Source: a virus
Virus record (IMG/VR): IMGVR_UViG_3300027793_000082
Span: 4,959 to 68,958 of that record
Length of the DNA stretch: 64,000 nt
Direction: 5' to 3' (one strand)
Made by a program: the position numbers and the translations under genes. Below the pieces are notes generated by a model. That model was not told the DNA's origin. It did no database searches and was given only the letters and a program-made list of their open reading frames with translations. Position 1 is the stretch's first letter, and each line of letters begins with the position of its first letter. Below are positions 1-64,000 of this stretch, piece by piece.

Positions 1-459
1 GCCCTTCAGCACCAAGGTTTTGAGGTTGTCTATCCGAGCGTAGCAGGCCACATAAGCCTCAATGAGACGCCCTGAAGAGGTCTGAGCCAACTGGTCCATC
101 CCGCCTTCTGTGTCCACCCGCTTGGCCTGCACCAAACCGTTGTCGATGTAGGTGTGGCTCCTGGGGCTAAGCTGAGCTCCGCGATTAAGGCAGTAAGCAA
201 TCTTGCCCATGGTCTGCTGCACCCCAAAGGGCACGTTCTTGACCAAGCCAGCATCATGTGCACGACCAGCCTGCGTGAGATAAGCTTGCGCTTCCCGCAC
301 CAGGTCATCGGGCTCAACAGCCTGGTGTACCCAGTTCAGTGCCAGACCATACCGCACATTAAAGTCTGGTGCAGTGTAGTCCAGGGTGCTGAAATCTGGA
401 GTGCTCTTGCTGTGCAAGATCTCTTGCAGCTTAGCGTCAGTGCGTGTCAGGCGAGCCAT
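1..459 (-). CDS. hypothetical protein, runs off the window start (MARLTRTDAKLQEILHSK...)
   Basis: Read manually: AGGAG RBS, ATG at 459, frame open to position 1; sigma70-like promoter just upstream. Confidence 0.75.
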   Translation of the reverse strand, partial: MARLTRTDAKLQEILHSKSTPDFSTLDYTAPDFNVRYGLALNWVHQAVEPDDLVREAQAYLTQAGRAHDAGLVKNVPFGVQQTMGKIAYCLNRGAQLSPRSHTYIDNGLVQAKRVDTEGGMDQLAQTSSGRLIEAYVACYARIDNLKTLVLKG

Positions 460-486
460 TTGGGTTACTCCTGTCTCTATGCCTGC

Positions 487-515
487 ATCATACAGCTACC
501 CTTCACATGTGTCAA
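487..515 (-). promoter_or_regulatory. sigma70-type promoter TTGACA-N17-TATGAT
   Basis: Near-consensus hexamers upstream of the RBS/ATG at 459. Confidence 0.65.
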
Positions 516-550
516 CCACTTGTTCTTATTTTTCTGAGTTTTTTTTGGAG

Positions 551-579
551 GGTCTTGGGTTGCATTGCAACCCAAGACC
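551..579. terminator. 14-bp perfect inverted repeat downstream of pstS (terminator or stabilising hairpin)
   Basis: ggtcttgggttgca-t-tgcaacccaagacc; no U-tract on the minus strand, so not a canonical intrinsic terminator. Confidence 0.5.
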
Positions 580-592
580 GCTTAGACACAGC

Positions 593-1624
593 TTACTTCC
601 AAACAGGAGTCCCATCAGGAGCTTTAACCTCACTTGCCCATACTTGTCGGATCCGAGTTTTCACCTCAGCTGGCACTGGTACATAGTCCAGCCGCTCAGC
701 TATCTCGTCCCCATGTGAGAAAGCCCAGTCAAAAAACCGCATGGTTGTGAGGCTTGTGGCAGGATTCTTGGGATCACGTGGGAGCAAGATGAAGGTTGGA
801 CTGACGATGGGCCATGTGTCCTTTCCAGGTTGATCTATGAGGTTGACAGCAAAATTGGGCACATTCCAGTTGGCTGCGGCTGCTGTTGCCTCAAAAGCTT
901 TGTGGTTGGGACGCACCCAATGTCCGTCCTTGTTCCGAATTTGCGTTGTCACCAATCCAGCTTGTTGGGCATATGCATTCTCCACATAGCCGATGGCGCC
1001 GCGAAGCTGACGCACACTGGCACTTACACCTTCATTCCCTCGTGCACCTGTGCCAATGGGCCACTTTACACTGGTACCGGTACCAACTCTAGAGCGCCAT
1101 TCCTCGCTTACTGCTGAGAGATAGCTGGCCCACACATAGGTTGTGCCACTGCCATCTGCCCGATACACAACAGCTATCGCTAAATTGGGAAGGCGCAGCG
1201 TGGGGTTAAGCTCTACAATTCGTTGGTCATTCCATTTTACAATCTTGCCAAGATATATGTCAGCCAAGACTTGGCCAGTTAGCCTCAGCTGATCCCTTTC
1301 CAGTCCCGGAACATGCACAGCCGCTACCAAACTGCCCATCGCAGCAGGAAATTGGAGCAGGTTGTTTTTCTCAAGGTCTTCTTGTTTCATTGGAGCATCA
1401 CTTGCACCAAAGTCCACTGTGCGGTTTCTTATTTGGTTTTGACCAGCCCCACTTCCCACACTTTGATAGTTGAGTTGAATTCCAGTTTTTTTGGCTTCTT
1501 CCCCCCATTTCTGATACAACGGATTGGGAAATGTTGCCCCAGCCCCGTTGATAGGTTGTGCCATAACTGATGCAGTAGAGCTTATTACAAGCACCGCAGC
1601 AGCCAGCAATGTTTTTAGATACAT
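593..1624 (-). CDS. pstS: phosphate ABC transporter substrate-binding protein
   Basis: Signal peptide then GAGATFP, YQSVGSGAG, DFGASDAP, RADGSGTT, GNEGV motifs; start re-called at ATG 1624 after an AAGGA RBS. Confidence 0.95.
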   Translation of the reverse strand: MYLKTLLAAAVLVISSTASVMAQPINGAGATFPNPLYQKWGEEAKKTGIQLNYQSVGSGAGQNQIRNRTVDFGASDAPMKQEDLEKNNLLQFPAAMGSLVAAVHVPGLERDQLRLTGQVLADIYLGKIVKWNDQRIVELNPTLRLPNLAIAVVYRADGSGTTYVWASYLSAVSEEWRSRVGTGTSVKWPIGTGARGNEGVSASVRQLRGAIGYVENAYAQQAGLVTTQIRNKDGHWVRPNHKAFEATAAAANWNVPNFAVNLIDQPGKDTWPIVSPTFILLPRDPKNPATSLTTMRFFDWAFSHGDEIAERLDYVPVPAEVKTRIRQVWASEVKAPDGTPVWK

Positions 1625-1701
1625 TATTATTCCTTTCATATCCATATTGGCACTGTAATTTTGCCTGATTTTCAAATAACGTGCAAGAGCACTAGCCACT
1701 T

Positions 1702-1719
1702 TTAACAGAAGCGTAACAG
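1702..1719 (-). promoter_or_regulatory. Pho-box-like direct repeat CTGTTAC-GCTT-CTGTTAA
   Basis: 7-4-7 spacing (11-bp period) resembling the PhoB box CTGTCAT-N4-CTGTCAT, ~80 nt upstream of pstS. Confidence 0.65.
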
Positions 1720-1779
1720 TCAAAGTCTCTAGCATAAGACCCTGGTCTGATCCTAAATAGTACAAATGAAGGAACAGCT

Positions 1780-2874
1780 ATGCCACCGTTAACTTTTTGG
1801 AATGGCGTTGGTGCAAAGAACAAGGACTATAAGTTCTTTGATAGAATGGCCGCGCAATACATCAATATGGGCTCAACAGAATTTTATCTCCACAAATATC
1901 TTGGCCCAACCAATCCTGATCCCAAAACAGTGACACCTGACACGGACGAAACCAACCTGCTGAACATTTCAGACTTGGTAAACTTGGAAATCCGTGACAG
2001 AAAGTATGACAGCGATGTCTACAGTATAAAAGGACACTATTTGGTTACGGATACTGAGTTTGATCTCAAACAGTTTGGATTTTTTCTCAGCACTGACACT
2101 GTGTTCATCACATTCCACATCAACCAAATGGTAACCCAACTGGGACGACGCATCATGAGCGGTGATGTTATAGAGGTGCTGCACATGCGAGATGACACAG
2201 CACTGGATGGTCGCCCCATCAACAAGTTTTATGTTGTGCAAGAAGGCACTCGCCCAGCAGAGGGATTCAGTCCCACTTGGTGGCCACATCTCTGGCGCGT
2301 GAAATGTCAACCTTTGACTGATAGCCAGGAGTTCCAAGACATTTTGAACAAAGAGTTGGAAGACAGAGGAGACGGTATCGTTCCAGAGCCCAATCCCGAC
2401 GGGAGCATGCCAACACTTGGACAAGTAAACAGCACTTATGACAAAGAAATAAGCATCAACGACGCAGTGTTGGAAGAGGCTACAGCCAACGTGGCTTTCA
2501 GAAACTGGCAAAGCACACATTTTTACATATTGGAAGAGGATTTGGACAAGCCCATCAGTGTTTACAACTCCGATGGCATTCCGCCAAACCAAAGCAAGCC
2601 AGTGCCGTCAGGCACCAGTTTTCCCAGCGTCTACAAGGAGGGTGACTACTTTCTCCGAATGGACTACTTGCCCCCAGTGCTATACAAACGCGAAGGAATC
2701 AAATGGAAAAGACTAGAAACCAACTATCGTGCACCCTGGCTGCCTGCCAATCGTGTTTTGACAACATTTATTAACAACAGCAATAAAACCACTTATCCCG
2801 ATGGCACCACTGTTGACGAACGTCAAAACTTGCGCACTACAATAAAACCCAAACTTGATCCAGATATTATATAA
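1780..2874 (+). CDS. neck/head-completion protein (T4 gp14-like)
   Basis: D-L-x-QFG-F-L and GDVIE motifs, TAAATA at 1754-1759, lies before a gp15-like gene. Confidence 0.6.
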   Translation: MPPLTFWNGVGAKNKDYKFFDRMAAQYINMGSTEFYLHKYLGPTNPDPKTVTPDTDETNLLNISDLVNLEIRDRKYDSDVYSIKGHYLVTDTEFDLKQFGFFLSTDTVFITFHINQMVTQLGRRIMSGDVIEVLHMRDDTALDGRPINKFYVVQEGTRPAEGFSPTWWPHLWRVKCQPLTDSQEFQDILNKELEDRGDGIVPEPNPDGSMPTLGQVNSTYDKEISINDAVLEEATANVAFRNWQSTHFYILEEDLDKPISVYNSDGIPPNQSKPVPSGTSFPSVYKEGDYFLRMDYLPPVLYKREGIKWKRLETNYRAPWLPANRVLTTFINNSNKTTYPDGTTVDERQNLRTTIKPKLDPDII

Positions 2875-2884
2875 GGAAATTATC

Positions 2885-3328
2885 ATGAGCAAAACCACAG
2901 GTGAAAAAGGCTTATCTCTTATCAAAAGCTTTGAAGGCTTGAAGCTGGATGCTTATATCTGCCCCGCAGGTGTGCCCACTATTGGCTATGGCACAACCAA
3001 GATAAATGGCCAGGCAGTTAAGGTCCCAGCCACCATAACCGAATCACAAGCCAATGAGTTTCTCAAAACTGACGTGAAAACCTTTGAACAAGCAGTCAAC
3101 AGTGCTGTTACCGTTCCCATTACTCAAAACCAGTTTGATGCATTGGTGAGTTTCACATACAACTTGGGGCCCGGAAACTTGCGCTCCAGCACACTTTTGA
3201 AAAAACTCAATGCCAAGGATTATGCTGGTGCTGCTGATGAGTTTCCCAAGTGGAACAAAAGCGGTGGGAAAGAACTGGCTGGCCTAACTCGCCGACGCAA
3301 CGCAGAAAGGGATTTGTTTCTCAGCTAA
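2885..3328 (+). CDS. GH24 phage lysozyme (endolysin)
   Basis: FEGLKLDAYICPAGVPTIGYG, QNQFDALVSFTYNLG, GLTRRR. Confidence 0.95.
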   Translation: MSKTTGEKGLSLIKSFEGLKLDAYICPAGVPTIGYGTTKINGQAVKVPATITESQANEFLKTDVKTFEQAVNSAVTVPITQNQFDALVSFTYNLGPGNLRSSTLLKKLNAKDYAGAADEFPKWNKSGGKELAGLTRRRNAERDLFLS

Positions 3329-5211
3329 TGGAATATTGGTATAACCAACAGCTACGTCAGTATAGACTTCAGGTCATACGTGCGTTCAGTAATTTTTCTG
3401 TCAGCATCGGAGTGAATGATGACGGGTCGCCCAAGCTCAGACGTGTGCCCTGTCGTTATGGTGATGCCTCACGCTTGGCAGAAACCATAACAAATGCCAA
3501 CAGTGAAAACAAACTGCCCACAGCCCCATTCATTTCAGTGTATATGACTGCTATGGCTTTGAGCCCAAATCGGCGGCATGCTCCCAGCTTGGTGTCAACT
3601 CAAAATGTAATTGAGCGAGAATATGACGGTGAAAATTCACGTTATTTGAGCACACAGGGTAACAGAAGCACTGTTGAACGTTACATGGGCGTTCCATTTG
3701 ATTTGACCTTCAATGTGGATTTTTGGACCAGTAATTTGCAACAAAAAGAAGAGCTCTTGGAACAAACTCAAGTGCTTTACAATGGCATGATTGATATTCA
3801 AACATCCAACAATCCTTTGGATTGGACTGCCATCACAACCTTGGAGCCCACGAACATCACTTGGAGCAGCAGAAGCATACCTGTGGGCACTGAAAATCCC
3901 ATTGATGTGTGCACAGTGGAATATAAGGTTCCTATCTTCATCAATCCGCCTGCCAAAGTCAAGTTACAAAAAATCATTCAACAGATTGTCACCAATATCC
4001 AGGAAGGCGAGTATGATCCCAATACCATGGAGTGGACAGAGCAATCTTTGTTGAGCCGTGTGCTCACCACTCCTGGCGATGCATGCATCAGTCTTGCTGT
4101 TGCAGGCGAAAACACTTGGGAAGTGAGCCTCCAGAGTCCAACTGGTGACATAATCGATCCTCAACAGTTGCCCACTAGGGTAACTGGGAGGAAAAATCCC
4201 CTATTGGTGCCTGGCACAACATTTAAATTCAATGGCCAAGCCATAACTATTCCCAACACCAGCATTGACGACTTAGTGAGCTTGATCCGTCTGCGCACAG
4301 TGGACCCCAATTTAAATGTTGTGTTCAACTTGAATCAACAACTGGAATTTTGGAACATGAGTGGAGGCAATGTTGTTTTGGAAAATGTTCAGGGCTCCGC
4401 AGTGGAAAATTTGGGCTTCACCCCCACTACATACAAAGGAGGCACCTTGGCTTGGTGGCGACTCTTGGACAAATATGGTGCTGTGAGGCCCTATAGCAGT
4501 TTTCAATCCAGTGCCAGCCAACTCCGACTCTTGACTAGTGATGATTTGGACAACCGCGAGAACGACCTAGTGGGATATATTGAGCTTCACCCCACCAACC
4601 AAAATCTGCTGGTGTGGAAAGGCGAAATCAACAGTTGGCCCACTAACCAAAGCAGCCCCATTACTGCTGTTATTGATCCACAAAAATCTTTCCCAGGATC
4701 TGGGTTGAGTGAGGAAAAATTTGGCCAACGCTATCTCTTGACAAATGAAATCGCCTTCCAGAGTGGTGCTTGGGGCAATGTCAAAGCTTTAACTCCAGTT
4801 TCCGCACTTGTGGTGTCTGTGCAAAGCTCCACTGAACTTGTTATAACTCCATTGAATCAAGCTCGCTTGAACCTAGAGCGAGAACTTCAACTTATCCTGG
4901 GCACAAGTATAACCCAAACCGCCAGTGTGTTGAGCCTACAACAATTGAATGATAGCCAATACAAAGTTGTGTTGGCTATTGATGTAAATGCAGAATCAGG
5001 AAACACAGTGCAAGTTGTTGCCCCTGTTGTGGCCAACGACATTATTGAATACGATGGTGCAGTGTGGCGTATGGTTTTTGACAGCAGCAACAGCCCACCA
5101 GTTGTGGTGAAGAATCAATACAGTCAAAAATGGTATTTTTGGACAGGAGAACAATGGGTTGTGTTTCCAAACCAAGACTATAAACAAGGGCAATGGCGTC
5201 TCAGCCTTTAA
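3328..5211 (+). CDS. tail sheath stabiliser/terminator (T4 gp15-like) with long C-terminal extension
   Basis: YWY..QLRQY..Q..R.FS, VP.RYG, VPFDL...DFWTSN..QK.ELLEQ motifs. Confidence 0.7.
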   Translation: MEYWYNQQLRQYRLQVIRAFSNFSVSIGVNDDGSPKLRRVPCRYGDASRLAETITNANSENKLPTAPFISVYMTAMALSPNRRHAPSLVSTQNVIEREYDGENSRYLSTQGNRSTVERYMGVPFDLTFNVDFWTSNLQQKEELLEQTQVLYNGMIDIQTSNNPLDWTAITTLEPTNITWSSRSIPVGTENPIDVCTVEYKVPIFINPPAKVKLQKIIQQIVTNIQEGEYDPNTMEWTEQSLLSRVLTTPGDACISLAVAGENTWEVSLQSPTGDIIDPQQLPTRVTGRKNPLLVPGTTFKFNGQAITIPNTSIDDLVSLIRLRTVDPNLNVVFNLNQQLEFWNMSGGNVVLENVQGSAVENLGFTPTTYKGGTLAWWRLLDKYGAVRPYSSFQSSASQLRLLTSDDLDNRENDLVGYIELHPTNQNLLVWKGEINSWPTNQSSPITAVIDPQKSFPGSGLSEEKFGQRYLLTNEIAFQSGAWGNVKALTPVSALVVSVQSSTELVITPLNQARLNLERELQLILGTSITQTASVLSLQQLNDSQYKVVLAIDVNAESGNTVQVVAPVVANDIIEYDGAVWRMVFDSSNSPPVVVKNQYSQKWYFWTGEQWVVFPNQDYKQGQWRLSL

Positions 5212-5219
5212 ATAACTTG

Positions 5220-5984
5220 ATGAAAAAGTATCCCACAAAGCCTGTTGCCCAAGTTGATGTGTCAGTAATGAATCAATTTATTGACCCAAACACGCGAAAA
5301 ATTTTAGAGATACTTCACGATCATCATGTGCCCACCCGTATTGTTGGGGGCGCGGTGCGCGACTTGTTGCTGCATAAACCTCCACGGGATATAGACTTGG
5401 TTGTGGATGCTGATCCCAGTGAAACCTTGTTTTTATTGGATCTCTATGGCATTGAAGCTGAGACTACAGGCATCAAACATGGAACAATCAAGGCTGTATT
5501 CAGAGATAACGGGAGCAAAAACAAGGTGGAAATCACCAGTTTGGGTTACAGAATCCAAATGAAGAACAAGCGTCCGTTTCTCAAGCAAGCCAAAAATTGG
5601 GCAACTGACAGTGAAATGCGAGACTTAACTATCAACTCCATGAGCATGGACTTGCACGGCCATATTTGGGACTACCAAGGTGGATATGAAGATTTGAAGC
5701 ACAGCCGCATACGTATGTTGCCTGATACCAGGACCAACATACAAGACGATCCCAATCAAATCATGCGTTACTTCAAAGCGTTGACAATTTTTCCCAAACC
5801 TCTCATGGTCAAGAAAGACCTTGACTGGATCAAAAAGCACATAAGCCTGTTGGCAAATCAAGAAGATGATGAACGAGTGATCCGGAATCTTTTGAGTATT
5901 CAAAAAAGCCCAAATGCAGACAAAATTCTCCAGTTGATGTGTCAACTGGGTGTGAAAAAATATATTTCATACCTTCCTTGTTAA
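5220..5984 (+). CDS. tRNA nucleotidyltransferase (CCA-adding)/poly(A) polymerase family
   Basis: IVGGAVRDLLL, DIDL, RDLTINSM, DYQGGYEDL motifs. Confidence 0.88.
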   Translation: MKKYPTKPVAQVDVSVMNQFIDPNTRKILEILHDHHVPTRIVGGAVRDLLLHKPPRDIDLVVDADPSETLFLLDLYGIEAETTGIKHGTIKAVFRDNGSKNKVEITSLGYRIQMKNKRPFLKQAKNWATDSEMRDLTINSMSMDLHGHIWDYQGGYEDLKHSRIRMLPDTRTNIQDDPNQIMRYFKALTIFPKPLMVKKDLDWIKKHISLLANQEDDERVIRNLLSIQKSPNADKILQLMCQLGVKKYISYLPC

Positions 5985-6056
5985 GCCTAAAATAGCCCAC
6001 GGCAATAAGGTTCTGTTATACTTGGCAAACAAACTTGTGTAACAAAAGGAACAAGA

Positions 6057-6965
6057 ATGAAAATCAAAATGCCCAGCACCAAGGACGTGAAGAAAGCCAC
6101 CTCCTCTGTCTCAAAAACAGTAACTGACACAACCAAGACAGTGGAAAAAGAAACCACTAAAGCTGTTGACACTGTAACAAAAGAGGCCACAAAGGCTGCT
6201 GACACTGTGGCAAACACAGCAACTGATGTGTACAAGGATGCATCCAAGGCAGCCTCTGACGCCTACAATTACAGCGTGAGCTTGGCCAATAACACTGCTG
6301 CGGTAACTGCTAGTGTAGCCAACACCATTGCCAAAAACACAGAAGAAGCAGCTAAACAAGGTATTGATGTTGCCTCCACTGAGTGGAAGAATGGATGTGC
6401 CTTAGCACAGGACTTTTACAAAGACGGCGCTGAGGCTGTGGTGAAGGCTGCGGAAGATGCATATGCTTGGGTTGACGCCAATGCTTGCCGAATTGGACTG
6501 AACTATGCGCTTACTACAGGCATAGTAATGTATTTTACACCAAAGCCTGCTCCTGCTGATCCAGGCACCGTAAATTCCACAGCAGCAAGCATGACTTGGG
6601 TAGCTTACTTTGCCAGTCAAGCAGGCAAGGCAGCCACGATGGCTCAAACAATGGCATTGAGTTGCAGCATCAGCTACATCATAACTGAAGGTTTGTTTCT
6701 CATTCCAGGTGTCAAGGGCCAGGTAAACAAAACGCTGGTTTTCAATGCACTGTCAAATTGCATCAACACAACCATTACCAATGCTTATCTCTGGGGCACA
6801 CCTGCTGGTGTTGGTATTGCTGTGGGATCAGCCATCAGCCCTGTTATTGCTACACTGATTTGTGAAGGCGTGTTGCCTCGTGGTGTTAGCCAAGGCCCGG
6901 ATGCAAAGGCAGCTGAAGATGGCATCAAGATGGCTAAAGATGCTTTGAAGAGCTTGGGATTTTAA
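6057..6965 (+). CDS. hypothetical protein with T/K/A-rich repetitive N-terminus and hydrophobic C-terminal helices
   Basis: Long ORF with AAGGA RBS; composition. Confidence 0.7.
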   Translation: MKIKMPSTKDVKKATSSVSKTVTDTTKTVEKETTKAVDTVTKEATKAADTVANTATDVYKDASKAASDAYNYSVSLANNTAAVTASVANTIAKNTEEAAKQGIDVASTEWKNGCALAQDFYKDGAEAVVKAAEDAYAWVDANACRIGLNYALTTGIVMYFTPKPAPADPGTVNSTAASMTWVAYFASQAGKAATMAQTMALSCSISYIITEGLFLIPGVKGQVNKTLVFNALSNCINTTITNAYLWGTPAGVGIAVGSAISPVIATLICEGVLPRGVSQGPDAKAAEDGIKMAKDALKSLGF

Positions 6966-7003
6966 GAAACTTGGAAAGCTGAGACTGGTGCTCAGCTCTC
7001 CTT

Positions 7004-8062
7004 TTATGAGAAGATATCACTCAAGGGGTTTTGATATTGATAAAACACTTGAAAGAACTTTTCAGTATAAACTACTGATCCTTCCATTTGAGTATAAACC
7101 TTGTTGGTTCGGCTGGGCTGTAATATTTCACCTTCGTTGGGAATTTTGGCCAGCTTCTGTTGCTCAACATTACTGAGATGAAACCAAGGCACTTGATCTT
7201 TCCAAAAAGCCACTTTGCCGCTCTTGCTCAACTGTTGTTGATATACCTTATATAAGTTGATGCTGTCTACATCAGTGGGCAAGCTACTCCGGGGAACAGC
7301 AAACAAGTCATTTACACCTGCCAAGATGCTGTTGCTGGCCAAGCTGCTGGCAATAATGCTAGTTTCATCTAAAATATGATGATGGCTGCTGCTAAGCGGC
7401 ACATAATCCTGCTCCAAGAACCAATTGATTACCTTACAAACTTTCTGTATTTCTTGTGGATTTGCATGGTTGCATTCAAAAAACACCCATGGTTGATCTT
7501 GCTTGATTCTCCCTTGGGCACCTTTCAAAACATCCAGCTCGTGTCCTTCCACATCCACTTTCATGAGTTTGACTTGGGGAAAATCAAAACTGTCAATACT
7601 CACAGTTTTCACTGTTCTGTTACCACCAGTGCCCACAATGTGACTGGTGCCAGTTTGTTTGGGATTGTATTGAAAACTGATTTCTCCGTTTTGCTCACTC
7701 ACTGCATTATTGAAAATCTGATAAATGTTTTCTTTGCCTTCATAACTCCGCATGATGCATTCACAATTTTCTTGAATGGGCTCAAACATGATTGTGGAAC
7801 TCACAAACCCCTGGCTCAAAAACTCCCAACTGGCTACACCATAGTTTGCCCCAATGTCCAAGAGCAAGCCATCGCCCTCTAAGCCTTGAGCTTGCCAGCT
7901 TTTCCACCATTTTTTGAACAACCAATTGTTGTTTTGTAACCGTAGCTTGCTGCTCCAGAAGTCAGCCTTGTTCATATGCAGATTCAAGCCATTGTAAGGC
8001 AAGACTTCAGTTTGCAGATCAGGCAGTCGTTCCATAAAAATTTTCCCAGAGGCTATTGCCAT
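7004..8062 (-). CDS. FkbM-family SAM methyltransferase
   Basis: LDIGANYG, FEP, KLMKVDVEGHELDVLKGA. Confidence 0.85.
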   Translation of the reverse strand: MAIASGKIFMERLPDLQTEVLPYNGLNLHMNKADFWSSKLRLQNNNWLFKKWWKSWQAQGLEGDGLLLDIGANYGVASWEFLSQGFVSSTIMFEPIQENCECIMRSYEGKENIYQIFNNAVSEQNGEISFQYNPKQTGTSHIVGTGGNRTVKTVSIDSFDFPQVKLMKVDVEGHELDVLKGAQGRIKQDQPWVFFECNHANPQEIQKVCKVINWFLEQDYVPLSSSHHHILDETSIIASSLASNSILAGVNDLFAVPRSSLPTDVDSINLYKVYQQQLSKSGKVAFWKDQVPWFHLSNVEQQKLAKIPNEGEILQPSRTNKVYTQMEGSVVYTEKFFQVFYQYQNPLSDIFS

Positions 8063-8246
8063 GAGTTTTGTATGTTTGGGGCTGCCTGTCAATATCTAAA
8101 ATACTGGAGATGCTCTTGTGTGACAAAAACTCCTTTTGGCAGTTTGTTCAAAGTGCATCATAGCAGGATATATCCTATCTACAACAAACTCAAAAGTTGT
8201 AATATCAGTATAAATAAATCACAATAAGGGTTACAAGGGATACACA

Positions 8247-9941
8247 GTGTTACACAAGCTTAAAATGTTGATTGAAAAGGCAAGCCCAAAACACATTGGG
8301 CAGAGCATCAAAAAAGATCAGTTACTGGAAAATTGGCTATTGGAGCAAACTCAAAATTTAGCACCAGAGGTATCTTTGAGTGAACGTGCATACTCTGTAA
8401 TCAATAATATCAGCAATCTTTGTGAATATAATGCCATCAAAAAATTCAAAAGCTTCAAAGAAGGTTACGGCTTTTGTGGAATGACCAAAAACTGCAAGTG
8501 TGCACAAGAGAGTGTTAGCGAAAAAGTTTCTGCTTCAAAAGCCAACAAAACAACAGCAGAAAAACTAGAGACCAACTCTCGGCGTGCAGCTACAAACATC
8601 GCACGATACGGAGTAACAAATTCTGGGCAAACACTAGAGGCAAAACAGCGCCACAAAGATACATACAACAACAAAGCAAAGGTAACTGAAATTGTTGCCA
8701 AACACCAAAAAACGGTGCAAGACAAATATGGTGTCAGTAACGTTGCTGCATTATCTACTGTCAAACAAAAAAAGGTGCAAACAAACTTGGTGAAGTTTGG
8801 GGTAGATAACCCTATGAAAAACAAAGAGATTAGTGCCAAAGCAACGGCTACAAAACAACAACGATATGAACCACACCACTTAGCAAAACAAAATTATCCA
8901 AGATTTATTCAAATGGTGGTGGAAAACTTTGGTGTCACTCCGCAAATAAGTGCTCAAGAGTATATTGGAGTGCAAACTCGGCCAGAGATGAAATTTGAAT
9001 GTGTCCATTGTGCCACAAGCTTTGTGAAACGTTTCGATTATGCAAGCCCACCAATCTGCAAAGTGTGCTATCCTACCTCTGTTGAATACAAGAGCAAAGA
9101 AGAACTTGAGCTTTTGGCATATGTAAAATCAATCTATCCTGGCAATGTCATAAGTGGTGATCGCAGGAGCATCAATCCTTATGAGATCGATATACTCTTG
9201 CCAGAATTGAAAATTGGCATCGAATATTGTGGACTGTATTGGCACAGCGAAAATTCAGGCAAGAAAAGCTGGAATTATCATTATCGCAAATTTGACGCTG
9301 CCCGAAACAAAAATATCAGACTCATTACTATTTTCAGTGATGAATGGGCATTCAAAAAAGAAACACTGAAACAATATCTTGCCGTTACTTTGGGTCAACA
9401 ATCAGCAAGCATTTGGGCTAGGAAATGTAATTTTCAAAAAATCTCTCACACTGATGCCAAAACGTTCCTAGCAGAATATCATATGCTATCGGCTCCACAA
9501 CGCATGAGTTGGACAGGAGGCTTGACCTTAAATGGTACACTGGAAGGTGTTATGTGTTTCAAAAAGCACTCTGCAGGCGAGTATGAACTCACTAGATTCG
9601 CAACTAAAACTCATGTAGTGGGGGCAGCAAGTAAATTACTGAAAACTTTCATTCAAGAAGTATCGCCCGCCGAAATTTTCAGTTTCAGTGACAATAGATT
9701 TTCACAAGGTGCTGTGTATAAAACATTGGGATTTGAACAAACAGGTATTGTGCCTCCCATGCAAAGCTATGTTGAAAATTACAGTGCGAGGCATCATAAA
9801 CGCTCGATGAAAAAAGGCAAATTATTGCGAGATTATCCCCATCTTGACCAAAAACTCTCAGAATGGGCATTATTACAGAGCTTGGGGTATGATAGGATAT
9901 GGGATTGCGGAAAAATCAAATGGACACTGAAGTTGAAGTGA
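8247..9941 (+). CDS. putative homing endonuclease (KYGV-N repeats, Zn ribbon, PD-(D/E)XK/Vsr-like domain, C-terminal GNAT-like domain)
   Basis: YEIDILLPELKIGIEYCGLYWHS; CxxC pairs; YELTRFA...GAASKLL...YKTLGF...IWDCG; TATAAATA at 8209-8216. Confidence 0.7.
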   Translation: MLHKLKMLIEKASPKHIGQSIKKDQLLENWLLEQTQNLAPEVSLSERAYSVINNISNLCEYNAIKKFKSFKEGYGFCGMTKNCKCAQESVSEKVSASKANKTTAEKLETNSRRAATNIARYGVTNSGQTLEAKQRHKDTYNNKAKVTEIVAKHQKTVQDKYGVSNVAALSTVKQKKVQTNLVKFGVDNPMKNKEISAKATATKQQRYEPHHLAKQNYPRFIQMVVENFGVTPQISAQEYIGVQTRPEMKFECVHCATSFVKRFDYASPPICKVCYPTSVEYKSKEELELLAYVKSIYPGNVISGDRRSINPYEIDILLPELKIGIEYCGLYWHSENSGKKSWNYHYRKFDAARNKNIRLITIFSDEWAFKKETLKQYLAVTLGQQSASIWARKCNFQKISHTDAKTFLAEYHMLSAPQRMSWTGGLTLNGTLEGVMCFKKHSAGEYELTRFATKTHVVGAASKLLKTFIQEVSPAEIFSFSDNRFSQGAVYKTLGFEQTGIVPPMQSYVENYSARHHKRSMKKGKLLRDYPHLDQKLSEWALLQSLGYDRIWDCGKIKWTLKLK

Positions 9942-9945
9942 AAAA

Positions 9946-9971
9946 AAATCCCAGGATTGCTCCTGGGATTT
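9946..9971. terminator. intrinsic terminator of the major capsid gene, probably bidirectional
   Basis: aaatcccagga-ttgc-tcctgggattt flanked by an A8 run and a T-rich run. Confidence 0.85.
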
Positions 9972-10024
9972 CTCTTTTGAATTATGAGTTTCAAAGGGCA
10001 CATTATGTAACCCTTTGATATTGC

Positions 10025-11239
10025 TCACAAAAATTTCAAGTTCGCAACATTTACAGCCACACCAGCCAAGTAGTCAGCTGCATTACCAAGTGAACTTGCA
10101 ACATTGCTGAGTTCCAGGTAACCATATCGTGTCATGAAAGATACCACTGGTTCGAAGGTGTTGGGATCAATCACAACACCACTGCTTGTCAGTGGCACAT
10201 ATGGGCAGTAGTAGGCTGCGGCGTCGATTTCGCCAGGGCCCTTGTAACCCACGAGCACTGGGGTGTCGTCAGCAGCATATTGGTCCACATACACACGCAC
10301 AGAGTTGTTCAAAACGCCAACGAACTTGGTGTTGGTTGGAGCTTCGAAAGTGCCCTCAGTTGTGCGAGCGAAAGCCGAAGTTGTTGCGCTTTGCAGGATT
10401 GTTAGTGCTGTGGGGGAAACCACAACCCAGTTACCAGCACCACGACGTGTGCGGGCAGCAATCAAGTTTGCACCACGGTTGATCAGCACAGCAAGAGCAG
10501 CATGCTCGTCACCCACGAATGTGGCAGTGCCGCTCACAGCGCCTTGGTCGTATGTGAGAGTGATGCCAGCGAGGTTGCGCAAGCTGTTCAAAATTTCTTG
10601 GTCAATTTCAGCTGTGATTTCTTGAGCCAAAGCAGCCATAATCTCAGCTTCGATGTCAATGCCTTGTTGGGCTTGTGCATCTTGTGCAGCCTCGAAAGTC
10701 CAGCGAGCGCTGAGCTTGCGGGTCTTGGCTTCCACAGTTTCCTTGAGGATTTGGATGTTCAGTCTCTTGCCAGCTGTGCCTTCCAGTGTTGCAGCAGCAG
10801 CACCGCGAGGGTTGCTCACATCGCCGTTACCGCTGTAGAAGCGAGCAATGTCAAATGGGCTGAGAGCTTCTGTACCAGCAATCACGCTACCAGCTACTGC
10901 TGGGTTGGGGAAGGTATCAGCATAACGCACACGCAATGTGTGGATTTGTCCAACGGGGCCTGTCATGGGCTGCACGCCAATGATCTCGTTAGCGATCACT
11001 GTGGGCATCACTCGACGGATAACAGGAAGGATAACCTTGTTCAATGTTGCAACATTGCCTTGGCTTGTGGCGCCAGGAGTTGCATTTTCAAACAAGATAC
11101 CAGCCTTGCTGCTTAGGTCACGCTTGGTATTCTCTAGAACCACTTCCATAACTTTCTTGCGATTGCCGGTGAGGCCCTCGCAGAGAGCGTCTCTGGTGAG
11201 ATTCCAGTTGGCTTCAAAAAGGTTGCCTTTCATAGTCAT
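10025..11239 (-). CDS. major capsid protein (T4 gp23-like)
   Basis: IIGVQPMTGPVGQI, VEAKTRKLSARWTFEAAQDAQAQ, YCPYVPL, FMTRYG. Confidence 0.96.
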   Translation of the reverse strand: MTMKGNLFEANWNLTRDALCEGLTGNRKKVMEVVLENTKRDLSSKAGILFENATPGATSQGNVATLNKVILPVIRRVMPTVIANEIIGVQPMTGPVGQIHTLRVRYADTFPNPAVAGSVIAGTEALSPFDIARFYSGNGDVSNPRGAAAATLEGTAGKRLNIQILKETVEAKTRKLSARWTFEAAQDAQAQQGIDIEAEIMAALAQEITAEIDQEILNSLRNLAGITLTYDQGAVSGTATFVGDEHAALAVLINRGANLIAARTRRGAGNWVVVSPTALTILQSATTSAFARTTEGTFEAPTNTKFVGVLNNSVRVYVDQYAADDTPVLVGYKGPGEIDAAAYYCPYVPLTSSGVVIDPNTFEPVVSFMTRYGYLELSNVASSLGNAADYLAGVAVNVANLKFL

Positions 11240-11246
11240 TTTCTCC

Positions 11247-12452
11247 TTATTGTGCTTTGGCTACACCGGCCAAATACAAGATATTTTGAAGATCAGGATC
11301 TTCAGTTGGGTTTTGTTGTGTTTCCACGAGACTTACTCTGTCTCCGGAATGAGCCACAGCTTTTCTGGGTGCTACTGGCGCTGCTTTTGGTGCAGAGGCA
11401 GCAGTTTGGTTCAATACTGCGGGCAAGTATCTGTGGTAGCTTTCTTTTAGATGTGAGGTTTTCACATCTTCCAGGAGGCTTTCCATGATCTTTTTCTTGT
11501 CTCTGGCCAAGGGACTCAATAGCTCATTGAGCACTTGTGCTCTTTGAAGCTGAGCTTGTGCTGCACGGCTTTGTGCACGAACGCTTTCCAGGAGATTTTC
11601 TTTCTCATGAATTGCCTTTTGTGCTTCTGCTAGTGCTGCTTGTTGCTTCTTGAGTTGATCACTGAGCTTTTTGACTTGAGTACCTTCTGCAAGGTAGCTG
11701 GTCATGAATTCAGCGGCCACAGCTTCGAAGATCTTACGACCAAAATTGTTCTCACGAGCAATCTTGATGTCGTCTCTCCATTGCACCAACTCGCGCTTGA
11801 TTACCTCGTTCAAGGTTTTATCAACCACGGTGGTTGCTCTGTTGACAAATGAGCGTTGAGTCTCATCCAGCTTGCGCTTTGCTTCGCTTGCCAGTTTGAT
11901 TCGTTGCTCGACCAGAGCCTTTTTGTCACGTTGAAATTCGGAAATTTCTTCTGACAATTGCTTGAGAACAAAGTTCTCCAGTTTGCCAATTTTAGCTTCG
12001 AGAGTTGCTTGAGTGCTTTTCTTGCTCTCCAGCAGTTCTTTAGCCATAGATTTGCGTTGAACAGCCAACTGTTGTCTGTCGGCTTGGAACTCAGCAATTT
12101 CCTTCCGGATCTCGCCTTGCATAAACTGTTCCATCATTTTCACATGTTGGGCCAGCTTTTTGTTGTAAGTGGATTTTGCTTCACTGACAGCTTTGGTGAG
12201 TTGCACCTTTTTAGTTGCCACTGCTTGCTTGTCTTGAGCGAACTCACTGAGTTCTTTTCTCACAACATCGTTCAACATCTTGTCCATGGCTTCCACAAGC
12301 AATCCGCGCTCGTGCTCGAAGCGGTGAGCATAACTTTCTTGGAGCTTTGTCTCAGCTTCTTTGAGCTTGTTTGTGAATGCTTCCTGAAGGGCAGTTTTGG
12401 CTTCGGGGCCAAGCACTTCGTTCTCCAGGAGCTCTTGTAGTTGTTTTTCCAT
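11247..12452 (-). CDS. prohead core/scaffold protein (T4 gp22-like)
   Basis: Coiled-coil protein between protease and capsid genes; FGRKIFEA motif. Confidence 0.8.
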   Translation of the reverse strand: MEKQLQELLENEVLGPEAKTALQEAFTNKLKEAETKLQESYAHRFEHERGLLVEAMDKMLNDVVRKELSEFAQDKQAVATKKVQLTKAVSEAKSTYNKKLAQHVKMMEQFMQGEIRKEIAEFQADRQQLAVQRKSMAKELLESKKSTQATLEAKIGKLENFVLKQLSEEISEFQRDKKALVEQRIKLASEAKRKLDETQRSFVNRATTVVDKTLNEVIKRELVQWRDDIKIARENNFGRKIFEAVAAEFMTSYLAEGTQVKKLSDQLKKQQAALAEAQKAIHEKENLLESVRAQSRAAQAQLQRAQVLNELLSPLARDKKKIMESLLEDVKTSHLKESYHRYLPAVLNQTAASAPKAAPVAPRKAVAHSGDRVSLVETQQNPTEDPDLQNILYLAGVAKAQ

Positions 12453-12470
12453 AGGACTGGCGTCTCCTTG

Positions 12471-13103
12471 TTAAATCTTCAACTCGTTAACCCAGCGTAG
12501 CAAGGTCTTGGTGAGATGCTTTTGAGCCTTCTCATCTTGACGCACGCTTTCTGCCAAGTCTCTGATGTTGTTGCCGAGCCTTCTGTGATACATGGCCTCA
12601 TACACAGGTACAGGGAATGCACTTGGGGCTGAAGGTTTGGCTACTATGTCGACTGTCAACATTTCAAATTCTGAAACGTTCCCATAGGGATCGACATTGC
12701 CTGAGCCACGTGATGAAACGCCAAGTTTTACACCACTCTCAAGCAAGGTTTTTGCAATTTGACCGCAAGGTGTTGGCAGTACCTTCAACTTTCCGATGCC
12801 ATTGGGTCCATCCATCCACATCTTGATGATGCTGTGGCTCACACGATCCAAATGGATCTGCAGCTCTTGTGGATGATCCAGTTCACCAGGCACGCCGTTG
12901 TCTTTGGCGATGCTTGAATTTACTAGCTCTACGGCTTTGCGAATCTCATCTACAGGATAGACTCTTCCGTTGTGATTTTTGATTCCTCCTTGAATGAAGA
13001 TGCCTTCCATGAATAGGTTCTTTGTACCACCTTCAATGGCCTCAGTAACCACCTTCATTTGGGCGTCATCAAAATGCAAGTGTTCTTGTAGAATCTTAAC
13101 CAT
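12471..13103 (-). CDS. prohead protease (T4 gp21-like)
   Basis: EGIFIQ, N.NGRVY, GELDHP, LGVSSRGSG, DIVAKPSAP. Confidence 0.95.
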   Translation of the reverse strand: MVKILQEHLHFDDAQMKVVTEAIEGGTKNLFMEGIFIQGGIKNHNGRVYPVDEIRKAVELVNSSIAKDNGVPGELDHPQELQIHLDRVSHSIIKMWMDGPNGIGKLKVLPTPCGQIAKTLLESGVKLGVSSRGSGNVDPYGNVSEFEMLTVDIVAKPSAPSAFPVPVYEAMYHRRLGNNIRDLAESVRQDEKAQKHLTKTLLRWVNELKI

Positions 13104-13196
13104 TTTTGTTTTCCTGTTTGGTTTCAGTAATGATATTTACTACAAAAGTTTGTAGTGCTGGTTTTTTGGTGAAAAAACCAGTGTTTTTTCAAAGAC

Positions 13197-13226
13197 AATA
13201 CCGCAACTGTACTCAGTTGCGGTATT
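13197..13226. terminator. 13-bp stem hairpin between acidic core gene and protease gene
   Basis: aataccgcaactg-tact-cagttgcggtatt. Confidence 0.65.
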
Positions 13227-13241
13227 TCTTCACTCAAATCA

Positions 13242-14492
13242 TTACTTCTTTGGTGTAGTTCCGGTGCTGCCAAGTGGGCTGCGAACGTTGGCTGCGCCGA
13301 ATCCTTCGGTGCGATCCTTGTTCAACATGGCCTTTGTGCTGCCTTCCTTGCTCACATGTCCCATGTCATCAGTGGCCTTCTTGCGACGGTTGGTGATGTT
13401 CATGCTGGCACTAGAGGGTGCTGGTTGCAGATGGTAACCATCAGCCTTTGGTCCTTTTCCAGTCTCAACAGCTTTTGCGCCAGGCACTGGGCTTGGAGAG
13501 GCCTTTGGAGTTGGGCTAGTTTTGCTCACATCAGGACGGGCAAACTTGCCGGCACCAACTTCAGCAGCTTTCTTGAGGTCAACATGAACAGTGTCAAGCT
13601 CAACAGCCTCGTCTAGATCATCATACTCTTCGTCGAGATCGTCGGTGTCGTCCATCCAGTTTTCTCTGAGGCCAGCTAAATGATCAATGACAAAGTGCCA
13701 GCACTTTTCCTGATCACCACTGAATAGGATGTTCTCTTCGTCGTCTTCTTCCCAAACTTCACAATCAGCGGGAGTTCCACCAATATTTAGGTCGCCTACT
13801 AATATTTCAACAGACCCATACCCAGATGCACTTTGCACTTTATGACGTCTTCCATTAACAACGAGAGTTGTGCCATCACTGCTAAATTTGTAGTGTGTGC
13901 CCGCTGGTGTAGTGCCCGAATCAGCCATTTCTTTCAAAGGCTCTTTGTCCTCCTCCGTGTCCCCATGTTCGCCATGCAGCTCAGCCTTCATAGCTTCAAA
14001 CTCAGCAGTCAACTCATCAATTGCTTGCTCAATGTCACGGAAGCGCTCATCTGCACCTTCTTCCTCATGCTCTTCGCCTTCCATGTCTGCATCCATGTCC
14101 ATGTCGGCATCGGCGTCCATTTCAGCGTCCATGTCCATGTCGTCGTCGTCCATGTCCATGTCTTCTTCTTCGTCTTCAACGTCCACGTCTACTTCAACGT
14201 CTTCGTCGTCAGCTGTGTCAGTGAGGTCTTCAACAGCATCGTCGAGGTCCACATCTTCCATGGTGCCGTCACCATAGTGTTCCTCGCTTTCGATCTCTTC
14301 CTTATGCACTTCCACGTCGCGGCCGAGGTCTTCACCTTCGTCTCCGCCCATTTCGTGCTCGTCGTCTGACAGCATTTCCTCGTGTATTGCGCGGGCCTTC
14401 TCAATGAAGATTTGATGCAATAGGTCACGAGCTTTGTCTTCTTGCTCGTTGATAAGGTAATCCATTACCTTCAACAGCTTGCTATTAGCCAT
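13242..14492 (-). CDS. highly acidic prohead core/internal protein
   Basis: D/E/M-rich low complexity (DMDMD), position in the head module, TAAATA upstream. Confidence 0.7.
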   Translation of the reverse strand: MANSKLLKVMDYLINEQEDKARDLLHQIFIEKARAIHEEMLSDDEHEMGGDEGEDLGRDVEVHKEEIESEEHYGDGTMEDVDLDDAVEDLTDTADDEDVEVDVDVEDEEEDMDMDDDDMDMDAEMDADADMDMDADMEGEEHEEEGADERFRDIEQAIDELTAEFEAMKAELHGEHGDTEEDKEPLKEMADSGTTPAGTHYKFSSDGTTLVVNGRRHKVQSASGYGSVEILVGDLNIGGTPADCEVWEEDDEENILFSGDQEKCWHFVIDHLAGLRENWMDDTDDLDEEYDDLDEAVELDTVHVDLKKAAEVGAGKFARPDVSKTSPTPKASPSPVPGAKAVETGKGPKADGYHLQPAPSSASMNITNRRKKATDDMGHVSKEGSTKAMLNKDRTEGFGAANVRSPLGSTGTTPKK

Positions 14493-14587
14493 AGTTTGTC
14501 TCCTTTGGTAAAGTTGATAGACTCTGTGTTTATTTAGAAGGAGTTGCAGAATAACCCTGATTTATTGCAGAAATAGGGTGATTTTTG

Positions 14588-14815
14588 TTACATTCCTGGC
14601 ATTCCGCCAGCACCAGCCTCTGGAGCTCCATACAACAAGCCCAACAAATCTCGGCGCACAAGGTTTTCCAGTTTCTTGGCACTGCGCATTCTTTTCATTT
14701 GGTTCAAATGCGCAATTGTGATCTTGGGACGCCGTGGATCATACTGATTTTGCATTGTGTAGTGGTCTTGGTCAGGGCTGTAATAGCCTGCGCTGTCTAA
14801 ATCCATTGCTCTCAT
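14588..14815 (-). CDS. small head-module hypothetical protein
   Basis: RRPKITIAHLNQMKRMR...LYG; TAAATA at 14821-14826. Confidence 0.65.
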   Translation of the reverse strand: MRAMDLDSAGYYSPDQDHYTMQNQYDPRRPKITIAHLNQMKRMRSAKKLENLVRRDLLGLLYGAPEAGAGGMPGM

Positions 14816-14876
14816 GTTCCTATTTATTGCAGACAATCACTGTGCGTTGTATAGTTCAATTCAAAGGAGTGCTCAA

Positions 14877-15485
14877 ATGTCAGTGTATCAATTTTTACCA
14901 AGTCCCAGTTTTGGTGCTGGTGAAGCCAATGTTGCCACTTGGAAGGATGGATTTTCAGGAGAGGACATCAAAAAAATAATTCAATTGGGCCAAGCCAGGC
15001 AACCTGGCAAAGCAATAATAGGTGGCTACGATCCTGCACAAAATTATGAACAAATACGCAAGAGCAAAACCAGTTGGATTGAAGCTGGTCCAGACACCGA
15101 CTGGATTTACCAAAGGCTGGGAAATATTGCCCGCAATTTGAACGGTCAGCATTTTCGTTTTGATTTATGGGGCTTTGGGGAGCATCTGCAATACACTGAA
15201 TACCACGGTGAGGACGAAGGTCATTACACTTGGCACATTGACAGCGGAGTTTCATCCACCAATTATGGTCCACGCAAACTCAGTGTAGTGCTACAATTGA
15301 GTGATCCCAGTGAGTACGATGGTGGCAATCTTCAAGTAAACTTGGGTTCCGAACCCCAAACCATTTCCAAAGATCTGGGATTGATAGCTGTATTCCCCAG
15401 CTTTGTTTTACACAGAGTTACCCCTGTTACACAAGGGACCCGTCGTACCTTAGTGGCTTGGCTCACAGGACCTGCCTTTCGCTAA
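14877..15485 (+). CDS. 2OG-Fe(II) oxygenase (prolyl-4-hydroxylase/PKHD-type)
   Basis: WHID (HxD), RKLSVVLQLS, LHRVTPVTQGTRRTLVAW; AAGGAG RBS. Confidence 0.9.
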   Translation: MSVYQFLPSPSFGAGEANVATWKDGFSGEDIKKIIQLGQARQPGKAIIGGYDPAQNYEQIRKSKTSWIEAGPDTDWIYQRLGNIARNLNGQHFRFDLWGFGEHLQYTEYHGEDEGHYTWHIDSGVSSTNYGPRKLSVVLQLSDPSEYDGGNLQVNLGSEPQTISKDLGLIAVFPSFVLHRVTPVTQGTRRTLVAWLTGPAFR

Positions 15486-16456
15486 GGTTGATTGGCTATC
15501 CACTCAATAATAACACCTCCAGGTGTGCCTCCTGCCCCATAGCCTTCAGTACCTGTACCACCTAACCCCACTCTCAGCGAGTCAGCATTTATTTTTACAA
15601 ATGGTCCGTTGCTAGTGGGTTCTCCTCTTGCACCTGGCTGTCCAGGTTGACCGGCAGGAGAGGGCGGACCAGGAAGCTGTCCACCACCACCTCCAGGACT
15701 TGTAGCCATTGGCAACCCAACTGGATCAAGAATCTCACTGGGATTGCCAGAGTTGCCTGGAGCAGATATGTTGGATGCCCCGCCGCCGCCCACAATAACA
15801 ATGATTGTTGAGCCGCTTGTTACTGGCAGCCAGGTTTCCATTGCTCCGCCAGGGCCTCCAGGCCCACCAGGCAAAATTACATTGTTGTAGGATATCTCTG
15901 TACCAGCGCCGCCACCACCGTCGCCACCGCCCCCTCCATATGTTTGATTGCTATAGGAGTAAAGGACACCAGGTGCACTTGCACCTCCGCCACCAACAAT
16001 TGTTGCCTTGATCTCTGTGGTTTCAACAGGAACTGGCCATGGAAAAACACCCGCTGAAACAAAACTAGCTACAGCAAAAGTTTGTCCTTTGCCTGCAGGT
16101 CCTATTTGCCCAGGTGGTCCAGGTGGTCCAGGACCACCTGCAGGGCCTGGACCACCCGCTGGGCCTGTAATCCCAGTGGGGCCTGGCGGTCCCAACAACC
16201 CACCTGGAGCCCCAGGTGCGCCTGTGGCTCCTTTTTCTCCAGGAGGAGCCGGAATACCCGCCAATCCAGGAGCCCCGCCAGGGCCTGTTGCACCTCTGGG
16301 TCCTTGAAATCCTGGAAATCTGCTGGCTGGTCCCAATATCAAAGCTGTTGAGTCACTGTTAACAATCAATGGCATACCAGCAGGTGCCTTATACACTGTG
16401 GTATTGGAGATATCAGCTGAATCTCCTAAAAGTCTCTTGTCTAGCAATCTTGGCAT
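15482..16456 (-). CDS. collagen-like fibre protein with Gly-rich C-terminal domain (paralog 3)
   Basis: Gly-X-Y runs (GPP/GAP); C-terminal GGVIIEW. Confidence 0.8.
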   Translation of the reverse strand: MPRLLDKRLLGDSADISNTTVYKAPAGMPLIVNSDSTALILGPASRFPGFQGPRGATGPGGAPGLAGIPAPPGEKGATGAPGAPGGLLGPPGPTGITGPAGGPGPAGGPGPPGPPGQIGPAGKGQTFAVASFVSAGVFPWPVPVETTEIKATIVGGGGASAPGVLYSYSNQTYGGGGGDGGGGAGTEISYNNVILPGGPGGPGGAMETWLPVTSGSTIIVIVGGGGASNISAPGNSGNPSEILDPVGLPMATSPGGGGGQLPGPPSPAGQPGQPGARGEPTSNGPFVKINADSLRVGLGGTGTEGYGAGGTPGGVIIEWIANQP

Positions 16457-16461
16457 CTATT

Positions 16462-17400
16462 TCATATCCATTCTATAAGTGCAGCGCCAGGTAATCCTGC
16501 GCCATCCGAACCACCAGAAGAACCATAGCTAAATGCTTTTTGTTGCAAGAGTCCTTGTGTTGCAGGAATTGAGGACCCTGGCGTTCCCATATTTGCGCCA
16601 TTTGCTGCCGTACCACCAGATGCGGTCACTGTGGGCGATCCAGGCCCACTCCAAACTGACGGTGTGCCTGGTAATCCAGGAACTCCTGTAGTTGCTGGAT
16701 AAAATACTGGGTTGCCATTTATATCTGGATAGTTTGTACCCGTGCTTATGGTTTGTGCTCGGCCTCCTACTCCTATTGTCACAGAGTAGCTAGCTCCGCC
16801 CGATATAGGTATCCATTGCTGCGCTATACCACCACTTCCCCCAGGAGCTCCTGCAACAGTCCAACCTGGAGTAACATTGGTAATCTGTTCTGTATCTTGA
16901 ACAAATGGCGGTGAGTTCACTGTTACACCGCCACCCCCACCAGCACCTATTAAAGTCAATCTTACGGATGAGGCATCAGCAGGGGCTACCCAGTTACCTG
17001 GACTGGTCAAAATCACAGCACGAATATCTTGATTTCCGCCTGGCGGACCTGGAGGCCCAGTTACCCCTAAGCCTCCAGCTGGCCCTGCAGGAGCTCCGCC
17101 TTGTCCAGTAGGTCCTGTGGGTCCTGGGATGCCTGGAGATCCACTGGATGGTCCAGGAGGTCCTGGAGGGCCAGTGTCACCTATTAAGGCGCTACTGGCA
17201 CCTGGGGGCCCAATCAACCCTGGTTCTCCACCTGGGCCTGGTGGACCAGGAGGTCCTGGAGGACCGCCAGGAATAGTAACCACCAAAGTGTCGCCTGTTG
17301 GTGCCACACGCAATACGAACCCAGCTGGTGCACCATACAACACTGTGTTCAAAACGTCACGGTTTGGTCCTACAATTCGGTTATCTAAAAGTTTGACCAT
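16462..17400 (-). CDS. collagen-like fibre protein with Gly-rich C-terminal domain (paralog 2)
   Basis: [10 protein letters not shown] runs; LIGAGGGGG; C-terminal GAALIEW. Confidence 0.8.
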
Positions 17401-17774
17401 CAATCAACCCATTCAATTACTATCAAACCTGAACCACCCGGACCTCCTGATGGATTGGAAGCCACAGGATCTCCCCCGCTACCTCCCAAACCATAAAGAT
17501 AAAATCCTTGCGGTATTCCCCAAACAGCTGGCGGTGTAGTTGTTGGAAAGCCGAGCGACAATTGCCCCCCTCCTGCTGAATAATTGGCTCCTCCCGCCCC
17601 ACTAAATGTTGTGGCTTGCCCACTTGTTGCAGAGGAGGTTGTGGTTTGTCCTGCCCCACCTGCACCAACCACCAATGAGTATGTAGCACCAGGCACAACC
17701 TCTACCCATAATTGTAAAACAGCACCAGAGCTGCCCGCCAATCCCGGAAAATAACCACCTATACTACCGCTCAT
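17400..17774 (-). CDS. C-terminal half of Gly-rich domain of collagen-like paralog 1
   Basis: [15 protein letters not shown] and GLIVIEW match the C-termini of the two paralogs. Confidence 0.7.
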
Positions 17775-18358
17775 GTCTCAACTCCTGGTCCGCCGCCACC
17801 GCCTCCAATGCCCCCGCCCGGAGTACCTCCGCCTTCTCCTCCACCTGGTGGCGGTGCTCCAGGTGGCACATAAATGCCCTGTCCGCCACCAGCGCCACCG
17901 CCAACAAGTGTGAGTTTGACCCTGCGCACATTTGGTGGTACCGTCCATGTAATGGAGCCAGCTGTGCTAAAAACTTCACCATGCCATTGTTGGCCTGATC
18001 CTGGTTGTCCAGTTTCCCCTGCTGGTCCGGCTGGGCCTGCTGGTCCAGGCGGGCCACCGTTGGGACCCGGTGGTCCCACAGATCCAGGAGGTCCAACAGG
18101 TCCACCACCAGGTCCAGGCGGACCTGGTGGTCCAGGCGGACCAACAATGAAAATGTCATCCCCAGGAGGTCCTTGCGGACCAGGACTTCCTGCATTGCCC
18201 ACTGGTCCTGGGGGTCCAGGTGGACCAATTTCTTGACCAAAAAACAGTTGTTCTCCGTTTGGTGTGACCTTGAGCACAAGTCCAGCTGGAACACCAGCTA
18301 GTTGTGTATCAACTAGATCAGCAGACCCAACAACACGGTTATCTAGCAGTTTTGGCAT
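17771..18358 (-). CDS. collagen-like fibre protein, N-terminal part (paralog 1)
   Basis: MPKLLDNR N-terminus shared with paralogs; Gly-X-Y runs. Confidence 0.8.
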
Positions 18359-18367
18359 GATCACATA

Positions 18368-18838
18368 TTACGTAGCTGTGGCATTTGCAATTTCCAGCAA
18401 GCTGACAATAACATCAACACAATTATCAGTAGATGTATTTGTTGTTTCAGCAGGTGGATTACTTACCTGAACAACCAAACTGTCCCCACTACTCATGATC
18501 AAATTACCATTCAGGGGGTCAAAGGCGTTATTGGGAATAAGTGTGTAGTTGTTCACAAGATATCGTCTTGCAACTGGAGAGTATAAGGGATCTGGCGGAT
18601 TATCCACCCAAACACTGAGATTGATTGTTTTTCTTTGAGTAGGACTGCTGGGGCTGCCTGTAATATTGCTGCATTGTACAGTCAACAACACGATGCTTAC
18701 TTCTGTGGGATCAACACCAGGAGGCAAGGTATTATTGGGTATATTGGAGTCAAAACTAGATACTTTGTAGATGGTTGTGGCTTGATCATTTGCCACTCGA
18801 ACTTTGACATTACGAAAGTTAAAAATAGGTGCGGGCAT
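18368..18838 (-). CDS. probable virion structural protein
   Basis: ORF in the fibre operon; beta-rich, ends VSLLEI. Confidence 0.6.
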   Translation of the reverse strand: MPAPIFNFRNVKVRVANDQATTIYKVSSFDSNIPNNTLPPGVDPTEVSIVLLTVQCSNITGSPSSPTQRKTINLSVWVDNPPDPLYSPVARRYLVNNYTLIPNNAFDPLNGNLIMSSGDSLVVQVSNPPAETTNTSTDNCVDVIVSLLEIANATAT

Positions 18839-18841
18839 ATG

Positions 18842-20818
18842 TTAAGGTCCTTTGCGTGATAATGCAAGTATAAAGGGAGTCATAAATCCAAAAATGCTTT
18901 GATAAAAGCTGCGTCCGTCAATAGCACCACGTCGCTGATTTATACGAAAACTGGGTCGAGCCGGGGGCTTTTCCCAAACAAAATTGAAAGTTGCAGCTGA
19001 ACCACCGCCGCTTGTGCTGGTGGCTGTAATGGGATTGGTGGGCAAGCTTCCAGGGGTTGTGCTATTTGGAGCTGATAGCAGATAATATCCAGGAATCTGT
19101 ATAGCTACACTTGTAATTGCACCGCCGCTTGTGCTCAACACCTTGAGAGTTGTGGGCACTGCATATGTGCTGTTGATGTTGGCAGGTGTACTGAATGTCA
19201 AGGTATCCCCCACACTATAGCTGCCTCCGCCATTGGCAATAGTCAATCCACCAACTTGAAAAGCCGGATTGGGGGCCACAGCACCCACATAAAAGTCTCC
19301 GCTTTCATCAGTGGTTGTGTGAAACACACGTCCCCCATTGAGTGCAATGGTATATTTGTTAGGGTCTGCAAACCCGGAACCATCTTGACTGGGGCTTAGT
19401 TTGGCATAGTCCAAGCCTGCGCCAGCGTAACTCATGGTATATCCACTGGCTTCAATCAAACTACCAAATTTTATACGTGCTCGTAACTGACGTCCAGCTA
19501 CTGGCAATGACTTCAAGGTTATTACTGAACACGGCAGCCCGCCAGTGGTAACGCCTTTGGATATTGTATAATCCACTGTGGGCAACAATGGTGTTGCTGA
19601 GTCTAAAAATTGCACTTCCAAATCACTGAATTGATTTGGCAGCACATATGTTCCCCCGGTTGTAACAAAATCTGTGGAGACGCCGTTGGTGGCCCAAATT
19701 TGATTTACTGCTACAGGACTGTCAGTGGATTCAAGATATCTGTGTCCTTGACTCCAAAGCGCATAATTGCCAAAACTACAATTGCTGTTCAATGCAGTAA
19801 CATGACCACCATCTATGCACAGCAATCCAAACTGGCAAAAGTTAACGAAGAAGCTCACCAGCTGCATGTAGCCTTTGCCTAGGACTTTTACACCAATGCC
19901 GCCAAGATTGATTTGGGTAAATGCATCTACCACAATGCTGTGAATTCTGTTATTGGGCCCCAGCACACTGGGATCAATCAATACTCCGCCACCACCTGGG
20001 TAAATGCCTGACCCAGTATCAGGATCACCACTTATACTGGAACAGTTTTGAATATAGGGACTGACCAAAATGTCTGCACCAGGCGCAAAGCCAAATGCGA
20101 ATCCAGTTTGTCGTGTAGTGGAAATCAAGGCTGAAGTGTTGACGCCACTTGCGTTGGCATAGCCCACAGGGGTGATATCCAATGCTGATGGGCTTAGTCG
20201 GTGGTCTCTTACAGTAATGCCATACACATAACACTTGCTGTTCAAGTAAAACACATCACTAGTGGGCACTCTTGGGCGTATGGTTACAGACCGCAGATTG
20301 TCACCAATAATGCTCACACCTGGTGGAATTTCCAACGGACAGTCTTCAGTATAGTCGCCAGCTGCTACCAAAATGGCCACATGATCAGGCCGGAATGCCC
20401 CTGTAGCCAGTTGTTGAGCTGCTGTAGCACAAGCTGCTTTCACTGTTCTTTTGGCACTATACCAACTTTGCCCGCTGTTGCTGTCGTTGCCGCTCTCACT
20501 CACATAAATCCGGTTTTTGACAATTGCATCAGCAATTTGTTGCAGGCTTTCTGCATTCAATAGTTTCCACGCAACACCATCCCAAACATACATTTGTTTG
20601 TCAGTGGTTTTGTACCAAAGCTGTCCTTGAGTGGGGCTTTGTGGCGGACTTTGATCGGCAAAATTTTCCATGAGATGAACAAGATTCTCATTCAGATAAG
20701 TGCCATAGTTGGCAAAGTTCTTGCCAAACAAGATCAAACTGCTGACTGTGCTGTTATACTGCCCGGGAGGAATACTTGCCAGCGTAGTGCCGTTGGTTTT
20801 TGTGATATTTGTATTCAT
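18842..20818 (-). CDS. tail fibre/baseplate-associated protein with beta-helix-like region
   Basis: GKNFANYG..LNENLVHLMENFA...P..GQLWY N-terminal module; IYVS..GNDSNSG; SIIGDNLRSV. Confidence 0.7.
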   Translation of the reverse strand: MNTNITKTNGTTLASIPPGQYNSTVSSLILFGKNFANYGTYLNENLVHLMENFADQSPPQSPTQGQLWYKTTDKQMYVWDGVAWKLLNAESLQQIADAIVKNRIYVSESGNDSNSGQSWYSAKRTVKAACATAAQQLATGAFRPDHVAILVAAGDYTEDCPLEIPPGVSIIGDNLRSVTIRPRVPTSDVFYLNSKCYVYGITVRDHRLSPSALDITPVGYANASGVNTSALISTTRQTGFAFGFAPGADILVSPYIQNCSSISGDPDTGSGIYPGGGGVLIDPSVLGPNNRIHSIVVDAFTQINLGGIGVKVLGKGYMQLVSFFVNFCQFGLLCIDGGHVTALNSNCSFGNYALWSQGHRYLESTDSPVAVNQIWATNGVSTDFVTTGGTYVLPNQFSDLEVQFLDSATPLLPTVDYTISKGVTTGGLPCSVITLKSLPVAGRQLRARIKFGSLIEASGYTMSYAGAGLDYAKLSPSQDGSGFADPNKYTIALNGGRVFHTTTDESGDFYVGAVAPNPAFQVGGLTIANGGGSYSVGDTLTFSTPANINSTYAVPTTLKVLSTSGGAITSVAIQIPGYYLLSAPNSTTPGSLPTNPITATSTSGGGSAATFNFVWEKPPARPSFRINQRRGAIDGRSFYQSIFGFMTPFILALSRKGP

Positions 20819-20826
20819 TTTGATAT

Positions 20827-22584
20827 TTACGGTGTTTCAGTTGGGGGTGTTTCACCACCTGGGGCAGGCGCAGGTGCTTCAGCTGGCGGCGCTTCTAGAG
20901 GCGCTTCAGGTCCTGCTTCTGGACCTCCCAAGCCAAATTCAGGTTCTGGACTGGGTCGTATGCCTATTGATCCGAGACCCACGCTTTGGTCTTCAACTGG
21001 GCTGGTTCCAGTTTTGTCCTTGACTTTGGCACTGTTTTCTTCTTTCCACATACGTTCATTTTCCAGGATGTCTTCTTCAGTCCATCCCATATAGCGTTTC
21101 AAAGCATAACGCTTGCTCATGTAAGCTCTAGCATCGCTGTTCATAGCTGAACTGAACAGGTTCACACGCTCTGTATCCAAGCTCATGTTTCGATACTGAC
21201 TGAAACTTTGAGGAACATTGAATGCCAATTCAAACAAGCTGCTGTGAACCTCAATACCTCGGAATTTCAAAAACAATTTAAATTCCATATCCAGTGTTGG
21301 CGCAATACTGTTTTGCAGTCTTTGACAATATTTGTTGAATCGATACTCTTGGATAAATGCTGTACCAACTTTGCCGTCGTTGAACACTGCTGTTCCATCA
21401 TCTGGCCCTGTGGGCAAGTAGCTGCTGGGAATGCCCAATCCACGCATCAGCTTGTTGTTGAAGTATTTGAGGTCGTCAATAGTACCAAGATTTTCGCCAG
21501 CGTTCAAAGTATCAATTGTTGTTCCGCGCTGCTCGCTGTTGGTAGCAAGAAAGAAATCTTCTGTTATGCTGATGGGATTGTATGCACTGTCAATAATACT
21601 TGTGCCCCCACCTGTGCGGTTGGGCAACCTTCTTTGATAGATTTCGTTTTTGACTCTTTCCACATATTGCATAGCACGTTGGCCTTGAAGCTGACCCACG
21701 TCAATTTTGAACACTCTGCGCTCAGGTGCTCTCACAATACGATAGATGAGAATACAATCTTCCAAGAGATCTTTTTGTTTGTAGGTTTTATACACAGCTT
21801 CAATAATGCTGATGCCAAAAGGCCAGTATTGATCCATGCCTTCACTCAAACTCAAGTGCACAACGTGATTTGCATCAATAGCAAGGCTGTTGGCTGGGTT
21901 GTAAAAACGGCTTGTGCGGCCACCTGGGGTGGTGGGCTGGCCATAATTTATGTTTCCTGCACCGGCTGCTGGGTTGGAACTTCTGGGATAGCCACCTGGA
22001 AAACTGTATTGATCGTGTACCAGTGGGTTGGTTGCCACCAAGCTTTGTAAGTTGAAGTCTAGATCACGAATCACATATTGCTCAATTTTCTTACCTTGTG
22101 CCTCATTTACAATGATTTTTTCCACTTTGGCAGCATCAACCCACAAAAGTTCATAGGTTTCAGGATCACGGATGAAAAATTGATCTCCATATTTCACAGT
22201 GTTTCTGAATATTTTGAAGATACGTTGGTTCAACCGATTTATGCTGCACCATTGTTGAAGCGCATTGTTCAACAGTTCTGTTTCGGTTTCAGTAACATCT
22301 CCTTTCCAAATAAATCGGAAGGGAATGGGATCGTCATCACTTTGGTTTTGTGTGCAGAATTCAGCTATTGTGTCCAAACTACGATTGATTTCACTGTCTA
22401 AATCAGCTTGCTCGTAAGCCACATAGCGTTCCACACGGTTGGGCGCGCCAGCATAAACTTCTGGCAAATAACTGCTGAATTTGGTAGTGGTTGCACCTTG
22501 ACTGTTGTCTTTGTTGATTTCTGCTAGTCGTGCAGTGAGTCTAGCTTGACTCGGTACTGTTGTGAAATATTTTTTCCAAGCCAT
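20827..22584 (-). CDS. portal protein (T4 gp20-like)
   Basis: LLED.ILIYRIVRAPERRVFKIDVG, EDFF, DDLKYFNNKL. Confidence 0.95.
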   Translation of the reverse strand: MAWKKYFTTVPSQARLTARLAEINKDNSQGATTTKFSSYLPEVYAGAPNRVERYVAYEQADLDSEINRSLDTIAEFCTQNQSDDDPIPFRFIWKGDVTETETELLNNALQQWCSINRLNQRIFKIFRNTVKYGDQFFIRDPETYELLWVDAAKVEKIIVNEAQGKKIEQYVIRDLDFNLQSLVATNPLVHDQYSFPGGYPRSSNPAAGAGNINYGQPTTPGGRTSRFYNPANSLAIDANHVVHLSLSEGMDQYWPFGISIIEAVYKTYKQKDLLEDCILIYRIVRAPERRVFKIDVGQLQGQRAMQYVERVKNEIYQRRLPNRTGGGTSIIDSAYNPISITEDFFLATNSEQRGTTIDTLNAGENLGTIDDLKYFNNKLMRGLGIPSSYLPTGPDDGTAVFNDGKVGTAFIQEYRFNKYCQRLQNSIAPTLDMEFKLFLKFRGIEVHSSLFELAFNVPQSFSQYRNMSLDTERVNLFSSAMNSDARAYMSKRYALKRYMGWTEEDILENERMWKEENSAKVKDKTGTSPVEDQSVGLGSIGIRPSPEPEFGLGGPEAGPEAPLEAPPAEAPAPAPGGETPPTETP

Positions 22585-22649
22585 CAGGGTTCTGTTTCTC
22601 TAGGTTTTTGATATTTATGTGCGAAAAATACCCAGAAAAAAGATTACAC

Positions 22650-24941
22650 TTAGCTAAAGTCACCAATTATTCCGGCTGTGATACGCGATTGTCTTGCTAT
22701 CTCTTGTTGTACTGGGGTCTGTTGTGCAACAGTTTCTGTCAAGGTGTGGACAGCTCCTATTAAGGCATCATTTTGCGGTATTACTGGCGGCGCAAGACTA
22801 GTCATAGTTGCTTGGGCTGCTACTCTACTTACAAGTGCAGCCATAGCGGAAACAAATGACGTGCTGCTTGCTTGCATTTCAACAAGTGCAGTTGAATCTT
22901 GTAATACGCTGTTGGCATCGCCAGTTTGATCACCTGTCCTTGCTTCTGCTGCACTGGCTGAACTTGTCCCATAGCTTGTGACACCCCCGACTAATCCGCC
23001 AAGTATTGCTCCTGCCAAGATACCACCAGGGCCTGCCCCTATGCCTGCAAGAGCCCCTGTTGCTGCACCGCCCAATGCACCGCCCAACCAACCAGGCGCA
23101 CCAACTTGGTTAGCCGCATAGCTCCCCCCTATGCCACCCATTATCCCTAGCGCGCCAGCGCCTAGCAACCTGCCCTTCCCTAGTCCGCCCATACTCGATG
23201 CTCCTCGCATCATACCAGCACCTACACCTGTAGAGCCCAGCATTGAAGTCAAACCCAAACCTCCTCCGCCCAGAAACCGTGGTATTGCAGCTCTTAAGGC
23301 TGTACTTGCCAGTAATTTAGGCATCAATGCAACAGCAGCTCCTGTGGCCAAGGCCGAGGCTGCTCCTGAAATACCACTAGCAGCCATTCCATAAAATGAG
23401 TTGGCTGCTCCTGCGCCTACGCCAGTTGCTGCTGCCAATGGTTCAAGAACTGCTGTAAACAAGCCCAACTGTTGTGTAGCTGCATAGAGCGCTGCCTTGA
23501 AATCACCTGTTATGCGAGCAGTGTCCATAGTCACTTTCTGCATTGCAGTTGTGGCTCTATCAAGATTGCCACCCCTGCCTGTGAAGATATTTAAAATACG
23601 GTCTAACCCGCCAGGTCTGGCAGCAGCAGCTTGCCCACGCTCAGCTTCTGGTAGCATCTTAGCAAACATTTCTGCGCTACCAGCGTATGCACCACCCACT
23701 TGTGCTTGTAGTTGTAGTGTGTCTAGGCCGCGACTTTCAGTTAAGGCCCGCTGGAATTCCAGAACTGACCGCATAGTCTCTTCCGGTGTTCCAGTGGCCA
23801 ACCCTCTTGACAAGGCCGTCATAGAAGGCATCAAATCACCGATGCTCATCATAGCTCGCATTTGGGGATCACTAGGCATGATCCCCATTTGCATGCCCAC
23901 AATAGCTCGAGCCATTTGCGGGCCTACCTGACGTGCAATTACGTCTTGATTTGCTCTCAGACGCTCAGCTGCTGCTGGATCAGTTCTGGCCAACTGCCGT
24001 ATACGCAACATTATAGCCGCATCTTCAGCAGCAGCCTTGCTCCTGGCTTGCAGTTCCTTTCTGTCTTTCCCGGTTAACTCAGTAAGTGCAGCAAGTTCCC
24101 GCACATATTTGACTGCACCTTCTCTCTGCATTTCAGTGCTCATACCATATGCAAGACCGCCTTGGGCAAGCATATCAAGAAATGAAGCCACTGTTTCTCC
24201 CTGTTGGGCCATTGTCTGGCCATACATACCAAATCCACGAGTAGTGGTTTGAACACCTCTCAACAAAGTGGCGAAATTTTGTTCACCAACACCACCTATT
24301 GTACTACCAAATTGGCCAACTATGCCTTGAAACTCGTCCAGTTTCAAACCAGTCCTGCCAACCATTTCTTGCATTTTTTCCAGACTGCCGCCAAATGTAA
24401 CACCAGTACTAAGCATGGATTGAAAAGCTGGCATGCCAGCTGCGAAAATTCCCACAGTAGCAGCAACCGCTGCTACACTTTTGTTCAAAACTGAGAAAGC
24501 AGTAGCGAGGCTGGAAGCTTTGCCTCCTGCGTCTCGAGCCTTCATCTCCAGAAAGCTCAACCCGCTTGTTACGCCGTCATACAATCTTGTGCTGTCAAAC
24601 TTGCTCATCCGATCCAAACTGGATCGCAAATCGTCCACACTGCGTTTGTAACTGCCTTGAATCTCCTTGTCGTAGTCTTTCATCCGTTGCTCATAACGCA
24701 AGTTATTGACTTGAGCACGTTTGGCTTTTTCAGCCTCTATTTGCATTTGACTCAAGCCATCTTTGGCCTCATCAAGCGCATCGTTAAATTCTTTTATGCT
24801 TTTGACATCAATGTCTTTGGCTTTGGCAATGGCAGCCAAAATGCTGTTGTTTGATGCCATTTTGTCACGCAACTCTGAGAGAGTGCGCTCTTGGGCCCAA
24901 TCTTTACTGATCTGCTTTAGTTCGCTAGCTGTAAAACTCAT
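22650..24941 (-). CDS. tape-measure-like protein
   Basis: Long helical A/G-rich protein with hydrophobic Gly-rich C-terminal segments, next to baseplate hub gene. Confidence 0.6.
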   Translation of the reverse strand: MSFTASELKQISKDWAQERTLSELRDKMASNNSILAAIAKAKDIDVKSIKEFNDALDEAKDGLSQMQIEAEKAKRAQVNNLRYEQRMKDYDKEIQGSYKRSVDDLRSSLDRMSKFDSTRLYDGVTSGLSFLEMKARDAGGKASSLATAFSVLNKSVAAVAATVGIFAAGMPAFQSMLSTGVTFGGSLEKMQEMVGRTGLKLDEFQGIVGQFGSTIGGVGEQNFATLLRGVQTTTRGFGMYGQTMAQQGETVASFLDMLAQGGLAYGMSTEMQREGAVKYVRELAALTELTGKDRKELQARSKAAAEDAAIMLRIRQLARTDPAAAERLRANQDVIARQVGPQMARAIVGMQMGIMPSDPQMRAMMSIGDLMPSMTALSRGLATGTPEETMRSVLEFQRALTESRGLDTLQLQAQVGGAYAGSAEMFAKMLPEAERGQAAAARPGGLDRILNIFTGRGGNLDRATTAMQKVTMDTARITGDFKAALYAATQQLGLFTAVLEPLAAATGVGAGAANSFYGMAASGISGAASALATGAAVALMPKLLASTALRAAIPRFLGGGGLGLTSMLGSTGVGAGMMRGASSMGGLGKGRLLGAGALGIMGGIGGSYAANQVGAPGWLGGALGGAATGALAGIGAGPGGILAGAILGGLVGGVTSYGTSSASAAEARTGDQTGDANSVLQDSTALVEMQASSTSFVSAMAALVSRVAAQATMTSLAPPVIPQNDALIGAVHTLTETVAQQTPVQQEIARQSRITAGIIGDFS

Positions 24942-24966
24942 ACAAAATTTCTCGCAACAGGAGATT

Positions 24967-24995
24967 ACCAGTATTTAAGCCCCTTAAATACTGGT
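24967..24995. promoter_or_regulatory. palindromic divergent late promoter pair
   Basis: accagtatttaag-ccc-cttaaatactggt: perfect 13-bp inverted repeat carrying TAAATA on each strand. Confidence 0.7.
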
Positions 24996-25026
24996 GAATA
25001 ACATACTATGATAATAGGGCACACAA

Positions 25027-25860
25027 ATGAGTAATCCGTTAAGTCAATACTTTCACACTCCCAAAGCTTATGTACAATTGCCAACACAAGGAAGATTTTA
25101 CCCTCCTGACTTTGTTGAAACATCCGCCAATGGTGAAGTGGCTGTGTATCCATTGACAGCAATTGACCAAATAATGCTGAAAACTCCAGATGCTTTGCTG
25201 AACGGTGATGCTTTGTTGAGCGTGTTCAAAAATTGTGTTCCAGGGGTGAAAGATCCCAAGCAGCTGGTGGAACCTGACATCAACACATTGTTGGTAGCCA
25301 TAAGGATAGCCAGTGCTGGTTCCACAATGGAAGTGGAAACCACATGCCCCAATTGTGGAAAAGAGCACAATTTTGGAATTGATCTCAGTGGATTTATTGA
25401 AACCCAAAGCACTGTGGAAGGTCCCACGTATGTGGAAATTGACGGCGCACTGCAAGTTTTCCTACGCCCTTATAATTTTCAACAGAGAAACCTGCAACTA
25501 TTGAATGAAGTTGAACAAGCCAGATCCATAAAAGTGTTGGAAGAAACAGAAACCACTGATGCTGAAAAAATCAGCAGTGTAACCAAGCAAATCAATCAAA
25601 TGGCTCAGCGAACTCTAGACATCATGAGCATGAGCATTACTGCAATCAAAATAATCAGCACCGGTGAAACAGTAACAAACCCGGGATACATTCAAGAGTT
25701 TGTGAAAGGTATTCCCACAACCAGTGCCAATGCCATTATCGACAAACTCAAAGAGTTGAATTCCATTGGTGTTGATACAGAAACCAGTTTTCAATGCGAC
25801 GCTTGCAGCCACTCTTGGAGTCAAAGAATCGACTTCGATCCCACAAGTTTTTTCGAATAA
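25027..25860 (+). CDS. baseplate hub assembly protein/tail chaperone (T4 gp26/gp51-like)
   Basis: NPL.QYF, LP..G.FY, LKTPDALLNG, CPNC and CDAC Zn motifs, ends FDPTSFF. Confidence 0.75.
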   Translation: MSNPLSQYFHTPKAYVQLPTQGRFYPPDFVETSANGEVAVYPLTAIDQIMLKTPDALLNGDALLSVFKNCVPGVKDPKQLVEPDINTLLVAIRIASAGSTMEVETTCPNCGKEHNFGIDLSGFIETQSTVEGPTYVEIDGALQVFLRPYNFQQRNLQLLNEVEQARSIKVLEETETTDAEKISSVTKQINQMAQRTLDIMSMSITAIKIISTGETVTNPGYIQEFVKGIPTTSANAIIDKLKELNSIGVDTETSFQCDACSHSWSQRIDFDPTSFFE

Positions 25861-26096
25861 AGCTTCTCAGAGGTGATCCCCAGGAGATCACCAAAACACT
25901 GAGAAGCTGTGAAAAAGAAGTGGAAATGATTGAAAGCGATATTGCAAACCTAGTGTATTACATGAACGGTGGTTTGACCTACAGTGAAGCTTGGCATCTT
26001 TCGACAACACAGATGCAAGCCTTGTCTGGAACTATTTCAAAACACTATGAAATGCAAGCAGAAGCCTATCGTAGAGCACAAACCAAGAAGGTATAA
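25848..26096 (+). CDS. -1 frame extension of the preceding gene, or a small separate ORF from ATG 25927
   Basis: Overlapping open -1 frame (YYMNGGLTYSEAWHLS) beginning across a T-TTT-TTC heptamer. Confidence 0.6.
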   Translation, partial: FFRIKLLRGDPQEITKTLRSCEKEVEMIESDIANLVYYMNGGLTYSEAWHLSTTQMQALSGTISKHYEMQAEAYRRAQTKKV

Positions 26097-26119
26097 TTGA
26101 ATATTTGATACTTGGGTAT

Positions 26120-26500
26120 TTCGTTAGGGAGGAAGTCACACTTCTCCCCACCGGGAGGAGAAGTTTGAAAAAGGCTTTCGTATAGGGCTTCGGCCTGCCT
26201 GTCTCGTCTTGGGATTGTATCCAGCTGGCGGAGAACCTATTTCCAGCATTCCTGACTCTCTTCTCGGACTTATGCTCATGGAGCTGCCTTCTCGGTTATG
26301 TGCTCATCACACACGCAGGGAACCCAGTCAGACAGGCTGTTGACTGAACCCCTTCCAGCTTCACGGGACAGTGAGAGGCTGGATCCTTTTTGTTCACTTT
26401 CGTGGCGAGGGCATAGAACAGTAAACCCTCATGCGTAATTTTCCCCTGCCTTCGCGCCTGGTAGATACGGATGGACACTACACCATCATACTAAGCCACT
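26120..26500 (-). ncRNA. candidate large structured non-coding RNA (strand uncertain)
   Basis: ~420 nt gap without a credible ORF; many stems (acttctcc/ggagaagt, cagtca/tgactg, tccagc/gctgga, gaggg/ccctc, gatgg/ccatc, long-range gcagggaa/ttcccctgc). Confidence 0.5.
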
Positions 26501-26518
26501 ATTTTGAAAAACCGTATA

Positions 26519-27328
26519 TTATGCGTAGTTGCTGATTCTAAAATTGCCTGGTGTACGTGCTGTGCTGTCTAGGTATTTCAAAAGATAATTGTTGTTTGTG
26601 TTCTTGAAATCAATTACCCAAGGAGTGTTGTATTCAACATACCGACCACTCTCTTGCTTGATAATTGCTGTTGTCCATCTATTGTATTCGTTGAGATTGA
26701 ATTGAGGAATAATTATGGGTTTTGTGGTTAACGGGGTCCAAATTTCTGTGTGTTCTTCAGTATTGTTGTATTTGTATTTGATTTCATTACGAGGTATTTG
26801 TGCATGACGCTTGTTACTGAACTCCAGTTCGCTCAAACTGCTGGGTGGAGTCTTGTATGCGACTTCAATTATATCACTTGTTTGTGGATGAGCCAAAATG
26901 TCTGCTTGTTCTTTGTAAAAATCAATCACTGCCCTAGCCATTTGTTTCTTGGCTTCTGGAATCATGATCCAGCGATTGGCACCAGCTGATTCAAACATCA
27001 TGATTTGAGCTTCACTCAAAACAGTTTTGTTCGTGAGACGGTCAAACACAACATGAAAATAACTCTTCAATGAGTCTGGCCATTCAGCTGGCTTTTTCAC
27101 AAGGTCACGAATGTTGAGATTGTGTTTGGCTAGTTCACAAAAGAGTGAGGCTTGTTCATTGGAAATATTGAGGATGCTTTGAGGAAAAGCTCTTACTCGG
27201 CTACCAAACGCTCCAACCAGTGTATTGTAAAATCCCAGTTCTTGACGGAAAAAGCTGTTCAAGCGATTTTGATCAATGGGATCAACTACAATAAAAATGC
27301 TGCGTTGTTGTGGCTTATTGTATTTCAT
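26519..27328 (-). CDS. hypothetical protein resembling TnpB/Cas12 N-terminal WED-REC region, lacking RuvC
   Basis: IFIVVDPIDQNRLNSFFRQELGFYNTLV resembles the TnpB pattern R.LYPT..Q...L...FG..R.VYN..L; TAIIKQESGRY..W.IDF resembles the closing WED strands. ORF itself is solid; the family call is tentative. Confidence 0.45.
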   Translation of the reverse strand: MKYNKPQQRSIFIVVDPIDQNRLNSFFRQELGFYNTLVGAFGSRVRAFPQSILNISNEQASLFCELAKHNLNIRDLVKKPAEWPDSLKSYFHVVFDRLTNKTVLSEAQIMMFESAGANRWIMIPEAKKQMARAVIDFYKEQADILAHPQTSDIIEVAYKTPPSSLSELEFSNKRHAQIPRNEIKYKYNNTEEHTEIWTPLTTKPIIIPQFNLNEYNRWTTAIIKQESGRYVEYNTPWVIDFKNTNNNYLLKYLDSTARTPGNFRISNYA

Positions 27329-27422
27329 TCTCAATACTCTTTTGTTGATTTGATTATAAGTAGTGAGAATCATAAAATCAAAAGGTTACAGAACTTTTTC
27401 TGGACAACAAGGAACAGAATAT

Positions 27423-27938
27423 ATGGCAGCGTCAAAAGGCAAAGCAAAAGGCAACGCAGGTGAGCTGCGTATCGCTAAATTTCTTACGGACCTCTATGAG
27501 GCTAAATTTATTCGTGTGCCCAATAGTGGTGCATTTATTGGGGGAGCTAACACAAAAAGAAAAGAAACCATGGATGCTACCCAAATCAGCTATTTCAAAA
27601 GCGATCTTATTCCACCCTCACATATGAAAAAACTGGTGATTGAAAGTAAATTTTATCAAGACTTTCCTTGGCACAAGCTTATGTGCAAGGGCGATGTCAA
27701 GCAGTTGGACAGTTGGATTGAACAAACATTGGATGTGTGTGATCCCGAGGACTTGTGGTTTGTAGTAATCAGAATCAACCACAAAGGCAGTTACGCTTGT
27801 TTTGACCAAAAACATTTGCCTGTCTTTGTTGTGGAAAATCATGTTCGTTACAAAACATTTGTGTTAACTGAGTTTGAGCCATTTTTTGAACAAAACAAGC
27901 TGAAGATTCAAGAACTGTGCTATACAGCAGGAGTGTAG
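27423..27938 (+). CDS. Holliday junction resolvase-like PD-(D/E)XK nuclease
   Basis: KAKGNAGELRIAKFL, RVPNSGA, SDLI, VIESKFY. Confidence 0.8.
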   Translation: MAASKGKAKGNAGELRIAKFLTDLYEAKFIRVPNSGAFIGGANTKRKETMDATQISYFKSDLIPPSHMKKLVIESKFYQDFPWHKLMCKGDVKQLDSWIEQTLDVCDPEDLWFVVIRINHKGSYACFDQKHLPVFVVENHVRYKTFVLTEFEPFFEQNKLKIQELCYTAGV

Positions 27939-29707
27939 TCCCATTCAAATCTGGAAAAATTGTCTTCCTTGATAACCGACAGCACTTGAGAACACCTGCT
28001 CTGCAACTCTTCTCGATGTGAGATCAGCAAAATATTTTTGTTACGATCTCTACTCATGGCTTTCAAAGTTTCCAAAGACCTTTCCAAGCCTGTGCTGTCC
28101 AAGCCCACATCAAGAATTTCATCCACTGCCATGAAGTTGATGCTGGTGTTCATGTGCTCAAAAATGTCACGGAACGCCCAGCTCAACGCCAAACATACTC
28201 GAGTTCGCTCTCCTCTACTCAAGCTGTCAAAGTCAAAGTCCACGCCCAGATGCATGATCTCCACTCCCAAATCATTGCTGAATTTCACTTGATGTGGCAG
28301 CATCAAACCAGTGAGATACTCACCCAGTCGATAGTTCAAGTAACTGAGATTTTGATCAATAATCCTTTTTCTGATAAAACTGTCTTTGTTTGTCAGCAGT
28401 TTCAAAAGAAACTCTTGATGATCCTTGAGTTGGCTTAGTTCATTTAAGGAGTCATAAGAAACTTCTTGTAGAGTGGAGTTCAAGGAACCCACTTGTGCTT
28501 GATAAGGATTGGTTTCCAGCTGGAGTTTGTCTAGTTCAGCACTTAGCAATGTGAGACTGTTTCTGTGTTCATAGGCTTCATCAATGCTTTTGTAAAACGT
28601 GGGATTCAAGCTCACTGCACCACTCAGCTCCTGAAGCTCACTTAGTTCTTGAGTCAGCACCTGGCACTCTTGTTCCAATGTTTGGATACTTTTGTCCAGC
28701 CGGGTTATCTTGTGTTCAAGGTCATCCAGCAAACTGGTTTGTTTTTCGTCATGAATTTTTTGTCCACACATGGCGCAATTGTGTTCTTGAATTTGTGAAT
28801 ACTGTGTAAGCCAGCCAGTTTGTTGTGCCTTCAGCTGTGATAAATGCTGTGCTTTGGTTTGGTTTTGGCTTTGAGTGTTTTTCAATGCTGTTTGAAGCTC
28901 GCGATACACAAGATTGTCTTTGTGGGATTGAATTTCTTTTTCAACATCAAGATGGCTGAGTGCCACCAATGCATTTTCCAGTTCTTGTATTTTGTTTTGA
29001 TGTTGAATGTTCCATTGAAGAGTTTTTTGATTCAAACTTTCAATAGTGCTTAAAATACGTGCATTGCTGTTTTTCACAGTGTGGATTTTGAACTCTTCTT
29101 GCTCAATGCTTGCCTTTGTTGTTTGTATGAGCTTTTTGAGGTTTTCTGCCTTTTGAGAAAGCAATGTGATGCCCAAAAGTTCTTCAATAATTTCCCGTTG
29201 TTTACCTGCGCCCATACTCAAGAATGGTTCAGTATAGGTGTTCAATGCCACAATGTGTTTGAACATTGTGTGGCTGATGCCCAATACCTTTTCAATGTCT
29301 TTTTGAGTGTCTTTGTTCTCTCCTTGAGCCTCATCAGCACTTTTGTTTTCATTTACTGACTCATCGTTGATAATATAACGGAAAAAGCTGGGGGCACGCC
29401 CGCGTTCAATTTTGTAGCTGTTGCCGTTGGCCTCAAACTCAATGCTCACAGCCATGTTCTTTTTGTTGATGCTGTTGATGAGGTTGTTTTTCTTGATGTT
29501 GGTAAGAGCTTGGCCATACAGCCCATAACAGATGGCAGAGATCAATGTGCTTTTGCCAACACCGTTACGGTTGCCGTTTCCACCCAAGTCCAAATTTTCA
29601 CCCAACACAAGTGTCAAACCAGGCTGTGTGAGATTTATGGATTGTGAGACTGCACCCACACTCATGAAGTTTTTGATTGTTACGTTTTTGAGTGTAATCA
29701 AGGTCAA
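27920..29707 (-). CDS. recombination endonuclease ATPase subunit (T4 gp46/SbcC/Rad50-like)
   Basis: NGVGKST Walker A, CAMC hook, LSRGE signature, VDEILD Walker B, LISH. Confidence 0.93.
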   Translation of the reverse strand: MTLITLKNVTIKNFMSVGAVSQSINLTQPGLTLVLGENLDLGGNGNRNGVGKSTLISAICYGLYGQALTNIKKNNLINSINKKNMAVSIEFEANGNSYKIERGRAPSFFRYIINDESVNENKSADEAQGENKDTQKDIEKVLGISHTMFKHIVALNTYTEPFLSMGAGKQREIIEELLGITLLSQKAENLKKLIQTTKASIEQEEFKIHTVKNSNARILSTIESLNQKTLQWNIQHQNKIQELENALVALSHLDVEKEIQSHKDNLVYRELQTALKNTQSQNQTKAQHLSQLKAQQTGWLTQYSQIQEHNCAMCGQKIHDEKQTSLLDDLEHKITRLDKSIQTLEQECQVLTQELSELQELSGAVSLNPTFYKSIDEAYEHRNSLTLLSAELDKLQLETNPYQAQVGSLNSTLQEVSYDSLNELSQLKDHQEFLLKLLTNKDSFIRKRIIDQNLSYLNYRLGEYLTGLMLPHQVKFSNDLGVEIMHLGVDFDFDSLSRGERTRVCLALSWAFRDIFEHMNTSINFMAVDEILDVGLDSTGLERSLETLKAMSRDRNKNILLISHREELQSRCSQVLSVIKEDNFSRFEWDYTPAV

Positions 29708-30735
29708 ATACTCTGATAAATTTCAATCAAGCGTTGGTTGTTCATTGTTGTGCTTTCAATACTATTCAAGTGTGAAATCACAATTGAGTCAACGCTTTCA
29801 AAGTTGATCTCACTGTCATCAAGAACAGTGTCGTCTCCGTCACTTCTGCCATGGATGAAACTCACATCCAACGCATTGAGTTGTGTTTCAAACAGTTCTC
29901 TGATAAATGCACTGTCTTCATAGGTTAAATCACAATCCACTGTGATGCGAACAAACGTTTTGTTATCAATCAAAGAGGTGGGATCTTGAAGAGCCTCAGT
30001 AAGGTTATAGACCCTATACTTGGGCGCCCCAGGCCATTTTTCAAAAATGGGTTCCTCTCCTGGACTCCAAATCATCAACCCTCGATCATCATCAAAAACA
30101 TCAGCATAATTGTGTGGAAAGGCGTTTCCAATATAACAAATGTTGCCTTTGCGTTGCCTTTTGTGAAAGTGACCACTGAATACCAGTTTTTGATGCTGAA
30201 AGTGCTCAGCATTCAAACCACCATGATCAGGCATTTCCACATGAGCATTCATGCGGAACTTAGCAATTTCAGCATGACAAAACAAATAAGGCTGTTTGAT
30301 GGTTTGAATTTTTTTGTAGTCGTCACCAACCAACCAAGGAACAAAACAAAAGTCTTTTACAGTGGTAATTTTGTCAATGAGATGAATATTGGGAAAGTCT
30401 TGTGCATAAGGAATACTATGCAGTTCCAGCGTGTCACGAAAATAGAGATCATGATTTCCCAATAGCATAATCACATTATCAAAACTGTTGTTGAGCAGCT
30501 TCATTCCATTGTGACTATAGTTGAGAGTGCTGATGTTCACATTGTTTCTGTTGTGACTCCAGTCACCCAAAAACAAAAGTGTTCGGATATTCAACTCTTT
30601 TGCTCTAGCCACCACAAACTCCAAAAACTCAGTGCACCAAGTGTTGTGCTGTTTGGAGTTGTTGCGCATGCCATAATGCAAATCTGTGATGACAATTGTT
30701 TTGGAAAAATCAACAGTGTCTAAATTGATAGTCAT
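29704..30735 (-). CDS. recombination endonuclease nuclease subunit (T4 gp47/SbcD/Mre11-like)
   Basis: TDLHYG, LGDW, GNHD, SGHFH metallophosphoesterase motifs. Confidence 0.93.
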   Translation of the reverse strand: MTINLDTVDFSKTIVITDLHYGMRNNSKQHNTWCTEFLEFVVARAKELNIRTLLFLGDWSHNRNNVNISTLNYSHNGMKLLNNSFDNVIMLLGNHDLYFRDTLELHSIPYAQDFPNIHLIDKITTVKDFCFVPWLVGDDYKKIQTIKQPYLFCHAEIAKFRMNAHVEMPDHGGLNAEHFQHQKLVFSGHFHKRQRKGNICYIGNAFPHNYADVFDDDRGLMIWSPGEEPIFEKWPGAPKYRVYNLTEALQDPTSLIDNKTFVRITVDCDLTYEDSAFIRELFETQLNALDVSFIHGRSDGDDTVLDDSEINFESVDSIVISHLNSIESTTMNNQRLIEIYQSI

Positions 30736-30862
30736 GACTCAAAAGTCTCCTTGACCTTGAGTATAGCCTACAAAACTGTTTAGTTCAACAGGTGGGCAGG
30801 ACCTAGATTTGTGCTATTCATTATGATATATAAATAATATGCAATAGGGTTGGAGAAAAATT

Positions 30863-32584
30863 GTGATTTTGGCAGAATTGAAAGAACGTTGGTTGAACAA
30901 GGAGATTACACCTAATAGGTTGACAAAGTTGTTGCCTATACACAAAGAAGAGCTAGACAAATTATTTCCTTATGAAGGTCCAATTGCAGCTAAATTTTAT
31001 GCATACGTTCATAACGGTAATGCAGAAAACAGTTGGTGTGAACAGAGTGGTAAGTTCAGGACATTCAATAATATGGTTCGAGGGTTCAGAAAATTCTGTG
31101 GTAATCAATCTCAATGCTCCTGTAATCGTGAATATCAGGAAAGCGTTCGACACAGCCGCACTAGAGATGAAATAAATCATATTCACGAAAAACGTAAAAA
31201 TACCAACCTTCAAAAGTATGGTTTTGAGTATGCAAGTCAACATGACAAGGTCAAAGCCAAAGCTGAGACCACATGTTTTGAAAAGTATGGTGCAAAAGCT
31301 CCAACCTTAAATCCTGTTGTTTTAGACAAAGCACAAAAAACGATTCAGGAAAATTGGGGAGTAAGCTTCCCTCAGCAACATCCTGATATAAGAACCAAAA
31401 CTATAGAGGTGTTTCAAAACACTTATGGAACACCGGTTCCTGCTCAAAACCTGGAGGTGTTAGTTAAAACCAAAAAAACCAACCTCTCAAAATATGGTGT
31501 TGTGGCCCCGTTTTTGACAACAGAGCATAGGGAGACCAATAGGAAAACTTTTCGGCAAAAATCTTGGGATTCCTATATTGCAAATAGGACTGATTACATT
31601 CCGTTATTCACTCAAAAAGAATTTTTGGACTCACATCGTTATTCTGAACATTTGTTTGTTTGCCAAAAATGCCATAACCAATTCAGTGTTGCCTTGAAAA
31701 GAGAATCTGATTTGCGTTGTTTTGATTGTTATCCAAGAAAAGAAAGTTGGGGAGAAACAAAGATCAAACAATGGTTGTGGGATAATAACATATCTTTTGA
31801 TCAATGGAATAGGGAAGTTATCAAGCCATTGGAGATTGACTTTTATCTCCCAGATTTAAATGTGGGTATTGAGTTCAATGGCATTTTTTATCATTCAGAT
31901 TGCCAAATAGGAGACAAAAAATATCATCAAAATAAATGGAAACAAGCTCTTGAAAAAGGTGTCAGGCTTGTTCAAATTTGGGAACATGAGATGGTGCAAA
32001 AACCCAATATCATATTTGATAGATTGTCACACGTAGTGGGATTGAAAAAAACAATTGTTGGTGCACGTAAATGTAACATTACAGTTGTGGATTTTGGGAC
32101 AGCTAAAACATTTATTCAGAACTCACATTTGCAGGGCAACATACCAACCAAACATATTTGGGGGTTGGAACACAACGGGTTGCTTGTTGCACTTGCTAGC
32201 TTTGTCAAAACTAGGTATAGCAAAGGGAGTGATTATGAGCTGGCCCGATATTGTATTTTGCCTGGGTATCATGTCCCAGGGGGGCTTAGCAAACTTTTGA
32301 ATCATGCACATCAGGAGTTGGGATTCAAAAGCTTGGTGTCCTACAGTAACTTGAACTGGGGACTGGGAAATGGTTACGAGAAAACAGGCTTTGAGTTAAG
32401 TCATATCAGTCCACCCAATTATTGGTATTGGAAAAATATAAATGACGTTCAGAGTCGACTTAAATTTCAAAAACACAAAATACAAGGCTTAGCTGCGGGC
32501 AATACAGAGCAGGAAATTGCCAAAAATTTGGGCTACAATCGTTTTTATGATGCAGGCAACGCAGTGTGGATCAAAAAATACTAG
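30863..32584 (+). CDS. putative homing endonuclease, paralog of 8247..9941
   Basis: KYG repeats, LEIDFYLPDLNVGIEFNGIFYHS, ARKC, YELARYC..GGLSKLL, FYDAG; TATAAATA at 30829-30836. Confidence 0.7.
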   Translation: MILAELKERWLNKEITPNRLTKLLPIHKEELDKLFPYEGPIAAKFYAYVHNGNAENSWCEQSGKFRTFNNMVRGFRKFCGNQSQCSCNREYQESVRHSRTRDEINHIHEKRKNTNLQKYGFEYASQHDKVKAKAETTCFEKYGAKAPTLNPVVLDKAQKTIQENWGVSFPQQHPDIRTKTIEVFQNTYGTPVPAQNLEVLVKTKKTNLSKYGVVAPFLTTEHRETNRKTFRQKSWDSYIANRTDYIPLFTQKEFLDSHRYSEHLFVCQKCHNQFSVALKRESDLRCFDCYPRKESWGETKIKQWLWDNNISFDQWNREVIKPLEIDFYLPDLNVGIEFNGIFYHSDCQIGDKKYHQNKWKQALEKGVRLVQIWEHEMVQKPNIIFDRLSHVVGLKKTIVGARKCNITVVDFGTAKTFIQNSHLQGNIPTKHIWGLEHNGLLVALASFVKTRYSKGSDYELARYCILPGYHVPGGLSKLLNHAHQELGFKSLVSYSNLNWGLGNGYEKTGFELSHISPPNYWYWKNINDVQSRLKFQKHKIQGLAAGNTEQEIAKNLGYNRFYDAGNAVWIKKY

Positions 32585-33426
32585 ATGGGTCCAGTTGGGC
32601 TCATTTGAGGCACAACAAGTGGGGCCGCTGCTTCTGCATTGTCAAATCCCAGTTGTTGTGCTAACTGATCCTCTGTCTGGCGGGTGTGACTAGGTGTTGC
32701 ACCATGCATGATCAAAAGATCATCTCTTATGTGTTGACTTCTCTTTTCCAGTTGCAATATCTTGAGAAAACTTGTACTACTTACGGTAGTATAATAAGCG
32801 AATGGGTTTGCGCTTTTGGCTTCATCAAATTGGAGTCCCACCTGTGCCAGCTGCACCAATGCTTGGGCCTTCATTTCATCCAGATAAGTATAACCTCGCC
32901 AATTTCCTCGATGACCATAACGGTCCACTAGTTTGATCCACATTGCTGCCAATCGGTCCGTTATTTTGCCGCCAGTTAAGGTGAACTCACCATTCTTGTA
33001 ATGACTCTTGCCCACACATTTCCACGTGTTGTTTTCAAAAATCCAGTGTTGAAAGGGAGGAAAATTACACCTAATGTGTTTCTCAGCTTGATTTTTGGCT
33101 TTGTCAGCTTTGGCAGGGTTCAACGGAATGTGCTCAAATGTCATGAGTCGCACAACAATTTCCTCCAAAGGCACATCATCTAGCGTAAGAGAAGATTCAA
33201 AAGTCTTGCTGCCACTGGCTTTCTTTTCTTCAGCTATTTTGTTAGCCAGCTTTTTGTGCCGGGCAGCGTCCAACACTTCTGGAGTTGCTGCCACAAGATC
33301 ATATACAATGACATCAAAATCAGAGTATTTTTTGTCAACAAATTCACAAAACGTAATCTTGCTTTCATGTATTGCAGACAATAAATCTTTGTTTGTTAGA
33401 TATTTGATCTTGGGAACCAATGCCAT
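32581..33426 (-). CDS. late-transcription sigma factor (T4 gp55-like)
   Basis: YLTNKDLL, NWRGYTYLDEM, FDEAKSANPFAYYT; adjacent to gp47 as in T4-like phages. Confidence 0.88.
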   Translation of the reverse strand: MALVPKIKYLTNKDLLSAIHESKITFCEFVDKKYSDFDVIVYDLVAATPEVLDAARHKKLANKIAEEKKASGSKTFESSLTLDDVPLEEIVVRLMTFEHIPLNPAKADKAKNQAEKHIRCNFPPFQHWIFENNTWKCVGKSHYKNGEFTLTGGKITDRLAAMWIKLVDRYGHRGNWRGYTYLDEMKAQALVQLAQVGLQFDEAKSANPFAYYTTVSSTSFLKILQLEKRSQHIRDDLLIMHGATPSHTRQTEDQLAQQLGFDNAEAAAPLVVPQMSPTGPI

Positions 33427-33546
33427 TCGAGTCCTTTGTGTTTGAAACCCTAAATTTTGCAATTGGTTGCAGGAGATGTCAAAATGGACAACAAAGTCTG
33501 TTAAATAATTCAATAGATTGCTAAAAGATTATGTTGGGGCCTTGCA

Positions 33547-35766
33547 ATGAAGCTGTTTAACCTACTACCACAAGTGAATCTCTCTTTAACTGAGGCCAAA
33601 GCCCGTATTGAGCATCCAGAGGACATGATATTTGATGATGGGTTGGACGGTGCCAAAAGAGCTTTTCATATACTGAGTGCAACTGCCCACAAGCCAGAAT
33701 ATGTTTCCATCAAGTTTGATGGAACTCCGGCCTTGATCTTTGGCTGGAAAGATCACAAATTCGTGCTCACTGACAAAGCTGGGTTCAGCAGCAAGAAGTA
33801 TGATGGGCTGACCACAAGCCCTGAGGCTATTGTGAACATGCTCATGAGCAGGAAAATGAAAGACACTAGCCCCAGTGCAAAAAGTGCTCGACTGGCATAT
33901 GCCAACAAAATAGCCAGTCTCTACCCATTGTTGAAAAAAGTTACCCCAAAAGGATTTATCGGTTACGTTCAATCGGATTTGTTGTGGACTGGTGTTCCGC
34001 CCATAGTTGATGGCGCTTATGAATTCACTCCCAACAAAATAACCTACCGCGTTCCCCTCAACAGTCAGTATGGTGAAATGATCGGCAACAGCAGTGCAGG
34101 AGTAGTTATCCACAGTGTTTATCAAAGCCCCTCTGATCAAGAACCCGAAGCATTGAGAAATGTTGCAGATTATGGTTTCAGGAGTGATCTTGGCCTGGCT
34201 ATCTTGCCTCATGAAGCCACCATGCTCACCAGTTTGAAGTTGGATAAATCCTTGGTTGACAAACTGTCACACTTGTTTAGAGTGCACGCAGTGAGTGTGA
34301 AATCATTCTTGGATAGAGGTCAGCTAGAGACGCAGAAAATTGCTAGTCTTCCAGGCTACATGAAAAGCTTTTTGGCCAAAAAGGCAGAAAAAGGCAGCTC
34401 AAATTTTTCACATGTTGCAAGAGAGTTTTTGGATTGGTTTACAGGGATCAACAGTCCTGCAAGCCCAGGCATGCAGGAAAAGTGTTTGAAATGGATACAG
34501 AGCCACATGCATGGTTACAACAGTGTGTGGCGCATTGTGAGTTTGTTGAACAGCTTGAAGCTGGACCTCAAAAGCCAGATGGACAATCAAGCTGGCTCAA
34601 CGGTGGGTGCCAGTTTGGGAGGCCAGCCTGGCCATGAAGGCTTTGTGGCAGTAACCCCAACTGGTATTGTTAAGTTTGTGAATCGTGCACAATTTATGAG
34701 AAAAGCGCAACCTGAGTCACTTATGGAACAAAGCACAAAAAGCGTTGTCTGGACCTTTGGCCGAATGAACCCTCCCACTTTGGGTCATCAGCATCTGGTG
34801 AACTTGATGGCCAAACATGCTGGTGACGATGACTATTGGATCTTTTTGAGTCATAGTCAAGACGGCAAAAAGAACCCTTTGCCTTGGGAAGAAAAGGTGG
34901 AGTTTTTCCAGCGCATTATGCCTGATCATGCAGAACATTTGGTGCAAGACCCAGATGTGAAAACACCACTACAAGCTGCTGAATGGCTCTACAACAAAGG
35001 CTATCGAGATTTTGTGTTTGTGGCTGGTGAAGATCGGGTCAAGGGCATGAGAGAGCTCTTGGACAGTTGGAACAGTCCTGAAATACGTGAGAAACATCAG
35101 CGTGAACCCATTCACATCAAAGTGGTTTCAGCTGGGGAAAGAAATCCCGATCACAACGGTGTCAAGGGCGTAAGCGGCACCAAGGCTCGTGAAGCTGTAT
35201 TGAACAAAGACAAAGAAGCTTTTCAACAAGCTGTGGGTTTGGACCTTGAACTCAGCAACCAACTGTTTCAAGCTGTACGACGTTACCTCAAGCATCCACG
35301 GAACAAAGTAATGGAATCCAGTTTGCATCCTGCAGGCACAATTGTGACCTTGACCATGAGTCCACCACATGCTGCTCAATTGAAAGAATGGTGTGACAAA
35401 AATGGTGTTCCTTGCATGAACACTGATGAACTTCACATGACTGTTCTCTATAGTCAAAAGCCAGCCTCTCATCTCATGAGCATGCACGGTAATACAGTTG
35501 TTGTGCCAGCTAAAATTCAGGGATGGACCAAGCTGGGGGACAAAGCCCTATGCTTGGATCTTGATTGCGAAATTGCACACAAGTTTCATCACCACTTGAA
35601 AAGCAAGGGTGGGACTCATGATTTTCCTGATTTCATACCACACAGCAGCGTGAACTACAGTTGGATGGACCGAACTGATTTGCCGCAAGTTTTGCCTGAT
35701 TTCCCTTTGTTGTTTGATCGCATTCAGGTCAAGCCACTGGACCCTAATTGGGGTCTCAAAACTTAA
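33547..35766 (+). CDS. three-domain protein: ligase-like nucleotidyltransferase + HxGH cytidylyltransferase-like + 2H phosphoesterase (Acb1/gp57B-like)
   Basis: KFDG / HEGFV / VKFVNR; FGRMNPPTLGH...SGTKAR; LHMTVLYS...FIPHSS. Confidence 0.75.
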   Translation: MKLFNLLPQVNLSLTEAKARIEHPEDMIFDDGLDGAKRAFHILSATAHKPEYVSIKFDGTPALIFGWKDHKFVLTDKAGFSSKKYDGLTTSPEAIVNMLMSRKMKDTSPSAKSARLAYANKIASLYPLLKKVTPKGFIGYVQSDLLWTGVPPIVDGAYEFTPNKITYRVPLNSQYGEMIGNSSAGVVIHSVYQSPSDQEPEALRNVADYGFRSDLGLAILPHEATMLTSLKLDKSLVDKLSHLFRVHAVSVKSFLDRGQLETQKIASLPGYMKSFLAKKAEKGSSNFSHVAREFLDWFTGINSPASPGMQEKCLKWIQSHMHGYNSVWRIVSLLNSLKLDLKSQMDNQAGSTVGASLGGQPGHEGFVAVTPTGIVKFVNRAQFMRKAQPESLMEQSTKSVVWTFGRMNPPTLGHQHLVNLMAKHAGDDDYWIFLSHSQDGKKNPLPWEEKVEFFQRIMPDHAEHLVQDPDVKTPLQAAEWLYNKGYRDFVFVAGEDRVKGMRELLDSWNSPEIREKHQREPIHIKVVSAGERNPDHNGVKGVSGTKAREAVLNKDKEAFQQAVGLDLELSNQLFQAVRRYLKHPRNKVMESSLHPAGTIVTLTMSPPHAAQLKEWCDKNGVPCMNTDELHMTVLYSQKPASHLMSMHGNTVVVPAKIQGWTKLGDKALCLDLDCEIAHKFHHHLKSKGGTHDFPDFIPHSSVNYSWMDRTDLPQVLPDFPLLFDRIQVKPLDPNWGLKT

Positions 35767-36596
35767 AGGGAAACCCCTGTGAGTTTGATTATACGCTGAG
35801 CTTCTTCCTGATCTTTGCGTTGATCACTGGGGCTTTTTTGTTTGTGCTTTCCAGTTTTCACATCCATTGTGGGTTTCCCAGTGGGACCCAATTTGTCTGT
35901 GCTTTGCAGCGTGTGAATCAACCCCTGCAATCCCTGCTCTATGCGTTTGTTGCCTTTTATAGCTCGCTGAATTGATTCCACACTGTCAAAACTGCTGGCT
36001 GTAAAGCGGGGTCCCAGCAGTGTTTGGGCTATGGTATCTGGATCTTTGGAGATAACACTTTCATCTTCACGATTCAACAAGCCACGTTGCCAACTGTATT
36101 TCAATCCCAAGGCTTTGGCAATGCTGCTCATGAGTTGGTTTCTTTCGGCACCACTGTAGTTGCTGGCATCCCCTGGACTTTGCATGCTGAATTTCATCCA
36201 AGATGGATCTTCATGAAAAAAGAAATCAGTTTGCACGAACCCGTTCTGGGCATCTCCAGCTATGGGTGTAAGTAAGTGAACTTCACCTGCAATTTTAACA
36301 TGGTCTTTGGGATTTAAACCTTGACCAATTGCCCAGTTTTCCAAACTTTGGCCAAATGCTTTCTTGGAAATTTTGTTGCTGTCCACAACAATGTCTATAT
36401 CACCACTGCTGGCCTTCTTGCCCACACTGCCCAAGGTCATGCCATGCATGGGCAAGCCAGTGACTTTTTCCAGCCAGTCCAACGTGGGGCTGATTTGTGC
36501 AAGAAGGATACGGGAGGTCTTGGGTTTGCCATCTGCGGTTTTGAACACATTGCCGCCTTCAAACAAATTTTGTTGGGAAAGTTCAAATAATTTCAT
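35763..36596 (-). CDS. Pol-beta-superfamily nucleotidyltransferase-like protein
   Basis: LGSVGKKASSGDIDIVV and VQTDF (GS + DxD + third D). Confidence 0.7.
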   Translation of the reverse strand: MKLFELSQQNLFEGGNVFKTADGKPKTSRILLAQISPTLDWLEKVTGLPMHGMTLGSVGKKASSGDIDIVVDSNKISKKAFGQSLENWAIGQGLNPKDHVKIAGEVHLLTPIAGDAQNGFVQTDFFFHEDPSWMKFSMQSPGDASNYSGAERNQLMSSIAKALGLKYSWQRGLLNREDESVISKDPDTIAQTLLGPRFTASSFDSVESIQRAIKGNKRIEQGLQGLIHTLQSTDKLGPTGKPTMDVKTGKHKQKSPSDQRKDQEEAQRIIKLTGVSL

Positions 36597-36669
36597 GATC
36601 CATTATTTAAGTTTCCGCTGGTTTTTTACCCATAAATATTCAACAAAGATTACAAGAGGACAACGTTCC

Positions 36670-37635
36670 ATGCCTAGGTTTGGTGGATTTGGTATCAATA
36701 CAGGCTCGCTCGTGGGTGGCCTTGTCAACAATGTAGTGGGAAGTGCAGCATCAGCTATTTTTCCTCGTGGCTTGTTTGGTGGATTTGGTGTAGGTGATGG
36801 TGTTAACTTGTTGGGCACACTCAACAATCAAGATCCCACCAACCGGCGTGTGAGCTTGCGTCCCCGGCCAGCTGCTGCCAACAGAGTATTGGGCAAGGGC
36901 TTGCTGGATCCATTGCGTGAAACCAACAATGGCATGGTTTGGCCTTATACGCCCACAATCAATTATCAACAAGACATTGATTACCAAACCATTTCCACAG
37001 TGCACACAAACCAAGACTTTCATGTATTTGCACGAACACCTGCAACCTCTTTCAGTGTTGATGGGCAATTCACAGTGCAGAATCAAAAAGAGGGCCGGTA
37101 TGCGCTGGCTTGCATTCACTTTTTGAGAACCATGAGCAAGATGCATTTTGGCGAAAACGACAAAGATGCCGGCACGCCACCTCCTATTCTCTTGTTCAAT
37201 GCATATGGACCTTTTGTGTTCAACAATTTGCCAGTGATAGTCAAGAGCTACATCATAGGATTTCCTGATGATGTTGATTATGTTCAAGTAGCAAGTGGAT
37301 TACCTGCCAATAATCAACCCACTATTCCAGTGCGTCCAACACCAATAATTCGAACTCCCCAACAGCTTGAAGAAGCAGGCGAACCTGGACTAGCCTTGCA
37401 AGGCTTACCTGGTGTTACCCAGCCTGCCAACCGGAATTGGGACGATCCATTGAACAACCCACCAGGTGCAAGTGTTCAACAACCTACGCCGTCAGCCACA
37501 AAAGGTGTTTGGCTCCCTAGTTTGTTTAAAATTTCTGTTACATTGATTGTGCAACATACTCCTACTACATTGCGTAAGAGATTCGAGTTGCCCAAATATA
37601 TAAATGGCGACAGCAGTCAAAGTGATTTCATCTAA
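36670..37635 (+). CDS. baseplate/tail-tube initiator-like protein
   Basis: PYTPTI, HFLRTMSKMHFG, GTPPPIL..NAYG, PDDVDY; starts the baseplate operon. Confidence 0.6.
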   Translation: MPRFGGFGINTGSLVGGLVNNVVGSAASAIFPRGLFGGFGVGDGVNLLGTLNNQDPTNRRVSLRPRPAAANRVLGKGLLDPLRETNNGMVWPYTPTINYQQDIDYQTISTVHTNQDFHVFARTPATSFSVDGQFTVQNQKEGRYALACIHFLRTMSKMHFGENDKDAGTPPPILLFNAYGPFVFNNLPVIVKSYIIGFPDDVDYVQVASGLPANNQPTIPVRPTPIIRTPQQLEEAGEPGLALQGLPGVTQPANRNWDDPLNNPPGASVQQPTPSATKGVWLPSLFKISVTLIVQHTPTTLRKRFELPKYINGDSSQSDFI

Positions 37636-37934
37636 TGACAACAGTAACTTATCTTCGTAGCAGTCCGTATTATCGGACTCCACAAAATACCACATATTTG
37701 GGATTTTGGGTACCTCCATTACTTGCACGAACAAGTGATGATCTTGTTGTTACATTGGCACAACGCCATTTACATCGCCCTGACTTATTGAGTTTTGAAT
37801 TATATCAAAATCCACGAGCCTGGTGGGTGTTTGCGATGTTAAATCCAGATCAAATTGTTGACCCAATATATGATTTTGTGCCCGGCATAACCATATATGC
37901 TCCTAGCCAACTAAGTCTTGAAAGCCGAATATAA
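37635..37934 (+). CDS. baseplate wedge protein (T4 gp53-like)
   Basis: HRPDLLSFELY....WWVFA..NP. Confidence 0.8.
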   Translation: MTTVTYLRSSPYYRTPQNTTYLGFWVPPLLARTSDDLVVTLAQRHLHRPDLLSFELYQNPRAWWVFAMLNPDQIVDPIYDFVPGITIYAPSQLSLESRI

Positions 37935-40261
37935 TGCCTACACCTCTTGTTACTAATCATTACCTTCGACAGATCTTGCGTGACTTAGCCCTGAAAGGGT
38001 TAAATTTTAGCCCTGAAGACAATGTCTTGAATTATCACGACAGATACACGTATCATTTACAATTAGTCTTGGTTAACGATAGAGAAGCCGAGGAAGATGA
38101 TATTGATACAAAGTTGTTGAATAACGACGTTCGGTATATTGTAATTGCAGAAAGTGGGGTTACTGCTGGTTTCAACATCGTGGAATGTGAAATCAAGGAT
38201 GCTGTAAGTCACAATTTTAAAACCAAAAATGCTGCCTCAGTAGAGGTTGATATGGTAATAGCTGAGCCTTATAACATGAGCCTTCCTGATAAAATGTTTG
38301 AAAGTAGCCGTCAAATTGGAGTTTTGAATTGGAGGTTAGCTCCTATATTTCTGATTTTGTGGTTTGACTTCTATGATGCTGATGGCAATCTAGTACCTTC
38401 ATCACAAAATACATTTTATAAGGTTTACAAACTTAATATAGTTGACTTAACAAACACGCTTACAGCCGCAGGAACAATTTATCGTTTGAAAGCGGCTGTT
38501 AACAATAACATGGGTTTTAAAAACACCTTTTATGTCTTACCACAAACTTACACAATAACCCTGGGTGGTGGTAGTCAAGTAAGAACTGTCCAAAACATTG
38601 GTGGAGTTCAATTACCTGGGCAAGGCATAATTAATTTTGATAAAACTGTTGGTGAATTTTTTCAAAAATTGGAGAATGAACTTAACGACTTTTATATTGG
38701 CTTACGGAGAAGCCAACAACCACAAGATCAACAAACGCAAGTTGTGGTTTATCAGTTTTTTATTGCTGATGAATTGAAAAATCAAAAAATCAAATTCAAT
38801 CCAAGAATAAACAATCGTAGGGCAAGTTTCCGGCAAGTGGGTGACAAAATTGAGATCATTGCTGGTCGAGGTATAAGCATTGGTGCCTTGGTAGATGATG
38901 TATGCGCATCTATTGAAGATGTACGCTTTTTTATACCTGATGATCAGTCTGGTATTGTGAGAGTGCCGTGGATTGAATGCGTGGTGAAAAATATTGGATG
39001 GGATTATTTGCGAAATGATTATATTAGGAATTTACAATTTTTCATAAATGTTAAAGAAACTCGTCGCGCTGTGCCTAGTCAAGATTTTGGAAGGATTTTC
39101 CAACTTATAAATGCATTTCACGATGCTAGACTAGCAAGTATCAATACAGATACAAGTAAGCTTCTAAAGAAAGCTTATTTGTATTTTTACACTGGCAATA
39201 ATACAGAAATTATAAATTTAGATGTTCAATTTAATACACTTCATTGGATCCCAACGGCACTGACACAAAACACAGTTTTACCAAGCTCATTCAGTTCAGC
39301 ACGAGCCTCTTTGAGTGAATTGCAGCAGGCGTTGAATATACGGCAACAAGCTCAGCAGCAATGGGATGCTGTACAGCAACAATTATTGGCATTACGAGGA
39401 CAACGGGCAGGGGCATCTTTAGCTGACATTCCCGCCTTAGATCAACAAATTATTGCACTACAGCAACAACTTGCTCAGATAGAACAACAGGATGCTGCGG
39501 CACAACGAGTTCTTGCACAAGGATCATTAGTAGTGTTTGACCCTGTGATGGCGGAATCATTAGAAAATTTATATCAGCCTTTTGGGCAACTTGTTGCGCC
39601 TGTTACTGATTTAAGAGCTCAGCTTGAAAGAGAACGAACCGCAGCTCAAAGACGCAGAGCTCCTATTGAATTCACTGAAGATGAATTCAGCGTGAATAAC
39701 AGGTCCATGCCAGCTCAGCTCACATATATTTCTGATCCCCGAGACCTAGTTAACACAGTGCGTCCACAAAACACTTCAGACTCTGATGTGCGACAAATGT
39801 ATTCAAGTGTAACTCAACAAATTTATGCTAGAATGCAAGATATGGTTAACATCACTATGGAAATACGAGGGGACCCATATTGGTTAGGAGCGTCAAACTT
39901 AGAGCGAGATAGGCAGCTTTTATCCGGAATACCAGGATATAGGGGAGCAGCAGGCACACCTGGTACACCTGCTACACCTGTTAATGATGAGTTTGCAGTT
40001 TACCAACCGTACGATGCATTTTTTCTGCTAGCTTTCCGTGCTGGTACTATTCCTGACGAAACTACAGGATTTATGAATCTGCGTGATGACGTTGATTTTT
40101 TCAATGCACTCTATATGATGGTACAAGTAACACATATATTCAAAGAAGGCAAATTTACCCAAAGATGTGAAGCAACGCGAGATCCATTGAGTAATTTGGG
40201 AGACTCAAGAACAGAAATTGGTACTGTGCCACCAGTTTTGAGAACAGGTATAAATCAATAA
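37934..40261 (+). CDS. baseplate hub protein (gp27/gpD-like) with Q-rich coiled insertion
   Basis: IRGDPYWL, Y....VTHIF.EGKFTQ; between gp53-like and gp5-like genes. Confidence 0.65.
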   Translation: MPTPLVTNHYLRQILRDLALKGLNFSPEDNVLNYHDRYTYHLQLVLVNDREAEEDDIDTKLLNNDVRYIVIAESGVTAGFNIVECEIKDAVSHNFKTKNAASVEVDMVIAEPYNMSLPDKMFESSRQIGVLNWRLAPIFLILWFDFYDADGNLVPSSQNTFYKVYKLNIVDLTNTLTAAGTIYRLKAAVNNNMGFKNTFYVLPQTYTITLGGGSQVRTVQNIGGVQLPGQGIINFDKTVGEFFQKLENELNDFYIGLRRSQQPQDQQTQVVVYQFFIADELKNQKIKFNPRINNRRASFRQVGDKIEIIAGRGISIGALVDDVCASIEDVRFFIPDDQSGIVRVPWIECVVKNIGWDYLRNDYIRNLQFFINVKETRRAVPSQDFGRIFQLINAFHDARLASINTDTSKLLKKAYLYFYTGNNTEIINLDVQFNTLHWIPTALTQNTVLPSSFSSARASLSELQQALNIRQQAQQQWDAVQQQLLALRGQRAGASLADIPALDQQIIALQQQLAQIEQQDAAAQRVLAQGSLVVFDPVMAESLENLYQPFGQLVAPVTDLRAQLERERTAAQRRRAPIEFTEDEFSVNNRSMPAQLTYISDPRDLVNTVRPQNTSDSDVRQMYSSVTQQIYARMQDMVNITMEIRGDPYWLGASNLERDRQLLSGIPGYRGAAGTPGTPATPVNDEFAVYQPYDAFFLLAFRAGTIPDETTGFMNLRDDVDFFNALYMMVQVTHIFKEGKFTQRCEATRDPLSNLGDSRTEIGTVPPVLRTGINQ

Positions 40262-40276
40262 TTTGAGCATCTATAA

Positions 40277-43042
40277 ATGGCAACATTAAGACAGACAGTA
40301 AATTTACCTGGTGCATATGAATTAGAGCCTGGGGGTTTACGTGCTACCTGGGATAAAATTTATCTTGGCTTGGTACGCGATGTAAATGATGCTCGCAATA
40401 TGGGACGCATTCGCGTTTGGATTCCAGAACTAGGTGGGGCTATTGACAACGAAGCAACTTGGATAATTTGTGATTATGCTAGCCCATTTGCCGGCGCATC
40501 AAACATTGCTGATATTAACCTGAATCCCACAAGTTCACAAACAGACTATGGTATGACATTTATACCACCTGATCTCAATAATCAAGTGCTAGTGTGTTTT
40601 ATAAATGGTGATCCCAGTCGCGGCGTTTGGTTTGGATGTTTGTTCCAAGTTGACCGCAACTTTATGACACCCAGCACGCCTGCTCAAAGTCCATCAAAAC
40701 AAGACAGGAATCCTCTGACTGGAGGGCAACCTATATTTCAAGCCAGTTTTGAAGCTGCTCAAGAAGCTGGTGTTCCAGAACTTCCTGTAAGTCAAGGTGG
40801 CCCAGCACCCAGAGGGATGCAGCAAGGCATTCGCACAATGGGTATTCGCACGCCTTATGGCCATAGCTTGGTAATGGACGACACGCCCACTGATGCATTT
40901 GTTCGCCTCCAAACTCGTGGTTTGGCACAAATTGTTATCCATGACACCCAGGACAGGATCATTATCAACACCGGGCCCAATAGAGCCCGCATTGAGATGG
41001 ACAAAGAAGGCAACATTGATATTTTTGGACAAAAAAGTGTCAGTGTAAGTGCCGGCCAAGACATCAACTTGCATGCAGACAGAGATGTGAATATTGAAGC
41101 TGGTGGCAGCATCAAAATGCGCAGCATTGACGAAACAAGGATGTATAGCAAGAAGCCTTTCAACATCAGCAGCGGTGGTGATGTTTTGGTTTTCAGCCAA
41201 GGCAATGCACACATTGTGAGCAACAGCAACATCTACAACACGGCTGTGGGCAGCTTGCAATACAGAAGCAACTATGGTATTTTTCTCACTAGTCAAGAAA
41301 ACAACATTGACATCAAAAACTTAACTGGCAATATTCGCTTGTTTGCTGGAGGCAATGTTGATGCCAGTAGTGCTAGTGACATAAGGCTGCGAAGCATAAA
41401 CGGAGCCTTGAGTTTGTTTGGTGAGGCCGATGTTAAAGTCAAGAGCAACAGCACTTTGAATTTAGTTGGAGGAGCTGATGTCAAAGTTCAAGGCAACGGA
41501 TCGGTAAACCTGCGCTCAGGAGCAGGCAACGTTAACACAGGACCAAAAACTGAACTCAATGTGGCCAATTTACCTGATGCAGCCAGTCCCACAAGTCCAG
41601 ATAGGCCTTTGACTGCTGTTCCAGGTGTAGTTGCGTTGGCACCTGACATCAGAACCGAAGAACGGATGCAACTTCAAAACGTTGTGAGTCCTGGACGCAG
41701 TGTGCAGATTGTTCAAACCATTGTGAGTAGACTGCCTGGTGCAGATCCTTGGAGACAGCGCAGTGTTGCAGGGCCTGGATACTCCAATACTGGGTTGGTA
41801 CAGAGAAAAGACGCTCCTCCTGAAAGCACTTACAGAGTTGGGCAAGTGAGTCCTGCACAAGACAAACCTTTGCAAGTGTATGGTGTATTGAATGGCCAAA
41901 CTGGATTGCACATTGGAGAAAGCTGGGATGAAAGTGGACAACCACAATACACTTTCAAACAGTTGGGGCCAAGAGTGTTGCTGCCTTCCACAGAATGGAC
42001 AGTTAACAACCGAGGTATTCAACAAATAATTGATCACGAAGGATTGGGCGGTAACTTGATTGGCAAACCCTTTGACGACGCTTGTAAAAGTGGTCAGAAA
42101 CTCATAGGCTATGGCCACTTGCTTACAAGTCAAGAACTACAAAACAATACTGTGACTTTGAACGCCACAGATGATTCAGGAACACAAATCAGCACCACAT
42201 TGAACGTTAGTGAAGGCATCAGTGAAAGCAATATGAAAACATTGCTGAAAACTGACATCAAAAAAGTTGAAGGCAAAATTCACAGCAGCATTGGAAGCAA
42301 CTTACTAACACAAGATCAGTTCAATAGCCTTGCTGACTTCATTTACAACGTTGGCTTGGACAATTTTGACAAAAGCGGTATAGCAGGCCTTATAGGTGGC
42401 GGAAATTACAACAAAGTGCCAAACGAGATGATACGTTGGATTTTGGCGTGCAACAACGAAGAAAAGTTTGAACTCAAGACTCGCCGACTCAACAATGCAT
42501 TTTTGTTCAGTGGCCAAGCTCGTCCAGACGCTGATTTCAGTGCCACAGCCAGTGGCGCAGGCAAAAGTTTTGATCCCAATCAAGCCAAGAAAGCTTGGTG
42601 CTATTTGATCAGAAAAGGATATCAGCCCGAGCATGTGGCTGGTTTGTTGGGCAATTTCACTATTGAAAGTGCATTGAATCCTCGAGTAGATAGTAATCCC
42701 ACTTTCAAAGGTTTGGCTCAATGGAATTCAGACAGGTTTAAAAACATGCCGCAAGCAATTGGTTTGAGTTGGCCGCAACTGAAAACGCTGTCAAATGAAA
42801 CAGCTTTGGAAAAAAGCTTGGATTTTGTGGATTGGGAATTCAAGAACACTCATCGTTCAGCCTATTCAAAAATGCTTGCAACAAATAGTCCAGAATCAGC
42901 CGCTAGAGCAGTGAATGAATATTATGAAATCAGTTCATCAGGACTGCTGGGGCGTCAAGGCACTATCACACCAGAAGCACAAAGCCGATTCAACACTGCC
43001 AAAACCATTTATGATCAGTTGAATGGAACCCAGTGCGGCTAA
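40277..43042 (+). CDS. baseplate spike (T4 gp5-like) with GH24-like lysozyme and a second C-terminal tail-lysozyme-like domain
   Basis: GRIRVWIP OB-fold, beta-helix repeats, HEG...IGYGH...QFNSLADFIYNVG, AGLLGNFTIES...GLAQW. Confidence 0.85.
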   Translation: MATLRQTVNLPGAYELEPGGLRATWDKIYLGLVRDVNDARNMGRIRVWIPELGGAIDNEATWIICDYASPFAGASNIADINLNPTSSQTDYGMTFIPPDLNNQVLVCFINGDPSRGVWFGCLFQVDRNFMTPSTPAQSPSKQDRNPLTGGQPIFQASFEAAQEAGVPELPVSQGGPAPRGMQQGIRTMGIRTPYGHSLVMDDTPTDAFVRLQTRGLAQIVIHDTQDRIIINTGPNRARIEMDKEGNIDIFGQKSVSVSAGQDINLHADRDVNIEAGGSIKMRSIDETRMYSKKPFNISSGGDVLVFSQGNAHIVSNSNIYNTAVGSLQYRSNYGIFLTSQENNIDIKNLTGNIRLFAGGNVDASSASDIRLRSINGALSLFGEADVKVKSNSTLNLVGGADVKVQGNGSVNLRSGAGNVNTGPKTELNVANLPDAASPTSPDRPLTAVPGVVALAPDIRTEERMQLQNVVSPGRSVQIVQTIVSRLPGADPWRQRSVAGPGYSNTGLVQRKDAPPESTYRVGQVSPAQDKPLQVYGVLNGQTGLHIGESWDESGQPQYTFKQLGPRVLLPSTEWTVNNRGIQQIIDHEGLGGNLIGKPFDDACKSGQKLIGYGHLLTSQELQNNTVTLNATDDSGTQISTTLNVSEGISESNMKTLLKTDIKKVEGKIHSSIGSNLLTQDQFNSLADFIYNVGLDNFDKSGIAGLIGGGNYNKVPNEMIRWILACNNEEKFELKTRRLNNAFLFSGQARPDADFSATASGAGKSFDPNQAKKAWCYLIRKGYQPEHVAGLLGNFTIESALNPRVDSNPTFKGLAQWNSDRFKNMPQAIGLSWPQLKTLSNETALEKSLDFVDWEFKNTHRSAYSKMLATNSPESAARAVNEYYEISSSGLLGRQGTITPEAQSRFNTAKTIYDQLNGTQCG

Positions 43043-44262
43043 GTTTGTTGCACTGAGATACCAGGCGGAATCAAGTTACTCACAGCACTTCCCAAGCCCA
43101 AAATAGGGCTGAATGCCAACCCAATAAATGTGCAAAATGTGAAGGGAATATATTTCAACAACTCTTTCAACAGAGGAACAAATTTCAAAATAGCTTGAAA
43201 AAACCCCCTTACCAGCTTCATCCACAGTTCCAATATCAGCGTGGGAATTTGTTCAAACAATTCTTTAACAGCTTGCATTATGCTGTTGAATCTGGTTTCC
43301 TTGCTCACAAGATTCTTTTCTTGAGGATTATCAGAGATTTTCAAAAGTTGTTTGACTTTTGTGGGAAAAGGCCAAGCTATGAATTTCAACAAAGGACCAA
43401 ATGTTTTGTCCAGGAAGTTTTTGATATCAAACTCCAGGAAAAAGTCAATCATTTTTTGCATTTTTTCATTGGCACTGATGGCTAGGTCTTTTATGGGTTG
43501 CCAAACGCTATTGAAAATTTCTTCGAAGTTCAAGGACACCAAATTGGGAATATCAGGCAAACGAAGTGCTTGCCAAATTTTCCTTATGGGTTCAGTCAAG
43601 GCGCGCAACAACCGGAAACCTCTTTGAATTACGCTCAATAATCCTTTGTGAAACTCACTCCAAACTCTGCTGATGATGCTTTGTTTCTGCATCTCTTCGC
43701 TTTTCAAACCCAGTGTGCCATCAAAAGTGTCTTTCCACGGGCTGCCCAAGGCTCGGGCAATTTGATCTTTCCGTGCACCAATAGCAGCTCTGATCTTGGC
43801 TCTGCCTTCAGCACTCAACAAATCCCTTACAGTGAGATTGGGCAAAAATGGCAAAGGGATGTTCAAAAAGTTGAGATTGGGAATAATTTTTCCCAAAATG
43901 TCCAATATTTTCAGTTCCAGATACAGTTTGAAGTCATTGAACAATGCACGGAGTCGCACACCCATTTCCTGCTCTGGTACTTTGAGTTTGGGTCCATACA
44001 CAGGATTGTCAACACTGCCCAAGGATGTACCAAATGTTTTGTCAAACAGTTTCAGTAAATTGTCAATGGCGTCAGAAATTTGTTTGGCAGTGGCAGTGAC
44101 CTTGCATTGTGCTATTTGTGCCAGTTGACCAGGCAAGCTGCCCAATCCCCTACCAAATTCGTCCAAGTTGCTGAAGTTGGGCAACACACTGTCTGTGCAT
44201 TCAAATCGGGGGAATTTAACAACAGGCGTCACGCCTTCACACGGGTCTATTGGAGGGGTCAT
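43039..44262 (-). CDS. hypothetical late protein
   Basis: 407-aa ORF, TAAATA at 44268-44273, amphipathic L/I/P-rich. Confidence 0.7.
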   Translation of the reverse strand: MTPPIDPCEGVTPVVKFPRFECTDSVLPNFSNLDEFGRGLGSLPGQLAQIAQCKVTATAKQISDAIDNLLKLFDKTFGTSLGSVDNPVYGPKLKVPEQEMGVRLRALFNDFKLYLELKILDILGKIIPNLNFLNIPLPFLPNLTVRDLLSAEGRAKIRAAIGARKDQIARALGSPWKDTFDGTLGLKSEEMQKQSIISRVWSEFHKGLLSVIQRGFRLLRALTEPIRKIWQALRLPDIPNLVSLNFEEIFNSVWQPIKDLAISANEKMQKMIDFFLEFDIKNFLDKTFGPLLKFIAWPFPTKVKQLLKISDNPQEKNLVSKETRFNSIMQAVKELFEQIPTLILELWMKLVRGFFQAILKFVPLLKELLKYIPFTFCTFIGLAFSPILGLGSAVSNLIPPGISVQQT

Positions 44263-44310
44263 AAAACTATTTAAATTGACAAGAGGAGGGAGATAAAATT
44301 AAAAAACGGT

Positions 44311-44994
44311 ATGAATTTCAACACATGGCTAGTAACCAGCACAATCAATACCAAATTCTCTGTTTGGTCACCAAAACAACGACTGGATCAAACAGTCAAC
44401 ACCCTTAAAAGCATCAAGGACAAGGACCCTACCTCCAAAATAATTTTTGTAGATAACAGTATTGATCCCTTGGACACTACCCAACGCAATCAGTTACAAC
44501 CTTTTGTAACCCTCTTTCATCAATGCAAACATAATGTATTTTCAATTGTGTGTAATACAACTGATTTCAACAAAGGAGCAGGCGAAATTTTGATGACTGA
44601 AGTGGGTCTTGATCTTGCACAAACAAACAATCTCATGGGTAAACGACTGTTCAAAATGTGCGGCCGGTATATCTTATCTTATAAATTTGATGTAAGTGTG
44701 TATGAGACTCCTCTTTGGCACGAAAAATATGTTTATAAAAACACTTATTGGGAGTATGAAAGCCAAAATGAAAAAACAGTGAAACAATTTCTTGAAACCA
44801 AATTATGGAGCATGTGCAACACTCTTGTTCCTGAATACAAATCATTGTTGCCTGCAATTTTGGAATATATGCTCCGCAACAAGGAAAATATTGAAGTGGC
44901 CACAAATGCCCTGTTGCCAATGGAAAAAAGGGCTATTGTGGATTCATTACATGTGTATGGCTGGTATGCCACGGGGCTATATGTTGAGGCCTAA
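44311..44994 (+). CDS. glycosyltransferase-like hypothetical protein
   Basis: VTSTI..RL.QT..TL.SI, IIFVDNS, KGAGE, RLFKMCGRY. Confidence 0.5.
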   Translation: MNFNTWLVTSTINTKFSVWSPKQRLDQTVNTLKSIKDKDPTSKIIFVDNSIDPLDTTQRNQLQPFVTLFHQCKHNVFSIVCNTTDFNKGAGEILMTEVGLDLAQTNNLMGKRLFKMCGRYILSYKFDVSVYETPLWHEKYVYKNTYWEYESQNEKTVKQFLETKLWSMCNTLVPEYKSLLPAILEYMLRNKENIEVATNALLPMEKRAIVDSLHVYGWYATGLYVEA

Positions 44995-44995
44995 G

Positions 44996-45661
44996 CTAGA
45001 AGTCACAAATTTTTTTCACCTGGTTCAGATAAAAATACTTGCATAGCCAAGTTTGAACATAACTGTGTTCCTTGCAGGTCAAAAACTCACAAGGTTGACT
45101 GGGCCCCCAATCCCTAGGAACACAAGTGTTAGGCAATCTCTGATACATCTCAGTGGGATTTTCACTGTTGGGCCAACCAACCCATTTTTCATGAAAGTAG
45201 CTGACCCCTGGATATTGCCCAGTGGGTGCCCAACTGCTGGGCGCCCAATGGTGCTCCGCCTCCTGGGTGATGTAGCATGCCAGATTTGACCCCACTAAGC
45301 GCAAGACAAAGTCATCGTCCTCAAAGCCACCTGGAAACTTTTCATCCAAGCAGCCAATCCTACGAAACAGTTCCTTTTTGAAGCCAAAGAACCGGAAATC
45401 ATACAGGGCAACAAAAGCATACCCCTTATCCAGCTTTTGAAGCATTAATTCAATATTTTGATCTGTAGGCGCAACTTTGTTACAAAGCACTATAGTGGTC
45501 TCTGTGGGGCTTTGGTGCACACAGTCATTCACAAGCCGGGAAAAGCTGGGATAATTGGCTCCGTTGAACCAGTGCACTGTATTGTGCTTCAGCTTGCTGA
45601 GGGCAAGCTCCATGTCGCTTTCTCGATGAGAAATCAACCAAATGCTATAACTGGAATTCAT
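44996..45661 (-). CDS. GT2-like glycosyltransferase
   Basis: KELFRRIGCLDEKFPGGFEDDDF. Confidence 0.65.
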   Translation of the reverse strand: MNSSYSIWLISHRESDMELALSKLKHNTVHWFNGANYPSFSRLVNDCVHQSPTETTIVLCNKVAPTDQNIELMLQKLDKGYAFVALYDFRFFGFKKELFRRIGCLDEKFPGGFEDDDFVLRLVGSNLACYITQEAEHHWAPSSWAPTGQYPGVSYFHEKWVGWPNSENPTEMYQRLPNTCVPRDWGPSQPCEFLTCKEHSYVQTWLCKYFYLNQVKKICDF

Positions 45662-45703
45662 ACCCAAAATTATTACAAAACCAGGAGGCTGTCAATATGC
45701 CCG

Positions 45704-45955
45704 TCAATCACCCCACACTAAGGAAAACAAAGCTGCGTCCTCCTCACGCTCAAAAATCAGCTGGAATCTAGAGGGCTCTTGGCGGCTGCTCCACCGGACC
45801 CAGTATAGCCCGCCAGGAGTGGATTTCAACCAACACCAACGACGTTCTCCCAGTATGTCTAGCAAGCTGGGGCGAGCAACAGGGTTGTGGGCCAAGATTC
45901 TGATCACGTGCCATGTAGTGTAGTCCACTCCCCAGGAGGGGTTAACCCGCTGCAC
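45704..45955 (-). CDS. hypothetical protein
   Basis: C-terminal FEREEDAALFSLVW motif typical of small phage proteins. Confidence 0.55.
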   Translation of the reverse strand: MQRVNPSWGVDYTTWHVIRILAHNPVARPSLLDILGERRWCWLKSTPGGLYWVRWSSRQEPSRFQLIFEREEDAALFSLVWGD

Positions 45956-47549
45956 GCAGGTCTACCGTGTTCACTACAGCCCCACCATCCAGCCCTGCAT
46001 CCAGCACTTGCCCCTTGCTGAACAGCATGTCTGCCATCAGCTCCTCGATGGTGTTTTCCGCCACCAGGTTGTAAATCGTGACCTGATCTGCATCCTGGCC
46101 GATCCGGTGCACTCGGTCGGCCGCCTGATGCAGCTCTCCTGGGCTCCACGGGGTCTGCACAAACGCCACAGCACGTGCCGCCGTAAGGGTAAGCCCAAAA
46201 CCACCAGCTGTGATGCCCACCAGGATCACCCGAGTGTTGGGGTCCTTCTGAAACCTCTCCACAGCCTCAACACGCTCCTCGTTGCTGACGCCACCAAAGA
46301 TCACACCAACCTTTCCGCCCCACTCCTGGTCCGCTTCCAGCGCACCCCGGATGTGGTCAATAACCGCCCGGTTGTGTGCGAACACCACCAGCTTCTCACC
46401 GTTCTCCGTGTAGTCTCGAATCCACTCCACCGTGCTGGCGAGCTTGCTCAGTGCAGCCACCTCACGCAGCTTCTGGATGGCAACAATGCGCTCATCGCTC
46501 TTGGGAGCGTTGGCGCCCATCTGGATCATAGCCTCAAGCCCGCCCTTCCAGTCCAGCCCCTGGAACGCCCGCTCCACACGGTCGTACTCCGCACGCTCAA
46601 ACTCTAGTGGGATCACCCGATACACCTTGGGCGGCAGCTCCTTCAGCACGTCCTGCTTGAGGCGGCGCAGCATGAGGTGCTGGGTCAGGAGCTGGTGCAG
46701 CTCGCTCATGTTCGAGCTACCAGAGAAGTTCCAACCATGTCCGTTGTTCACCGGATTGCAGAAGCGCCACGCAAACTTGGTCCAAGTGCTGAACTGGGGC
46801 ACATAGCTGGCCAAGCTCCGCACCGTAGTCCACAGCTCTGCGGGACGGTTCACCATCGGCGTGCCGCTCATCAGCACCACACGAGGCACGGGCTTGCCAA
46901 CCTTCCTAGTGACTCGCTTGCCGCCCGGCAGCTTCTCCTCCACCTCACCAGTGGCCAACCTCAGGAACGCCTGAGTGCGGCGTGCATCGGGATTCTTGAT
47001 CTTGTGGCTCTCGTCCAGCACCAGGAGCTTGAGCCCCAGCTCCTCCATTGCCTCAACGTTGGCAGAGAGAATGTCGTAGTTCACAAGGTAGATGTCGCAG
47101 CCCGGAGTGGGCGTCTTGCTGTAGATGACGTTGGGATGACGCTGCGCCCTAAGCGCCGTCTGCCTCTTGCCGTAGCTGTGGCCCACCACGTTCACACGAT
47201 ACTGGGAACCAGTCATTGCGATGATCTCGTTCCGCCAGTTCAGCTTAAGGGTGTTTGGCAGTGTGACACACATCGGGAACAGCTGGTTCTTGTGGGCATA
47301 GGCCGTAATCTGAACCGTCTTTCCTGTCCCTTGCTCGTCAGCCAGCAGGCCCGTTCCCAGCTGGCTCTCCAACCACGCAACACCCTCCGCCTGATACGGC
47401 TTAAGCGTGAAGTTGAACCCAGGCAGCCAAGTCTCCCGAGGAATGGCGTCAAACAGCTGGCTTACCCTAGGATCAATCTTGAGGTTGTGCTTCACGCTCA
47501 AGCGGGTCAGCTTGCGAGCCATCTCAACAGTAGCGGGCACAGTCAGCAC
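45942..47549 (-). CDS. SNF2/SMARCAL1-like helicase
   Basis: LLADEQGTGKT, DESH, SGTP, LRRLK, QAADRVHRIGQ; GTG start after AGGAG. Confidence 0.93.
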   Translation of the reverse strand: MLTVPATVEMARKLTRLSVKHNLKIDPRVSQLFDAIPRETWLPGFNFTLKPYQAEGVAWLESQLGTGLLADEQGTGKTVQITAYAHKNQLFPMCVTLPNTLKLNWRNEIIAMTGSQYRVNVVGHSYGKRQTALRAQRHPNVIYSKTPTPGCDIYLVNYDILSANVEAMEELGLKLLVLDESHKIKNPDARRTQAFLRLATGEVEEKLPGGKRVTRKVGKPVPRVVLMSGTPMVNRPAELWTTVRSLASYVPQFSTWTKFAWRFCNPVNNGHGWNFSGSSNMSELHQLLTQHLMLRRLKQDVLKELPPKVYRVIPLEFERAEYDRVERAFQGLDWKGGLEAMIQMGANAPKSDERIVAIQKLREVAALSKLASTVEWIRDYTENGEKLVVFAHNRAVIDHIRGALEADQEWGGKVGVIFGGVSNEERVEAVERFQKDPNTRVILVGITAGGFGLTLTAARAVAFVQTPWSPGELHQAADRVHRIGQDADQVTIYNLVAENTIEELMADMLFSKGQVLDAGLDGGAVVNTVDLRAAG

Positions 47550-47573
47550 ATCAGCTCTCCTACCTACCAACGC

Positions 47574-47601
47574 AATTTAGCAGGTTTGATAGGATGGTCA
47601 A
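47574..47601 (-). promoter_or_regulatory. early promoter TTGACC-N16-TAAATT
   Basis: Matches the repeated promoter family. Confidence 0.6.
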
Positions 47602-47610
47602 GCCCTAAAT

Positions 47611-47808
47611 CTACAGATGCACATGATGTGTGAACAAAATCTGCTCTCGCTGATGTGGGTTGAGGTAGAGTTGGGCAAAGTAAGTGGCCTTGTGCCCACG
47701 TTGCGTCATCATCTCCACCAGTCGCCTGCTCTCGTGCTCAGAAAGCTTATCAGCCAGCACAGTGCATACTCCGTTGTCATCCTGACGGATAACCATATAC
47801 AGGCTCAT
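47611..47808 (-). CDS. hypothetical protein
   Basis: RQDDNG...RGHK motif; coupled to upstream ORF. Confidence 0.6.
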   Translation of the reverse strand: MSLYMVIRQDDNGVCTVLADKLSEHESRRLVEMMTQRGHKATYFAQLYLNPHQREQILFTHHVHL

Positions 47809-48176
47809 GACTTCAGCGTCTCCTCAACTGATCGCAGCTCTTCGAAGTCCACCTTTTCGCTGTAGTAGCCATTGCTCTCACCCAGCCACCGGAGAGTGAC
47901 AGAGCCCTTGATGGTGGCCAACTCATAAAAGGTCACCGTCTCGTGCCCCCAATCGCTGTTGCCTTCCAGTTGGCGTTCTTCAGCCACAAGGATTGGAGAG
48001 CTAACAAGATCATCAAGGTCACCGATAATCTCCTCGATGCGCACATGCTCACAGCAGTCCTGCCAGTGATACATACGCCACCGCCGACCGCACTCGCTGT
48101 GGAAAATCAGTTGGTCTGGTTCGCGCTCCATCTCGATATGCAGCAGGGTGATGCCCTTAAGATCTTCAACACTCAT
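47805..48176 (-). CDS. conserved phage hypothetical protein
   Basis: H.QDCCE.V, TFY.LATIKG.V.LRWLGESNGYYSE. Confidence 0.75.
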   Translation of the reverse strand: MSVEDLKGITLLHIEMEREPDQLIFHSECGRRWRMYHWQDCCEHVRIEEIIGDLDDLVSSPILVAEERQLEGNSDWGHETVTFYELATIKGSVTLRWLGESNGYYSEKVDFEELRSVEETLKS

Positions 48177-48179
48177 GCT

Positions 48180-48437
48180 CTACCTTTCCATTACCAGTAA
48201 GAAGTGAGTCATATCATCAATAGACTGAAACCAAATTCTCACGTCCACACGTTCTGAGTTGGTACACACCGAAGTGTAAGTCCAGCGAGTGCGCCACCAA
48301 TCATCTGCACCGGGAGTTCCAAAAAGCCTCAGTCCTAATGCAGCATTCTTCCGCCAGGTGGCTAAGGGCAAGTCAAACAGCTCCACCATATGTGGCCACC
48401 TATCAGGATCCTCATTCCAACACTGAATATTGGTCAA
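48180..48437 (-). CDS. hypothetical protein
   Basis: Operon-packed ORF. Confidence 0.55.
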   Translation of the reverse strand: MTNIQCWNEDPDRWPHMVELFDLPLATWRKNAALGLRLFGTPGADDWWRTRWTYTSVCTNSERVDVRIWFQSIDDMTHFLLVMER

Positions 48438-48715
48438 TGCACCGTCTCTGGAAACAGATCATCGTCCTCATCCTGCATCAACAGGTGTAGCTGGTAGAGG
48501 TCGCTGAACTCTGGCCAAATGCTGGTGCAACGCTGGCAGATCTTGTCAGCCCAAGGATTCCCCTCCACGGCTTCGCAAGTCAGCACCGGCGTCTCACACC
48601 GGCCACACCAGCGACGGTTATCATCAAACCATACACCGTGTGGAGTAGGCATATCGGCAAATGCCTCAGCCAACAGGTCTCGATCCAACCAATCAGTGGT
48701 TAGAGTTGAGCTCAT
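48434..48715 (-). CDS. hypothetical Zn-ribbon protein
   Basis: CGRC, CQRC. Confidence 0.55.
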   Translation of the reverse strand: MSSTLTTDWLDRDLLAEAFADMPTPHGVWFDDNRRWCGRCETPVLTCEAVEGNPWADKICQRCTSIWPEFSDLYQLHLLMQDEDDDLFPETVH

Positions 48716-49415
48716 CTTCGATCTCCTTGAGAATGGCAGCATTGTCTACAGACACGATCAGCGTGTCGCCTGCAAGTGTCACATGCTGCCCGTCATTGAG
48801 CAACAGATGCATCCGGCTCTCTTCCGTCTTGGCTCGCACACGCTCCAAATACGTGGTGAAACGTGCCTCAACCTCAAACCCAAACCTCTCAGCCACATCC
48901 ATGATCTGAAAGATGCTTGCCTCGTTCACAGGCACCAGCCAAACCTTACGAGTGGGTTCCCACTGTGCCCGATAACGATCACCCTTGTGCTCGCCCCGGA
49001 TCTGCTTCAGATCAGCAACCACTTCCGGGCTGTAGGGAAACTCAAACACCGCAGTTTTGTCTTGGCTTGTGAGCCTACGGGAGGGCTTGCTGCACCCGCC
49101 CGCAACCTGGACAGGAGCGTTGGGATCCAGCGGTGCCAGCTTGAACACTGGCTGTTCCAGGAACGTCTTCACAAAGTCCGTCCCGCCAATTTGGCGCCGG
49201 TATTTGTTCACAAGCTTGAGTGCAGCCTGTGCCTGCTTCAGCGTGAAGGGCCTACCCTGCTGAGCACGATTGGCCAAGCTGTGACCAAACTCCGTATCAG
49301 CACCGCTGAAGCCCTGCTGATCATGCTGCCTAGCACCGTCGCACACACCTGCCAGCGAGCAGATCATGCCTTCCACCGTGTGGGGCGCTGCGGGATCGAC
49401 CTTCCAGTTGCTCAT
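48693..49415 (-). CDS. hypothetical protein with HARP-like region
   Basis: DGA..HD.QGFSGAD..FG.SLA; FPYSPEVVADLK, AQWEPTRKVWLVP. Confidence 0.65.
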   Translation of the reverse strand: MSNWKVDPAAPHTVEGMICSLAGVCDGARQHDQQGFSGADTEFGHSLANRAQQGRPFTLKQAQAALKLVNKYRRQIGGTDFVKTFLEQPVFKLAPLDPNAPVQVAGGCSKPSRRLTSQDKTAVFEFPYSPEVVADLKQIRGEHKGDRYRAQWEPTRKVWLVPVNEASIFQIMDVAERFGFEVEARFTTYLERVRAKTEESRMHLLLNDGQHVTLAGDTLIVSVDNAAILKEIEDELNSNH

Positions 49416-49440
49416 TTGGGCTCTCCGTCTCTACCCCGCC

Positions 49441-49468
49441 AATATAGCGGATTTAGCAGGAGTGTCAA
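49441..49468 (-). promoter_or_regulatory. early promoter TTGACA-N16-TATATT
   Basis: Hexamers seen directly; near-copy at 49672-49700. Confidence 0.7.
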
Positions 49469-49877
49469 CCTATATTTTGTGGTTTGTTTTCACGAGTGTT
49501 GGCAGTTTTTCACGTGGGAAATCCAACGTTGCAGCTCGGCTGAGGTCATTTTGCCCAGGTTCAATGGCAGTGATTGCGCAGACACAAGAGAGGCATCTGC
49601 AGGCCTGGCAGTTTCTGTAATCAGCTTGCGGAGTTGTTCACGATCCATCATGTGATATTTACCTTACCCGAGATATAGCGGATTTTTGCGGGAGTGTCAC
49701 CCAGTTATTGGTAGCCCATTATCCAAAGGCTGTAGACGCAGGCCGCACCGTAGATATAGAGCCCCACACGCTTCCAGCTCCACTTTCCAATGGTGGTGAA
49801 CAAAGTGTAACAAGTGTAGAGGCCAGCACCCAAAAGAACCAATTCGGGCAGGAAAAAACTCAACTCGATCAACTGGT

Positions 49878-50216
49878 TCATTTAAGGTTCTCCGGATAGC
49901 TTTCCCACAACCACTCCTCCAACTTTTCCTTGCTGTGTTCAGGCAGCTCGCGTAGCTGTCGCACCTCATTCATCAGCTTCAGGATCCGCTCTGAGGCCAC
50001 CTTGTCCAATGCGCCAAACCGCATGAGGAAACTGGATGGCACAGTGGCTCCCCTATGCTGCTCGTGCCAGCGTTGCACCCACCGGTCCCGAAAACGGAGC
50101 CGGGCAAAGATTTCAAGGTCACTTTTTTCCCTCAGCTTCTCTACAATCTCTTCATAGCTGAGATCGCGTGCTGTGGGCTTGCTTTCCTTAAACCAACTTT
50201 TGATGCCACTAAACAT
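49878..50216 (-). CDS. hypothetical protein
   Basis: GGAG RBS; promoter TTGACC-N16-TATAGT at 50242-50269. Confidence 0.65.
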   Translation of the reverse strand: MFSGIKSWFKESKPTARDLSYEEIVEKLREKSDLEIFARLRFRDRWVQRWHEQHRGATVPSSFLMRFGALDKVASERILKLMNEVRQLRELPEHSKEKLEEWLWESYPENLK

Positions 50217-50270
50217 AGATGCTTCTCCAGGTTCACCTCCTACTATATGGGATTCTTACCTAAGGTCAAC

Positions 50271-51173
50271 CTAAAACTTCCAGGGCACACTGTTGCTGAA
50301 AAGATGAAGGAAGATGGCTTGGCGCACATACAGCCCATACCGCATCTGCTTGAAATACACAGCCCTGGGATCACTGTCCAAACTGCTTGGCAGCTCATCA
50401 ACACGCGGTAATGGGTGCATGATGATGGAGGTGCCCCGAGCTTTAATCATATGCTCGGGTGTGAGCTGATACTTGCCTAGAGTGTTTTGTAGGTTGGGTG
50501 CAATCCGTTCCTTCTGCACCCTTGTGACATAGATCACATCCACTTGGCTCACGCACTCATCAAGGCTGGTGTAGACCTTGTCAGTTTTGTGGGTGAGCTC
50601 GGCAGGCATTTCCAATCCCGGAGGGCTTACCATATGCAGTCGCACATCGTAGAGGCGAAGCAGCCGGCTGAGGCTGTGCACCGTGCGTCCATGACGCAAG
50701 TCTCCCATGAGGCATACATCAATCTTTCTGGATAGCCCCACATGACGCTGGATGGTGTAGAGGTCTAAAAGAGCTTGGGTGGGGTGTTCGCCTACACCAT
50801 CACCTGCATTGATGATGGGCACTGGGCTCACAGCAGCAGCCCATTGAGCAGCACCCTTTTCTGGATGGCGAAGCACGATGCAGTCAGAGTAGCTGGCCAA
50901 AGTTCGAATTGTGTCCTCAAGGTTCTCGCCCTTGCTTACTGAGCTGAAGCTGACATCGTTGATGGGGATAACTGAGCCGCCCAATCTCACCATAGCCGAG
51001 TAAAAGCTGCTGCTGGTGCGTGTGCTGGGCTCGTAGAAGAGATTTGTGCTGACCTTACCTTGTGCAGCCGGTTGGCACAAGCCGATCTCGATGTTTCTTA
51101 CAGTTTTGAAGAGGGATTGGATGCTGGGCACATCAAATTGGCTAATGCTCAGCAGATGTGGAACGGGAGTCAT
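50271..51173 (-). CDS. pyrB: aspartate carbamoyltransferase catalytic subunit
   Basis: FYEPSTRT, INAGDG..EHPTQALLD, GDL.HGRTVHSL, MHPLPR. Confidence 0.95.
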   Translation of the reverse strand: MTPVPHLLSISQFDVPSIQSLFKTVRNIEIGLCQPAAQGKVSTNLFYEPSTRTSSSFYSAMVRLGGSVIPINDVSFSSVSKGENLEDTIRTLASYSDCIVLRHPEKGAAQWAAAVSPVPIINAGDGVGEHPTQALLDLYTIQRHVGLSRKIDVCLMGDLRHGRTVHSLSRLLRLYDVRLHMVSPPGLEMPAELTHKTDKVYTSLDECVSQVDVIYVTRVQKERIAPNLQNTLGKYQLTPEHMIKARGTSIIMHPLPRVDELPSSLDSDPRAVYFKQMRYGLYVRQAIFLHLFSNSVPWKF

Positions 51174-51358
51174 CTGGGTTCTTTCTTTCAATTGGGCCCA
51201 CACAAAAGCTGAACCAGCTGGGCGCCCGGGGCAATGTGTTTTCGCTTGTGCTTTGACGTTTGTACAGGCGTGCCTCAGCTTCTGTGGAGAACAGTTGGCG
51301 GCGGATCAGGGTGCGGCCAACTCCACGGCTGCTTTCCCAAATTTCCAACTCCCATTGG

Positions 51359-52375
51359 TTACTCAAAAATGATGGGCTCCGTGCCTGTAGTGATCTCGCC
51401 AATCACTTGTGCATCCTCTCCCATTTGGCTGAGGATTGAGATGGTGTTGTGTGGATCATTGGTGACGATGCACATGCCCACACCCATGTTGAACACCTGG
51501 CGCATCTCGTCTGGGGCGATGGTTCCTAACTTTTGCAGGTAGGTGAAAACTGGTGGTGGTGGCATGAGGTTGGTGATGCGTGCTGTGAAACCTGCAGGCA
51601 ACACCCTAGGCAAGTTTCCTAGTAAGCCACCACCTGTGATGTGAGCTGCTGCTCGGCACAAACGCAACTGGTGAAGTGCCAAAATTGGTTTGACATACAA
51701 CCTGGTGGGTGTCATCAAACTCTCTCCCAGGGTTTTGTCTGAGTCCCAAGGTGAGGACTGCATAAGGTCCAGCTGGTGGTCCTGGATAAGCTTCCGAACC
51801 AAACTGAAGCCATTGCTGTGGATGCCTGAACTGGCTATGCCCACGATGCTGTCGCCAGCAGCCACGTTCTGAGGCAAGAGTGTGTCACGTTCAACAGCCC
51901 CAACAGAGAACCCAGCTACGTCAAAATCCTTTGGTTGATACACCCCTGGCATTTCAGCAGTTTCGCCGCCCACTAGGGCGCAGTCCACAGCACTGCAAGC
52001 CTCTGCTACGCCCTGTAGCAGTGTGGTGTAAAGCTCCACGTCCAACTGTCCAACACTGAGATAGTCCAGGAACCAAAGTGGCGTAGCGCCCATGCACACC
52101 AAATCGTTCACACACATGGCCACAAGGTCCTGTCCCAGTGTGTATAAGGATCCTGGCACTTGTTTAGCCAATTCTAGCTTTGTACCTACCCCATCTGTGG
52201 TACTTACAAATAGCGGGTCACGCATGCCTGTTTGCTTGGGATCAAAAACAGCCCCAAATCCGCCCAAACTCCCTATTACTCCTGGACGTGTGGTGCGTTG
52301 TGCTAGTGGCTTGATGCGTTCTACAAACTCATTCCCATTGCTGATGCTTACTCCAGCCTCTTGGTAGCTGCTCAC
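51359..52375 (-). CDS. purM: phosphoribosylformylglycinamidine cyclo-ligase (AIR synthase)
   Basis: TDGVGTK, DLVAMCVND, GGETAEMP, HSNGFSLVR, HITGGG, FNMGVG. Confidence 0.96.
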   Translation of the reverse strand: MSSYQEAGVSISNGNEFVERIKPLAQRTTRPGVIGSLGGFGAVFDPKQTGMRDPLFVSTTDGVGTKLELAKQVPGSLYTLGQDLVAMCVNDLVCMGATPLWFLDYLSVGQLDVELYTTLLQGVAEACSAVDCALVGGETAEMPGVYQPKDFDVAGFSVGAVERDTLLPQNVAAGDSIVGIASSGIHSNGFSLVRKLIQDHQLDLMQSSPWDSDKTLGESLMTPTRLYVKPILALHQLRLCRAAAHITGGGLLGNLPRVLPAGFTARITNLMPPPPVFTYLQKLGTIAPDEMRQVFNMGVGMCIVTNDPHNTISILSQMGEDAQVIGEITTGTEPIIFE

Positions 52376-52488
52376 ACCACCACCCAAAAAGCTGCGATAA
52401 TGAGGCACCAAAGCACTGCCCCAAATGCAATCCCATTCATGATGCCTTGAGCTGGGCCCAAGTCATTATATCTATATCGTGTTTTCAT
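52372..52488 (-). CDS. 38-aa single-pass membrane peptide (not in ORF track)
   Basis: MKTRYRYNDLGPAQGIMNGIAFGAVLWCLIIAAFWVVV; stop overlaps purM GTG start (GTGA). Confidence 0.5.
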   Translation of the reverse strand: MKTRYRYNDLGPAQGIMNGIAFGAVLWCLIIAAFWVVV

Positions 52489-52533
52489 TATGCAATTGTG
52501 TGGTTGCATCCTTGTGTTGTCAAATCCCAAAGG

Positions 52534-52935
52534 TCAAGCTGCATTAGCCATGGGCACATAAGCCAAAATTTTCACTTCTGCTTCTCTTGCAGCTTGTGCT
52601 CTGTGGTTGCCGTCTATTATGCTGCCATTGGGCCCAAGGATGATGGGCTCCACTTGCTCGCCACGTTCCAACCGGGCACTGTACCAGCGCACGCGATCCT
52701 CATCTATGTCTATGGTTCGCTCAAAAGGATCATCAGGGATCGTGTTGTCCATTTGGCTGTGCAGTTGGTTTGGATCCACCATGTGAATGCCCCAGTTTTG
52801 GGTGGCCATCCACTTAAGCATCGTGGGGTTCCTGGGATCCTCATGATGATGGTGGCGGAACAACGTCAGCATCTCTTCCCCGGTGATGCTTTCGCGTATT
52901 ATGGTGGCGCGTGCGGTAAAGTCTCGAGCTCTCAT
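52534..52935 (-). CDS. ParB/Srx-like domain protein
   Basis: PIILGPNGSIIDGNHRAQAA; TAAATA at 52958-52963. Confidence 0.75.
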   Translation of the reverse strand: MRARDFTARATIIRESITGEEMLTLFRHHHHEDPRNPTMLKWMATQNWGIHMVDPNQLHSQMDNTIPDDPFERTIDIDEDRVRWYSARLERGEQVEPIILGPNGSIIDGNHRAQAAREAEVKILAYVPMANAA

Positions 52936-52988
52936 GATGTTTTCCTCTATGTGCTGATATTTAGAGGGTGTTGTTCTTAAATATGACT

Positions 52989-53624
52989 ATGGAAAGCTCA
53001 AACAACAACCGTGACTTTGTGGAAAGTTGGCTCATGGAGATGCCAGAAGGCCTTGGTGAAGTTGGGGGGTTATGGGAACGACTGGACAGAACAATTGAGC
53101 ACTACCGTATGGTTGGTTGGAAGCCAGAAAAGGTGAAACCAGGCTTATACAAAATAATCGATGGCCAAACAAGACTATATTGGTATGGCACTCCCACAAG
53201 AGTTGATTTAGCTATCTGGTTGCAACGCAAACCACAGAGCTTGGTGGTGCATATGAGTGGGAAAAATCCCGAATTGCGGGGCAAAGCACCTTATGCCAGT
53301 GACCTCTATGCAGCAGTGTTGGATGATAATGATGCGTCAGTTTTGTTGAGCGACACTCAGTTAAGTACCCAAGGCTTGCGGCTGTGGAAGCGAATGACTG
53401 AGATGGGCTATGCGGTCACTGTGTATGATGAATACAACCCAGGCAGGACCAGAAAAACCTTCACCAAGCCTCAGCAGCTGATGCGTTATTTTCAAGATGA
53501 AGACCAAGAGTTTGGGAGATACCGATATGTGCTAAGCAAGCCCGGCCAGAACCTTGAAGAGTGCATCAGCTTTTTCAATCTCCGCCGCTATAGAGAACTG
53601 GCAGGATTGGATTCAATAGGCTAG
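52989..53624 (+). CDS. hypothetical late protein, possible GNAT-like fold
   Basis: RGKAPYASDLY, LLSDTQLSTQGLRLWKRM; TAAATA at 52978-52983. Confidence 0.6.
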   Translation: MESSNNNRDFVESWLMEMPEGLGEVGGLWERLDRTIEHYRMVGWKPEKVKPGLYKIIDGQTRLYWYGTPTRVDLAIWLQRKPQSLVVHMSGKNPELRGKAPYASDLYAAVLDDNDASVLLSDTQLSTQGLRLWKRMTEMGYAVTVYDEYNPGRTRKTFTKPQQLMRYFQDEDQEFGRYRYVLSKPGQNLEECISFFNLRRYRELAGLDSIG

Positions 53625-53635
53625 CCACAAATGGC

Positions 53636-53719
53636 GAAAGCTGGGTTTACGGGTTCATCACCCCACCAGCTTTCCGTCCTCACTCAAACCGGGTTTACAG
53701 GTTCATCACCCTACCGGTT
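53636..53719. repeat. two tandem stem-loops with near-identical 21-nt inner sequence and different stems
   Basis: gaaagctgg-gtttacgggttcatcacccca-ccagctttc and aaccgg-gtttacaggttcatcacccta-ccggtt. Confidence 0.8.
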
Positions 53720-53733
53720 CCCTATTTTGGAGC

Positions 53734-54198
53734 TTACTCTCCCGCAAGCTCGCGCTCCACATCTACCCCGAACTCCTGGTCCACCGCCTCCATCAGCTGG
53801 TTGACCCCGGCCTGCTTGGCAGCCTCGCGAGCAGCACGCTCCGCAGCCCGCTTCTCCCGCTTCCGGGCAGCGTCCCGGGCCCGCTTGGCAGCCAGCTTGT
53901 CCACAGGAGCAGCCTGCCTCTCAGCAGCTTCCTGGGCAGCACGCTCAGCAGCCAGGATAGTCTCAATCTTCTTCCTGAGGTTCTTGGCCGGCACCACAGC
54001 ATCAACGCCCTGGTTGCGCATCCACGCAACAGCGTCAGCCTTGGTCATGGGCTGAGGCAGCGTCTTGAACTGCACATCAGTATGCCCTTCACGTGCCAGC
54101 ACAGTTTCACGGTGCTTGATGCTGCCGTTGCTAACCCGGAAAGTCAGCACACCCTGGAAGCGGCTGATACCAATGATGTTGAAGAGCTTGGTGTTCAT
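53734..54198 (-). CDS. hypothetical protein with Arg/Ala-rich basic helix
   Basis: KRARDAARKREKRAAERAARE; own promoter TAGACA-N16-TATTAT at 54234-54261. Confidence 0.75.
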   Translation of the reverse strand: MNTKLFNIIGISRFQGVLTFRVSNGSIKHRETVLAREGHTDVQFKTLPQPMTKADAVAWMRNQGVDAVVPAKNLRKKIETILAAERAAQEAAERQAAPVDKLAAKRARDAARKREKRAAERAAREAAKQAGVNQLMEAVDQEFGVDVERELAGE

Positions 54199-54293
54199 TG
54201 TGTAGCATCCTCTGTTTCGTTGCCTACAACCGCATAATAGCATCACCATCTCAGCTGTCTACCGGTTTTTTCCAGAAAAGATGGATTTTTTCC

Positions 54294-55007
54294 CTAAAAA
54301 ATCCATCCAGGCGGAAACGTAGTTTGGTTTGGAGGAAGATTCCACTGGCGCAAAACAGCATCCAGCTTCATACCAGCATAAGGACCCAAGAGTCCCAACG
54401 CTTGTGGCGTTTTGGTGAAAATAGCATCAAATTCCACAATATGCCCATCCCAGTGATCTACATGTGCAAGGCTTTTACACATGAACCCAAACTTATGTAA
54501 CAGTTCCACGATATCATGTAGTAGTTTTTGTTTTTCGTATATGGGGTGCAAGTGTGCCCCAAGCTCAATAGCCACAACATTGTGTAATAGCTCTTCAAAA
54601 CCCTGCAACACTTGGTATTCATATCCTTGAACATCAATTTTCAAAACATCTGGCAACGGCACCTTGCCTTGATTATATAAGGTTTTGTATCGTGTTACAG
54701 ACACTTGCTCTATGTCAGTTATTTCAAAAGCTGGTTTTATACTGAAACTATTCAAGAATGGAAAATTGGGCTTTAACAGACTACAGCATCCTTGGCTTTT
54801 GGTAATATACAGCACACCAGTGTGTTCTGCGACGCCCAAGGCTTCTATCATAATTTGGCAGTTGGCTTGCGTAGGAACACTTGCTGGATTTGGCTCAAAC
54901 AAAATTTTATGTACTTTTGGGTATAGACTGAAATCATATTTCAATCCACCTAATCCACCGACATCAACATAGACAAGATATTCAGGAGGCAATACTTGCA
55001 TTTTCAA
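54294..55007 (-). CDS. FkbM-family methyltransferase
   Basis: VDVGG.GG, FEP, DVLKIDVQGYEYQVLQG. Confidence 0.85.
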   Translation of the reverse strand: MKMQVLPPEYLVYVDVGGLGGLKYDFSLYPKVHKILFEPNPASVPTQANCQIMIEALGVAEHTGVLYITKSQGCCSLLKPNFPFLNSFSIKPAFEITDIEQVSVTRYKTLYNQGKVPLPDVLKIDVQGYEYQVLQGFEELLHNVVAIELGAHLHPIYEKQKLLHDIVELLHKFGFMCKSLAHVDHWDGHIVEFDAIFTKTPQALGLLGPYAGMKLDAVLRQWNLPPNQTTFPPGWIF

Positions 55008-55840
55008 ACTCCAGTTTTTTTGAAAAAATCAGGTAAGATTTTCAAAGGTTGTGCAATATCAATTCTCCCATCATTTGTAGGCATGTTCTTGCAGTGGTGT
55101 ATTTCTTGTGAAAAATCCCACTGGTGCAATATAGGTTTGTCAAAAAAGCTTTGGTAGTTTGTGTGAAACAAGTCCTTAATAGAGTATCTCCAGTGAGCGT
55201 CTAGGCCTTGCGCCACTTCTTCTGGAACAAACTGTAGTTGTTGACTCAGTAACAGTTTGTGACAAGCATACTCAAAATCAACCAGTTTTAGGTGGCAATT
55301 GTATAATTGCGGATGCGGACTAGGTGCTTGCTGAGTCAGGTGTAAATGGTGTGCCCAATTCCAAGGAACTTTTGTGATTTGACTCTTACAGTAGGTTGTG
55401 GAGAATCTGCCATATTGTCGTTGAGAAAAAATTGGCTTGCTCCAGTCTATTGAAGATTCTTGATTGATGTGGTGCACAATTTCCAATCCCACAGTGGTGT
55501 AAACCTGTTGATCGTTCTGCTCAAAAAAGTCATGTAACCCGTTATAAGTGTCGCGGCAAGGAACCATTATCTCATCAACATCGGTAAAAATCACAATGTC
55601 ATATCCCAAGCTGAACAACAATGACTGCATGCCATTGGCCAAAATAAAGGGCCGGAAGGCACTAAATGTTTCAGGTCGGGGAACCCGCAACGCATTGGCA
55701 AAAATGTTTTGAACAGGAACGTCACTGCCATCATCAATCACATATAAATTTTCCGCTCCCAGTTCTTGGCCATAATAACGCAACCAGATGGGCAAGAATT
55801 TGTCTTCATTATAAGAGCATGTAATTGCTGCAATTTTCAT
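55004..55840 (-). CDS. glycosyltransferase family 2-like protein
   Basis: [25 protein letters not shown]. Confidence 0.8.
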
Positions 55841-56790
55841 AAGTGTCCTTTTTGATTTATCAAGGCTTGTTGAAAGTAAGAAATGGTTTTTTGCAATCCT
55901 TGCGTTAGTGGAACCTTGGGTTCCCATCCCAAAGTTTGAACAGCCCTTGTGATGTTAGCTCTGCGCTGCTGTGGATCATCCACAGGCAACGGCAAACTTT
56001 CCATAATACTGGATGAATTGGTTAAGTGCAAGATCTGTTCTGCAAGACTTCTCACTGTGGTTTCTGTGGGATTGCCAAGATTCACAGGCTGCGGACCCAC
56101 AACTGATGAACTCATAAGGGCCAATATACCATCCACTAAGTCATCCACATAACAAAAACTACGAGTTTGATTTCCTGTGCCATAAATGCTTAAGTGTTGG
56201 CCTTGCAGGGCTTGAACAATGAAATTGCTTACCACTCTACCATCATCAACTCCCATTCTCGGCCCATAGGTGTTGAATATCCTCGCTATTCTGATATCAA
56301 CGTTGTGTTGACGATAGTAATCCATGAACAATGTTTCAGCAGCTCGTTTGCCTTCATCATAGCAGGCACGTGGACCCACCGGGTTGACATTTCCCCAGTA
56401 GGATTCGTGTTGGGGATGAACCAAAGGATCTCCATAAATTTCACTTGTGCTGGCTTGTAAAATTCTGGCTTTGGTTCTTTTGGCCAAGCCCAGTAAATTG
56501 TAGGCACCCAGCACGCTGGTTTTTATTGTTTGAATTGGATCGCTTTGATAACTTTTGGGACTGGCAGGACAGGCCAGATTGTAGATTTCATCAACTTCCA
56601 CATACAAAGGAAAACACACATCTTGGCGTATGATCTCAAAGTTTGGATGGCTCAATAAATGTTGAATGTTTGATTTTGAGCCAGTAAAATAATTATCTAC
56701 GCAAAGCACATGATGCCCTTGAGCTACCAGTCGGTCGCATAAATGACTACCTAAAAACCCTGCCCCACCTGTCACAAGTATTTTTTTCAT
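55837..56790 (-). CDS. UDP-glucuronate decarboxylase (UDP-xylose synthase)-like SDR
   Basis: [49 protein letters not shown]. Confidence 0.92.
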
Positions 56791-56841
56791 TATTAAATCT
56801 CCTGCTGGAATTATAACGGGAGATTTTCACAATACCTAAAA

Positions 56842-57276
56842 TCAATCCAGGGTGGGTTTCCAAACAGGACGCAAGTCAGCGCCATCCGGAATAGTGTAGC
56901 TTTGGCTCAAGATGTGGATCATACCCAACACCTTCCTGCTGTCTTTTTTGATACGCTGGCGATGTGCCACATTGACTCGGCATTTTTCGGGATCGTTCTC
57001 AAAAAAGATCCACTGCACAGGGGCGTCATAATCTTCTCGCATTCTCTGTTCCACCAACAGTCTGGTGCTGGCTCGGCAGAAATGTGGGTCGGTGATGATG
57101 AGATGTTCAAGAGTTTCCGCAGTTTGACGGCTGGGCAACTGACTCTGTTCCTCGATGTCATCAATCCACCACACATAATTCCATCTTGGCTCTGGATAAC
57201 TGAGCCAAAGCTGCTCAGCCAGGTAGCTTTTGCCGCTGCCAGGTAGTCCAGCAATGCAGGTGATCAGCACTTCCAT
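56842..57276 (-). CDS. small P-loop kinase-like protein
   Basis: GLPGSGKS Walker A. Confidence 0.7.
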   Translation of the reverse strand: MEVLITCIAGLPGSGKSYLAEQLWLSYPEPRWNYVWWIDDIEEQSQLPSRQTAETLEHLIITDPHFCRASTRLLVEQRMREDYDAPVQWIFFENDPEKCRVNVAHRQRIKKDSRKVLGMIHILSQSYTIPDGADLRPVWKPTLD

Positions 57277-57662
57277 ACCTCTCGGCACAGCCACTCATAA
57301 AGATCCTTGAACATCACCACCTTCTTGCCGTGTTCGGTATAGTTACCATAATATTCGTAGTGGCTGTAGGTGTCTCGGTAGGGCACTTCAGCCAACAGCT
57401 TACGATACTGACGTGCCGCGAGATCTGGGCACGCCTCATCAAGGAACTGATCCAGGAGGTCAAGGGTTGGTTCTGGCTCTGCGCCAACTGGGTAGTCAGC
57501 ACTGTCACCCCAGCAGTTGCCACCGCACATGCCGCCAGTGATCCATGTGACTTCGTAGTAACCTTCAGTGCCATGTGGCCACCAAATGTGGTCTTCACCA
57601 CGCCAATGGTTCATGCTGCTGAACACCAGCCGAATGTAGCCGTCGAACTCTTCACGGGTCAT
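57264..57662 (-). CDS. hypothetical protein
   Basis: W.TGG..GGNCW, EYYGNY; operon-packed. Confidence 0.7.
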   Translation of the reverse strand: MTREEFDGYIRLVFSSMNHWRGEDHIWWPHGTEGYYEVTWITGGMCGGNCWGDSADYPVGAEPEPTLDLLDQFLDEACPDLAARQYRKLLAEVPYRDTYSHYEYYGNYTEHGKKVVMFKDLYEWLCREVWKC

Positions 57663-58252
57663 AGTTTGTCTCCCTGGTTCAAGAAAGCTTGAGCAACTTG
57701 TGCCAGCGCCCTTGGATAGATACGGTGTTCCTGCTCCAGCACACGTTGTGCCAGCGTGTGCTCAGTGTCTCCGGCTAGAATGGGCACTCGAGCTTGGGTG
57801 ATGGGTTCACCAGCGTCCAGCTCTGGGATAACCCAATGTACGGTGCAACCGTGCTCGCTATCACCAGCCTCCAGTGCTCGCCTATGTGTGTCAAGCCCAG
57901 GATAGAGAGGCAGCAGGCTGGGATGGATGTTGATGATCCTACCCTCCCATTGGCTGACGAATTCGGCGCTGAGCACACGCATATAGCCCGCCAGTGCAAT
58001 CAGCTCTATGCCTGCACCTACAAGAGCTGCGTGAAACCCCGCCTCAAGCTCACTGCGACGTTTGTGAGCTGAGGCTACCGTGGGAATGCCACAAGCCTCT
58101 GCCACACGCAATCCTTCTGCCTCTGGATTGTTGCTGAGCACCAGCACGATCTCGGCCGGGTAGGTGGGATCGGCTCGGGCAACATCCAGCAGTCTCGTCA
58201 TGTTGCTGCCCCTCCCGCTGATGAACACAGCGGTTCGAATTCGGCGTGTCAA
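57659..58252 (-). CDS. purN: phosphoribosylglycinamide formyltransferase
   Basis: ISGRGSNM, LAGYMRVL, INIHPSLLP, GCTVHWV..LDAG, EHRIYP. Confidence 0.95.
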   Translation of the reverse strand: MTRRIRTAVFISGRGSNMTRLLDVARADPTYPAEIVLVLSNNPEAEGLRVAEACGIPTVASAHKRRSELEAGFHAALVGAGIELIALAGYMRVLSAEFVSQWEGRIINIHPSLLPLYPGLDTHRRALEAGDSEHGCTVHWVIPELDAGEPITQARVPILAGDTEHTLAQRVLEQEHRIYPRALAQVAQAFLNQGDKL

Positions 58253-58261
58253 AGCGTGCTC

Positions 58262-58492
58262 CTATACCACACAGATGAATTCGCCGCCTGCCAAGCTTAC
58301 GGCGCTGTAGACTGATGCGCCTGTAGGATATCGCTCTGCGTAGGCATCTCGCATTACCAACACCTGCCTACTCACCTCACGCTGAGCTCCCCAATGGGTT
58401 CGAGCCATAATTGAGAACTCGCTTGTTCCCAACTCTTTCTGCTCTGCATCTCGGAAGCTGAGCTTCACCAACCACATTCGCTTTTTAAACAT
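58262..58492 (-). CDS. hypothetical protein (MFKKRMWLV...)
   Basis: Fills the gap between flanking genes in the same orientation. Confidence 0.5.
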   Translation of the reverse strand: MFKKRMWLVKLSFRDAEQKELGTSEFSIMARTHWGAQREVSRQVLVMRDAYAERYPTGASVYSAVSLAGGEFICVV

Positions 58493-58916
58493 GCTTGCCA
58501 ATCTTCTCAAAAATGTAGGGCTTGTTCCACTTGCCAATCTGTATTGAAACCCACCACCCCACATCCCAATAATCCGACTGGATGTCGCTGCGATCCCAGT
58601 TGCCCTGGTTCATCGCAGCCAGGATCTCCTTGAGGCACTGCCGAGCACGACCGGAAAAGTGAGTGTGGATGTGATACACATTCACATCAATGTGATCAGG
58701 AACCTTGCTCACCTGGTGCGCAGTGGGATCGTTGTTGTAGTTGGTGGGAAAGGTATCAGCCCAATTTTGGCAGAAATTGATCTTCCCGGACTTGATAGTG
58801 AGGGTCAGGGTGCTGCGGTTGCGCACACTCAGTGTGCCCTTGACGCCATACTTGGCGAGCACACGCTTCACCAGCGGGGCAAACTTCTGCTTGCGTTCCG
58901 GGGTCATGTAAGCCAT
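58485..58916 (-). CDS. conserved phage hypothetical protein
   Basis: DRSDIQSDYWDVGWW..IG.W.KPY; GAGGAG RBS; promoter at 58944-58971. Confidence 0.75.
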   Translation of the reverse strand: MAYMTPERKQKFAPLVKRVLAKYGVKGTLSVRNRSTLTLTIKSGKINFCQNWADTFPTNYNNDPTAHQVSKVPDHIDVNVYHIHTHFSGRARQCLKEILAAMNQGNWDRSDIQSDYWDVGWWVSIQIGKWNKPYIFEKIGKHV

Positions 58917-58943
58917 TTGGGCTGCTCCTCGTTGCGTAGGCTC

Positions 58944-58971
58944 AGTATAGCAGGTTATTGGAGTTCGTCAA
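58944..58971 (-). promoter_or_regulatory. early promoter TTGACG-N16-TATACT
   Basis: Hexamers seen directly. Confidence 0.7.
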
Positions 58972-58981
58972 CCACAAAACT

Positions 58982-59224
58982 TCACTGAGTTTCCTTTTCA
59001 TACTCCACAGGAATGCAGGTGATGAGCTTGATGTCGATGCCGGTTGGTCCAGAACCACTTCTACCACTTCTAGAGGCATTTTCCATGAGGATTCGATCTC
59101 GAGCAGCTTGACAGCTTTTTTCAGTGGCAAATCCTGGCACAGTGGCCACAGTCATGGCTCTAGATGAGGCATTTGGTTCGGCCCAGATGATCAGCGTCCA
59201 GAGGGTTATTGTGCTCAAAATCAT
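58982..59224 (-). CDS. small exported/membrane hypothetical protein
   Basis: Hydrophobic N-terminus; F.T..SC..A motif. Confidence 0.55.
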   Translation of the reverse strand: MILSTITLWTLIIWAEPNASSRAMTVATVPGFATEKSCQAARDRILMENASRSGRSGSGPTGIDIKLITCIPVEYEKETQ

Positions 59225-59439
59225 GTGCTTTCCTTACGGTTCAAAAGAGTGTGCACATACGCTGCCATCACACCTGACACTTGAAAACTGCTGCCCTGAT
59301 GGCTGAAGGACGCCCATTCACGATCTGTCCATCCGATCAACTCACAGTTGGGTGGAGCAACACGAGTCCACCAGTCATGATCGGCACGAGCCCTGGCGAG
59401 ATCATTGGGATTGTTGATGTCAATGTCAGGGCGCGGCAT
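59221..59439 (-). CDS. hypothetical protein
   Basis: Operon-packed ORF. Confidence 0.5.
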   Translation of the reverse strand: MPRPDIDINNPNDLARARADHDWWTRVAPPNCELIGWTDREWASFSHQGSSFQVSGVMAAYVHTLLNRKEST

Positions 59440-59644
59440 GGTTTACTCCCACTGCCCTCATGCTGCGCTCGCGTGAGTCAACCCACATCAGGGCCAGTGT
59501 TGCGGACTTGAACACATGCCTATCCTTACGTTTGTTACTACCTGTTAGCACAGCAATAGTGCCCCGGAGGTAGTTGATGTCAATGCCATAGCCCATGCGC
59601 TTGCAGGCCATGATCAGCTCATCTTCAATCAGTTCAGTGTGCAT
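59426..59644 (-). CDS. hypothetical protein
   Basis: Operon-packed ORF. Confidence 0.5.
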   Translation of the reverse strand: MHTELIEDELIMACKRMGYGIDINYLRGTIAVLTGSNKRKDRHVFKSATLALMWVDSRERSMRAVGVNHAAP

Positions 59645-59928
59645 TAGGCGCTCCAATACGATTCGCTGGCCACAGAGCAGTGCCAGGGCGTATCGGCCGG
59701 TTCAAGACACACAGCACCAGTCATGAGATTGGTCACTTCCCGCATGGGAACCTGCGCACGGTAAGCGTCCAGCGCCATGACCTTGAGGTCCGAGGCAGCA
59801 TACCCTGTAGTGCGGATGTATCGCGTGCGGGCCGCTTCAGCAGCGGCTACAGTGAGGTATGATTCTCGACCGGTGCGAGGATGACGTACACGAGTCTTGT
59901 TCTGCACGTTCACAACAACAAAGCTCAT
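59644..59928 (-). CDS. hypothetical protein
   Basis: NLMTG....E..DTP..CS.ASESYWS motif. Confidence 0.65.
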   Translation of the reverse strand: MSFVVVNVQNKTRVRHPRTGRESYLTVAAAEAARTRYIRTTGYAASDLKVMALDAYRAQVPMREVTNLMTGAVCLEPADTPWHCSVASESYWSA

Positions 59929-59956
59929 TTCACACACTCCTTTGTCTGCTGCGAGC

Positions 59957-59984
59957 ATTATAGCACTGCAATCCAAGCTGTCAA
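59957..59984 (-). promoter_or_regulatory. early promoter TTGACA-N16-TATAAT
   Basis: Perfect consensus hexamers. Confidence 0.8.
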
Positions 59985-59997
59985 ACAGAAAAATAAG

Positions 59998-60726
59998 CTA
60001 ATAGCTAGGAATATCTGCCAAAACGCTTTCTGTAAGGGCCAGCAATTCATTCACTGTGAGTTCGTTATAGTCGCCTGCGAGATCTGCCAATTCCAGGAAG
60101 ATGTTCAATTCTTCTGGATCTTGGTTAGCTACAAAATTAGTTAGTATTTCTCTATCTACGGAATTGGCAGCCATTTGATAGAGAAATTGCTTGACTTGTT
60201 GTTTGAGGCTACTGAGAGAGTTACTAACGTCCCAATCCGAGCTCTCAAGATCTCTTTTGAGCGAGCTGGGTGAGACTTTAGTTATTGTATGAGGCTGCTT
60301 CTGCAAGCTTTCGGGACTTGGATCAGAGCTCAGGTTAATTTTCTTGAGATACTTTCCAAGTGCCTTGATTTTGGCTCCCCTGCCTTCCACACTCTGATGG
60401 TCAGTCACGGCTGCCAGCACCAATGTCTTGCCCACAGGTTTGTAGATTACAATGGCTTTGCCAAAAAACAAATGAGCATGCCACCACCCTGTGATTCCGT
60501 CAACATCTCCGCCACCCCATTGAGTATCTTTCTTGCCAACAGATTGGTCGAGGTTCTTTAGTTTGTGATCCAGAAACGAATCAAACTCCTCGCGCATCTT
60601 GGGAAAGCTTTTGGAAAACGTGGCAAAATTCCTTTCAAAGCGTTTGGTGACCGCAATCTTGACATCCCCCTCAGCAGGTTCACGCAGTCGTGATTGAACA
60701 GCCTCTTGTATTTCTTTCCAGCGCAT
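59998..60726 (-). CDS. RelE/YafQ-like fold protein with C-terminal extension
   Basis: TKRFERNF...KKD.Q..G....WWHAHL...IVIYK....LVL..VTDH pattern. Confidence 0.5.
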   Translation of the reverse strand: MRWKEIQEAVQSRLREPAEGDVKIAVTKRFERNFATFSKSFPKMREEFDSFLDHKLKNLDQSVGKKDTQWGGGDVDGITGWWHAHLFFGKAIVIYKPVGKTLVLAAVTDHQSVEGRGAKIKALGKYLKKINLSSDPSPESLQKQPHTITKVSPSSLKRDLESSDWDVSNSLSSLKQQVKQFLYQMAANSVDREILTNFVANQDPEELNIFLELADLAGDYNELTVNELLALTESVLADIPSY

Positions 60727-60914
60727 CAACGGGCCTTCAGCAAGTGTTCCATCAGCGCCTCACGGCTGTCAAAATAAGTGAGCTTGCTGAAATCGTCTGC
60801 CGGCTCCTTGTTGACAGGAGCATTGGTGGTAGTTGCTTCTGCACTCTGCTTCTGTGCCCGATGAGCTTCGATGCGCTTCCAAGCCTGCTGGCGGATTAGA
60901 TCGTAGTTCTTCAT
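60726..60914 (-). CDS. small hypothetical protein
   Basis: AAGGAG RBS; TAAATA at 60937-60942; coupled to next gene. Confidence 0.6.
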   Translation of the reverse strand: MKNYDLIRQQAWKRIEAHRAQKQSAEATTTNAPVNKEPADDFSKLTYFDSREALMEHLLKAR

Positions 60915-60974
60915 CTGGCGCTCCTTGCTGATAGGGTATTTAGCAGAGTTTGCCTCGCGTATCAACCAAAAAGT

Positions 60975-61130
60975 TCAACCATCAAGCTCCACATGCAGCC
61001 AGCTGAACTCAGTGCCATGGCTCATCACCTCCAGCTTGCTGCCGTCGCTGAACTCGATTTCCAGGTAGCCATCACCATATCGGGTAACCTTGCTCACCGT
61101 GCGGCCCACCATGTTGTCCAGCTGGCTCAT
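60975..61130 (-). CDS. 51-aa hypothetical protein (MSQLDNMVGRTV...; not in ORF track)
   Basis: AAGGAG RBS and promoter TTGACA-N16-TATACT at 61158-61185. Confidence 0.6.
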   Translation of the reverse strand: MSQLDNMVGRTVSKVTRYGDGYLEIEFSDGSKLEVMSHGTEFSWLHVELDG

Positions 61131-61198
61131 GTCGCTTGCTCCTTGCTTGGTAACGCCAGTATAGCAGGTTTTGCTCGGCTGTCAACCACTATCTGGGT

Positions 61199-61453
61199 TC
61201 AGTCCTCCAGGATTTCCACAATGACTCGCACTCGCTTGCCCAGCATCAGCTTGATGTCAGGGTGCAGCTGATTGGGGTCCCAACTGTGGACCCGCACAAA
61301 CAACCCTTCTCCCATGTTGGAGGAGAAAAACTCCACAATCTGTGCCTGCCCACCATCCTGCACGTCCACAGGAGCCTCGTGCTCCTGGTAGTGGCGCAGT
61401 CTGCCAGCCTCATCACGCTCAGGCACCACAGTGCGTGTCCACTCAATCTTCAT
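61199..61453 (-). CDS. hypothetical protein (MKIEWTR...)
   Basis: GAGGAG RBS. Confidence 0.55.
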   Translation of the reverse strand: MKIEWTRTVVPERDEAGRLRHYQEHEAPVDVQDGGQAQIVEFFSSNMGEGLFVRVHSWDPNQLHPDIKLMLGKRVRVIVEILED

Positions 61454-61463
61454 CGATGGCTCC

Positions 61464-61733
61464 TCAATACATGTCACGGTTGCGCTGTTCGTCTCGCTCA
61501 CCCTCACGCCGGCTTTCCTCTCGCACTGTGAGGATCCGGTCGTAGAGGGTATCCACAGCATACGGGCGCTCGCGTTCCCAGCTGAAGGTTTTGGGCAGGC
61601 TGTTGAGCTCATCGCAGGCCTTTTGCGCCTCTTCCCTGCTGGTGTAGACCTGATCAGGAACATCAGTGTCAAAGCTGTAGGGATCGGTATGCACATAGTA
61701 GACCACCCAAAGCTCGCTGGTGTTGTAAGGCAT
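61464..61733 (-). CDS. hypothetical protein
   Basis: GAGGAG RBS. Confidence 0.6.
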   Translation of the reverse strand: MPYNTSELWVVYYVHTDPYSFDTDVPDQVYTSREEAQKACDELNSLPKTFSWERERPYAVDTLYDRILTVREESRREGERDEQRNRDMY

Positions 61734-61780
61734 TGTCTATCTCCTCACTTGCAGACCCATTATAGCAGGAAACAATGAGC

Positions 61781-62065
61781 CTAGTAAGCCCCAGAAACAT
61801 AGTTGGTGCCAAAAATTGCACGCAGCACAGTTTCTGGACCGTATGCGCTCCACTCCTTGAGCTTGTGGCTTCCCTTCCAGTCCCAGACTGCGCAGTCGTT
61901 GCCCTGGACGTTGAAGCCCCAACTGTGCTTGACCTTGCTGGGGTCGTCAACAATGTTGGGCTTGAAGCCCAGAAGAGCGTCGATCTCAGCTTTGGTGAGG
62001 CCCACGATGCGCCCTGTCTTGTAGCTGGACACGTGGCTTACAGGCACAATCTTCACCTTGTTCAT
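61781..62065 (-). CDS. hypothetical protein
   Basis: RBS plus promoter TTGACG-N16-TATAAT at 62093-62120; KV..SW, VWDWK motif. Confidence 0.65.
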   Translation of the reverse strand: MNKVKIVPVSHVSSYKTGRIVGLTKAEIDALLGFKPNIVDDPSKVKHSWGFNVQGNDCAVWDWKGSHKLKEWSAYGPETVLRAIFGTNYVSGAY

Positions 62066-62143
62066 CTCGCATGCTCCCTTCCTTGCAGGGTCATTATAGC
62101 AGCCAATTGCCTGCCGTCAACCAAAAAGTTTTGCCAATCTTGT

Positions 62144-62362
62144 CTAACACCAAGTTAGCTTGAACAACATGGCCATTTCTGGATCGCGGAATCTGAACAC
62201 GAAACCTCGATTTTCCCAATCAGCCCTCTCTATTCCAGCATGAGTGGTACACCACTCCTTGGCCTCAAGCCAACGTGAGTAGCTTTTTGGCCCACGTAAC
62301 GTCCACAAGACCTCAACCCAAGTTTTTGGTGGAGTTTGAAAAGCTCGCCGGTTCACCGTCAC
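62144..62362 (-). CDS. hypothetical protein
   Basis: FRFRDPEMAMLFKLTW, similar C-terminus to 45704..45955. Confidence 0.6.
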   Translation of the reverse strand: MTVNRRAFQTPPKTWVEVLWTLRGPKSYSRWLEAKEWCTTHAGIERADWENRGFVFRFRDPEMAMLFKLTWC

Positions 62363-62374
62363 CCTGCACTCTCC

Positions 62375-62722
62375 TCAAGCCTTGATCCACAAGACATTGT
62401 CTTTAAGCTTGACGCTTTCGCTACCGTCGTATTCCTCGATGATGAACTCTGCGCCTTGAGGAACCCACTCAATCTGCAGACTCTCGATATTGCAGCCCAC
62501 ATAAAAGTCACTGCCATACACGTCGTAGACATAGGTTTCCATGAGATTGATTTGATCGCTGGGCTTGCCGTCTCGCACCCACTTTACCAGCACCGGATCA
62601 AACAGGCATCGCTGACAATAGTCATGGTGTGTGTTGGAAGTGCTCCAGCCAGCACCAAAGCCAGAGCTGTATAGCACTGCTACACGGCCGTCCACCACCA
62701 CTCGATCCTGGTGCTCACTCAT
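62375..62722 (-). CDS. conserved phage hypothetical protein
   Basis: VAVLYS.GFGAGWST, F.I.EYDGSES. Confidence 0.75.
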   Translation of the reverse strand: MSEHQDRVVVDGRVAVLYSSGFGAGWSTSNTHHDYCQRCLFDPVLVKWVRDGKPSDQINLMETYVYDVYGSDFYVGCNIESLQIEWVPQGAEFIIEEYDGSESVKLKDNVLWIKA

Positions 62723-63047
62723 ACTTTTTCTTCAACCTCTCATACAGTTCACGCTCGGCAGCCTCTTGCTCTTGCCTCTGCTTTTCCGCTGCCCTTTTGC
62801 GCTTGTCTGCACTGGCTGCTCGCTTGGCAGCCAGTAGGTCCAGCTTGGCCAGTCTGGCAGCCCATTCCTCATCAGTTTCAGGAGTTTCCCAAAGGATATA
62901 GACCCGTGTGCTGTCATACCATGTGTCAAGACACAACCGAGCCCCCGGGTGCTGGAGCTCAGGCAGCTCATCCAGTGTGTATGGAGCTTGATGTTCGTCC
63001 AGCTCACGTCTGTGCTCGATCGCTCGTCGTTCTCTGGCCCGGCTCAT
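62715..63047 (-). CDS. hypothetical protein (MSRARERR...)
   Basis: PETDEEW, charged C-terminus ELYERLKKKYE. Confidence 0.6.
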   Translation of the reverse strand: MSRARERRAIEHRRELDEHQAPYTLDELPELQHPGARLCLDTWYDSTRVYILWETPETDEEWAARLAKLDLLAAKRAASADKRKRAAEKQRQEQEAAERELYERLKKKYE

Positions 63048-63373
63048 GGCATACGACAGTCCCGTGCCCAGCCAGTGTGCATCACGTTGCAGATCACTGT
63101 GGTTGGCTTGTGTTGCAGGATAGTGACCACAGTGGCAGCTTGCGAGGTTGACGTAGAGGTCACTCCCGAAGCTTCCTTGCACTCCAGCTTGACGCGGATG
63201 GTCTCAGAGCCTGGCATGATCTCGCCAACCTCGCAGCGGGCATCAGCTGTTCTCACTCTAGTCTCGGCGCTGGCCATGACCATCATGAACAGCACCACAG
63301 ACACTATCGCCACCACGCCCAGTCCCACAATGGGCGGGATCACAAATCGACCGTCTCGAAAAAAGTCAAGCAT
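63044..63373 (-). CDS. membrane-anchored hypothetical protein
   Basis: N-terminal TM helix followed by Cys-containing domain. Confidence 0.55.
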   Translation of the reverse strand: MLDFFRDGRFVIPPIVGLGVVAIVSVVLFMMVMASAETRVRTADARCEVGEIMPGSETIRVKLECKEASGVTSTSTSQAATVVTILQHKPTTVICNVMHTGWARDCRMP

Positions 63374-63848
63374 CTTCTTTGCTCCTGATGGTGATGGTTG
63401 GGCAGAACCGCTGTTTGATGCCCACGAGATAACGATAGCAGACCTGCAGGAAAGTGGGAGTTGCATCTGGTGCTGCTTCAACAGCAGAGCGTGTCTTGCG
63501 GGCTGCCCACTTCAGTGCTTCGGGTGTGCCTATCACAACCACTACCACAGCAAAAGCAGCCGCAATGATCCCAATCACAAAGCCTATGGTCATGGCCACC
63601 GTTGTGATGTTGAACAGCAGGAAAGGTACCACAAAAAACACACCGAGAACATAGAGCCATAGGCCCAAGTTCGCCAGCACAATCACGCTGCCCAGCAGGA
63701 TGGTGCGGAAAAATGTGCAGAGATCAGTACCGCGGCGCAAAGCTTGATTTGCACGAGTGTGCGGCCTATCAGAATTCAAAAACTGGTCCATGATCCGGCA
63801 GTTCCATAGGAACCACCTCACATACCATTGGTCACTGTTCACTTGCAT
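63366..63848 (-). CDS. membrane hypothetical protein
   Basis: DLC.FFR, two TM helices, KQRFCP. Confidence 0.7.
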   Translation of the reverse strand: MQVNSDQWYVRWFLWNCRIMDQFLNSDRPHTRANQALRRGTDLCTFFRTILLGSVIVLANLGLWLYVLGVFFVVPFLLFNITTVAMTIGFVIGIIAAAFAVVVVVIGTPEALKWAARKTRSAVEAAPDATPTFLQVCYRYLVGIKQRFCPTITIRSKEDA

Positions 63849-64000
63849 GTGATTGTCCTTTTGCGTTTTGTAGCATCTGTTTCAGCTCTTGCCAAGTGGT
63901 TTCTCGCCTATCGTTCCACTCTTGGAGGCTACTTGGACAGTTACCTGCCCCAAAGCGTTGGGCCAAGCTCTGCAGAATTCGGTCAGCGAACACCAAATTC

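Follow-up and report, generated by a model that had tools for sequence, protein, structure and literature searches.

In the accessible part of PMC10097598, TnpB of the IS200/IS605 element ISDra2 (PDB 8H1J, 8EXA, 8EX9) is divided into WED (residues 1-12 and 117-176), REC (residues 13-116) and RuvC, which begins at residue 185, and its omegaRNA combines a 116-nt scaffold with a 16-nt guide. TldRs, domesticated TnpB descendants that only bind and are phage-borne in one clade, still have the TnpB fold, but their RuvC site has decayed and, at most, the C-terminus is truncated; each protein has one fixed RNA, with a scaffold of about 100 nt and 9-16-nt guides matching host promoters (available text of PMC10705468). 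Cas12k of CAST, Cas12m and the sigma-E-associated dCas12f (PDB 7N3O, 8HHL, 9N9C) retain the RuvC-fold lobe, and nuclease-inactive type V effectors use CRISPR or omega-type guides. The GATase-associated minimal TnpB of Sulfolobaceae, as portrayed in the accessible portion of PMC10691335, is an immobilised protein of about 280 aa that has lost one functional half: WED and an active RuvC remain, REC is gone and no space for an RNA is left. IscB and IsrB belong to a different lineage, the Cas9 ancestors, whose bulky omegaRNA provides a precedent for a large RNA replacing a missing protein lobe, in that case REC (PMC10097598, in part). In the literature searched, the natural TnpB/Cas12 derivatives all retain the RuvC fold, at least in degenerate form.

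The locus analysed here, carried by uncultured freshwater T4-like giant phages, encodes a protein of 269 aa (protein X) and a structured RNA behind it (Table 1); positions refer to the window, the whole stretch of 64,000 nucleotides under analysis. It reads as a nuclease-lobe-less variant on the TnpB/omegaRNA theme with a putative new RNA class, for which a mechanism is proposed below. Compared with ISDra2 TnpB, X lacks RuvC, TNB and the C-terminal domain; the RNA is about 389 nt long, its PK2 pseudoknot is placed some 100 nt before the 3' end rather than adjacent to a guide, and the locus has neither transposase nor transposon ends and is fixed in the core of a lytic-type phage. X resembles the TldRs as a domesticated, apparently binding-only TnpB descendant in phages with one fixed RNA per protein, but it is without the entire nuclease lobe and has an RNA about four times the size of theirs (against the values in the available text of PMC10705468). 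The lobe retained by Cas12k, Cas12m and dCas12f is likewise missing, and the CRISPR or omega-type guides of type V effectors are unlike anything seen with X. The minimal Sulfolobaceae protein is X-like in size, immobilisation and loss of one half, yet is its mirror image. If the RNA here does replace protein, it stands in for the nuclease lobe, whereas in IscB and IsrB it stands in for REC.

Table 1 Features of the X locus, with positions in the window
Feature	Position	Strand	Remarks
T4-type baseplate hub protein	25027..25860	+	PF12322, E 6e-17
Small convergent ORF	25794..26096	+	stop about 15 nt from conserved RNA 3' end
Conserved structured RNA	26114..26502	-	about 389 nt; putative new class; begins 17 nt past X stop
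5' domain	26402..26499	-	H1 encloses H2, H3 and H4
H1	26495-26499 / 26402-26406	-	5' domain
H2	26483-26487 / 26470-26474	-	5' domain
H3	26466-26469 / 26434-26437	-	5' domain
H4	26425-26431 / 26406-26412	-	5' domain
PK1 (probable pseudoknot)	H4 loop x 26393-26398	-	swap test
Central part	26297..26389	-	AAAGGA, H5, H6, H7, UAACCG
AAAGGA	26384-26389	-	invariant, single-stranded
H5	26378-26383 / 26354-26359	-	inner stem 26371-26374 / 26361-26364
H6	26341-26352 / 26319-26330	-	long hairpin; self 25.2 vs cross-clade 12.9
H7	26308-26313 / 26297-26302	-	
UAACCG	26293-26298	-	invariant
PK2 region	26224..26293	-	GAGAA 26289-26293 x UUCUC 26231-26235
H9	26243-26247 / 26224-26228	-	closes loop holding PK2 arm UUCUC; H8 in between
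3' part	26114..26222	-	H10, H11, H12, tail
H10	26219-26222 / 26212-26215	-	
H11	26197-26200 / 26172-26175	-	loop contains copy 1 (26175-26187)
H12	26155-26164 / 26140-26149	-	hairpin
Tail with copy 2	26114-26129	-	
Protein X	26519..27328	-	269 aa; predicted WED+REC recognition-lobe module of TnpB/Cas12 fold; without RuvC, TNB, Zn-finger
Promoter candidate	27353..27381	-	sigma-70-like TTGATT-17-TATAAT upstream of X; 10/12 consensus positions
PDDEXK_15 nuclease	27423..27938	+	divergent; open from 27363; Pfam E 2.7e-17
gp46/gp47-like SbcC/Mre11 recombination nuclease pair	27920..30735	-	AAA_23/SMC_N, Metallophos

The frame of X is open over 26519..27373(-), and the alignment of homologues backs the ATG at 27328 that gives 269 aa, in agreement with the initial annotation. 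Two independent AF2 predictions reach pLDDT 75.8 and 92.5, the latter built from 77 sequences with pTM 0.89. In Foldseek-independent searches of 48,161 PDB chains, TnpB, Cas12 and Fanzor are the sole strong matches to both models, over TnpB residues 1-173, i.e. WED and REC, so that the WED/REC likeness originally suspected from the letters reappears in a PDB-wide structure comparison. As modelled, X has the recognition lobe of the TnpB/Cas12 superfamily, a WED OB-barrel into which a helical REC is inserted, and its C-terminus lies about 25 residues past the last WED strand. The predicted chain is over before the equivalent of TnpB residue 185, where RuvC begins (PMC10097598, in part), just as had been proposed; the RNase H-fold RuvC with its acidic triad is absent, and so is the Zn-finger/TNB insertion, the sequence finishing after WED. 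The similarity of the models to TnpB is structural only. No sequence similarity to ISDra2 TnpB is detectable, no Pfam family matches X at E<=0.01 (OrfB-type models among those not matched), a 77-member X profile run against PDB sequences finds no TnpB or Cas12 (best E 0.012, unrelated), and the top ESM Atlas score, 0.84, is at noise level.

At 50% identity, the X family comprises at least 195 clusters (E<=1e-3; 171 at E<=1e-10), and identity among its proteins falls to about 25% across six clades. Among the 150 members listed, lengths range from 109 to 345 aa with none above, which leaves no room for a RuvC lobe. Purifying selection acts on X, dN/dS being 0.06-0.12 in 6/6 pairs. The absence of a transposase holds for the 49 ORFs of the window that were compared with Pfam, among which the IS200/IS605 TnpA family (Y1 or serine) is missing, and the locus does occupy the same genomic position in six clades, as a fixture of the phage core. 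A decaying IS200/IS605 relic, namely a functionless tnpB pseudogene that has been cut short, together with remnants of its omegaRNA and right end, would explain a TnpB-like fold minus its C-terminal half and a hairpin near the RNA 3' end that we take to resemble a transposon end. The selection data contradict this origin, and the truncation is family-wide (in the clusters and listed members above), no transposase accompanies the fixed position, and the RNA is kept by compensatory changes and exceeds the neighbouring genes in conservation; the relic is very improbable. No match, and no cultured relative, appears in the GenBank phage collection, either at the DNA level or when the window X, P0071 and P0113 serve as tblastn queries; X peptide patterns and an RNA pattern have zero matches in bacterial and archaeal species genomes, and no viral locus matches the subfamily alignment A14.

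The RNA is real, lies on the X strand, has a defined architecture and is very strongly conserved in sequence. The gap behind X (26097-26518) holds no ORF above 60 aa on either strand and is richer in GC than its flanks (0.49-0.53 vs 0.35-0.44), both as first described; in relatives, ORFs of 70 aa or more are absent from the RNA strand except in the GC-rich L010. The limits of the RNA are taken from the conservation profile and the helix coordinates. Thermodynamics alone reveals no excess over chance (RNA strand, MFE -127 kcal/mol, z = -0.76, equalled by 18/100 shuffles; opposite strand, z = -0.29, likewise not significant), whereas the comparative evidence does. Six clades share about 12 helices and two pseudoknots, maintained by compensatory changes, so the conserved covarying RNA expected downstream of X homologues is indeed there. 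In a swap test, own arms outpair those of other clades for H1, H2, H4, H5, H6, H7, H9, PK1, PK2 and H12; in a strand test the X strand scores 3541 vs 3329 for the opposite one, with 110 G-U pairs in 1448. Between the window and L001 the RNA is 95.7% identical, while pS at synonymous sites of X is 0.52.

All six stem strings quoted in the initial annotation are found in the sequence, and four of them are kept via compensatory changes: GAGGG/CCCUC, UCCAGC/GCUGGA, CAGUCA/UGACUG and the terminal ACUUCUCC/GGAGAAGU hairpin. The other two are not conserved in other clades; the long-range helix GCAGGGGAA/UUCCCUGC is dropped because clades C and E do not conserve it, and its bases, like those of the CAC-GAAA-GUG stem, are assigned to other helices in the present model. 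A candidate helix GGAAG/CUUCC between the tail and the H5 flank is dropped for the same reason. At the gathering threshold, the 64-kb window has no Rfam match; in E-value mode the gap gives two chance-level matches (E 0.56 and 3.6), and none of the families covered, including HEARO, GOLLD, ROOL, RNase P, tmRNA and group I/II introns, is recognised. ARAGORN finds no tRNA or tmRNA. With no Rfam counterpart, the RNA appears to be a new class.

H1-H4 of the 5' domain are recovered de novo by RNAalifold, with compensatory changes in 13/19 pairs. The domain is paired in 96.8% of 247 cells (slid-partner controls, 33-45%), and its covariation score of 0.623 against 0.305 in shuffles is reached by 0/500. 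The H4 loop probably pairs with the segment just downstream of the domain to form PK1, as the swap test suggests (self 12.1 vs cross-clade 8.5). The 5-bp PK2 is paired in 85/85 cells with 17 distinct sequences (slid controls, 25-58%); four of its five pairs are compensatory and the helix takes seven different sequences. Within the 3' part, copy 1 and copy 2 form a direct repeat that co-changes between clades. No third element complementary to them occurs at a constant position; the only pairing seen is partial and involves the segment that follows PK2 (clades C, D and E).

A structured, covarying RNA encoded 3' of X is thus present beside the gene, and neither the window nor two relatives of 310-330 kb yield a guide segment or target for it. 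The variable 3' guide envisaged at the outset does not materialise, there being no hypervariable segment flanked by conserved sequence. In the window and both relatives, the candidate 3' tail matches only its own locus, as do a 19-mer, a 17-mer and a 16-mer around copy 2, and a 10-mer gives chance-level matches. Measured against TldRs, X accordingly shows neither a RuvC lobe nor a target in these sequences.

An RNA-only DNA pattern run over all IMG/VR gives 28 matches, 25 of them true RNA loci. At every RNA locus checked (19 by tblastn, plus L052, L054 and L030) X lies immediately upstream, and the scan finds no RNA apart from X. Adjacency alone is weak evidence, because synteny extends over the entire block (gp46-like / PDDEXK / X / small ORF / hub). 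In subfamily F, the RNA is missing beside X in three of eight distinct lineages with at least 1400 nt downstream (L058; L064-66; L067-68); X is intact there and followed directly by the convergent gene, and no RNA lies elsewhere in these records, which span 20-55 kb and are 5-13% complete. Four other F loci have a strong hairpin and an ORF of about 95 aa between X and the RNA, which is therefore not necessarily the X 3'UTR everywhere. These exceptions, with the syntenic block, favour X and the RNA being independent neighbours in conserved T4-like surroundings: X would be an RNA-free TnpB-derived DNA binder with TAM-type duplex recognition by WED and REC, and the RNA a separate phage ribozyme, regulator or scaffold of another protein. 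Against it, the RNA never strays from X in the IMG/VR-wide scan, sits at the 3' end of a TnpB-fold gene where an omegaRNA would, and is joined to X in RNA-library contigs, while the X-only records are small fragments. Independence is rather unlikely.

The contigs in question, 26241-27287 and 26188-26733, come from metatranscriptomes of two studies and bridge the X stop codon; their strand and ends are not visible, contaminating DNA is a possible source, and only the covered parts of the runs are interpreted. Three RNA-library contigs stop at 27287, 27323 and 27325, and no contig extends into the PDDEXK gene, which lends the promoter candidate a weak hint of support. In L061, X is followed by a 13-bp hairpin, which is rejected as an X terminator because it is flagged on the opposite strand only.

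X and the RNA together look like an undescribed nuclease-free RNA-protein machine. X would derive from a TnpB-type RNA-guided nuclease by loss of the whole nuclease lobe, with the recognition lobe (WED OB-barrel and REC insert) kept. The 389-nt RNA would be transcribed together with the X mRNA, in omegaRNA fashion, and fold into a multi-helix, double-pseudoknot scaffold bound by X, plausibly replacing the scaffold that the RuvC lobe gives in TnpB. The complex may recognise nucleic acid, most likely DNA, by WED/REC contacts and base pairing of part of the RNA, and would bind without cutting, serving as a regulator, roadblock or R-loop maker in the recombination/replication-structural gene block of the phage. 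We infer binding of the RNA by X, DNA as the target of the complex and a role for it there; such a nuclease-free complex of a TnpB-derived lobe and the RNA has, in our judgement, an even chance of being correct. Counting against X as holder of the scaffold, TnpB omegaRNA is held largely by RuvC in the accessible part of PMC10097598, and X has no RuvC.

The weight may also be shifted to the RNA. Small X would then serve as the protein cofactor, and a 390-nt double-pseudoknot RNA would supply the scaffold and possibly the chemistry, with the co-varying copies 1 and 2 as a new specificity element in place of a classical 3' guide. Opening or marking specific DNA in this way could nucleate R-loops for replication near gp46/47, whether origin- or recombination-dependent, or exclude rival phages; we regard this as unlikely.

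A widespread, strongly selected family consisting of only the recognition lobe shows that the lobe can work as a stand-alone functional unit. Should X pair with an RNA about 3-4 times omegaRNA size, the lesson of IscB, that RNA replaces protein, would reach the TnpB/Cas12 lineage, and X at its 269 aa would be a candidate minimal programmable DNA binder if the nuclease-free complex is the true reading. The RNA itself offers a new class of large structured phage RNA for structural study, and whether RNA has a function in the core of these phages becomes directly testable.

The divergent gene upstream of X encodes, as first annotated, a nuclease: it matches PDDEXK_15 with 63.6 bits (cut-off 27) and also PHROG 244, 'RusA-like resolvase' (E 4.1e-12), and the D..ExK residues D61, E74 and K76 are unchanged in 8/8 aligned homologues. 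It adjoins X in the window, in clades C, D and E (4/4 informative records) and in 4/6 F loci tested, even where the orientation is flipped (G005, L025, L069). The suggested tie to X is one of synteny alone, inside a block of wholly conserved gene order, and a complex prediction for the two proteins (score 0.00, 'no answer') counts neither way. Acting in trans, the nuclease could complete a split RNA-guided homing or competition nuclease with X and the RNA, cutting related phages or the host where a site matches the RNA 3' flank. Such a partnership would suit the wide adjacency and the invariant catalytic motif, as well as the mosaic junction in L052 and L054, which are 96-100% identical across X and the RNA and about 40% past it, the drop coinciding exactly with the RNA 3' end as in a homing element. 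SegE-type GIY-YIG homing endonucleases share the junction in L062 and L067. PDDEXK_15 is, however, a general phage family whose member here also adjoins gp46/gp47, natural partners for a resolvase-like nuclease; the X-RNA pair is inherited vertically over six clades rather than scattered like a selfish element, and the target searches found none, which makes the split nuclease quite improbable. On the other side of the RNA, a small convergent ORF similar to that of the window is seen in the relatives, as judged by eye.

Protein X, whose ORF is open from 27373, has aligned homologues that begin near the ATG at 27328, giving a length of 269 aa. It falls in no family of Pfam or PHROG. A word-indexed protein search returns 17 relatives, and its profile recovers 195 clusters at E ≤ 1e-3 among 1.84 billion representatives (171 at E ≤ 1e-10, 72 at E ≤ 1e-30), with sizes of 109-345 aa among the 150 clusters listed. 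The dN/dS ratio is 0.06-0.12 in all six pairs. The AlphaFold2 models built from 17 sequences (pLDDT 75.8) and from 77 sequences (pLDDT 92.5, pTM 0.89) both consist of a single N-terminal strand, a helical block and a six-strand sheet. In a Foldseek search against the PDB nothing lies below E 1e-3, though the best 25 rows are exclusively Cas12k, Cas12f, Cas12n, TranC or Fanzor (E 1.1e-3 to 5.8e-2). Two Foldseek-independent searches, run over 48,161 representative chains, place only TnpB/Cas12/Fanzor in rows 1-28 before the matches drop to unrelated folds. The domain description in PMC10097598 assigns TnpB residues 1-12 and 117-176 to WED, 13-116 to REC and those from 185 onward to RuvC. Taken with these limits, the matches of the models indicate that X is, very probably, the recognition lobe of TnpB, ending at the WED/RuvC border, as the initial annotation had proposed when it suggested this structural comparison. 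The likeness is structural only, and the 77-member profile finds no TnpB and no Cas12 among PDB sequences.

The 422-nt gap behind X has a G+C content of 0.49-0.53 versus 0.35-0.44 in its flanks, in agreement with the enrichment noted earlier, and folds no better than shuffled sequence (z -0.76). It is kept beside X homologues of merely 25-40% protein identity. Within it, a conserved stretch, referred to as the RNA, begins ~17 nt past the X stop (~26502) and stops abruptly at 26114, with the stop codon of a small convergent ORF ~15 nt further on; beyond the last conserved element the sequence is unalignable even among close relatives. Conservation of the RNA exceeds that of the surrounding genes, with identities of 95.7% between the window and locus L001 (X synonymous pS 0.52) and 96.8% between L011 and L014 (pS 0.72); the exception is the clade E pair L052 and L054, at 91.6% though pS is only 0.11. 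This pair is 96-100% identical over X and the RNA and ~40% identical right past the RNA 3' end (locus ~1590 onward), with a mosaic or recombination breakpoint exactly at this border. Both loci also carry a near-perfect 20-nt palindrome, seen by eye, between the X stop and the RNA, ~40 nt before the RNA start, which may act as an operator or mark a processing site.

Rfam yields nothing at gathering level across the whole window, and its E-value mode gives chance-level matches only. A DNA pattern built solely from conserved RNA blocks gives 24 matches in all of IMG/VR, 23 of them true; L038, lacking X and further likeness, was rejected. A looser three-block pattern gives 28 matches, of which 25 are true and L050, L051 and L053 false. 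The pattern scans, together with a metagenome scan and a subfamily scan, yield six clades with 20 distinct full-length RNAs (table).

In the 5' third of the RNA, RNAalifold finds four helices de novo, with two-sided changes in 13 of 19 pairs. In the MAFFT alignment 96.8% of the 247 cells of these helices are paired, versus 33-45% with partners slid by 1-3 columns, and their covariation score of 0.623 (0.305 in shuffles) is reached by none of 500 shuffles. RNAalifold also exposes the pseudoknot PK2, formed between the five bases after an invariant UAACC and five variable bases of the otherwise invariant H9 loop. It occurs in seven variants (GAGAA/UUCUC, GAGUG/CACUC, GAGUA/UACUC, GCGUG/CACGC, GUACG/CGUAC, GAGCG/CGCUC, GAAUG/CAUUC), and 85 of 85 cells are paired across 17 distinct sequences, versus 25-58% in slid controls. 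Helices put out of register by MAFFT were subjected to a swap test, which takes homologous column windows and compares the best stem formed within one sequence with the best formed when the windows come from different clades. Own stems clearly exceed cross-clade stems for H1, H2, H4, H5, H6 (25.2 versus 12.9), H7, H9, PK1, PK2 and H12. A pairing of the tail with the H5 flank, whose own-sequence stems were not better, was dropped. G-U pairs (110 of 1448 pairs) favour the strand of X, with a summed stem score of 3541 versus 3329; of 15 elements, 11 score better on this strand and one scores worse. The reality of the RNA is close to certain: the structured RNA anticipated beside X is borne out by covariation in the 5' helices and PK2, and the conserved, covarying downstream RNA sought in homologues is present in six clades. 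The initial observation as a whole is confirmed.

No variable 3' guide was found in the RNA, nor any other guide. The tail matches only its own locus in the window and two 310-330 kb relatives. Every RNA contains a 9-13-nt core twice, once within the loop that H11 closes and once in the 3' tail; both copies covary, changing together clade by clade, and no constant complementary partner for them was found. In TnpB, as described in the text of PMC10097598, a pseudoknot immediately precedes the guide, whereas the conserved pseudoknot of the RNA lies ~100 nt from the 3' end. At four loci of subfamily F, a 13-bp hairpin and a ~95-aa ORF separate X from the RNA. The ORF is conserved in subfamily F, absent from clades A-E and without a Pfam family. 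Locus L069 has only a divergent RNA, identified by eye. In three further lineages (L058; L064-66; L067-68) X is followed directly by the convergent gene, and their records, 20-55 kb long and only 5-13% complete, also lack the RNA motif. The hairpin/ORF insertion, X without RNA, the missing guide and the distant pseudoknot argue against a simple 'omegaRNA of X'.

Full-text literature searches turned up no description of a TnpB relative without the whole nuclease lobe, or of one associated with so large an RNA; supplementary files could list such proteins. [quoted passage not shown]

A candidate sigma-70-like promoter lies directly upstream of X. The interval separating X from the RNA has no promoter-like site, and no terminator-like site directly follows the RNA. 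Six RNA-library runs contain part of the stretch, and contigs of four were placed on it. One contig of X15 (26241-27287) and one of X16 (26188-26733), runs from different studies, span the X stop into the RNA; being assembled contigs, they give no information on strand, ends or level, and may stem from carried-over DNA. The ends of three contigs fall at 27287-27325, and no contig reaches into the divergent nuclease gene. A complex of X with the RNA appears reasonably likely, RNA-dependent DNA recognition rather doubtful; the RNP as well as its target and function are inferred.

The divergent gene, PDDEXK_15, is the neighbour of X in the window and at the clade A and D loci, in all four informative records of clades C-E and in four of six F loci tested, the other two having SegE-type GIY-YIG endonucleases there. 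Its D..ExK residues are invariant among aligned homologues. Synteny extends over the entire block that runs from the gp46-like gene to the hub, which makes the adjacency a weak argument for a functional link.

Features and clade membership of the loci discussed
Feature	Location	Strand	Remark
X	window 26519..27328	-	269 aa
PDDEXK_15 nuclease	window 27423..27938	+	divergent gene
PK2	window 26289-26293 / 26231-26235	-
Core copy, 3' tail	window 26114-26129		direct copies; same places in L010, L023, L025, L011, L061
Core copy, H11 loop	window 26175-26187		as above
SegE-type GIY-YIG homing endonuclease	L062:568-1590	-	PDDEXK_15 position upstream of X
SegE-type GIY-YIG homing endonuclease	L067:1178-1678	-	PDDEXK_15 position upstream of X
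~95-aa ORF between X and RNA	L061:2660-2944	+	similar ORFs in L067, L069
~95-aa ORF between X and RNA	L060:2729-3019	+
PstS phosphate-binding protein, aspartate carbamoyltransferase, purM, purN	window 593-1765, 50271-52411, 57659-58252	-	host-like metabolic
Acb1-domain fusion	window 33547-35766	+	739 aa
DUF7487 ORFs	window 8247-9941, 30863-32584	+	564 and 573 aa
RNA clade A	window, L001, L007, L021
RNA clade B	L010
RNA clade C	L023, L030, L033
RNA clade D	L011, L012, L014, L015, L019
RNA clade E	L025, L052, L054
RNA clade F	L056, L060, L061, L062

The window covers 64 kb of a virus record of 68,958 nt, whose completeness is estimated at 19%. Its T4-type core genes encode the gp23 capsid protein, a prohead protease, the gp20 portal, gp15, a baseplate lysozyme resembling gp5, a baseplate hub and nucleases of the gp46/gp47 kind. 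Close relatives are 310-329 kb contigs rated 76-77% complete, and the source phages are therefore very large T4-like phages. The GenBank phage collection contains no match to the stretch, and DNA runs containing it are labelled as freshwater and 'fungus' metagenomes. Host-like metabolic genes are also present (table). In one window ORF, DUF6267 and a cytidylyltransferase-like domain are fused to an anti-CBASS Acb1 domain (E 1.5e-16) at the C-terminus. DUF7487 occurs in two large, paralogous-looking ORFs, one of which directly adjoins the gp47-like gene.
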